Source of the DNA: Macrostomum lignano | Taxonomy: Eukaryota | Length of the DNA stretch: 37,644 bases | Reading direction: 5' to 3' | Assembly: GCA_002269645.1 (NCBI GenBank) | Contig: NIVC01004702.1 | Span: 1 to 37,644, forward strand | In this document: piece by piece, positions 1 to 37,644 of the stretch | Position numbering within the stretch: the stretch's first letter is position 1 | Layout: each line of letters opens with the position of its first letter | Made by a program: the position numbers and the translations under genes | The notes under the pieces: model-generated | What the model saw: only the letters and a program-made list of their open reading frames with translations | Databases searched by the model: none | Told to the model about the DNA's origin: nothing

Positions 1-255
1 ACTAATGTACATGTAGTCGGTTTACTATTCTCCGTTCTGAGTCTTCTCATTCTTCTGCCTTATATTTGACTAAAATAAGTTTGCTAGGCGTTCCAAGCGA
101 CCCTACTAATCAACCGCAGAAGTTTTAAGCTTAGTGTATTTTATTAGAGTAAACTCAAACAACTTTAATTCACTTGAAATCAAACTAGCGCTGTTCAGTA
201 TAGAGAGAATAGATAGAAAAAAAGGGTCTATTAAGTAGGAAAACACACTGGGCAA

Positions 256-860
256 ATGTCTTCAGATAGTGAGTCATTCACGTCGCATTCTGGCAGCCTT
301 GTTGAGCAGCAGTTGAACTCGGCGCTTGAAACTGCAGCAGTCAGCTCGCAACCAGAGTCACTGGTGCTGCTGCAGCGCCGTCTCCCAGCGGCTCTGTTGG
401 GTGAGAGTTCTAGCATTGACATTTTTGAGCAGCCTAGTCCCATCATCAGGCATGTATACAGACACTTACAAAAAACGTGCAATTTAGTTTTAATTTAACC
501 CACTGCTAGCAAACATTATTTTGTTTTGAATAAAGTCCAAATAAAACAATTTATAGGTTTATGATTTGAAGTTTCGGTATACCTAACGTATCCGGCTCAA
601 AGATAGCTGGTTTTATGGGATAGCGGGATTACCTGTTAATAATGCCGAACCTACTCTAGTAGATATTATAGAAAACATATTATTGCATCGCTTGCAGAAA
701 TCATCGAATTGTCGAAAACTCCTCCGAGTCGTCATTTTCTGACGAGGTAGGCGACGGCGAAGGCGGCGGTGTCGAACTAGCAGATCAACTAAACCATAGT
801 TCAGAATCCGGAATGCAACAGCAGCAACAAGTCGCTCCAGATGATTTCCACGTAGTGCCG
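256..860 (+). CDS. Two putative 5' coding exons (256-449 and 698-860), Ser/Gln-rich; probably the N-terminal extension of the downstream septin
   Basis: ATG at 256. The frame joins AG(448-449)+A(698) across a GC donor (AG|GCATGT at 450) and a TTGCAG acceptor at 697. Exon 2 reads NHRIVENSSESSFSDEVGDGEGGG...MQQQQQVAPDDFHVVP up to a strong GTAAGA donor at 861. The link to the septin exon is not phase-resolved. Confidence 0.45.
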
Positions 861-1136
861 GTAAGAAGAATTTGGTTTAGTTTGTTCTTGTAGACTTAGA
901 ACTATCTTAGGGCTTTTACGTTTACGAAGTAGACTGGTAGTTAAGGATCGAACTGCATGTAACTCGTAGCTTGACTCAGTTCGAGTTATAGGTTTATAAT
1001 TATTAGACTAACTAAATTTGACTGGAGTGATAACTTCACCACTTACAAGCAGCCCGTTGCAGCCAGCTTAAAGTAGCTGGCATTCTCAGGGACCTTGATA
1101 GTTCTGTGGCTCTATCAAGAATTATATTGCGGTTTC

Positions 1137-1210
1137 GTAGCTGGCGCCCCGTCTGTAGCTGGCGCCTCCCCTCTGTAGCTGGCGCCTCTCCTCTGCAGCT
1201 GGCGCCCCTG
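1137..1210. repeat. Short tandem repeat of GTAGCTGGCGCC-containing units (18-20 bp, 4 copies)
   Basis: (GT/GC)AGCTGGCGCC occurs 4 times between 1137 and 1210. Confidence 0.7.
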
Positions 1211-1298
1211 CAAAATAATTGTGTTTCTGCCAGATTAAACTGCCCAAAAGAACAACATGTACTTTTTGTTCATGTGAAAAGCAATCTCACATTTTCAG

Positions 1299-3948
1299 TT
1301 CCTCGCGAGAACGGTCAACTCGAAGACGACTGGTCAGTCAGTCAGGTTCCTCCTGTGCAGCGGACCTCCAGTCACATGGAATTCAGCGGTCGCGACCTCG
1401 AGCTCCGTTCGTTGTCGCGTCAGCTGTGCAAAAAGTCTGCTCGGCGCGGTTTCGACTTCAAGCTGATGCTAGTCGGCGAGAGCGGCATCGGCAAGACCAC
1501 CCTGATCGACTCTTTGTTCAACGTTGAGAGTACACGAAATCTTGGCAGCCAATACGTCAGAGGCCAGCGCGATGCCACCAGTACAACTAGACTGTGCGAA
1601 CGGTTCTTCGAGCTGGAAGAAGGCGGAGTTACGGTTCGGCTGACTGTGATTGACACGCCCGGATTCGCCACCGAGCTGGATAGCAACGGCTGCGTGCAGC
1701 CAGTGCTCAGCTACGTGGAACGCCAGCTGGACGACTTTTACCGAATGGAACAGGGAACTGACAGGTCCAAACTGCAGGACGGACGTGTCCACGCCCTGCT
1801 GTATTTGATTAATCCGTCTAGTCGCGGTTTGAAGCAGTTAGACCTGATGTGCTTGAAAGCGTTGCACAGCAAGGTTAATATTGTTCCGGTCATTGGCAAA
1901 GCCGACACTCTGACGACAAGCGAGAAGGCGAACCTGAAAGCCTGGATTCTGCAGGATCTCAGCCGGCACGGCATCTCGGTGTACACTCTCCCAGAATTTG
2001 ACGAATGCTTCGGCAACCAAGCCGATCAACACGGCGACGATGTCTACCTGAGGAATCAGTACGATAGCCTCAGAAGCTGCATGCCGTTGGCTGTTGTTGG
2101 CGCCAATCAGCTGGTGAAAAATGCCAACGGTCAATGGGCCAGGGTGCGAGAATATCCCTGGGGAGTGGTCGATATTGACAATCCGGAGTTCTCCGATTTT
2201 TTGAAACTGCGCGAACTTCTCATGTGAGTATATTTGGAGGTTAAGCCGTGGACTCTCCAAAATAGTGCAGTGCGTCAAGTAATTGGGATGATAGAAAGTT
2301 TTAGGTCCTTTAAAAATAACTATTTTCAGTAGTTCTGAAGTATTGTGAATATCTAAATGACTGAACCTGAAAAAACAAACACCAAGTATACTTGAACATC
2401 CATTCAACAGAATGTACATGGAAGACTTTAAAGACAAGACGCACGAGGTGATCTATGAACAGATTCGGCTCAACAGACTGAGGCAGAGCGACTGGCAAAT
2501 GTCGAGGTGAGTGCATGGCACCAACATAAGCAACGCTTGTTACGTAAGTCTTATACAAACCCGTACAATAATACGACGCGTCTAGCTACGTACATGAAAT
2601 GACGTCGCCATGACAAGTGGGTAGGCCGACGGATCAAGACATTATGCCGAACATCCGTCCAAGGACTACTGAAGTAGAAGGACGGGGAAACAATATTTCT
2701 TGGAAAATCTTTAGGAGGCAGGTTTTACAACAAGTCGGTATTTGATCATTGCCTGAATCTTGTGTAGTCCAGTAATAACATTTGTTTAAGGCCTACAAGA
2801 AGCGCAGAGTCCTGCTGGTTTTTAGTTTGTCAGTAACTTGTAAGGCAGGAGTCGGCAATCTTTTTTTACCCAAGGGCCAGATAGGGAACCTAGAGCATGA
2901 CTGCGGGCAAGAGGAGGGGAAAGAGGAAATGGAATAAAGAGGAGAGAAGAGAGATAGGAGAAAAGAGAAGCGAGGAAAATGAGAAGATACGAGAGGAGAG
3001 AACAGAGGAAAGAGAGAGAGGGGAGAGGAGAGAAGAGTAGAGATGAGAAGGGATATGAGAAAAGAGAGGAGAGGAGAGAGAAGGAAGAGGAGAGGCGAGA
3101 GGAGAAGACAGAGGACAGATTAGAGAAAATAGAAGAGGTGGTTAAAGAGAGGAGAGCTGAGAAGAGACTCAAACCTTGAGCAGGTCGGATTGGTATTGTG
3201 AAGTTTCAAAGGACTCGAGGTCCGGATGGAGAGGCTTTGCGGGCTGCATGTGGCCCGCCGGGCCGGAATTTGCGACCCCTTTTGTAAGGAAATGTATAAG
3301 AGCTGGGGGCGGGAACTTTTGGGAAAATCAAGGCAACAGTTCAACCCGAAGCCTACAGTTTGCTGTCCCCTAGCCGTAGATACGGTACGTGAGAACACAC
3401 GCAAGCACTCACAGAGGCCTGTAGCCTTGGAATTGTAAGTCGCACGACACGTCTCAAGCCAATATTTGGCGCACAATTATCCCATATTAGCGGATTCGAG
3501 TGGAACTGTCTTCTATCCGCCTCTTTGCGCTGTCTACAGGATGACCAAGACTCTAGCGGAACGCGAGCGTTTACTCCGAGAGAAAGACGAAGAGCTTCGC
3601 AGACTACGCGACGCAGTTGAAGGCCTACAACGGGCCAGCACAGCAGCGACAGCAACAGCAAGTCGTCGAGTCTACCAACAGCAGCGTCGCAGGCAGATCG
3701 CTATCACCAGGCCGGTCCTAGCTCCAGAACACTTGGGTCAAACGGTGCATCGACTCGTCTGGCGTCGAGTAGCTCGGCCGCCTACAGTGGTCAACTGCGC
3801 AGTCGTGCTCAAGCTCGGAGTAGCTATTACAATTAGTTGCCATACCAACCTCATAAGAAACGCACACGTGTATAAGCTACTTTGCTCCATTTGCAATTCG
3901 GAAGTCCAGAAAGTGAGATTTATTCACTTCAACGTCCTTCAAATTTAG
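1299..3948 (+). CDS. Septin (SEPT2-group-like); exons about 1299-2223, 2411-2506, 3540-3948
   Basis: Motifs: polybasic KKSARRGFDFKLMLV, P-loop GESGIGKTT, G3 DTPGF, G4 GKADTL, and septin-unique element REYPWGVVDIDNPEFSDFLKLRELL. Phase-2 GTGAGT donors at 2224 and 2507 match CAG acceptors at 2410 and 3539, giving ...LLIMYMEDFKDKTHEVIYEQIR and the coiled coil LLREKDEELRRL. Start and exact stop are uncertain. Confidence 0.93.
2661..2730. mobile_element. Diverged terminal fragment of the foldback element at 31391-32089
   Basis: AAGGACTACTGAAGTAGAAGGACGGGGAAAC aligns with AAGGACGACTTAAGTAGAAGGACGGGAAAC at 31391. Confidence 0.6.
2846..3281. mobile_element. hAT-type MITE with GA-rich internal filler, in a septin intron
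   Basis: Left end CAGGAGTCGGCAA, right end TTTGCGACCCCTT. Perfect 8-bp TSD TTGTAAGG at 2838-2845 and 3282-3289. GGGCTGCATGTGGCCCGCCGGGCCG subterminal block typical of hAT MITEs. Confidence 0.88.
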
Positions 3949-4938
3949 TTTCAAATAATTATTACTGGTAGTTGCTATAAGGAAAACCAATTCCGCATGT
4001 ACAGTGCCAACCAGTGCTAACCTTTATTTAGTTGAATGTAATGCGGAATGGCTTAAGATCGATCTGTATATAATAAACTTAGATTATGTGGGAATCTTTA
4101 AATCATAATTGATTCATCTTTCATGCTTTGCTGTGCTCAAATGTAGTAGTGTATTCACATGTGTGCTCAAACTTTCGACTCTGCATATATAACTGTAATT
4201 TACGTCACTAATGCGTGGCCATGAAAAATAGTGCTTTTTAATCCTTATCAAGCGTGCTGTTCTGCCACTAGCGCTTTTTGTTCCTTGTTGGTCGATCTTG
4301 AATCTGTGCAGGACATGACGACAATCAGTGACGCTATATAAGTAATAAGCTGTGTGACACTTCAGCATTTTTTCGAATGTAGATTATTTCACCTAAAAGC
4401 TAAAATCACCTAAAATAGCTGTGTATTCTTACCGTGCAGTGTAAATTATTTAAATTGCTTGCCAGTTGTACCGGTGTGAGCCGACGCGTTCTCGACGCGC
4501 GTCTAATCGATTATGTCGCTACATGACCATGTACTTTTGCATTACATCGACGGATAACGACGACTATACCCTAAAGCACAACGTGTGTGCTGATGATTAG
4601 GAGGAGCAATAGAGAATAGTGTGAAAATGTTACGTATTACTTTACACAGTAGCCTATAAAAGCTACATACATTTACATGTATGCATATGTTGATGCGCCT
4701 TAAAATAGACACGACTTTGGCCTGGCCAGTTTTGTAGTAAAAGTAACTAACGTAACATTGTTTATGTAGTGATTATAGCCTTTGCAGCCCGTCCTAAAGC
4801 CGCTAAATTCAGTTTGCATGAACGCAGGCCTGTAGCCCAGCGCAGCCATAACTGTGTGTTGTGTCGATTAAAAGCGTGTGGACTTGCAATGTATGTTTTG
4901 TCGAGAGTCCATAGGCAATAATTTTGGTGTTATATGGC

Positions 4939-5057
4939 TATAAATAAAGATTTTGACACGTACTACGCTATATGTCTTCAATTATGCGTGCAGCAGCTAC
5001 ATGTATGGGGGTCTTTGCACAGCCGATTCGAATTATCTCCTTGGCAGAAAGGCGTAC
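4939..5057 (+). other. Candidate TATA box plus first coding exon of the SUV39H gene (speculative)
   Basis: TATAAATA at 4939-4946, downstream of a CpG-rich patch near 4480-4560. Two phase-1 donor options (GTACGT at 5054, GTGAGC at 5058) are compatible with the phase-1 acceptor at 11033. Confidence 0.25.
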
Positions 5058-6483
5058 GTGAGCATAGCCAACGCCAACGTTTGGGCATTGCCTACGCTTA
5101 CCCCAACCGTCGAAACAGTAGTAGTCCATGTACGTCTCGGTATTGCAGATTACGATATACCACAAGGTCCCACTAAGTTGCCTAAACGATTTATCCAAAT
5201 TTCCAGTGCGTAAGTGTTTCTTGCAGCTTCTCAGCTGCAAGGGCAATGAAAAACTGCTGTAAGAAATCGGCTCTGCACCACAAAGGTCTTTGGACGTGAG
5301 AAAATACAGCAGTGGTGCAGCAGTTCGTGCACCAGTCGTTCTTTCTTGGTTGAAATGGTTCTACCGGCCGGAACTTAATACAGCTATAGCTGTCAGCTAT
5401 CTATACACATACCTTATACATGATTATATTTTCACATGTTTATTTGCTAGCGCTAAAACTTATTTAAAAAATCTTTAGAATACTGTGTCATAGAGAAATT
5501 TACCATATTGTCATATTTTAACTTAATAGAAGATTTTTGTTTATTTTAGTATTTTTCTTCAATTCGTATAATTTCTCTATTTTTAATTTTTAATTTGTTA
5601 AGCTTTATACGCAGTTGGCGCGCACATCGATCAGCCACGTGCATGTGGGCATTACGCCATTACTGACATATAAGAAACGATATTCCGAAGCAATGCGCAT
5701 TTAGAATTTAGCTATAGCAACAATAACTTTATAGTTTAATTTGGCTTGCCTTTACTTTATTTGTAATACTTTTGGTTTAATAGTTCCCCTTGAAACTTAA
5801 GAGGTTCAAAGTAAGACATAGAACACATAGCCATAGCCCATAGCATACATACATAGGCCTACCGCCTACGCTCTAAGCTTACTTTAGGCCCCCACTTCCT
5901 TCCTTCAGTTTCTTCATTTGGGCTCTAGTATTATTTCACTAGCTATATTGCAACTTTTATTTTAGGAATCAATAGGCCTATACATTTTTTATATTAGATT
6001 AGACCTGTCACCTTTTTCTTTTGGCATTTCTGTAGGAGTCTCACTCGAGGCCTAGCAGTGGACCATAGGCGTATATCATCATGAAAATTTACCCCTCAAC
6101 AGTTAGTCTTATTAATATTCCCCCAACATCAATTCTTAATGTACTTCAATCAAATAATCTTAAATTTCCTAATGATAATGTTGCACAATTTGTTGCACTG
6201 CATTTACAAAAACTCAATTCAAATCAAGCCCTCCATGTTATCTCGAATTGTAAGTATTTAATATTGTGTTATTTTTATTGATTTGTTATATTCTTATTAA
6301 TGTTAAATAATGGTGTATTGTTCTATTTGGTATGACTATCTGTTGATAAACCAACAAAGTTTATCAAAATAGTGGTTTTTATACTAATAATGCTAATAGA
6401 TATTGTCATAGTAGGACCTAGGAGCCTAGCCATGTTAATTAAAGTTTTTATCATTTTTAGGCTTTTTACATGGCTATTCTAAT

Positions 6484-7780
6484 CCATACCATAGTCAAGA
6501 AGGTGACCTATATAACTTTCGCCAACAGATTTTCAGACAGATCTTCTGACACTTTTTTCCAACACTTAAAATGTTACAAAAAGTGTCAGAAAAAGTGTCG
6601 TAACAGCTTTAACTTTCACCGACACATTTTCAGACAGATCTTCCAACACAAAATGTCACAAAAAGTGTCGTAACTGTTGACATTCGCTGACGCATATTTT
6701 CCAACACCTAAATTAATGCTGCAAAAAGTGTCTGAAAAAGTGTCATATAGTTAAATTAGAGATATTTTCAGTGTTAAATTTACAAAATGGTAGCTATATC
6801 TATATACTAAAGACAATACTAAATACTAGACAATACATAATACTATGTATATATGTATATCAATTAAATGATGCGCAACACAATTGAAATGTGCACTACA
6901 GGCTGCTGCGTAGTGCATACTTAACAAATATGCATGTAAGCTTACATGAAAAGTACAAGCTACATATATATCACCTAGCTCTAAGAACCGACATTTCAAG
7001 TGTCGGAAGATGTGTTGGCAAAATTTAACCATACGACACTTTTTTAGACACTTTTTGGGACATTTTAAGTGTCGGAAGATTTGTCTGAAAATGTTTTGGT
7101 GAAAGTTAAAGCTGTTACGACATTTTTTCCAAACACTTTTTGCAATATTTTAAGTGTTGGAAAAAAGTGTCGGAAGATCTGTCTGAAAATGTGTCGGGCA
7201 AAAGTTATATAGGTAGGAAGGTGGCACAGTGTGCGCCAGAATAATTTTTTGGGACGATTTGTGCGCCATCTATGCACCATCTATGCGCCATCTATGCGCC
7301 ATTTGTGCACTGTCTATGCGCCACTCTTCACGAGTAGAGTTTTCTAAGAAAGGCCTTCGTACAAAAAGCCTTTTTAAAATGTTACACATATTTTCATTTT
7401 AAACAAACTTAAATTATACCTACAAATAGAGTAATGCAAAATTGACGTTTTTAGCAATAATTTATACTAATTTTATTTACTGTTAATTTTAAAGAAGCAA
7501 AAAGTTTATCACTGACTTTCTAGACTATACAAATCTCCTTTATTTTACGTAAAATTGTTAATTTGCATTACAATTTTCATGCATGTCAGGGACCTTATGC
7601 GCCGCAATTATGTGCCCCATGCGCTAGGGACCTCAGTGTGCGCCATGATTGTGCACCAAATGCGCCAAGGAGTCCTTGGCAAGGACCCTTTGTGTGCGCC
7701 GCACTTGTGCGCCAATGTGTGCCAAGACCCTTTGTGTGTGCAGGAATTTTCCCCCTCAGAGGCCACCTTCCTGACTATGG
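6484..7780. mobile_element. Non-autonomous TIR element with 8-bp TSD (superfamily unassigned), interrupted by a nested insertion
   Basis: TIR CCATAGTCA(A/G)GAAGGTGGC at both ends once the inner element is removed. Perfect TSD ATTCTAAT at 6476-6483 and 7781-7788. Internal TGTGCGCC/TATGCGCC subrepeats. Confidence 0.82.
6506..7214. mobile_element. Foldback/MULE-like non-autonomous element with long subrepeated TIRs and 9-bp TSD
   Basis: Inverted arms of about 170-200 bp starting ACCTATATAACTTT. Flanks are AAGAAGGTG (6497-6505) and AGGAAGGTG (7215-7223). Confidence 0.82.
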
Positions 7781-8510
7781 ATTCTAATGAGCCACTTATT
7801 AATCATGGGTGCTGGTAAATTCATCTACTGGTAAATTTGTCAAATGGTAGCCTATATATATTTATCAGTATAGTACAGTATGTGCAGCAGTCTACATGCT
7901 CAGATATAATAATAGATTCATAAAATTTATGAGCCAAATTGTGTCATTGTAATGCTAGTTTTTAGGCACAGGACATGAAAATTGTCAATCATGATAGATA
8001 ATGCTTGCAGATTGTCTATTGCTGGAATGTCTTTTCACCAGATTGACTAGATAAAAGACAGCAGCGCACTGCAGTACCCAGCAGTCTGCCATATATAATA
8101 TGATAAAATATGAAATAAGATACAATTAAAAAGCAATGAAACCAAGAATCTTCCATGGTAACAACTAGCTAAGGGACCACAATTCCATAAGGCAGGATCC
8201 CTGGCAATCTTAATCAATTTTAATTTCAATCAGTTTTAATTATTTATTTCAACCAAAAATTAATACTTAAAAACTTTTTCTATAGCAAATATTAAAACCT
8301 TATTGCTTTTCCATTTGTTTGCATTTCTTACTTCTATATACTTCATTATACTGTACATTAGATACGCACTATGCCAACTATAATAAACTCATCAACACAG
8401 TTGACAAATAAAAAGTCAATGAGTTTACCCAGATCCATTAATCATATAGGCCTTACCAATACTCGTATACAAAACCAAAAAAGATTTAAATATAATATAA
8501 AATATTTAAA

Positions 8511-9322
8511 TAAGCCTTGACATCTCAACAATCCCGCATAAGCCTTGACATCCCAGGAATTCCCCCCCCATATGCCTTGACATCTCAGCAATTCTCCCTG
8601 TAAGCCTTGACATCAGGAATTCCCCCCCATATGCCTTGACATCTCAGCAATTCTCCCTGTAAGCCTTGACATCTCAGCAATTCCCCCAATAAGCCATGAC
8701 ATCTTAGATTGTCATGGAGCCTTGGAGTCTGAGCAATTTCCCGCATAAGCCTTGAAATCTTAGCAACTCTTCCCTGTAGCCTTAATGTCTCAGCAATTCT
8801 CCCAGCTGTAAGCCTTGACATCCCAGCAATTCTCCCAGTAAGCCTTGACATCCCAGCAATTCCCCATTAGCCTTGACATCCCAACAATTCCCCAATTAAG
8901 CCTTGATGTCCCAGCAATTCCCCATAAGCCTTGATATCCCAGCAATTCTCCCAAGTAAACCTTGACATCCCAGCAATTCCCCATTAGCCTTGACATCCCA
9001 ACAATTCCCCAATTAAGCCTTGATGTCCCAGCAATTCCCCATAAGCCTTGACATCCCAGCAATTCTCCCAAGTAAACCTTGACATCCCAGCAATTCCCCC
9101 AGCTATAAGCCTTGACATCCTAGCAATTCCTCATAAGCCAAGCCTTGATATCCCAGCAATTCCCCAATAAGCCTTGAAATCCCAGCAATTCCCCCATAAG
9201 CCTTGACATCCTAGCAATTCCCCCCATAAGCCTTGACATCCCAGCAATTCCCCATAAGCCTTGACATCTCTGCAAATCCCTCCATGCGTCTTAGCAGTTC
9301 TCTTTGTAAGTCTAGACATTTT
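8511..9322. repeat. Minisatellite, about 29-bp unit AAGCCTTGACATCCCAGCAATTCCCCAT
   Basis: More than 25 imperfect copies. A 4-unit block of about 117 bp is duplicated (CCTTGATGTC at 8901 and 9018). Confidence 0.95.
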
Positions 9323-10036
9323 AGCAATTTACCAATGAATATTTTTTGTTTTATAAGATGCTCCATTTATGCTTGAACTTGTGCTTCTTTTATGTTTAGC
9401 ATAATACTTTTTTCACATGGTGATCCTTTTTGTAAGCTTTAATCATTAAGCTTAAAAAATAATAACAAATTATTCCACTGAAATTCGAACCTAGTCTCTG
9501 CTTCAGCAGCTCCATCTGTTTGCATCTGGGCTAGCTTTCATTGATTGATATGCTCGTACATGAATTGTAGCACTTATAATTCAACACTCACATCATGTCA
9601 GTTAGAGTAAAAGTCATGACATAATTTATTTCTCATTCAGTCGGTGTCAGTCACAATTAAAGTTAGCAATTCAATTATGCAATATCAATCAAGTCTTGTG
9701 CTATATGCTTCCACACTGTGTACTTCAGACTAGCGTAATTGAATTCAGTGTTAAAATTCATCCAGTACACAGACAATAAATAAAAAGCCTAGTGTGATGC
9801 AATCTATTTCAGAATCAGAATTCAACCAGTCAGTTTTTTCTCTAGCATTTTTACAATGCATTTCAAGTAAAAAAAGCTGCTTGACCTTTGCAAAACAGCA
9901 CATTTTTTGAATATTTAATCCCTTTAGCATTGAGCAATCTCTTAGCCAAGACCCATGTATCGTCATGGAAAAAAATTTCTGATCAAACAGTGCAAGTTCA
10001 AACTAAATTGGTTGAGCTGTTTTTTTATTATCAATT

Positions 10037-10300
10037 GCACACAGACAGACAGACAGCTCAGATTTAGATATATAGAAGAAGATTTAGATATATAGAAGAA
10101 GATTAGATGTATAGAAGAAGAAGATTCTATTATTGATTGCACAGACAGACAGACAGACAGCTCAGATTTAGATATATAGAAGAAGATTTAGATATATAGA
10201 AGAAGATTAGATATATAAGAAGAAGATTCTATTATCATTGCACAGACAGACAGACAGACAGCTCAGATTTAGATATATAGATAGAAAAAGAAGAAGACTC
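10037..10300. repeat. About 100-bp compound tandem repeat (GACA and TAGATATATAGAAGAAGAT subunits), about 2.5 copies
   Basis: GCAC(AC)AGACAGACAG...CTCAGATTTAGATATATAGA starts near 10037, 10138 and 10239. Confidence 0.85.
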
Positions 10301-11033
10301 AGACCTATACTAAGACTTGTACCTAAAATATTATTCAGATTAATACTAAGACCTATGTTCACTTATGAACTATAATTTAGTATAACTTTAGTGATAGCTT
10401 TTTGGATTTTTAATAGGACAGAAGCAAGCCCTACAGTACCAATTTTTCAGGCTTATATGTACAAGTATACCAAAAGTTTTCTAGTATTTTAGCATAATTA
10501 GCAATGTGGTTCCAATATATGTCTCAGATTTTACATGTATAACTGCTAGCTAACCCAGCTAATCTAGCTAGCATAAATTTTAGCAAACAAAAGGATACTT
10601 TCAAATTTGATAGCTAAAATAAGAAAGCAAGGAATTGAAAAAAACAGATAAGAAAGGTGTAAAAGGAATTATGTAACATAACTAAGTCATATTTTATTTA
10701 TAGTTAAAGCCTATTTATATTAATGCCTTAAGATTAGCAGTGGTTAGACTGTTCCTATCTCATTCAATTCCTCAGCTAGTGCCATTGCAAGCAAGCCTTT
10801 TGCTGTCTTTCTTAGTTTTAGCACTTTTTTAATCTAACAGCAATATCAATTAAGATAATACATTAACTTATGTAATATATTTCCCTATGTAATGTCATGC
10901 ATAAAATTTAGGTAATGTAATCTCATATACTGCTAAAGGTTTTTAGGTACCCGAATTCTTCTATTTGATGCTATTTTGTACCTGATTTATAAGAGATTTA
11001 AAAATATCAATTTTCAATCAAACCTTAATCTAG

Positions 11034-13985
11034 TGATCACCCAGGAGCTGGTCAAATATGAAGATGCCGAATACGAAGTGGAAAGCATTGAAGATCACGA
11101 TTGGGACGAAGTTGACCAAACTATGCGCTATTTAATCAAATGGCGCGGCTGGCCAATAGAATGCGCTACGTGGGAGCCGGAGCCTGACTTAACGAACTGT
11201 CAGGAGCTGCTGAAAGAATACAAGAACTTCATCAGTGGCAAGAGTAGAAAGCGCAGACCTACGGCAGCTGAGGTGGCCGAATCATCCGAGAGAAGTAAGG
11301 CTAGGGTTCTTCAACTGTTGGACTGCATCAACTTTGATGACCTGACGCCGGAACGCTTTGAACAGGTGATTTTGGGCTGCGCTTTGGTGCGAAGCAAGTC
11401 CCTGGTTTGATTCATGGACTACTCAACTGGAAGAACGGGAAAGTGCGTTTTTTAGAAAATGTTTGTGAGGCAATGTATCATGTGAGGCATTGTTGACTGT
11501 GTAACCCTGTAACAATGTGTGTAACAGATATGATAAAATAGATTTATAAAACCAAATATTCGAGCACTTTGTACTTGTACAGGGGCCACTGTTTGTGGTG
11601 TAAATTAGACCTTAATCAACCACAGGTACTAAAATAACTAGATGGGCCACCCAGGCATATATACTTGGTAAAACAGCTTTCTACTTTCAGTTCAGTAGCA
11701 AAGAAGAATACATAAGCTATTTTTATAAGAGTAAAGGCAGCTGAAATGACTTTGATAAGTTTAGAAGCCCAAGCTTGCAGGCGTAAACAACTTGCTAATT
11801 GGTTCAGCAATAATGTACATTTGCCAGTCCACTGAAATGTACATGGCCGCTTTAGGCTGGAATTCCGAGAAAGGCAATAAAAATTGGGGCGGGGCGGGGG
11901 TAGTGTGGAAATGCGCGGTTGAAGGTTGAATCTGGGGGGGGGGGTAAGAGCCAATAAATGAGCCTTGGCTTTAAAAGTACATTAAAATGCTTCTCTTTAA
12001 CTTACTACTGAAGTGAAAGTAGCTTACACGCAAATGTGCTGAGTTCATCTAGTTATTCTATTATCTGTGTAACCAACTGACAGTAATGTGTTATTTATAG
12101 TTACTAACCAGTATTGAATAACAAGGCAAACTGTCTGTCTAATCAACAGGTTCTAGCGGAGACCCTGACCAAACGAGCTTTACAAAGCGTTGCTAAGCGA
12201 CGAATCCTGCCCAGTCAGAGTCGCATGATCGCCGGATCTAAGCGTAGTCTAGGTATTAAAATTCAAGCCGAACTCAAAAACTGGGAGCTGTTATTAAACG
12301 CTAACGAGCCTCGGGCTAAAATTGTTATTGAAAATAAAGTCGATCTCGAAGGACCACCTTTGGCGTTTACCTACGTTACTAAACGGGTGCCGGGACCTGG
12401 CGTGTCGATTCCTGACGATCCGGTACTTGGCTGCACCTGCACGGACTGCTACGAGGAGCGGCACTCGTGCGTAGCCAGTCACGTGCACAACGAAGGTCGC
12501 GTACCGTATACTAGGTGAGCTTCTATTATATTGATTTTTTGACAACTTATTTTGTTGTCACGATAATTAGAGACAGTTTTTTTCTACTGTTTTTAAGTAG
12601 TTTGTGCAGTGTCATTTAAATTTAACGTGAAAGCTAAAAATTTCCTTTTCTTGGGGTTTGCGACCTCATGAGTATATGGGGTTGAAAATGAACAACAAGC
12701 ATTTAACTCGACTGATGTCTAGCTCAGCCTATGAGAGAGCAGTAAGGAGAGAGGTTAAAGTCTGACGGATAAAACTCAGCCTAGGGGCAGACCCAATCTG
12801 TCTCAGCCTATGAGAGAGCAGTAAGGAGAGGTTAAAGTCTGACAGATAAAACTCAGCCTATGGGCAGGCCCAATCTAGCTCAGCCAATGAGAGAGCAGTA
12901 AAGACAGAGGTTGAAGTCTGACGGATAAAACTCAGCCTTAGGGGCAGGCCCAATCTAGCTCAGCCAATGAGAGAGCAGTAAGGAGAGAGGTTAAAGTCTG
13001 ACGGATAAAATTCAGCCTAGGGGCAGGCCCAATCTGTCTCAGCCAATGAGAGAGCAGTAAGGAGAGAGGTCAAAGTCAGACAAGAGGAAAGCCAAATTGT
13101 TTATCGGTCTGGCTGAGGGCTGGGGCGCCACCCCTTTTCTCTTGCTCGCTATGCACGCAAACTGTACATGCTCACCATGCTTGTAGGAAGGCGGCTGGCT
13201 ATTGGTGCAGCTCCAAAACTTAAAATATTCGTATTTTGAGAAAAATTTGCTTAAAATAAGAATGGCCATAGACAACTACCATTGTTTTTTTTACAAATTG
13301 CAGACAGGGCCGGCTGCCGAACGTGCACGCCAGTTTTCCCATACACGAATGCAATTCGTTGTGCAAATGCGGCCCAGATTGTCCGTTTCGAGTTGTACAG
13401 CGCGGCCGTCAGTTTGGTTTGGCCATCTATCGGACCAAGAATCGCGGCTGGGGTGTTCGCACTCTGCAGCGCATTCCGCGCGGCTCCTTCGTTGTCGAAT
13501 ATGTCGGCGAGGTGGTCACCTTTGAGGAGGCCGAACGTCGAGGTCTTGAGTACGATCGCCAGGCACAGACCTATTTATTTGACCTGGATCTAGACGGCGA
13601 GCCGGTGTATTCTGTAGACGCTCGGGACTATGGCAATATAGCCCACTTTCTGAATCATTCCTGCAGTCCAAATCTGACTATTCGTTGCGTCTACACTCAG
13701 TGCATCGATAAAGACTTGCCACTATTGGCTCTATTCGCTGCAGAGCCAATACCAAAAGGCGCCGAATTGACATTTGATTATCAAATGTCCGGCGCTATCA
13801 GTGCTGAACAGCAGCAGCAGCAGCAACAACAGCTTGGCGCTGATGATGCGTCAGAAAGCGCCGCCGAGAATGCCAGTGTGGTGAGCAGCAGTGTCGGCGG
13901 TGCCAGCAGCGTCAATGGTGGCGGCTTAGCGCGCATGCGATGCCTGTGCGGTTCAGCCAACTGCCGGCGATTCCTGTTTGATTGA
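11034..13985 (+). CDS. SUV39H: SUV39H/Su(var)3-9-type histone H3K9 methyltransferase; exons 11034-11365, 12150-12514, 13304-13985; first exon not located
   Basis: Chromodomain YEVESIEDH...YLIKWRGWPIECATWEPE; ENKVDLEGPP; pre-SET GCTCTDC...ECNSLCKCGPDC; SET RGWGVRT...EYVGEV...FLNHSCSPNL...ELTFDY; post-SET CLCGSANCRRFL. Intron phases match (0 then 2). Confidence 0.95.
12720..13080. repeat. About 79-bp tandem repeat, 4.5 copies, in a SUV39H intron
   Basis: CTCAGCC(T/A)ATGAGAGAGCAGTAA units start at 12723, 12802, 12879, 12959 and 13038. Confidence 0.95.
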
Positions 13986-15189
13986 CTTGATGAATTGTTA
14001 ATAATTTACCAGCTTTAACAGTTAAGCGTGTTATAGTAGCTTAAGCCTACTTTTATATTCATTCATACCCATTGAGAATGTTACCGAGACTCCTGTGACT
14101 GTTTAACTGTTGTTAGAATCGTAAACGAGTCTCGAAACAAGTAGTCCAAAAGTCGTTGTGTTAGTGCTTAACTTTCTACTAACTCAAGTAGGCTAAATAG
14201 AGTTGTTATAAATACGAAATGCGATTCTCATTAATAAATTGACGCAGTTGCGCTTTAGACGTAACTCGGTGACTCTACAGATACTCTGGGCAAGCCTCAG
14301 GTACGACTTTACGCCTGAAATTGACTCTAAGGTGACTCTGACCACTTTTTGGTGACATCTCGTCTTATTAGAGTCGTCTAGAGTCACTTCTTTCTATTTT
14401 ACCTGTGTAAGTAGCAACGACTCTTGGGCGACGGTGTAGGAAGTCAGCTTTTTAAAATCTAATTTGCCTACAAATTCAACTAAAATTATCAATGCAACAG
14501 CTGTCGACAGCATTAATACTTAGTATTGCCTATATAGTAGTTTAAAGTAGTATTATACTATTGATGCAAAATTTTAACAACTATTTTCACCTATTTGCAG
14601 GGTTTAAGTTGCAATTGAAGTTGACAATTTTACTATTGTTTCACCGCTCACAATGCATTGCTTTACTGATGCTACTACTAGTAGTATATTTTGTGCAACC
14701 TAACACATTCTATTATACGAATATCTATAATATTTGCGAGTATGTATTGTGCAAAAGGGCTCTTTTTCTACTATAGTTTTTATTGCTTCTTTAGTGCTTT
14801 TTCATCAATTAAAATTTCTCTACCAGTATGTACATTTTTAACACACATTTTTACGCTGTTATTTCTTGCTTACTTTCTGCGTTCATGATAAAAATAAAAT
14901 ATGTTAATGCTTCTTATAACGGCAAAGCATTTTTATTTTATTGTAAATTAATGCGGGGTCAAATATTTCTATTTTTTGTCCTTGTGTAACTTGAATGTTA
15001 AATCTTTTCAATGCAATTTTTGCTTGCTGTATTAGTAATTGTTTAGCTAAATAAAACTAGTCCAATAGTGACAAATGTGTCATTGATGTGTTAGTAAATT
15101 CTGTTATTTAGTATTGCTAAAATTTGGTATAGTGACAGGTTTTCTACAGGTAAATGGAAGATAATTAATTAGCTGTGGGTTCTTATTAG

Positions 15190-15977
15190 GGTCAAGTGGC
15201 TTCTGCGAAGGTCAAGCGGTTCTAGGAAAGGTTAGATGGTTTTTTGGAAATGTCAGGTAACTTCTTGAAGGCTCAGGTGGCTTCTGGAAGATCAAGTGGC
15301 TTCTGGAAAGGTCAAGTGGCTTCTGGGAAGGTCAGGTGGCTTCTGGGAAGGTCAGGTGACTTCTGTGAAAGTCAGGTGACTTCTGGGAAGGTCAGGTGAC
15401 TTCTGTGAAAGTCAGGTGACTTCTGGGAAGGTCAGGTGGCTTCTGGGAAGGTCGAGTGGCTTCTGGGAAGGTCAGGTGGCTTCTGGGAAGGTCGAGTGGC
15501 TTCTGGGAAGGTCAAGTGGCTTCTGGAAAGGTCAAGCGGTTCTAGGAAAGGTTAGATGGTTTTTTGGAAATGTCAGGTAACTTCTTGAAGGCTCAGGTGG
15601 CTTCTGGAAGATCAAATGGCTTCTGGAAAGGTCAAGTGGCTTCTGGGAAGGTCGAGTGGCTTCTGGGAAGGTCAGGTGACTTCTGTGAAAGTCAGGTGAC
15701 TTCTGGGAAGGTCAGGTGGCTTCTGGGAAGGTCAGGTGACTTCTGGGAAGGTCAGGTGGCTTCTGGGAAGGTCGAGTGGCTTCTGGGAAGGTCAGGTGAC
15801 TTCTGTGAAAGTCATGTGACTTCTGTGAAAGTCAGGTGGCTTCTGGGAAGGTCAGGTGACTTCTGTGAAAGTCAGGTGACTTCTGGGAAGGTCAGGTGGC
15901 TTCTGGGAAGGTCGAGTGGCTTCTGAGAAGGTCAGGTGGCTTCTGGGAAGGTCGAGTGGCTTCTGGGAAGGTCAGGT
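15190..15977. repeat. G-rich 20-bp minisatellite TTCTGGGAAGGTCAGGTGGC
   Basis: About 39 copies. The variant block TCTAGGAAAGGTTAGATGG recurs at 15221 and 15541 (period 320 bp). Confidence 0.95.
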
Positions 15978-16083
15978 ATAGATAATTTAGAGGGTGTTTA
16001 ATTTTTTAAGATCGGATGATTGAGAAGTGGAAAGTTCAAGTGAATCTTCGAAATTGAGAAACTCATCCACTGTAAACCACCCC

Positions 16084-17283
16084 ATGCTGTCGCTAGCTAA
16101 CGCAGTGCTGCGCGGCTGGCAGTCGCCGGTGCGCCTGCTCGCGCATCGACAATGGTTGGCCATGTCGCATCGGAAACAGATGAAACTAGAATACGAGATT
16201 AACCTGGACTTTTCCTGGGTGCCAATCGACGAGAATGGCAGGCGGAAGCCTCTGATCTATTTGACAGATGCCAGCAAAACGCCGGAAGATGTGCTAAATA
16301 ATCTAGACAATTTTGATAAGCAGCGAATGCGCGAAATTGGCGAACAGATTGACATCCAGGCTGCTCTTGGCAAGTCTAGGGTGCCGGATAAGAGCAAGCT
16401 TACTAGCTTCGATTGGGTGCAGTTGTTGTCCTGCAATTCCACCGGTACATTGGGCAAGAAACTCTTTTACTTGGCCACAAAGCAGAACTCTGAGGCTAGC
16501 GCATTGGAGAAGAAAGCGATTAAAAAGAGAAGCACAGTGAAGCAGGAGTTGGCTCCAAGCTATGACTATATCCATCCTAGGATTGAAAAAACTGAAATTA
16601 AAGCATTCTACGATATGCGATTGATTCAGGAATACAAGTTCTGTCCATCTCTTGTATTCGACATGTCATTCCACGAGGAAATGAAGTTAAAGTTCCTAAT
16701 GGACTTCGCCAATCAATTAAGAGAAATCTTTCACACGAATCGCGAATCTGTAGAACCGTTTCAATTGCACTTTTGCAATCTGGCTAGGGATACTCAGCAA
16801 TACTACGTGCTTAATCGGGCGCTTAAAAGCTACGATTATGGCATTGGCGAGTTCTCTTCGCACGAAAGCTTTGAAGATAGTTGGCCATACGAATTCACTG
16901 ACGCTTGTTATACGTCGCTGTTTCCAGCCAAGGATCTGATCTACATGTCGCCGGATGCTAAATACGAAATGAGAGATTACGATCCTACTAAAGTGTACAT
17001 TATTGGCGGCCTAGTTGATCTGGGCGGCGGCTGCGTTGGCGCTACCAAGTCGAAGGCGACCCGTCAGGGCATTCGAAGTTTACGCCTGCCGCGCAGCATC
17101 GCGTCCAGGTCGTTGCCACTGAACATCTTCTACAACATTATACGGGATATTCGTCTAACCGGCTCCTGGGTAGAAGCTAGGAGGCACGTACCGAGACGGA
17201 TATCTGAGCAGCGAATTATTCAATCGCCTACTGCTCAGCAGTCACTGTTGCACGGGTATCAGCCACGGTCTGGAGGCTTCTAG
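16084..17283 (+). CDS. TRMT10C: Mitochondrial tRNA m1R9 methyltransferase / RNase P protein 1 (TRMT10C/MRPP1), single coding exon
   Basis: ATG at 16084 with an Arg-rich, acid-poor presequence. Trm10 domain: LVFDMSF...ANQL...NRESVEPFQLHFCNL...LIYMSPDA...VYIIGGLVD...LRLP...WVEARRHVPRR. ATTAAA at 17336. Confidence 0.88.
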   Translation: MLSLANAVLRGWQSPVRLLAHRQWLAMSHRKQMKLEYEINLDFSWVPIDENGRRKPLIYLTDASKTPEDVLNNLDNFDKQRMREIGEQIDIQAALGKSRVPDKSKLTSFDWVQLLSCNSTGTLGKKLFYLATKQNSEASALEKKAIKKRSTVKQELAPSYDYIHPRIEKTEIKAFYDMRLIQEYKFCPSLVFDMSFHEEMKLKFLMDFANQLREIFHTNRESVEPFQLHFCNLARDTQQYYVLNRALKSYDYGIGEFSSHESFEDSWPYEFTDACYTSLFPAKDLIYMSPDAKYEMRDYDPTKVYIIGGLVDLGGGCVGATKSKATRQGIRSLRLPRSIASRSLPLNIFYNIIRDIRLTGSWVEARRHVPRRISEQRIIQSPTAQQSLLHGYQPRSGGF

Positions 17284-17445
17284 TAATGACTGAGACCAAT
17301 GAAAACAGTTGTAAAGAATGAGACGCTTCGTCTCTATTAAAGATTTTTAAAGGCCTACATTTTGAGTTGAGCTCACTTGTGGTTGGTTACAATTGACAAT
17401 TAAGTCAAGATTTGCAATCAAATCAAGTAAGAGGAGAGAAACAAA

Positions 17446-17795
17446 AAAGGGCCTGTCAACTTATGCTCATGGGGTGGAGCCCGAGTAACCTATGTACACA
17501 AATGATGCGTCATTCTGCTCACAGTGACATCAGAAAGCTGGATTTGGCAAGAAAAAGCTACAAATATTGGACCTGGGATAGGAGAGAACAGGCAAGGGGA
17601 CAATTAAGGATTATTATGTAAACTTAAGCTTATGAAACTTATGAATCCCTAATTGTCCCATTGCTTGTTATCTCCTATCCCAGGTAGCTTTTTGCCAAAT
17701 CCAGCTTCCTGATGTCACTGTGAGCAGAATGACATGTCATTTGTGTACATGGTTACTCGGGCTCCACTTTATGAACATAAGTTGACAGGCCCTTT
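17446..17795. repeat. Long inverted repeat (arms about 150-165 bp, spacer about 30 bp); probable MITE
   Basis: AAAGGGCCTGTCAACTTATG... at 17446 and ...CATAAGTTGACAGGCCCTTT ending at 17795. Arms 17446-17612 and 17644-17795. No clear TSD. Confidence 0.85.
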
Positions 17796-18480
17796 CATAA
17801 ATTACCGTTTTTGAAAATGCGGCTTTCGAATTCATTTAGGAAACGATTTGTACATTTGTTATACTCCTTGCTAATAACGTTTTTGTTCGAAATTGGCCAA
17901 TAGCGATGTGACATGAAAAGTTAAATCAAGCTGTCGAAAATTCTCGCATTTATTGATTTCTGCTGTCAGTTGTCACGGCCTGGTAGAAGAGCAAGCTATA
18001 TAGCATCGTCTATTTTGAGTCAATTTGATCGTAGGTGGCTTCATGGTAGTACTGCTTTTTCAACTTAAACTATTATTTTCGTTACTATCGGCGGCATTTC
18101 GAGTTTTGCATCTTCTTGTTGTATTTGTTACACTAAGTGAAGCTTAAGCGAGTTGAAATGCTTGTTATGTTTCTGAATTAATCATGTAACAATTTTTCCA
18201 TCTCATTGCAATACGTACTCTATGCATGCCGTTATATAACTGGTATTTTAACAGCTTTAAATAAACAAACCAATTTTATGTAGCTTTTTGTGAAAGTTTA
18301 AGAGTTACCCTTTGATTACAGATTTATCGCATTGAATTTTGCTTAAAAGAGAATCCAGAGATTCGAAAAAGCTCTGGAAATTATTTTAACCAAGCAGGGA
18401 TCGATGTCAGCAGTGTCTCCATGCCGTGTCTCTACTAATAATATCGCCTGTCGTAATTTCAGCCATTTGTTGATAACGAC

Positions 18481-19533
18481 ATGCTTCAAGCATTCAGACG
18501 AGCATTATTGTGCGCATCCAACTGTTTCGGTGGACACATCAACAAGCGATGGTATCCTAGACGGGGTACCTGGGTATTGAATCCGCCGCAGCCTTACCAG
18601 CTGCAGATGGACTTCTCTACTCCTTTGGCCATTATTAACTTCGACGATGGCTATCGAGCTGTACAGAATCTATTCGACAATCTGACTGACCTGCAAAAGT
18701 CACGGCTAGATTGTCTTCGAGTGCAGTTAGAGTTACTCAAGCCGTACGCATCGGAAAGTTTTTGTTTACCAGACTGTGATAAAATCTTTGACAAACAATG
18801 GCTGGAGTTGTTGGCTTGCAAAAATTCTAGGTCGTTAGATCGTCAGCTGTTTAAAATCTATCGACTTCAGATTGCGCACTCGAAGGATCCGCTGGCGAAT
18901 GTAGAAACAGAGCACGGCGCCGTACCGCTTTGGTGCATCAGGGACTGCTCAGCATTCTATAATTATAGACTTCAGTCTGAGCTGCAGTTCTGCGACAGAT
19001 TGATTATTGATTTGGCTTTCGATTCGATTATGTCGCCTAAAAGTCTCGCCTCGTTTGTGCACGAATTTCGTCACGCTATTCGTTTCAATCGGGAGAGTCG
19101 CCAGCCGTTTCGACTGCACTTGTGCGGTCCTCGATTGGCCGGCTCAGCCCAGTCAAAGTCTTTGTTTCGTATGCTTTTTCCCGGCGGTTTCAAGAGCAGA
19201 GAAGACTGGGAGAAAGGAATGCTAGCCGTTATGAACGAGCAATCGTTGTACGACATGTCGGATGGCTGTTTTTCTACTTTGTTAACCAATATTGACGACG
19301 TTGTCTACATTGTCCCGGGCTCGCGGAATCGTCTGAATGCTTACGATCCTCAGAAGACTTACGTCTTACCTGGATACGCCTATCGTCTGACGGAGATGCA
19401 GTCTGCGGCTGTGCAGCGAGCCAAGTCACTTGGTCTGAAATGCTACTCACTGCCCTGGAATGTTGATCCGCGCTTGTTCAAATTCATGCAAGCGATGCTT
19501 GCGTTCAAGAATAGACGATTCTTTGTTGAGTAG
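18481..19533 (+). CDS. Divergent TRMT10C/MRPP1 paralogue, probable pseudo-methyltransferase, single coding exon
   Basis: Colinear with 16084-17283 (WLELLACKN vs WVQLLSCNS; FYNYRL...LIIDLAF vs FYDMRL...LVFDMSF; NRESRQPFRLHLC vs NRESVEPFQLHFC). Presequence-like N-terminus, intact 350-aa ORF, AATAAA at 19617. Confidence 0.82.
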   Translation: MLQAFRRALLCASNCFGGHINKRWYPRRGTWVLNPPQPYQLQMDFSTPLAIINFDDGYRAVQNLFDNLTDLQKSRLDCLRVQLELLKPYASESFCLPDCDKIFDKQWLELLACKNSRSLDRQLFKIYRLQIAHSKDPLANVETEHGAVPLWCIRDCSAFYNYRLQSELQFCDRLIIDLAFDSIMSPKSLASFVHEFRHAIRFNRESRQPFRLHLCGPRLAGSAQSKSLFRMLFPGGFKSREDWEKGMLAVMNEQSLYDMSDGCFSTLLTNIDDVVYIVPGSRNRLNAYDPQKTYVLPGYAYRLTEMQSAAVQRAKSLGLKCYSLPWNVDPRLFKFMQAMLAFKNRRFFVE

Positions 19534-20218
19534 CTAAAAAGAAAGAGCTGTTAACTTTGTCGTTATCATCGATTGGTGTTTTGTATCGTTGAAAATTTTA
19601 GAGCAAAAAAACTTTCAATAAAATATACAGGCATTTGACCACCAGCGGTTTACCGTCCTTTCGGATTTCAGCATTGGTCTTTTTGTAAAGTTGCGTAAAT
19701 CGTCAAAATTACACTTTTTTCGTTTTTTCTTTCTTTACTGCATTGAGAGATAACCGTCTTTAGGAGCATATGTTAAGTTTTCTAGTTAAGCACAATCGGA
19801 AAAGCCTTTATTCAAAATTTAGAATTTTTATATTGCCTTTAAATGCGACTGCACTGCAATGAAGTTGTTTGGTATCTGCTGACTCTTAAACTTCTTAATC
19901 TCAACTAGTCTAAACTAAGCCAGGCAACTCTTCTTCGATAGCTGTTCTGTTTTCTTTTTTCAGAGCCGACATTTATAATTTCCCTTTAGGCTTGAAGTGG
20001 TTGGCTGTGACATGATAGAATGTAGAGTTTCTCCTATAAGATTCCGCTGCCACTGATAAAGGCTCTGAGCTGCTGCCTGTATTTGCTTCACTGTTTTAAA
20101 ACAGCGGATTCAAAAGCTCGACTATCTTAGCAAGATAGCAACTCTGTCCAAGCTAGACTGTTAAACTAACGCAGCAATTTTGTACCATTGCTAAATTGGG
20201 TTCATTGAATCAACTGTC

Positions 20219-23200
20219 ATGGCTTATAGTCGAGCAGTGTTAGCCCTGACACTGCTACTGGCAGCAGTTCCTCTTGCTCTGACTGCACCTGGACCTGCCG
20301 CTCGACCCAACAACAACAACAACGACCGATTGTTAAGTCGAGTCCGACGAATAATCGGCAATGCGGACGAGGTCAATGAAGAAGAGAAGCAGAGACTGTT
20401 TCCATTCTCTGTGACCATTACCGGCTCCTACTATGTTAGGGTGCCAAAAAAGATTGGCTTCATCACTTTGAATGTTCCTGTTAAGAGGCAAGTGCACTGC
20501 GGTGCCAGCATACTGGATAGGAATCATGTTATCACGGCGGCGCATTGCCTGCTGGATGAAGATGGGGACCTGTGAGTGCATTAGCGCCCGTGTAAATGTT
20601 TTATTGGTTTTGGACCAGGGTTAGGCAATCTTTTTTACTTTAAGGGCCAGACAGAGAATCTACTAAATAACTGCGGACCGAAGGAGGGGTGAGAGAGTGG
20701 AGATGGGATGAGATAATGAAAAAGAGAGGAAAGTAGAAGAGAGAGAGTTGAGAAGAGTGGAAAGGAGAGGAGAGAATATAGGAAAGGGAAAAATGGAGAT
20801 GGGATGAGAGAAGGGAGATGAAATGAGAGAATTGATAGAAGAGGAGAGAGTGGAGAAGAGAGGAAAATGGATAGGAAAGGGGAGAATGAAGAGGAGATAA
20901 TAGAATGGAGAGAAGAGAGGAAAGGAGAGGAGGGTAGAATAGAGAAGAGAGGAGAGAAAAGAGAAGAGATTTTTCGAGAGAAGAGAGCTGAAAAGAGTCA
21001 AACCTTGAGCGGGCCGGATTGCTATTGTGAAGTTTCAAACGACCCGATGGCCAGAGAGAGGCTTCACGGGCCAGAGTTAGCCCACACCTTGTTTAGACTA
21101 TATGCTGTAGATACTCACTTATATTACTCACGCCTTTCAGAATCGCTTCAACTAGTTGGAAAGTGTACATGCATAGTATTAAACGTAAGCCATCGATGTA
21201 CGAACGCATGAAGAGCTGGTTTGCTCGCAAAGCGTCCAAGTGAGTACGCGTTATTAAGCTTTGTAGGTCTTTGTAGCTTCTCAGCGATTGATCGATGCTT
21301 CTCGTGCAAAAAGTGTGTACAGTTAATAAAAAATAGCATTTCGATGCCCACTTGATCTAAACACCCAGGTTAACGGGAAAGAACATAGCGGAAAATGTGG
21401 CCCATCACGCTCATTTTAAGAAGATTCACATTCATCCAAGCTACGATAAAGGTGAGGTACTACTTCACTATACTTTCTCAGGTTCTTACTGACTTTTGAA
21501 TCGGATATCGTCATTAAAACTCCAATGGCCTGGTTATCAGCCCATCAATTAGCTCGTAATATACGCCCAACAAACAAAAATGCTACTCCCCAGGCAGCAT
21601 CCTACACGATGTAGCCGTCATTGAGACGTCCGATATTCGTTACGACCAAATCAGCCATGCCGGGCCCATTGGTCTGCCGCCGAGCGAGGTAGTGCGGGCC
21701 GACGGTCCAACCCCTGGCACGCTGTGTGACTACTCTGGCTGGGGCTGCACTCGTCCGAAGGGCAGCGTTCGAGAGAAACTACTGATGGCGCAGTTCACTG
21801 TTAAACCGTTGGGCGATTGCACCAGCGTCTTTCAGGGAGGAGATTCGGCGTTTTGGCAAAAGAATTTGTGCGTTCAGGCCAATAGGACGACAGTGTGTCC
21901 GGTGAGAAGAAGCTATAGCAATATGGAAGCGACTCCTTGTGGACTTATTTATTTGTGGACTCCTTGTGGAGTATTTAAAAACCATAGGATGTAGCAAACA
22001 ACAGAAGGGTATAGCTTTGACTTACTTGACTTAGCTGCAGGGCTGTCCCGGAGGGGACACAGCGGGAAGGCGCGGGCGCCCATTCCGCTAGTCCCTGAAC
22101 GGCCGACGCGTCGCTATGGACGGAGGGTTGGCGCCGCCCAGGGAGGTCCCCCAGTGTCGCCAGCAGCTATAGTGCTCTCTGGAAAGGAGAGTTCAGCCCT
22201 GCGGGTGGCCCGAAGGTAGCGCATGAGCTGATTAAAGTTTTCGGGTTTGCACGCTTCAGTAATAGATGTGTGTGGCCCGAGGTAAGTGAGTCTGGCCCGC
22301 GTGAAGGCGGGACAGATGCTGACGAAATGCTCAGCGGTTTCGTCACCTGAGTTGCAGAAACTACAGGTGGCGTTGGTGGCGTTGCCCTGCAGGTACTGGT
22401 GCCTGGAGAAGCAGCCGTGACCAGAGAGGGTCATGGTGGCAGCCCGGATGTCTCTGCGCGAGAGGCGCAAGAGGAGCTTCCGGAGCTGGTGAGAGGGCTG
22501 AGGGACAGCGCCTCTGGATTGCCTGCAGGTAGTGCAGTTCGCCCAAGTCGAGCGGTGCTGGGTCCTGATCCACGCTTTGATGCGCGAGTCGATGACACAG
22601 CCAGGAATCGAAGGGTATAGCACACAACAGCAGAGTATAGCAAACAACAGCAGAGTATAGCAAACAACAGAAGGGTATAGCACACAACAGCAGAGTATAG
22701 CAAACAACAGCAGAGTATAGCAAACAACAGAAGGGTATAGCACACAACAGCAGAGTATAGCAAACAACAGAAGGGTATAGCAAACAACAGAAGGGCATAG
22801 CAAACAACAGAAGGGTATAGCAAACAACAGAAGGGTATAGCAAACAACAGAAGTGTATAGCAAACAACAGAAGGACATAGCAAACAACAGAAGGGTATAA
22901 CAAACAACAGAAGGGTATAACAAACAACAGAAGGGTATAACAAACAACAGAAGTGTATAGCAAACAACAGAAGTGTATAGCAAACAACAGAAGGGCATAA
23001 CAAACAACAGAAGGGTATAGCAAACAACAGAAGTGTATAGTAAACAACAGAAGGGCATAGCAAAGAACAGAAGGGTATAACAAACAACAGAAGGGTATAA
23101 CAAACAACAGAAGGGTATAACAAACAACAGAAGGGTAAAGCAAACAAAAGAAGGGTATAGCAAACAACAGAAGGGCATAGCAAACAACAGAAGGGTATAG

Positions 23201-24051
23201 CAAACAACAGAAGTGTATAGCAAACAACAGAAGGGCATAGCAAACAACAGAAGGGCATAGCAAACAACAGAAGGGTATAACAAACAACAGAAGGGTATAA
23301 CAAACAACAGAAGTGTATAGCAAACAACAGAAGTGTATAGCAAACAACAGAAGGGCATAGCAAACAACAGAAGGGTATAGCAAACAACAGAAGTGTATAG
23401 TAAACAACAGAAGGGCATAGCAAAGAACAGAAGGGTATAACAAACAACAGAAGGGTATAACAAACAACAGAAGGGTATAGCAAAGAACAGAAGGGTAAAG
23501 CAAACAACAGAAGTGTATAGCAAACAACAGAAGGGCATAGCAAACAACAGTAGGGTATAGCAAACAAAGAAGATAGCAAACAACAGGTATAGCAAACAAC
23601 AGAAGGGTATAGCAAACAACAGAAGGGCATAGCAAACAACAGAAGTGTATAGCAAACAACAGAAGGGCATAGCAAACAACAGAAGGGTATAACAAAGAAC
23701 AGATGGGTATAACAAAATAGCAAAGATGTAGGATGTAGAAGCGTGTAGAATATCACAGAAGAGTGAAAAAAGCTAACAACAAACCTATTCTAGAAGACTA
23801 AGACATTATTAAATTGTGTGCAGAATCGGTCTTTCAACACTAAAATGTTTATTTTCTCAAATCAATTGTCTTTTCAGGGAGACAGCGGCGGCGGTCTCAG
23901 GTGTGAGCACAACGGTCAACCCTATCTGGCTGGCATAGCTTCCTCCGCGGCCACTGGAGCTAATCCGGAGCTTTATCCGGCTAATTTCATGCGGATTACC
24001 GGCTACATTAGCTGGATTAGGGAGACTATGGCGCTTAGTAGCGCCAGCTAA
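20219..24051 (+). CDS. Secreted S1 (chymotrypsin-fold) serine protease, 338 aa; exons 20219-20571, 21141-21239, 21369-21451, 21594-21901, 23878-24051
   Basis: Signal peptide, RVRR|IIGN activation site, and catalytic triad TAAHC / HDVAV / GDSGG. All four introns are GT-AG with matching phases (2,2,1,0); exon total is 1017 nt. Confidence 0.92.
20616..21090. mobile_element. Second copy of the hAT-type GA-filler MITE, in protease intron 1
   Basis: Left CAGGGTTAGGCAATCTTTTTTAC..AAGGGCCAGA. Shares AAACCTTGAGC..GGATTG..ATTGTGAAGTTTCAAA with 2846-3281 and ends CACCTT. Degenerate TSD TTTTGGAC / GTTTAGAC (6/8). Confidence 0.8.
21995..23728. repeat. 20-bp minisatellite GCAAACAACAGAAGGGTATA in protease intron 4, interrupted by the LINE fragment
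   Basis: One unit at 21995-22014 and about 55 units at 22610-23728. A variant block repeats at 23041 and 23401 (period 360 bp). Confidence 0.95.
22015..22609 (-). mobile_element. 5'-truncated non-LTR retrotransposon (I/LOA-group-like ORF2 C-terminus plus 3' UTR)
   Basis: Minus frame reads LSRRDIRAATMTLSGHG...CSFCNSGDETAEHFVSICPAF (C-x2-C-x8-H-x4-C knuckle), stop at 22114, then a GC-rich UTR and a TAAGTCAAGTAAGTCAAAG tail. GAAGGGTATAG flanks it at 22004-22014 and 22610-22620. Confidence 0.85.
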
Positions 24052-25944
24052 CTCATCCTCGGGCCGATATTCTATTTATTATTGTCTAATTGTTGACTCA
24101 AAAACACTAAACAATACGAGAATGAGGCTTCAATGTTATTTACGTGTTGCTTTTGTTGATCAAATAAATAATGAGAAAACTACATTTTATTCATACTTAT
24201 TAACCATAAAGTATGTTGGCGATGTTGAAAGACAACATCTGTAAATTTTATATTATCAAAAGAATGCGACTTTTTAAATTTAATTATGACTCATAACTAT
24301 GACTCAGTTTTTTAGATACGCTGAACGAGTTTTATAAAGTTTTTTATGATTTGAATAGTTAGGATGTGGTCGCTCAATAAATTAGCAACAGTTCAGAATA
24401 TGAGCGTAAACTTATTTAATTATATGGGCGTAGCAACTATTATGGAAAGTAAACTACGCAGTTCGAAGCTTTATCTGTTCTCAAACAAGCGAGAATATCT
24501 GCCAGATTACTCTGAGTCTAATTGATAGGCGGCTAGTTGTTTATTTTACGTTGATATTCTGTGGCCGACTTGAGTTATATTAACAAAGTTATTATGCGTA
24601 TATATTTAATGTTGATTGATAACAATATTTGTTTGTTTACATGTGCCGTTTCTTGTTAATGTGTACGTTACGTGCGTGCTAGAATGATTAGTTATTCTAA
24701 AAAAATTTCTTTACTCACTTCGCTTCCTTCACGTTAATGAAAGAAGATAAAGTAAGAATTTTTGTTGTAGTTCATACTTTATGAAGATAGATTAGTTTGT
24801 GAAAATTAGCAAACGAAATGTGTCGGTATTACAGTTTGGAAGCCTATTTACTCGTAATTCAATTTGCAAGCGTTTCACACCCATTATACCTGTGTAGATG
24901 ACACACTGTATAGTTAGTTAAACTTCTCACAAAAGGATCTCTTCTCACTCATTCAACAACTCAAGCAAACCCATTTGCTGCTCATTAAAAGCGTAGACCA
25001 AGTTTTTTCAAATCTAAATTTAGCTCTAGCTATACATAAATGAAATAGCTAAAACCAGTCTATAAACTATGGCACCCGTTCATAGGCGTTGCCACGCCTG
25101 ACACTTTCTCTCCACTGTATTAATTAGTAGTGCTAGCAGTGTCATCCCATTGAACCTGTGCAACCTCCATACACGCCATGGCTATAGATTAGATTAAAAG
25201 AATACCCAGGCATATGTAATGCAACGAGTAAGTAGTGGACAAAACGACAGCAAAACTCTCAGGTAGGTGCATAGGAAAGGTAAAGAGAATACCCCCGCCT
25301 CTCTATAAACCCTTGTGACCCCCCTCATTCTCTCCCACGCTCTGACTGACAACTTTATAGGAGCGTAGAGTCTGTCAAAGCGCGGTGTTGAGGTAGTCAG
25401 TTTGCTAGGCAATGGGGCATTGTTCAAGTGCTCAAACTGAGCAGACACTGCTCGGCATATGCTCTTCTTATTCTTCATCTGCGGGTGAGAAAGTTTCCTG
25501 CGACTGTGTTTTCCAATTTTTATCGGATTCTCACATGTCTAATTTGTTTTCTATTCTTTGCAGAGCAATAGTTCTGTCCTGTGTCCCTATCCGACTTGTG
25601 CAGCCAATGACGAGATGAATATCAACTAATACTGTATACATAGCGAAGCCATCATTGGTTGCCATATTTTCCATATATAGGTGCCCATTTTTGGTTATTT
25701 TTCAACCTAGTACTCGTACAACGTAGTCAATTGATTGTCTCTCAGTGCTGTCAACTAACTACTATCTTCAGATCTGTGGCTGTGTAAGTACCTTTCTGCC
25801 CATGCCTGAAATGTTTTCGTCCTGGGGATTATTATGAATGTTTTTTTACTCAAACCTTTTAACCTTTTAACCGTTTTACTCAAAGAGCCCAGAGGCTTGA
25901 AACCGGTAGCCTACTTTCAATAAAATAATTTAACACGCCGTGAC

Positions 25945-25946
25945 CT

Positions 25947-25982
<36 letters not shown>

Positions 25983-25991
25983 ATATATATA
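25945..25991. repeat. (CT)n(AT)n microsatellite
   Basis: CTCTCT... run followed directly by a TATATA run. Confidence 0.9.
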
Positions 25992-26030
25992 GTTTAGGTA
26001 TAGAAATCCATCAAATTTTGACAGTTAATG

Positions 26031-26800
26031 TAGCTTTTTGCAGCCCATTTGGGCTCACGCGCATTGAATTTAATCCAAGATCCGTTTGCCACGAGCTTAA
26101 TGTAACGGAGCTAATTTTGTCTATGGTAGCAAGGCTGGCACAGCGGCATTTAATTTGGTCCAACAAGCATCAATTTGGTCCATAGCTTTATTTGCATCTG
26201 CTGCGGAAGAGGAGCAAGATCAGCTCCAAAATTGTGGACCATATGCTAGGCTGTCGAACCATTGGCTTGTGATCGAAGCACTCGACAGAGGTGAACACTC
26301 AAAGGACATTGCAAGGCTGTTGAATGTAAAAGAAAATATGATTTACAGCATCCATCAGCGCGTTGAAACCACTGCCAGCAGAGAGTCTGCGAAAGGCTGG
26401 CAATCGCCAAGGCAAGTTGCTCGAGAGCCTCAGGTCCAGCTGCTACTCGATGCAGTTGAGAAACCCTCTGTTAACGGTGCAGAAAATGCAGCAGAAGTTG
26501 AAGGAACAGTTCCAGTTGGTTATCAGATTTCGACTTTGAGCAGAGCTCTGGAAAAGCGACTGAAGATTGTTGGTAGAGACGCTGACATTCCAGCAGTACG
26601 CAACAACCTGCAGACAGTTGCGAAAAGGCAAGCATTTTCCGAATGGCTCACGAGCGTTTGGACCAAATTGATGCTTGTTGGACCAAATTAAATGCCGCTG
26701 TGCCAGCCTTGCTACCATAGACAAAAGCTCCGTTACACTGGTAAACTTATCTTGGATTAAATTCAATGCGCGTAAGCCCAAATAGGGCTGCAAAAAGCTA
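26031..26800 (+). mobile_element. Deleted IS630/Tc1/mariner-like DNA transposon; only the HTH region of the transposase remains
   Basis: Inverted arms about 26031-26182 and 26659-26800 (TAGCTTTTTGCAGCCC...). Internal frame VIEALDRGEHSKDIARLLNVKENMIYSI...STLSRAL...RN...KRQAFSEWL resembles a paired-HTH N-terminus, apparently frameshifted, with no DDE domain. Outer termini are unclear. Confidence 0.65.
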
Positions 26801-26967
26801 TGATTCAGCCATCATTAATTTTAGCTACCTGAGAAAATCTTATATGGGGGAATTAAAAATCAACTCCTGTCCTGATTTATCAAATAAATATGCAAATTTA
26901 TACAATCTCGCATTTCTACAGCGAAGCAATTTGCAACTTTTGCCACGATCTTGTGCTCCATCAAAGG

Positions 26968-28457
26968 ATGCTGTTAACTCTGACACTTCTGCTAGCGAGT
27001 GGCTTATTAATGCTGGAGCCAGTCTCACCGATGGGAATCTATGCCGACTCTAAGTACGACCCAACTAAGCCAGCAGTTGACCAGCCTCCGACAACTACAC
27101 TAGCTGGCAACCATCGGGGCATTCATCATGAGCCGGTGGTGGCGAAGTTTCTGCCTGACAGCATCTCGCAGAGCGGTTGGTAGACTTTTTAGCATTCAAT
27201 TAATTGTGTGCTTTTGATGTTTGTTGTTGATTGAATAATTCAATCTGCCACTCAGCTGGAAAACACAATGTGGTTTATCACAAATCTTTTCTCTACTTGA
27301 TTGATGCAATTTTGCAATTATGCAGCTCGTAATTTGAGCACACCTAAAATATGGTTTTAAAATTTTATTGCAGATAAGCTTCGCGCTTTCCTGGAATGTC
27401 GTCGGGAATGCATAGCCAAATGCGACCGCCTGGTGTACATCTACACGGATAAGAAGGTAATGATGGTGCGAGACCCAATGCGTACTTAAATTTATAACTA
27501 GTCTAAGATGTTCCTGATATGCAATATTTACCAAACTTCACTCTTCGATTGGATATTTTAGGAGTACTGTCACGATTGCATCCGGCAGTGCATGCTGTCG
27601 TTTCTGCAGCAAGCAAAAAGCCTTGGTGTAAGCATTTGTAGCTCAATTGTGCTCGTTTCTCATAGCGGGGACATTAGTAACGGTCTCGGAAATAACGAGA
27701 TTATAACGCCAGCCCCTCAGCTTCCCAGCCTCCCAGATCCTCAGCTGCTAGGCCAGCCTCTCAGATTCTCAGTTGCTGGGCCAGCCTCCCAGATTCTCAG
27801 TTGCTATGCCAGCCTCCCAGATCCTCAGTTGCTGGGCCAGCCTCCCAGATCCTCAGTTGCTGAGCCAGCCTCCCAGAGTGGCAGTTGCTGGGCCAGCCTC
27901 CCAGATCCTCAGTTGCAGGGCCAGCCTCCCAGATCCTCAGTTGCTGGGCCAGCCTCCCAGATCCTCAGTTGCTGCGTCAGCGTCACCACCTGACCTCCCA
28001 GATCCTCAGTTGCTGGGCCAGCCTCCCAGATCCTCAGTTGCTGGGCCAGCCTCCCTGATCCTCAGTTGCTGGGCCAGCCTCCCTGATCCACAGTTGCTGG
28101 GCCAGCCTCCCAGATCCTTAGTTGCTGGGCCAGCCTCCCAGAACCTCAGTTGCTGCGTCAGCGTCACCACCTGACCTCCTAGATCCTAAGCTCATACCAG
28201 TAGCCGCTCGCCAACTCACTCAAATCTGCACCACTTCAATCCAATTCCAGATCGAATTCAGCTCACAACCAGCCAGCAAAGATCAAATGCAAGGCGACGC
28301 TCCGGTTGTCGACAATGACGACGAGAAAAGGAAAGGCCGTCGTCGAGGTGGTGGCCGTAAGAGACGGCGCAACAAGCGAAAGCAGCGTCGCGAACGACGC
28401 CGGAAGGAGAAGCAGCAACGACAGGCTCTGCTGAAGAACTGCATCGTGCACAAATAA
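26968..28457 (+). CDS. Orphan secreted protein, 187 aa, with a 6-Cys motif and polybasic C-terminus; exons 26968-27175, 27374-27456, 27562-27627, 28251-28457
   Basis: Signal peptide MLLTLTLLLASGLLMLEPVSP. Three GT-AG introns with matching phases (1,0,0); exon total 564 nt ending in TAA. This gene is not recovered whole by the ORF track. Confidence 0.78.
27716..28190. repeat. 28-bp minisatellite GGCCAGCCTCCCAGATCCTCAGTTGCTG in intron 3 of the orphan secreted gene
   Basis: About 15 copies. A GCGTCAGCGTCACCACCTGACCT variant block occurs twice (near 27974 and 28155). Confidence 0.95.
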
Positions 28458-29681
28458 GAATGTTTTGATCCAGAGCTGCAAGGCGTATTAAAACTTAATC
28501 AGCTAATCCAGTTATGGCAATTAAGAATTCATTGGCTAGAAAGCGAAGGAAGAAAGCGATATACTAAACTGATATCTTGCGTTTTGCGGCGAAAACCGGT
28601 CCTCCTTATCGAAGGTTTTCAGAGGCGATTGATTGTAAATACTGACCTGGTATTGAAGAACCGTTTGGAAACTCGATAGGCATAATATATATTAAACACC
28701 AAACCGATCCTATGTAAGGTCAGCTCTGTGGATCAACATAGTGGTTCCGACATTCCAAAATAATACCTCATCATCATCAAGCTGTTGTTGTTAAATTATT
28801 TGTGTTTTTTTCGTTCTCAGCATCGCAAACTAAGTGTTGAATTTGAGCACCTGAAAAAACGTATTTCAATACACGCAACTATTAGCTTACTGAAGCCGTG
28901 ATGCTCTTGACAAGACAAAAACCCAAATTATTTTAGACTTCATTGATTTGCTTTTGCATATGAAAAGTGAATTGGAATTTGTTCTATATTTGAAAATCAT
29001 TCAATTTATTTAATAACGCTTTTTAACGAGTAAAAGAAAATCTACGAAATTTACAACAATTTTAACACAAATCGAAAGCTTTTAAGTAAAACATGCGAAA
29101 TAGAAAATAAAAAATGCATCGTTCTAAGCTAGCTGATAATAAAAGAAATTTCATAACTTAGTCAGTTTATCTGCTAAAAAACGAAATATAAGCTGTTACT
29201 GAAGGCCACTGTTCATTACAGACAGGCATTTTCTTATAGCTGCTGATAAGCAAGTGAGAAAGGTTTGTTATAAAATTGAGTAAAAAAATAACAAAGGTGA
29301 TTTCCTACACAATGATAACATTAGAAAATAGAAAAGAAAGTTTGTTTAAATCGATTCAAAGAGCACAAAGTTACAACTTTCATGGAAAAACATTGACGAG
29401 ATAAGATTATTTACGTGCTTTATGCACTAAAGTAAAAATTTCCCATTTTTGAACCTAAACAATGCTTCGAATTTTTGTCAGCTTGCTTTTTAGGGTTAGT
29501 TGTTTAACAAAAAATATTTTTAACATTTGCTTATTTCCATATGTTTATATCTTTTGTTGGTAAGTAAGAAAAATAATCCTTAGAAAATATATTAATGTTG
29601 CAAACAAACTAAATTTCTAATGCATAATGCAGAAATTACAGCCTTTAAACTGATCAACTATGGTCATTGTTGTCGTGATCG

Positions 29682-31140
29682 TCAGTTGGCTTCCTTCGAT
29701 GCGCGAAATGTTTTAAAATCGGTCAGCTCCAACTCAGTCATCAGTTTGTTCAGCGCGTATATCTGAAATTTGGAAAGGCTACATGAATGACTCCAAAAGC
29801 TTAGATTTCTGACAGTTTATTAAATTAAATTCGAATGATGTTTCAAGAAAATTTGCGAATTTAGACAGCAATTTTCGCTAAACTCTGCTATAAACAGTAT
29901 GAAGGGCATTTACCCGATTTCTCTGCTCAACTCGCAATTTTGCGAGTCGAGCTTGCTCTCGTTCTCTTTCCTCTAGCTGAGACTTCAAATCCGACCGCTT
30001 AGCATTGTCCTTGCGCTTGTCCCGAATCTCCGTTAGTCTCAGTGACAGCTCGCGTTTCGACTGGAGTTGATTGATTGGTTTGTTGATTGATTATTTGATT
30101 GCTTGATTGATGGTTTGATCGATCGATTAATTGATTTTATTGATTGATTAGTTGATCTATCGATTACTTTATCGACTGGTTGATTGATTGGTTGGTTTAT
30201 TGATTTATGGATTGTTTTGGTTGATTAATTGACTGATCGTTTGATCGATCGATTAATTGATTTTGTTGTTTGATTGTTGCTTGATCGATTGATTAATTTA
30301 TTGATTGGTTGATTGATTTTTGATTGGCTTGGTCCATTGATTGATTTATAGATTAATTTTGTGAATTGGTTGATCGATTCGTTTAATTTAAAACACTACA
30401 TAGGGTACTCTATCGTGCTACCTACAATCCAAAAAGTGAAAATAGTTTTTAACCTACATTCTTTAATGCCGAACGGTGCAAGTTACTCTAGTGTTCTGCC
30501 ATGAATGCGACATGTCAGGTGTGTTGGTTTTGACATAAAACAAAATTTTCTCGAAATAATAAGCACAATCTTCGTTTGACTATGCAAAAATCAAGAAAAC
30601 GACCCATTCAATTTCGAGTGTTTTATGAAGTACATATGTAGCTTGTGTGTATCTAAATGATGATATAATCCAACAATAAAATACGCCATCCCAAATCTTC
30701 ACCTTCGTGTCCTGCATGCTGAGAACGTATTTTAATCCGGGATTTTCAATTGGCAACGGTGTAGCTGGTGGAGCGCCAGGCACGTTGACGCCGCAGTCGA
30801 CCAGAGATTCAGTTTGTCGCAATGAATAGTACACAGTTCGACCTTTATTGTTTGATTGCTGCTGCTGTTGCTTTTGCTGTTGCTGCCGCAGACGAACTGG
30901 CTGATGCAGACTTTCACAAGCAGCATCTGACAGACGTCTAGCAGAGGCATCGCTAGGCTGCCGACAATTCGATTCGATCAACCGAGAATTGTCGATGCTC
31001 ACCGATTGGCGTCGACGCTGACGGCGGCGTTGCGATTTGCGTTGACGATGATTATGATGATGATGATGAGGCTTTGCAGGATTCTGAGACGGCTTCAAAG
31101 AATAAGATGGAGCTGGCAGGGCTGTGAGAAGGAGGTCCAT
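29682..31140 (-). CDS. Protein with C-terminal SVBP/CCDC23-like (small vasohibin-binding) motif and long low-complexity N-terminus; exons (31140 or 31083)-30703, 30060-29914, 29762-29682
   Basis: Phase-0 GT-AG introns give ...MQDTK|SKRELSLRL...KLRVEQRNR|IYALNKLMTELELTDFKTFRASKEAN*. The recalled human SVBP core is [24 protein letters not shown]. The start is uncertain (ATG at 31140 or 31194, or an upstream exon). Confidence 0.75.
30066..30390. repeat. Degenerate (TTGA)n simple repeat inside the SVBP-like intron
   Basis: Continuous TTGATTGA/GATC-rich run. Confidence 0.85.
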
Positions 31141-31390
31141 GTCAGTTTTAGATGCTTGTGCAGCATGCCAAAGGCAGAAAGTTTTTATTGGCAAGGCAAT
31201 GAATGAGTAAAATTTTCACATTTTTCGTTAACAAAAATGGGCGTTTGTCTACAGAATTCAAATTCGTGCCAAATGGTAAACATTTTTAAAGGACGGTTAA
31301 GCGCATATAAACACTTTTAAACAGCTATGGAATCTGCAAACATTGTTTTAATAGAGATAAGAGTTTGTTTGACATTTACATGTATATCAC

Positions 31391-32089
31391 AAGGACGACT
31401 TAAGTAGAAGGACGGGAAACCTCGTTTCTTAGAAAAGTTTTGAAGGCACTTTTTCCCGAAAAAATACACTACGGAGATAGGAAGTTTTCATTTTTTCAGC
31501 ACAAAAATTGTTATTGCGTTTGATAGGAGGCAGATCCAGTGTTCATCTTTTGATATGTTGTGCCTTTTTTATTGCTCTATCGATATTTATAAAGCTTTTC
31601 GTTCAGAAAATTAGGATTCTATGTTAATTTTTTATTCTACGTATATTTCCTGTATCTAAAAATCACAAAAATGCATGACACAGCTCCAATATTTGGTTTT
31701 ATGAACCTATTTTATCATCTCTGTTACAAATATTTGCTACACAGTCGGGTAAGAATGATAAAAAAGACTCATGAAGCTAAAGAGCCGAGCCGTGGCATTC
31801 TAATGTATTTCAAGCACAAGACACGCGAAAATATACGTAGAATAAAAAATTAACATAGAATCCTAATTTTCTGAACGAAAAGCTTTATAAATATCGATAG
31901 AGGAATAAAAAAGGCACAACATATCAAAAGATGAACACTGGATCTGCCTCCTATCAAACGCAATAACAATTTTTGTGCTGAAAAAATGAAAACTTCCTAT
32001 CTCCGTAGTGTATTTTTTCGGGAAAAAGTGCCTTCAAAACTTTTCTAAGAAACGAGGTTTCCCGTCCTTCTACTTTTAAAGTCGTCCTT
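31391..32089. mobile_element. Foldback-type non-autonomous element with near-identical arms of about 260 bp
   Basis: Arms 31391-31648 and 31829-32089 differ at only a few positions by eye. Termini AAGGACGAC...GTCGTCCTT. Flanks ATATCAC / ATATCAA are a possible TSD. Confidence 0.88.
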
Positions 32090-34101
32090 ATATCAACGTT
32101 TAGCGTTAATTTGAATTGGATTTATTTAAACAATTCAAACAGAAATGCTCTTTAGTTAAAACATTTCTCTGAATTTCTCGTCTCTTATGTTTCTACTCGT
32201 AATTTTAGTTGTGATTACATTGTTTTCGGACGTTTCAATTCTAGAAGCATATGTTTTTCAACCCAAAATTTGATTATAGCTATATTAATCATATCCAAAT
32301 ACCGGAAACATAAGTTTATTTCAAAATTTTTAAACATCTATTAGCAAATTAGTCGATCATTTGGCTAGCTAGAGAATTAATACATAGATGAAAAAATATA
32401 AAAAATAATTTCAGACAAGCCCTGCATGGCCTACTTATCCGACCAAAATAAGGCAGTAGTATATTTAATGTGCGCGTGAATAAATTTGCAAATCAATGTG
32501 GAACTATTTACACAAGTATGCTTTCTTGCGATTCACAGGAAGCACGTATAGTTATTTGTCCTGGCGACATGGCGTTAAACATCAAAGCAAGTATTTTTGT
32601 TTACTAAAAAGTTTACGACAAAGATCGTCCAACAACAAATACTACTCCAAAAACTCGCTTCGATAGACTGCGTGTGGATCTCAAGACTTTAAGTTTGTCA
32701 TGAAAATTTGTCATACAAGTTTAAGAATCATGATATAGCTACACCACAATGTATGCTTGATATGTGCTTGATCTGTGTGTTAGCTGACATCAGTAGGTCA
32801 TAATTAAAAAATTGTCCAAATTATAGCAAGTTGAGAATCGAGAAACATTAAGATCTAATAAACGAATTCTAGCTATCGTAAAAACGATTTCTAGCTAGCT
32901 GAAACAAATCGAAACAAAAAACAATATAGAACCACTGATAATAAACGAGACGTATAGTTAACACCAGACTGATACGAGCGTGCAATTCTTCGAAGGCCGG
33001 ATTTTGCTCTCAAATAAATTGTAAATCAAAAAAGAATTTCTCCGTTTTCAGCACGAAATTGACTTTTTACCAGCAAAAAAGTTTACAACAAAACTGCAAC
33101 TCTAACTGCAAATTATATCCAAGATTTTTACTATAATTATTTCAGATAGCTATAAAAGAAATTATTATTGACTATTACGGTTTGGAAAGTTGCCTGTGGT
33201 GATCGCCCTTTTAACTAGTGTAGATAATGCTAATACATTTTGAAAATGAAGAATAATTGTAATAAAAACAATAATTAACTTACAACAATTATTGCACGAG
33301 CTCGTATAAAAAATAAATTAAACTTTAATAAAATGAAACAACAATATATGTTGAAATACTTACCAACTTAATTTTTGAGCTAATTATAAAGTAAAACATT
33401 CCTATCACGAAAAAATGGGTTTCAATTAAATTTTAATCAGTTTTCAGGGATGCATTAGCTTCGTTTGCTATCAGTGGTCCTTTAAACAAATTTTAGAAAA
33501 GGCTCTGGTTTGTTTTTCTTTCAAACGAAAGAACCGAAAAACTCGAAAAACAGCAATAATTACGTACTTTGAAATCTGAGTATGCCAACAGGACTTGAAG
33601 TAAGTCTATGACTGAGACTAAAAGATTGAACAACTGTCAATTAAGAATAAACAGTAATTAACAGCAAATTAAGCTAATGATAAATTTGCATTTACTCACC
33701 GAAACGAACGGAATAATCATTGAACATTGAACTGTCCTATAATACGATCCTAAACATCGAAAACAATTACGAACAGAGGCTAAATTCAAAGTAAATAAAA
33801 ATACACAACGGACTTTCTATTGCACAAACTATTAAAATATTGCACACTTTAGAAAAGATAAGAAATTTAAAACTGGGATTACATACAATTACAAAGTCTG
33901 TGGTCAGTGCATCAGGAATGACAGCATGCATGCAGGCTGAGCAATGCAAAATCAATTGACATTATAATTTCGTTCTTGATGTTCTTTGAATTCGATTTAA
34001 TCAAAAGCCAGTTAGTAACTTTCAGTCTAAATTAAGCTATCAATAGCGTTTGTTTGAACTTATAATTAATCGGCTTTAACAGCATCGAATTCAAAACTGA
34101 G

Positions 34102-37100
34102 TCACAATAAAGGGCGCCGCGAAACTTGTTCGAGATTAACGCTGTCGGCATTACAGAATCTCCTCGCTATTCCAGCCGCCATCTCGACCAGACTTGCTTG
34201 ATGCGGCCTGTTGCTGTTGCTGCCCACTTGAATACTGCTGTCGAGTCTCTGCAAAGTGAGACAAGTACATGCAAGTTCATCTCGGATGGGGTGCAGGGTG
34301 GCTGTCTGTTTGATCTGAGATGGGGTGGGTGTCGGTCTATTTGATCTGAGATGGGGTTGGGTCTCGGTGTGTTCGAACTGAGATGGGGTGAGTTTCGCGG
34401 TCTGTTTGATCTGAGATGGGGTGGGTGTCGGTCTGTTTGATCTGAGATGGGGTTGGGTGTCGGTCTGTTTGATCTGAGATGGGGTTGATGTCGGTCTGTT
34501 TGATCTGAGATGGGGTTGATGTCGGTCTGTTTGATCTGAGATGGGGTTGATGTCGGTCTGTTTGATCTGAGATGGGGTTGATGTCGGTCTGTTTGATCTG
34601 AGATGGGGTTGATGTCGGTCTGTTTGATCTGAGATGGGGTTGATGTCGGTCTGTTTGATCTGAGATGGATGGGGTGGGTGTCGGTCTGTGTGACCTGAGA
34701 TAAATGGGGTAGGTGGCGGTCTGTTGCATCTAAATGGGATCGTAAAAGTCTTTTTGACCTGGGAATGGTTTTTTAAATGAGTTTGTTGCACACACAGCAT
34801 ATTCATGGGCATTTAACTCGAAACAAAGTAAACAGATCTCATTTGTTATTCTGCATTGTATATGCTTTAGCTTGTAAAAGCGATAATGTCTCAAAAAAGG
34901 TGAGAGCTAGTTCATTCATTTCATCATTTGCTAAATATGAAAAGCTTACATGCAGATTATATCAAAGAATGTTATTTTGTATAAAAAATCGTAATTGAAC
35001 AATACATGCAAGATCCCAGAATGGCATCATCCGAGATCTGCAGATTTAATAGCCAAGCAATTTACCTGTTGGTCTCATCAATGGAATTTGGCCAGTTGGG
35101 TATCCAAATACTGGCACAGGTCCTACGAATTCGAAGTCACAAAGAAATTTTTGTCCAACTTAAGCAACTAGGCTGGACACAGCTGCTGAAACATCTGTAA
35201 ATATTTATGGCCTCACTCGGCTATGCTGGACACAAATGCAATATCTGTAAATGTCTATGGCCTCACTCGGCTATGCTGGACACAGATGCAATATCTGTAA
35301 ATGTCTATGGCCTCACTCGGCTATGCTGGACACAGATGCAATATCTGTAAATGTCTATGGCCTCACTCGGCTATGCTGGACACAGATGCAATATCTGTAA
35401 ATATTTATGGCCTCACTCGGCTATGCTGGACACAAATGCAATATCTGTAAATGTCTATGGCCTCACTCGGCTATGCTGGACACAGATGCAATATCTGTAA
35501 ATGTCTATGGCCTCACTCGGCTATGCTGGACACAGCTGCAATATCTGTAAATGTCTATGGCCTCACTCGGCTATGCTGGACACAGCTGCAATATCTGTAA
35601 ATATTTATGGCCTCACTCGGCTATGCTGGACACAAATGCAATATCTGTAAATGTCTATGGCCTCACTCGGCTATGCTGGACACAGATGCAATATCTGTAA
35701 ATGTCTATGGCCTCACTCGGCTATGCTGGACACAGATGCAAAATCTGTAAATGTCTATGGCCTCACTCGGCTATGCTGAACACAGATGCAATATCTGTAA
35801 ATGTCTATGGCCTCACTCGGCTATGCTGGACACAGCTGCAATATCTGTAAATGTCTATGGCCTTACCTGATTCAGCTCGCTGTCTCTTTTTCTTTTGCCG
35901 CCGCCTGTGAAGAGCCGGCGCAGGCTGCTGCTGAGACTGCGATTTCTGCGCTGCCCGCTGCCGAATTCGTCGGTAGGAGGAGGATTCGCCTGAATCGGTT
36001 GCTGCTGATAACCGTCTCCGTAGCTGTAGGGCTGAATTGAGTAGCCGCTAGTACCAGTCTGCTGGGCGTAGTAGCTTTCATCTGAGAACACCTGGTCTAT
36101 GCTTGGCGAACGTTGTTGCTGCGGCTGCTGCTGCTGCTGTTGTTGCTGTTGTTTTCCAGTTGACTTCCGGTCGGGACCACGGAACACTCGACGGAACCGA
36201 CTGGCAAAACTGCCAGATCGGGACGCTTTCTTGCCTACGTAGGGTTGAGGATTTGAAATGATCGTTATCAAAATCCCAAATGACCAAATTGACTAACAGA
36301 ATAATCACCTTTCGATTTTGTTGTACCGCGACCATCGTCTTCGCCGGGAATCTGAAAAAGTACGCAATAAAACTACGTGTTTTTATTCTGATCGTTTTGT
36401 CTTTCGATGCATATGAATGTACTTCTATGATCAAGGGCAGCACACGTTCACATTTGTGACTACATGGATTATTACTTTTTTTGCATTTTTTCTGAGCAGA
36501 CATTGTACATAGCAAGCAAAACATTGTAACTCTCCTAGGTGACTTTATAAGCTGAAGGACAACAGTTTATAAAGATTGACAAGGGTGACAGAAGGTCAGG
36601 AAACTTCTGATAGTATTCAATACAAACATCGTGACAATAAGAAAGTAAATGTCCAATTTAAAAAAGGGTTTGGTCGGCCTTCTCTGAGCTTGGTTAAATC
36701 ATGTCTTACCGACAGATTGAGTCTGCCTAATGATTGTGAGCAGGCACTCCAATTCACTGCAGGGTATGGAATAAGTCGGCATGTAGCCACGGTATTATCG
36801 TGCAAACTATATAATATTCAAATCATAGCAATCATCAAATCAAATACACTGTAGGCAATAATTAATATAAGCGACGCAAATTTCGAACAAACCATTCCAC
36901 AAAACTTGGATTTTGACCATTTTAGAAAAAAGAAATAGCCGCACATGTAATAACCTGTGTAGCTGTTAATTATAACCGCAACCAAAGTATCTAGATGTAA
37001 TAAATGAGATTATACGTGTACATGCAATAATTTCAGGTATGGTATGTACAATCAACAGGTTTTAAGGACGATTTGTGTATTAGTCCAGTAAATTAAAGAG

Positions 37101-37444
37101 GGCGCTGCACTCTTGAATACTATTTTTCATGTTATCGTTTTAATATTTTCTAAATTACTTTTTAAGTTCAGTGTGCAACGCTCTCTTTCTACAAAATTAT
37201 TGTCAATAGCATAAAATTTATAACGTTTTTTCAGTATTTTTGATGTAGTAATTTTTTGTTTTAATTAGTTGAATTTGTTATACTGTTTAAAAAACTATGT
37301 GATTTTTCGAGTCTGTCTTTGGTTTCCAAAATCTGCGCACCATATTTAGCACTGGCAGACTCTGTGTGAAGTCCATTTCCAGTTGATTGTCACCGGTTGA
37401 GGCCAGAGAGGCCATGGAATTTTCGCCTTGATTTTCATGGGAGT
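34102..37444 (-). CDS. Orphan low-complexity gene, 5' part beyond the window; exons 37444-37341, 36351-36309, 36234-35867, 34248-34102
   Basis: AG acceptors and GT donors with chained phases (0,1,0) give SHENQGENSMAS...VLNM|IPGEDDGRGTTKSK-G|KKASRSGSF...polyQ...SELNQ|RLDSSIQ...RRPLL*. The last exon and stop are the least certain part. No family recognised. Confidence 0.55.
34300..34735. repeat. 31-bp minisatellite GTCGGTCTGTTTGATCTGAGATGGGGTTGAT
   Basis: About 13 copies; units start at 34521 and 34552, for example. Confidence 0.95.
35193..35866. repeat. 50-bp minisatellite with a 4-unit (200-bp) higher-order repeat, abutting a splice donor
   Basis: ATCTGTAAATGTCTATGGCCTCACTCGGCTATGCTGGACACAGATGCAAT about 13.4 times. 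The variant ATATTTATGG...CACAAATGCA occurs at 35201, 35401 and 35601. Confidence 0.97.
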
Positions 37445-37644
37445 CTGCGTAATTTTAGCCGAATATAGAAAATATTAAACATATTTTTTGACAACAAACG
37501 AGCAAGATAATTCAATGCATAATTATATAACTTAATTGAAACAGTATATAGAGTATAACTGATCTTAATACATTAATAATATTTTACTGATTATTTGATA
37601 GACAATAGTATAATGCATAATGCATATATGCATAATGCCACAAA

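Follow-up and report, generated by a model that had tools for sequence, protein, structure and literature searches.

A tandem TRMT10C pair in Macrostomum lignano: one canonical copy and a divergent candidate pseudo-methyltransferase

Two TRMT10C-like genes in tandem

The window analysed here is the whole of contig NIVC01004702.1 of the flatworm Macrostomum lignano (37,644 nt). Its plus strand carries two intronless ORFs in the same orientation, both resembling TRMT10C (MRPP1). TRMT10C is a textbook moonlighting protein: besides methylating position 9 of mitochondrial tRNAs, it is a subunit, with a structural role, of both RNase P and RNase Z of mitochondria. The locus comprises the following features:

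16084-17283, plus strand: copy 1, canonical TRMT10C/MRPP1-like gene, intronless CDS, 399 aa from the first ATG
16095-16096, plus strand: AG dinucleotide; the CDS annotated for copy 1, which is 5'-partial, begins just after it with AAC at 16099
17336-17341, plus strand: ATTAAA, candidate poly(A) signal of copy 1, ~50 nt past the stop (consensus match only)
17446-17795, no strand assigned: ~350-bp foldback of nested inverted repeats (I1-I3, 86-92% complementary) in the intergenic spacer
18457-18462, plus strand: TTTCAG, 3' splice acceptor abutting the annotated CDS start of copy 2 (18463)
18481-19533, plus strand: copy 2, divergent TRMT10C paralogue and candidate pseudo-methyltransferase, intronless, 350 aa
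19617-19622, plus strand: AATAAA, candidate poly(A) signal of copy 2, ~85 nt past the stop (consensus match only)

The ORF of copy 1 opens at a GTG at 16027, its first ATG being at 16084, and the product is 99% identical to the M. lignano entry PAA81198.1 at NCBI. It scores above the gathering threshold of Pfam family PF01746 (48.8 bits, cut-off 27.3, E=8.8e-13), and its best PDB matches are human TRMT10C chains (E=3.9e-18), well ahead of TRMT10A and Trm10. Motifs were read in a 35-sequence alignment carrying human numbering. In this alignment, Q211 of copy 1 corresponds to human Q226 and D312 to human D314. SAM-pocket motifs I-IV are present, with 13 of 17 conserved motif columns kept, and each Trm10 motif listed for this copy in the first-pass annotation could be found: NQL, YMSPD (as IYMSPDA), YIIGGLVD and the C-terminal W-x-EA...VPRR (as WVEARRHVPRR). 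Copy 1 also possesses all three tRNA-contact elements discussed below, namely a basic connector helix, R181 in the adapter loop and Y135. Its AF2 model has a mean pLDDT of 82.

Both copies bear the transcriptional-unit prefix Mlig016274 in the transcript-derived annotation of M. lignano, in which one prefix stands for one cluster of transcriptional units (PMC5730564). Trans-splicing in this species adds a 35-nt spliced leader (SL) that ends in ATG, at acceptors of the form [T/C]TNCAG (PMC8629364). The TTTCAG at 18457-18462 fits this motif. The annotated CDS of copy 2 starts with PFVDND-M, and the SL ATG would be in frame with it, giving MPFVDNDMLQ... The annotated protein of copy 1 begins with NAVLRG and the SL ATG would be out of frame at this site; the AG at 16095-16096, downstream of the ATG at 16084, is possibly the 5' end of the transcript or a weak trans-splice acceptor. 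The spacer from the stop of copy 1 to the acceptor measures ~1.18 kb, or ~0.83 kb minus the 350-bp foldback, which is probably a MITE-like insertion. With an acceptor motif, a common strand, a repeat-adjusted spacer below 1 kb and a common prefix, the pair has the features of an SL trans-spliced operon or transcriptional unit. The two copies are apparently co-transcribed, as a single unit that would be resolved by SL trans-splicing. Transcription of copy 2 itself is suggested by the transcript-based annotation names and the consensus signals.

Homology, predicted fold and active site of copy 2

The intact 350-aa ORF that the first-pass annotation had described for copy 2 is indeed present. With this base composition, 350 codons would stay free of stops with a probability of only 2.3e-8, too low for a chance frame. 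An HMM search with PF01746, successful for copy 1, gives only 11.9 bits for copy 2, under the cut-off of 27.3. Despite this sub-threshold score, its homology to the Trm10/TRMT10C family is established by phmmer (human TRMT10C chains in the PDB at E=1.2e-6, TRMT10A and Trm10 behind by ~5 orders of magnitude), by a precomputed match to PF27710 and by Foldseek (E=1e-14 between its model and TRMT10C, TM 0.72 for the MTase domain, alignments spanning 281-300 columns of full-length TRMT10C chains). The two copies are 24% identical over 319 columns (E=2e-28). An exhaustive search of 1.84 billion representative proteins returned copy 1 as the nearest relative of copy 2 (E=6.6e-18, 81.5 bits; next match 50.6 bits), and no orthologue of copy 2 in other species was found, either there or elsewhere in our searches. 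The two copies have indels in common, and also derived residues that are otherwise rare (G202>C, R129>L, A198>E, S277>C). They pair in an NJ tree, but the bootstrap for their sisterhood is only 42%. Copy 2 forms the fastest branch of the family tree, at ~2x the rate of copy 1. Taken together, the PDB matches, the copy-copy alignment and the motif mapping bear out a tandem TRMT10C duplication with one canonical copy, which would have arisen within the Macrostomum lineage.

The predicted structure of copy 2 still matches human TRMT10C. Its AF2 model (pLDDT 79.8) contains the core fold with high confidence, but the alignment behind it consisted of active homologues, so that retention of the fold may be overstated. 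In this model, a TRMT10C-type N-terminal domain with a two-helix bundle (H58-66, H70-89) and an adapter helix precede the SPOUT domain. Ten of the 13 near-invariant family columns are kept, and the protein is basic overall (pI 9.1). Starting from the ATG at 18481, there are no acidic residues in the first 43 aa and six K/R in the first 40, with a predicted N-terminal helix; such a presequence-like start may direct the protein to mitochondria. Use of the in-frame SL ATG would prepend MPFVDND to this N-terminus and make it less presequence-like.

Three segments of copy 2 correspond to catalytic or SAM-pocket parts of the human protein:

19063-19065, plus strand: codon of E195, which aligns with human Q226 (91% of relatives have Q)
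19303-19323, plus strand: VYIVPGS (residues 275-281), the counterpart of SAM-pocket motif I, which reads IYLTADS in human (288-294)
19360-19413, plus strand: YVLPGYAYRLTEMQSAAV (residues 294-311), the counterpart of motif II (307-323 in human)

The replacements read at first sight (Gln to Glu in HEF, YMSPD to YIVPG, GGLVD to PGYAY) were each verified in the 35-sequence alignment. HEF contains E195, and YVLPGYAY contains Y301 in the column of the catalytic D314, flanked by P297 in that of G310 and A310 in that of S322. Compared with the human protein, copy 2 therefore carries Q226>E, D314>Y, G310>P and S322>A. Both the Gln and the Asp change are non-conservative, and neither catalytic residue is left. 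G310>P is tolerated, as it is seen too in relatives with both Q and D intact (P0012, P0035). The first positions of motif I (V-Y, human 288-289), P292 and the LP of motif III are retained. However, only 6 of 17 conserved SAM-pocket columns are kept, compared with 13 of 17 in copy 1, and the start of motif IV is deleted, and with it the columns of K349 and L351, two residues that hold the adenine by their backbones. Both flatworm copies are short of ~6-9 residues in the loop between motifs III and IV. The C-terminal W-EA-VP-RK helix is missing from copy 2 in the alignment and when the AF2 models of both copies are compared. The loss of this segment and of the Lys-rich linker had been proposed before; the linker is in fact shortened and Lys-poor.

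Selection, surfaces and alternative readings

Copy 2 could conceivably be a redundant duplicate in the course of pseudogenization, functional for long and now in near-neutral drift in a recently polyploidised genome with spare copies. The open frame would then be due to its having been functional during most of its history. M. lignano is described as a hidden polyploid whose genome is extensively duplicated (PMC10468722). Alleles differ by 1.2% over the CDS, close to the 1.4% of intergenic sequence, and two of the four assembled versions of the locus have frameshifting 1-bp indels in copy 2, while copy 1 is free of them in all four. The exceptional branch length adds to this, as does the spread of conserved-column losses over the protein: retention is similar in SAM-pocket columns (6/17) and in the remaining ones (20/50, Fisher p=0.78), so that the divergence is general and not targeted. 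However, every frameshift falls in a homopolymer, and their frequency matches the background gap rate of the contigs, which fits, but does not prove, homopolymer assembly errors. The allelic dN/dS of 0.24, based on 13 substitutions between two alleles, reflects a deficit of nonsynonymous changes (P=0.013, Nei-Gojobori; P=0.04, ts/tv-aware simulation), and the two cleanest alleles show no indels where 3.4 are expected (P=0.034). The kept fold positions, the consensus trans-splice acceptor and poly(A) signal, and the transcript-based gene call speak against decay as well. The signal of purifying selection on copy 2 is weak to moderate; the selection that had been read from the uninterrupted ORF alone finds modest support. 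As a candidate pseudoenzyme, copy 2 combines a fold retained by prediction, lost catalytic residues and a selection signal of this strength, with indirect signs of expression. We consider ongoing pseudogenization unlikely, though the best surviving alternative.

The surfaces of copy 2 bear on a second reading. One segment stands out:

18934-18993, plus strand: CIRDCSAFYNYRLQSELQFC, residues 152-171 of copy 2, the counterpart of the human adapter helix (183-202)

In the human complex, this helix inserts into the SDR5C1 tetramer (PMC8437803). No other region is as well conserved between the two copies (8/20 identical). In copy 2, it is modelled as a helix with high pLDDT (H150-168) and keeps the column pattern FYN-RL---F. 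Judging from the human structures, at ~20% identity, copy 2 may bind SDR5C1 through it. The tRNA-contact elements, as defined from the human cryo-EM structure (PMC8437803), present a different picture. The connector helix has 19 versus 35 residues (~16 shorter, about half) and is nearly uncharged, with a net charge of +1, compared with +6 for the helix of copy 1 and +8 for that of the human protein. The adapter loop has shrunk from 8 residues to 2, with L in place of R181, and K takes the place of Y135. Only 3 of 14 human basic-surface positions are still basic, compared with 6 of 14 in copy 1.

These losses weigh on the proposal of the first-pass annotation that copy 2 is a dedicated scaffold presenting mt-tRNAs, possibly atypical ones. 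Such a scaffold would serve PRORP/ELAC2 in parallel to copy 1, perhaps handling small or aberrant mt-tRNAs that fit the shorter connector helix. The D314N mutant of human TRMT10C, which no longer methylates, remains competent for RNase P cleavage (PMC3526285), which makes a non-catalytic role of copy 2 plausible in principle. Moreover, TRMT10C-SDR5C1 serves RNase Z and the CCA-adding enzyme too (PDB 8cbl, 8cbm, 9ey0), and copy 2 is basic and keeps in its model the two-helix bundle that contacts PRORP in human. The main text of the mitogenome paper lists trnL1 as the only undetected tRNA (PMC5446695), which means that at least one mt-tRNA of M. lignano may be aberrant; the same main text reports no armless tRNAs. 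Since the elements eroded in copy 2 are the very ones that contact tRNA in the human structure, a tRNA-presenting scaffold does not fit the sequence. With these parts eroded and the SDR5C1 adapter helix kept, the proposal is weakened, and we rank it, as improbable, just after pseudogenization.

Alternatively, copy 2 could have remodelled its active site and still work as a methyltransferase, perhaps one specific for m1A or for another substrate. SPOUT proteins bind SAM largely via the backbone, and m1A formation depends less on a general base; in human TRMT10C, the adenine and ribose contacts are mostly main-chain (PMC6102140). The confidently predicted core fold, the retained residues of motifs I and III and the occurrence of G310>P in relatives with Q and D would be compatible with activity. 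However, D314N or Q226A alone abolishes both m1A9 and m1G9 activity of the human complex (PMC6102140), and copy 2 is changed at both sites. The deleted start of motif IV, the missing C-terminal helix and the sub-threshold Pfam score likewise make an active enzyme quite improbable. Least probable of all is recruitment away from mt-tRNA processing to some other place in the cell, where copy 2 would bind RNA or other proteins: the extreme divergence, the loss of both catalytic and tRNA-specific elements and a possible MPFVDND start would allow for it, but the SDR5C1 adapter helix, the TRMT10C-specific N-terminal architecture and the presequence-like N-terminus at the genomic ATG are kept, and a role related to that of copy 1 is suggested by the fact that the two are apparently co-transcribed.

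A putative SDR5C1-binding paralogue and its known counterparts

Among the roles weighed, that of a non-catalytic SDR5C1-binding paralogue is the most likely on sequence grounds, and we give an even chance to the full reading of copy 2 as a retained tandem TRMT10C duplicate with this function. After duplication, copy 2 would have diverged at about twice the rate of copy 1 into a non-catalytic pseudo-methyltransferase. It would have given up the catalytic Gln and Asp together with the final helix at the C-terminus; the SAM pocket would be lost in part, and the connector helix and adapter loop, which grip the tRNA, to a large extent. Above all, it would have kept the adapter helix, and besides this the core of the SPOUT fold, the two-helix bundle near the N-terminus, a start resembling a presequence and its basic charge. 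The protein could then dock on the mitochondrial SDR5C1 (HSD17B10) tetramer, which offers two TRMT10C faces. There, without methylating itself, it would partner copy 1 or compete with it, and modulate or specialise mt-tRNA methylation and the RNase P/Z platform. Its role would lie on SDR5C1 rather than in a stand-alone tRNA-presenting scaffold. A more specific version, in which copy 2 occupies one SDR5C1 face beside copy 1 in a heteromeric platform and the structural role of MRPP1 has repeatedly been separated from methylation, is doubtful. Loss of the catalytic Gln/Asp does recur among metazoan TRMT10C-like proteins (12 of 53 representatives). If this version held true, the structural role would be selectable on its own.

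The methylation and structural roles of TRMT10C are separable by mutants in vitro. A natural protein keeping one role without the other is not described in the literature that we searched, and the search revealed no published precedent for copy 2. If retained and methylation-dead, copy 2 would be a natural separation-of-function allele, which could tell the TRMT10C surfaces for SDR5C1 docking from those for tRNA handling; if it is merely a decaying duplicate, the finding is an ordinary one. M. lignano is amenable to RNAi. Transgenesis is also feasible (PMC5730564), and the phylogenetic distribution of the multi-subunit enzyme is unstudied in detail according to the latest review (PMC10941002).

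Human TRMT10C (PDB 7onu, 8cbk, 5nfj) is an m1R9 methyltransferase together with SDR5C1/HSD17B10 and a subunit of mitochondrial RNase P. Both flatworm copies share its layout of N-terminal helical domain, connector helix, adapter helix and Trm10-type SPOUT domain. Copy 1 resembles it also in Q226, D314, G310 and motifs I-IV, whereas copy 2 lacks Q226, D314, G310, S322, the R181 loop, Y135, the full connector helix and the C-terminal W-EA-VP-RK helix. The engineered human D314N and Q226A mutants are methylation-dead yet assemble with SDR5C1, and D314N supports PRORP cleavage (PMC3526285, PMC6102140). Copy 2 naturally lacks both residues. However, the mutants retain every tRNA-binding element, and since these are eroded in copy 2, functional equivalence cannot be assumed.

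Nematode mitochondrial EF-Tu1 and EF-Tu2 (PMC1636415) likewise represent a lineage-specific duplication of a nuclear-encoded factor that handles mt-tRNAs. Both are active and specialised for armless tRNAs, a peculiarity with no documented match in M. lignano, whereas copy 2 has lost tRNA-contact and catalytic elements alike. The trypanosomatid AdoMetDC prozyme and DHS paralogue (PMC5201418, PMC3663545) differ in fold and pathway, and there is no sign here of copy 2 activating copy 1. The likeness is therefore an analogy only, but the logic would be the same: a dead duplicate is retained in the oligomer of the active copy.

Arrangement and origin of the two copies

The first-pass annotation had proposed a tandem pair of one canonical TRMT10C/MRPP1-like gene (copy 1) and a divergent paralogue, a candidate pseudo-methyltransferase (copy 2). 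PDB-chain and copy-to-copy matches agree on such a pair, and an ORF check and an alignment showed its coordinates and every quoted motif to be correct. The window spans all 37,644 bp of contig NIVC01004702.1 from the Macrostomum lignano assembly GCA_002269645.1, and the locus is organized as follows (forward-strand positions).

Features of the locus
1106-2227, + strand: septin gene
about 10976-13985, + strand: SUV39-type histone methyltransferase gene (exons: chromo, Pre-SET, SET), immediately upstream in the same orientation
15190-15977: 20-bp-period tandem array, 39 copies of GGTCAGGTGGCTTCTGGGAA, separating the SET gene from copy 1
16084-17283, + strand: copy 1, single-exon ORF, 399 aa counted from the first ATG
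17446-17795: near-perfect foldback of ~350 bp within the spacer between the copies, built of three nested inverted repeats (86-92% complementary)
18481-19533, + strand: copy 2, single-exon ORF, 350 aa
20219-20575, + strand: trypsin-like serine protease gene (gene begins at 20219), signal-peptide-like start, downstream
22610-23716: second 20-bp-period tandem array, 56 copies of GAAGGGTATAGCAAACAACA

The spacer between the copies measures 1.2 kb including the foldback, which looks like a MITE-type insertion. Both 20-bp arrays yield long spurious ORFs (e.g. 22114-23715, 533 aa). The order SET gene, copy 1, copy 2, trypsin gene is kept in the sister loci.

Copy 1, though divergent, is an unremarkable TRMT10C orthologue; it scores 48.8 bits against Pfam PF01746, above the gathering score of 27.3, and matches human TRMT10C chains with E=3.9e-18. 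Copy 2 stays under the Pfam cut-off (11.9 bits). It matches the human TRMT10C chains with E=1.2e-6, about five orders of magnitude ahead of TRMT10A and Trm10, and copy 1 with E=2e-28 at 24% identity. Its AlphaFold2 model (mean pLDDT 79.8, most of the SPOUT core >90) matches full-length human TRMT10C from the mtRNase P/Z cryo-EM structures with E ~1e-14 over 281-300 columns, and the isolated MTase domain (5nfj, 8cbo) with a TM of 0.72 and an rmsd of ~3.5-3.9 Å. Model and sequence thus identify a TRMT10C-type protein, N-terminal domain included.

When phmmer was run exhaustively against 1.84 billion representative proteins, copy 1 was the best non-self match of copy 2 (81.5 bits, E=6.6e-18), and the runner-up reached 50.6 bits. 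No orthologue of copy 2 from another species was found in either protein collection searched, the 1.84 billion representatives included; indexed homologue searches with copy 2, copy 1 and a 34-sequence profile returned almost nothing outside M. lignano and no named flatworm orthologues. Both copies have the rare states G202>C (G in 88% of relatives), R129>L (82%), A198>E and S277>C, as well as an insertion ahead of motif I and a deletion behind motif III. Because the neighbour-joining (NJ) tree pairs them with a bootstrap of only 210/500 (42%), their sisterhood is argued from bit scores, from derived residues and indels in common, and from the tandem position. The HMM search and phylogeny proposed with the first-pass annotation back the pairing in part: copy 1 is the nearest relative of copy 2 by bit score and the tree joins them, but the bootstrap is low and copy 2 misses the PF01746 cut-off. 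The shared states, indels, NJ pairing and tandem position indicate that the duplication arose in the lineage leading to Macrostomum.

The NCBI models of both copies are transcript-derived, 5'-partial CDSs. In L001 (NIVC01000544.1), another assembled version of the locus, copy 2 is named BOX15_Mlig016274g9 and copy 1, with the same prefix, g10. A shared prefix in the M. lignano annotation denotes one 95%-identity cluster of transcriptional units, and the boundaries of genes within these units were set at trans-splice and poly(A) sites mapped by experiment (PMC5730564). Since the copies have no nucleotide similarity, the common prefix suggests that one transcriptional unit spans both. The copy 2 model begins at 18463, right behind TTTCAG, which is the consensus spliced leader (SL) acceptor [T/C]TNCAG of M. 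lignano; the SL is 35 nt long with an ATG at its end (PMC8629364), and this ATG would be in frame for copy 2 (MPFVDND-MLQ...). An AATAAA lies 85 nt downstream of the stop codon, and the spacer minus the foldback is below the 1-kb operon threshold of PMC8629364. The transcript-derived annotation and these consensus signals point indirectly to expression of copy 2.

The annotated CDS of copy 1 begins at 16099, after an AG at 16095-16096. The first ATG, at 16084, lies upstream and would encode the presequence-like MLSLANAVLRGW... Trans-splicing at the AG would put the SL ATG out of frame and give a 29-codon uORF, ending in a TGA (16181-16183) that shares bases with the in-frame M33 start codon ATG (16180-16182) in the string ATGA. 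We treat ATG 16084 as a candidate start codon only, and the targeting peptide of copy 1 likewise.

Alleles and selection

The 350 codons of the copy 2 frame are collinear with copy 1 despite their divergence, and the probability of encountering no stop at its own composition is 2.3e-8. Copy 2 therefore cannot be neutral sequence; through most of its past, selection acted on it as a coding gene.

Assembly Mlig_3_7 contains four versions of the locus on four contigs (compared with window 11652-27000), a sign of redundancy in the assembly, of the hidden polyploidy of the species, or of both. The versions L003/L008 and L007 match the window at 99.3-99.9% identity, with differences that are mainly 1-bp homopolymer indels, while L001 is a diverged allele or homeologue of ~95-99% identity with the same gene order. 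Between window and L001, copy 1 has five synonymous and two nonsynonymous changes (dN/dS 0.11), and copy 2 has seven and six (dN/dS 0.24; P=0.013 relative to neutrality under Nei-Gojobori, P=0.04 when simulated with the flank transition fraction). Neither CDS contains an indel, compared with 6 events in 1,874 bp of flanking non-coding sequence, a rate that predicts 3.4 for copy 2 (P=0.034 for the observed 0). As additional alleles, L003/L008 equal the window save for 1-bp deletions in homopolymers, and L007 departs from it at a single polymorphic codon and one homopolymer insertion; the selection test stays small because L001 is the sole truly diverged allele. The earlier claim that the open frame implies selection thus holds with a qualification: the stop-free probability and the dN/dS speak for it, but substitution counts are small and the whole-CDS divergence of 1.2% is near the intergenic 1.4%.

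This similar divergence, together with 1-bp frameshifts in copy 2 (two in L003, one in L007), would also suit a duplicate now drifting to pseudogene status. The frameshifts, however, are confined to GGG, CCC or TTT runs, and their frequency matches the background of gaps in these contigs (4 gaps/4.4 kb; 32 gap openings/14.4 kb), which fits long-read consensus errors. We therefore rejected pseudogenisation as their main reading and keep it as a caveat. The indels break the gene calls, so that copy 2 is called with 253 aa in L003 and not at all in L007. Given also the dN/dS of 0.24 and the absence of indels against L001, we consider drift to a pseudogene unlikely.

tRNA contacts, docking helix and catalytic site

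State of functional elements of human TRMT10C in the two copies (human numbering through an alignment including the human sequence; functional roles from the cited papers, tRNA contacts from PMC8437803)
Connector helix α3, basic face grips tRNA: copy 1, 35 residues, net +6; copy 2, 19 residues, net +1
Adapter loop 175-182, R181 reads U33: copy 1, 8 residues, R kept; copy 2, 2 residues, R181>L
Y135, stacks on A47: copy 1, Y; copy 2, K
Adapter helix 183-202, docks into SDR5C1 groove: copy 1, present; copy 2, present, CIRDCSAFYNYRLQSELQFC
Q226, essential for catalysis: copy 1, Q211; copy 2, E195
D314, essential for catalysis: copy 1, D312; copy 2, Y301
G310, backbone amide binds SAM ribose: copy 1, G; copy 2, P297
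S322, binds SAM methionine moiety: copy 1, T; copy 2, A
Motif IV start, K349/L351 columns, backbones hold SAM adenine: copy 1, present; copy 2, deleted
W-EA-VP-RK C-terminal helix: copy 1, present; copy 2, absent

Copy 2 had first been suggested to be a non-catalytic scaffold that presents mt-tRNAs, possibly atypical ones. Human TRMT10C with D314N loses methylation and still supports cleavage by PRORP, the RNase P nuclease (PMC3526285), so a TRMT10C devoid of catalysis could in principle have a use. The elements for gripping tRNA (connector helix, adapter loop, Y135) are, however, eroded in copy 2, and it is the helix docking on SDR5C1 (HSD17B10/MRPP2) that is preserved instead. The human connector helix carries a net charge of +8, and among the 14 basic surface residues listed for the human MTase domain, three are still basic in copy 2 and six in copy 1. 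Between the copies, conservation peaks in the adapter helix (8/20 identical), followed by the β1-α1-β2 core (17/48), at ~24% overall. Copy 2 is basic as a whole (pI 9.1, net charge +11), and the first 43 positions of its N-terminus are free of acidic residues, with six K/R among the first 40 and a predicted helix. The proposal of atypical substrates gains no direct support: the main text of the mitogenome paper, which lists 21 tRNAs with trnL1 undetected, mentions no armless tRNAs (PMC5446695), and a literature search for M. lignano mt-tRNA peculiarities gave nothing directly relevant. The first-pass annotation was thus confirmed in the tandem pair, the coordinates and the motif losses, but the eroded tRNA contacts do not support its scaffold, which seems distinctly improbable to us.

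The loss of catalytic motifs is apparent from the alignment (E195, Y301, no C-terminal helix). The model of copy 2 stops directly after the motif IV helix (H332-343), while that of copy 1 has three further C-terminal helices (H362-368, H371-380, H382-389). In human MRPP1-MRPP2, D314N or Q226A alone kills m1A9 and m1G9 activity (PMC6102140). As both residues are replaced in copy 2, a still-active enzyme with a remodelled site is hard to credit, and it would be wrong to classify the protein, which fails the defining catalytic features, with the m1R9 methyltransferases. We had also considered G310>P as a loss of SAM contact, but downgraded it, because the TRMT10C-like proteins P0012 and P0035 tolerate Pro with intact Q and D.

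Copy 2 has evolved faster than copy 1. With human as the outgroup, Tajima's relative-rate test counts 48 vs 21 unique changes (p=0.0012); over 33 outgroups the medians are 40 and 25. The NJ terminal branches measure 1.37 and 0.67 (family median 0.58). Of 67 columns conserved to 60% or more, copy 2 retains 26 and copy 1 retains 47. At columns of at least 90% conservation, copy 2 keeps 10 of 13 (P109, D208, M215, N234, P240, F241, Y289, Y307, A326, P337), with two non-conservative losses in all, Q226 and G310. Its losses are not concentrated in the SAM motifs (6/17 motif vs 20/50 other columns retained, Fisher p=0.78). Judged from these columns, the divergence is general, with catalytic positions among the casualties.

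Possible role and comparison with known systems

A second TRMT10C can sit on the opposite face of the SDR5C1 tetramer (PMC8437803, Extended Data legend). Copy 2 would dock on the tetramer through its preserved adapter helix, act as partner or competitor of copy 1 and so modulate the mt-tRNA maturation platform. We give this whole package, a maintained, non-methylating, SDR5C1-binding paralogue that partners or competes with copy 1, about an even chance; recruitment of copy 2 to an unrelated role appears very remote.

The literature searched contains no description of a natural TRMT10C pseudoenzyme or paralogue, and a 2024 review remarks that a detailed study of how multi-subunit mtRNase P is distributed phylogenetically is still missing (PMC10941002). 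Deviations at the Q226 or D314 column occur in 12 of 53 other TRMT10C-like representatives, a set biased by its retrieval with copy 2 as query (P0007, P0008, P0015, P0022, P0031, P0033, P0038, P0040, P0048, P0050, P0052 and P0053). For example, P0008 has D>Y, P0053 has Q>L and D>N, Bradysia odoriphaga KAG4073457.1 (P0050) has D>N, and the IPAYAA motif of P0031 resembles LPGYAY of copy 2. Catalytic-site loss may recur in metazoan TRMT10C, as far as this query-biased set goes. The Bradysia gene has no tandem TRM10 neighbour within 10 kb. Gall midges, studied beside its family Sciaridae, have severely truncated mt-tRNAs (PMC2817422). The P0022 gene (6704-7927 of an ENA ERZ25070167 contig from a eukaryote) has G310>P, D314>S and a degenerate C-terminus; it has no tandem partner, is isolated and intronless beside LINE (reverse-transcriptase, endonuclease) remnants, and may be a retrocopy.

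Within one species, a redundant polyploid assembly and a small selection signal, copy 2 is probably a lineage-specific, non-catalytic TRMT10C paralogue, and thus a plausible natural case of separation of function in a tractable flatworm. It is homologous to human TRMT10C, yet without the defining catalytic features. With the human D314N mutant it shares the absence of D314 catalysis, but differs from it in that its tRNA-gripping elements are degraded.

Follow-up and report, generated by a model that had tools for sequence, protein, structure and literature searches.

A Macrostomum lignano gene with a six-cysteine core belongs to an unnamed spiralian protein family that may encode extracellular helical-hairpin peptides

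Inspection of a contig of the flatworm Macrostomum lignano, a free-living species, had suggested that it holds a hidden gene of four exons for a secreted, cysteine-rich protein with an extreme polybasic tail, and this raises the questions of whether such a gene is real, whether its product has relatives and what that product might do. The window analysed here is the whole 37,644-bp contig NIVC01004702.1 of the assembly GCA_002269645.1 (Mlig_3_7), and all coordinates refer to it. The initial annotation had placed the start (26968) and the end (28457) exactly and its four coding exons are right to the nucleotide, as 26968-27175, 27374-27456, 27562-27627 and 28251-28457 on the plus strand (208, 83, 66 and 207 nt) join into an uninterrupted coding sequence of 564 nt, which opens with an ATG at 26968, comprises 187 codons and closes with a TAA whose final base is 28457. 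All three coding introns are canonical GT..AG introns with a pyrimidine-rich tract at the acceptor, and their phases are 1, 0 and 0. Four is therefore the number of coding exons but not the total for the gene, because the GenBank entry 'hypothetical protein BOX15_Mlig021116g2, partial', which is 100% identical to the 187-aa product over its full length, carries 43 extra N-terminal residues that are translated 5'UTR and that expose a fifth, non-coding exon at 25701-25783. The features of the locus are as follows.

25674..25679, + strand: TATA-like box TATATA, 22-27 nt 5' of the annotated start; a putative promoter element by its position
25701..25783, + strand: exon 1, non-coding 5'UTR, with donor GGCTGT/gtaagt; the 28 N-terminal residues of the GenBank protein are its translation, and the junction is rebuilt exactly
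26922..27175, + strand: exon 2, with acceptor 26921/26922, coding sequence from the ATG at 26968 and phase-1 donor AGCG/gttggt; encodes the leader (residues 1-20) and the spacer rich in Pro/Thr, and contributes base 1 of codon 70
27374..27456, + strand: exon 3, 83 nt, first predicted core helix DKLRAFLECRRECIAKCDRLVYIYTDKK (C78, C82, C86); size and phases as in the paralog
27562..27627, + strand: exon 4, 66 nt, second predicted core helix EYCHDCIRQCMLSFLQQAKSLG (C100, C103, C107; AF2 helix 97-117)
27725..28187, + strand: 28-bp minisatellite found by TRF, about 16 units, consensus CCAGCCTCCCAGATCCTCAGTTGCTGGG, non-coding, inside the last intron
28251..28457, + strand: coding part of exon 5, with the acidic-patch linker, the polybasic tail, the conserved C-terminus and the TAA
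28323..28421, + strand: polybasic block, residues 144-176, 22 of 33 being K/R
28428..28451, + strand: LLKNCIVH, a C-terminal octapeptide that contains the seventh Cys and recurs unchanged in the paralog
28487..28492, + strand: ATTAAA, a candidate poly(A) signal by its pattern, 30 nt past the stop codon

No upstream ATG occurs within the 129-nt 5'UTR. The '.g2' in the gene name had raised trans-splicing as a possible explanation of the start at 25701, though the TATATA upstream of it would rather suit an ordinary promoter. The gene models of Mlig_3_7 derive from RNA-seq (StringTie/TACO together with a de novo transcriptome), with gene boundaries taken from trans-splice and poly(A) reads (PMC5730564), and therefore a spliced transcript of exactly the Mlig021116.g2 structure stands behind the database entry; the splicing of this RNA-seq-derived model is the same as that first read from the DNA. 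Mlig021116.g2 is thus a real M. lignano gene, RNA-supported through its annotation, with five exons of which four are coding. It is hidden, as had been proposed, from a bacterial-style list of open reading frames, which misses it, but not from the public annotation, which includes it as a hypothetical protein. The exons had also been described as flanking a satellite, and this holds for the last intron, where the 28-bp satellite lies between exons 27562-27627 and 28251-28457. A second contig, NIVC01003376.1, holds a collinear copy of the gene and is 99.6-99.9% identical over window positions 15689-37644, and two such near-identical contigs fit the known redundancy of the Mlig_3_7 assembly (PMC5730564). 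The minisatellite occurs only in the last intron of these two near-identical gene copies and was found neither at the locus of the paralog described below nor elsewhere in the window. In UniProt the model A0A1I8IQH9 omits exon 4 (27562-27627), so that three of the six core Cys are absent; we considered whether this could be an isoform, but half of the invariant core is deleted, and an error of gene prediction or a variant without function is the likelier explanation.

The paralog, BOX15_Mlig001697g4 (194 aa), has a leader, core, basic tail and LLKNCIVH end like those of the window protein. Its internal exons are exactly 83 and 66 nt with phases 1, 0 and 0, and the neighbours 3' of it, a CCDC23-like gene and a C2-domain gene, are those found on NIVC01003376.1, so that Mlig021116g2 and Mlig001697g4 are syntenic duplicates. 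Over the 61-codon core the two differ with a dN of 0.235, a dS of 1.13 and a dN/dS of 0.21 (Nei-Gojobori), which indicates purifying selection. The octapeptide LLKNCIVH is common to the two Macrostomum paralogs only, one of its 24 nt differing between them, and the paralog stops right after CIVH.

Translation of the joined exons gives, in order; 1) a hydrophobic leader, MLLTLTLLLASGLLML, with a Kyte-Doolittle 11-residue maximum of 2.24 at residue 6, after which no clean -3/-1 cleavage site is obvious; 2) a Pro/Thr-rich spacer; 3) a six-Cys core, KLRAFLECRRECIAKCDRLVYIYTDKKEYCHDCIRQCMLSFLQQAKSLG, with Cys 78, 82, 86, 100, 103 and 107 and a pI of 8.6, which is only mildly basic; 4) an acidic patch, DAPVVDNDDE (residues 135-144); 5) a polybasic tail, in which 22 of the 33 residues from 144 to 176 are K/R and the pI is 12; and, 6) the C-terminus QALLKNCIVHK, which contains a seventh Cys, Cys183. 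Every one of these elements from leader to tail had been named in the initial annotation and is present in the translation, the leader being recognised here by Kyte-Doolittle hydropathy, and both peptides that it quoted occur verbatim as residues 76-108 (LECRRECIAKC...CIRQCM) and 145-173 (KRKGRRRGGG...RRRKEK). In the tail R-x-[KR]-R occurs three times (P1 residues 158, 162 and 169), alongside 12 overlapping dibasic positions, and N-terminal of the core there is no dibasic site in either the window protein or its Macrostomum paralog. The protein ends in C-I-V-H-K, with Cys fifth from the C-terminus. The CIVH end of the paralog had prompted us to consider CaaX-type prenylation of the kind seen in K-Ras4B, which was rejected as the window protein ends in CIVHK and both proteins bear a leader.

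The core has the spacing C78-x3-C82-x3-C86-x13-C100-x2-C103-x3-C107, and it had been read as a likely disulfide-stapled helical hairpin. Using AF2 with a two-sequence alignment, helices are predicted at residues 68-92, 97-117 and 154-180 (mean pLDDT 55 for the full protein), and with ten core sequences the helices 68-92 and 97-117 appear again (pLDDT 67, pTM 0.47). Two antiparallel helices predicted at moderate confidence support, without proving, the hairpin. The spacings of the Cys residues, i, i+4, i+8 in the first helix and j, j+3, j+7 in the second, put each triad on one helix face, and the position sums 78+107, 82+103 and 86+100 come to 185, 185 and 186, as expected for an antiparallel register; from these two properties we infer a three-rung disulfide ladder. 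The core would then consist of two antiparallel helices with predicted disulfides C86-C100, C82-C103 and C78-C107. Comparison of the AF2 core model with the PDB using Foldseek gave a best E of 2.1, to generic helical pairs, and a hairpin fold of this kind is too generic for Foldseek to discriminate.

Relatives were sought by an exhaustive HMMER scan, in which a profile of the two Macrostomum cores was compared with 1.84 billion representatives. It returned 12 proteins at E<=1e-3, one of which is a low-complexity repeat artefact, a repetitive ENA protein of 1016 aa that matches the profile in 13 stretches, and the profile E-values of family members range from 1e-40 to 7.5e-6. Members outside the flatworms come from Lineus longissimus (Nemertea) and Lingula anatina (Brachiopoda), those from trematodes belong to Schistosoma haematobium, Clonorchis sinensis, Opisthorchis viverrini, O. 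felineus, Paragonimus westermani, Fasciola gigantica and F. hepatica, and those from cestodes to Schistocephalus solidus, Echinococcus multilocularis and E. granulosus. By exact look-up all of the relatives carry the database names 'uncharacterized' or 'hypothetical'. A relative from the sequencing run SRR25726911 is an uninterrupted open reading frame on an assembled contig of 988 nt that is probably a transcript, and as such it lends the gene model independent support; a TGA is rendered as Trp in its database translation and the true product is probably of 146 aa. Word-indexed protein searches gave no relatives beyond Macrostomum proteins, and the ten-sequence core profile gave a single match and nothing new. 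No mollusc or annelid member was found in the HMMER scan, a gap that would be odd for an ancestral spiralian hormone, although the profile used comprised just two sequences; such a profile may miss more distant members, for example among molluscs, annelids or planarians, and likewise any remote tie to a named family.

The pattern F..C[RK]..C...C.{13}C..C...C is matched by 17/17 aligned sequences from three phyla, and the core motif can be written as F-x2-C-[RK]-x2-C-x3-C-x13-C-x2-C-x3-C followed by M-x2-F-x2-Q-A, to which the window protein conforms. Ten columns of the 17-sequence alignment are invariant (F75, C78, R79, C82, C86, C100, C103, C107, Q114 and A115) and L104, M108, F111 and G119 are nearly so. 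The precursors are short, about 100-200 aa, and in each full-length member the N-terminus includes a hydrophobic segment, with a Kyte-Doolittle 11-residue maximum of at least 2.0 within the first ~30 residues. Judged by these shared sequence features, the window protein belongs to an unnamed family that is so far only spiralian, taking in flatworms, both free-living and parasitic, together with a nemertean and a brachiopod.

The conserved part of the protein, residues 70-119 with the six invariant Cys, is exactly what the two small middle exons encode. All three coding introns of the E. multilocularis ortholog match those of the window gene in position and phase, such that the window gene, the paralog and E. 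multilocularis have in common; 1) a phase-1 intron in the codon five residues N-terminal of the invariant Phe; 2) a phase-0 intron that interrupts the loop joining the helices, two residues N-terminal of the fourth Cys; and, 3) another phase-0 intron, which follows the conserved Gly. In flatworms, therefore, the two micro-exons correspond precisely to the conserved domain. The Lingula gene retains only a phase-1 intron, placed four codons upstream of the position seen in flatworms, and its helices are not separated by an intron. Taking together the GenBank identity, the exon sizes and phases of the paralog and the Echinococcus introns, the model of four coding exons is far beyond chance.

Outside the core the members vary. 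Those of trematodes and cestodes have MP[KR]R directly N-terminal of the core and KR, RR or RRRR clusters C-terminal of it, so that convertase-type sites lie on both sides of the core, whereas in the window protein they lie on the C-terminal side only. The Lineus member has KKKRKRK C-terminal of the core, and a basic cluster in this position is common to most members; the current Lingula model terminates right after the core, without a tail. The C-terminal octapeptide is not kept in orthologs, and other taxa have a tail that is short or different. From this comparison the extreme polybasic tail is a lineage-specific elaboration of Macrostomum, in whose proteins the tail is very strongly enlarged.

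Does the family have a name elsewhere? Pfam scans, run at E<=10 for the window protein and at E<=1 for each of the 17 members, returned sub-threshold noise only, which at HMMER sensitivity excludes eclosion hormone (PF04736), CHH/ITP (PF01147), attractin (PF08037), ShK, insulin and the small Tims. A search of PDB sequences with the ten-sequence profile gave zero matches; with the two-sequence profile it had given NF-YB at an E of about 0.5, which we attribute to chance because the alignment loses a Cys column. Searching the literature for the gene ids, the locus tags of orthologs, the run accession or the core motifs yielded nothing relevant, the gene ids were not found in the supplements of M. 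lignano expression papers, and the Lineus and Lingula members were not found in the 27 supplementary files of a spiralian neuropeptidome (Thiel et al. 2021; PMC8557429). The family is therefore undescribed as far as Pfam, the PDB, Foldseek and the literature show, and the search for an already described family, which the initial annotation had proposed as a check, matched none in Pfam, among PDB sequences or by Foldseek.

Several known systems nevertheless resemble it in part. Eclosion hormone and CHH/ITP have, as is proposed for the window protein, a small secretory precursor, one helical mature peptide of about 55-75 residues whose six Cys form three disulfides, and dibasic sites. The framework of eclosion hormone is C-x3-C-x2-C-x12-C-x3-C-x10-C and that of CHH is C-x16-C-x2-C-x12-C-x3-C-x8-C; both differ from the C-x3-C-x3-C-x13-C-x2-C-x3-C of the family and from the ladder topology predicted here, and no match to PF04736 or PF01147 was obtained in the Pfam scans, so that the earlier statement that the spacing fits neither of these hormones holds. 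Aplysia attractin, a water-borne pheromone for which an NMR structure exists, has about 55-60 residues forming two antiparallel helices with three disulfides and is likewise a secreted spiralian helix pair, but attractins have another Cys spacing and another signature motif and lack a polybasic tail. The twin CX3C small Tims (PF02953) and the plant alpha-hairpinins, which are defence peptides, are also helical hairpins with Cys one turn apart and an inner and an outer disulfide in a ladder. They have two disulfides as opposed to the three predicted here, the small Tims, which reside in the mitochondrial intermembrane space, lack a leader whereas the window protein bears one and has three Cys per helix, and neither group gave a sequence or profile match to the window protein. 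In the long isoforms of VEGF and PDGF and in class-3 semaphorins a polybasic tail governs matrix retention and is removed by convertases; these proteins are, like the window protein, secreted with an Arg/Lys-rich tail bearing furin sites, with a dimerising Cys in the case of the semaphorins. This likeness is an analogy of layout only, as their ligand domains (cystine knot, sema) are unrelated folds. The Cerebratulus B-neurotoxins, from a nemertean, and the scorpion kappa-hefutoxins are small secreted disulfide-stapled alpha-helical hairpins that differ in Cys number and spacing; no helical-hairpin toxin structure was among the Foldseek PDB matches at E<=10.

Our best explanation is that the protein is the precursor of a disulfide-stapled helical-hairpin peptide that is cleaved by convertases and released as an extracellular ligand, and we put the chances of this at about even. 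The leader would send the protein into the ER, where the core would fold oxidatively to an antiparallel helix pair stapled by three disulfides, and enzymes of the furin/prohormone-convertase type would cleave the multibasic sites C-terminal of the core, with additional cleavage in neodermatan orthologs at the conserved MP[KR]R N-terminal of it. Cleavage would free a hairpin peptide of about 55-70 residues, which could act as an extracellular signalling ligand (hormone-, neuropeptide- or growth-factor-like) for a receptor. The polybasic tail of Macrostomum may provide cleavage sites, retention of the uncleaved protein on sulfated glycans, or both, and its unpaired Cys183 might allow a covalent dimer. 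The size and layout of the precursors, about 100-190 aa with one conserved Cys peptide between variable flanks, are typical of peptide-hormone precursors. Against this explanation count the lack of a dibasic site N-terminal of the core in the window protein, the lack of an obvious cleavage site after its leader and the absence of the Lineus and Lingula members from the neuropeptidome files. That the family as a whole is a spiralian orphan peptide hormone or growth-factor-like ligand, with a new three-disulfide helical-hairpin framework, is a proposal we hold tentatively, as one that falls somewhat short of probable.

Other readings have to be weighed against this. If the protein were left unprocessed, it might be a matrix- or cell-surface-bound protein, such as a cofactor anchored to glycosaminoglycans, a protein of reproduction (seminal or egg-associated) or an escort for some other secreted factor, with the tail retaining it on sulfated glycans and Cys183 dimerising it. 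Polybasic tails that hold a protein on heparan sulfate are known from the VEGF/PDGF long isoforms and class-3 semaphorins, and LLKNCIVH with its odd Cys is identical in both Macrostomum paralogs, which argues that the extreme C-terminus is functional and not a discarded pro-peptide. We consider this unlikely all the same, as the tail is crowded with convertase consensus sites, orthologs keep the dibasic sites flanking the core and not the C-terminal octapeptide, and the absence of the gene ids from the supplements of M. lignano expression papers leaves it with no link to reproductive tissue. The same tail can be read as the Arg-rich helix of a host-defence or antimicrobial protein, a membrane-active or nucleic-acid-binding effector for which the hairpin would be a second antimicrobial module (cf. 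the plant alpha-hairpinins) or, with the acidic patch, a neutralising pro-domain. The predicted helicity of the tail, its composition (22/33 K/R, pI 12), the acidic patch directly preceding it, as in many cationic-peptide precursors, the leader peptide and the fact that disulfide-stapled helical hairpins are a known antimicrobial scaffold are all consistent with such an effector. What is conserved, however, is the Cys core, itself just mildly basic (pI 8.6), and not the tail, which is short or different elsewhere and missing in the Lingula model; moreover, immune effectors are usually fast-evolving and expanded in particular lineages, whereas this family is present in low copy number and evolves under purifying selection (dN/dS 0.21), with a Cys spacing that is invariant over three phyla, endoparasites included. 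A defence role therefore seems to us quite improbable.

The remaining two readings are weaker still. For a protein that is not secreted, the hydrophobic stretch would be a membrane anchor or inert, the six Cys (plus His101) would bind metal and the tail would serve for nuclear or nucleolar targeting and for binding RNA. The tail does resemble arginine-rich NLS/NoLS motifs, CxxxC and CxxC motifs are able to bind Zn or Fe-S clusters, and the CIVH end of the paralog is formally CaaX-like, but the CIVHK end of the window protein is not, there is no Pfam match to a zinc finger or a small Tim, and a leader present in every full-length ortholog beside a tail that is unconserved, and missing in the Lingula model, argues against a nuclear protein, making this very improbable. 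A peptide of venom or toxin type, used to capture prey or in defence and comparable to the helical-hairpin toxins of nemerteans and scorpions, would suit a small secreted protein with a predicted disulfide-stapled hairpin and one member from Lineus longissimus, a toxin-rich nemertean. It is scarcely credible when orthologs occur in tapeworms and flukes, which are endoparasites, and in a brachiopod, a filter feeder, when introns as well as residues are conserved, with purifying selection, and when neither a toxin-family Pfam match nor, among the Foldseek matches, a helical-hairpin toxin structure was found. Conservation in free-living species as well as endoparasites, low copy number and the dN/dS of 0.21 count against fast-evolving defence and toxin roles alike, and the data point more towards an endogenous ligand that has been conserved than towards a toxin or antimicrobial peptide of rapid evolution.

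Secreted proteins that are small and rich in disulfides are common and the gene as such is no surprise. What is new is the grouping, in which one family unites the gene and its paralog with some twelve 'uncharacterized' proteins, with an invariant six-Cys framework and conserved introns, for which no Pfam model, solved structure or literature was found. If its members are signalling ligands, the family would add an orphan system to spiralian endocrinology, present in several parasites of medical and veterinary importance, and flatworms would have an unrecognised signalling axis that free-living Macrostomum has in common with Schistosoma, Fasciola, Clonorchis/Opisthorchis and Echinococcus. M. 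lignano, with working RNAi and transgenesis, is a tractable system in which to approach the function of the family.

The last intron of the six-cysteine gene (Mlig021116.g2) carries a minisatellite with a 28-bp unit (window 27725-28187), the unit itself being partially self-complementary (CCCAGC...GCTGGG). With up to 4 mismatches tolerated, 15 and 14 units were counted in the gene's two near-identical copies, and the repeat was found only there, with none at the paralog locus and none elsewhere in the window. The minisatellite content of the contig is unusually high, with up to ~56 copies per array; the other arrays are as follows.

8509-9280, minisatellite, period 30/58 bp
12718-13081, minisatellite, period 79 bp
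15190-15977, minisatellite, period 20 bp
22610-23716, minisatellite, period 20 bp
34296-34701, minisatellite, period 31 bp
35168-35863, minisatellite, period 50 bp

The long ORFs at 22114-23756 on the reverse strand are merely the 20-bp array in translation. Other features of the window are:

1106-2227, forward, septin GTPase exon (Pfam Septin, E = 2.7e-77)
13323-13985, forward, SET-domain exon (E = 2.7e-24)
16027-17283, forward, TRM10-type tRNA m1G methyltransferase gene call, first of a tandem pair
18481-19533, forward, TRM10-type tRNA m1G methyltransferase gene call, second of the pair
26155-26691, forward, 178-aa ORF within the 5'UTR intron of the six-cysteine gene

Nothing evident ties the septin and SET-domain exons to the six-cysteine gene, and both are ordinary neighbours. 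In place of the two TRM10-type genes, the sister contig (99.6% identical) has a trypsin-domain gene listed over the equivalent of window ~20217-24040; the annotation of the two copies is inconsistent. The 178-aa ORF gives a weak, sub-threshold match to the winged-helix family HTH_29 (E = 0.0077), and may be what is left of a gene of transposase type that sits in the 5'UTR intron.

Among the relatives, the database protein P0004 derives from an ORF at 240-728 of a Logan SRR25726911 contig (L004), in which TGA has been translated as Trp and reading continues past it, because the gene caller applied a non-standard code; under the standard code the ORF stops at 680, giving 146 aa. In the brachiopod Lingula anatina the gene structure and C-terminus are uncertain. 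The older of two models (P0015, MetaClust, 207 aa) contains the six-cysteine core twice in tandem; in the one now in RefSeq (P0006, 119 aa) the core is present once and the protein ends directly after it.

The M. lignano paralog was compared over NIVC01000873.1 6001-18721 (L003) against window 25701-28457. The first coding intron spans ~11 kb in the paralog and 198 bp in the window gene. CCDC23-like and C2-domain genes lie downstream of both loci, and from these common neighbours it follows that the paralog arose by segmental or whole-genome duplication. Since the two genes share ~50% identity overall (64% over the core), with dS ~1.1, this duplication is far older than the 99.6-99.9% identical copy.
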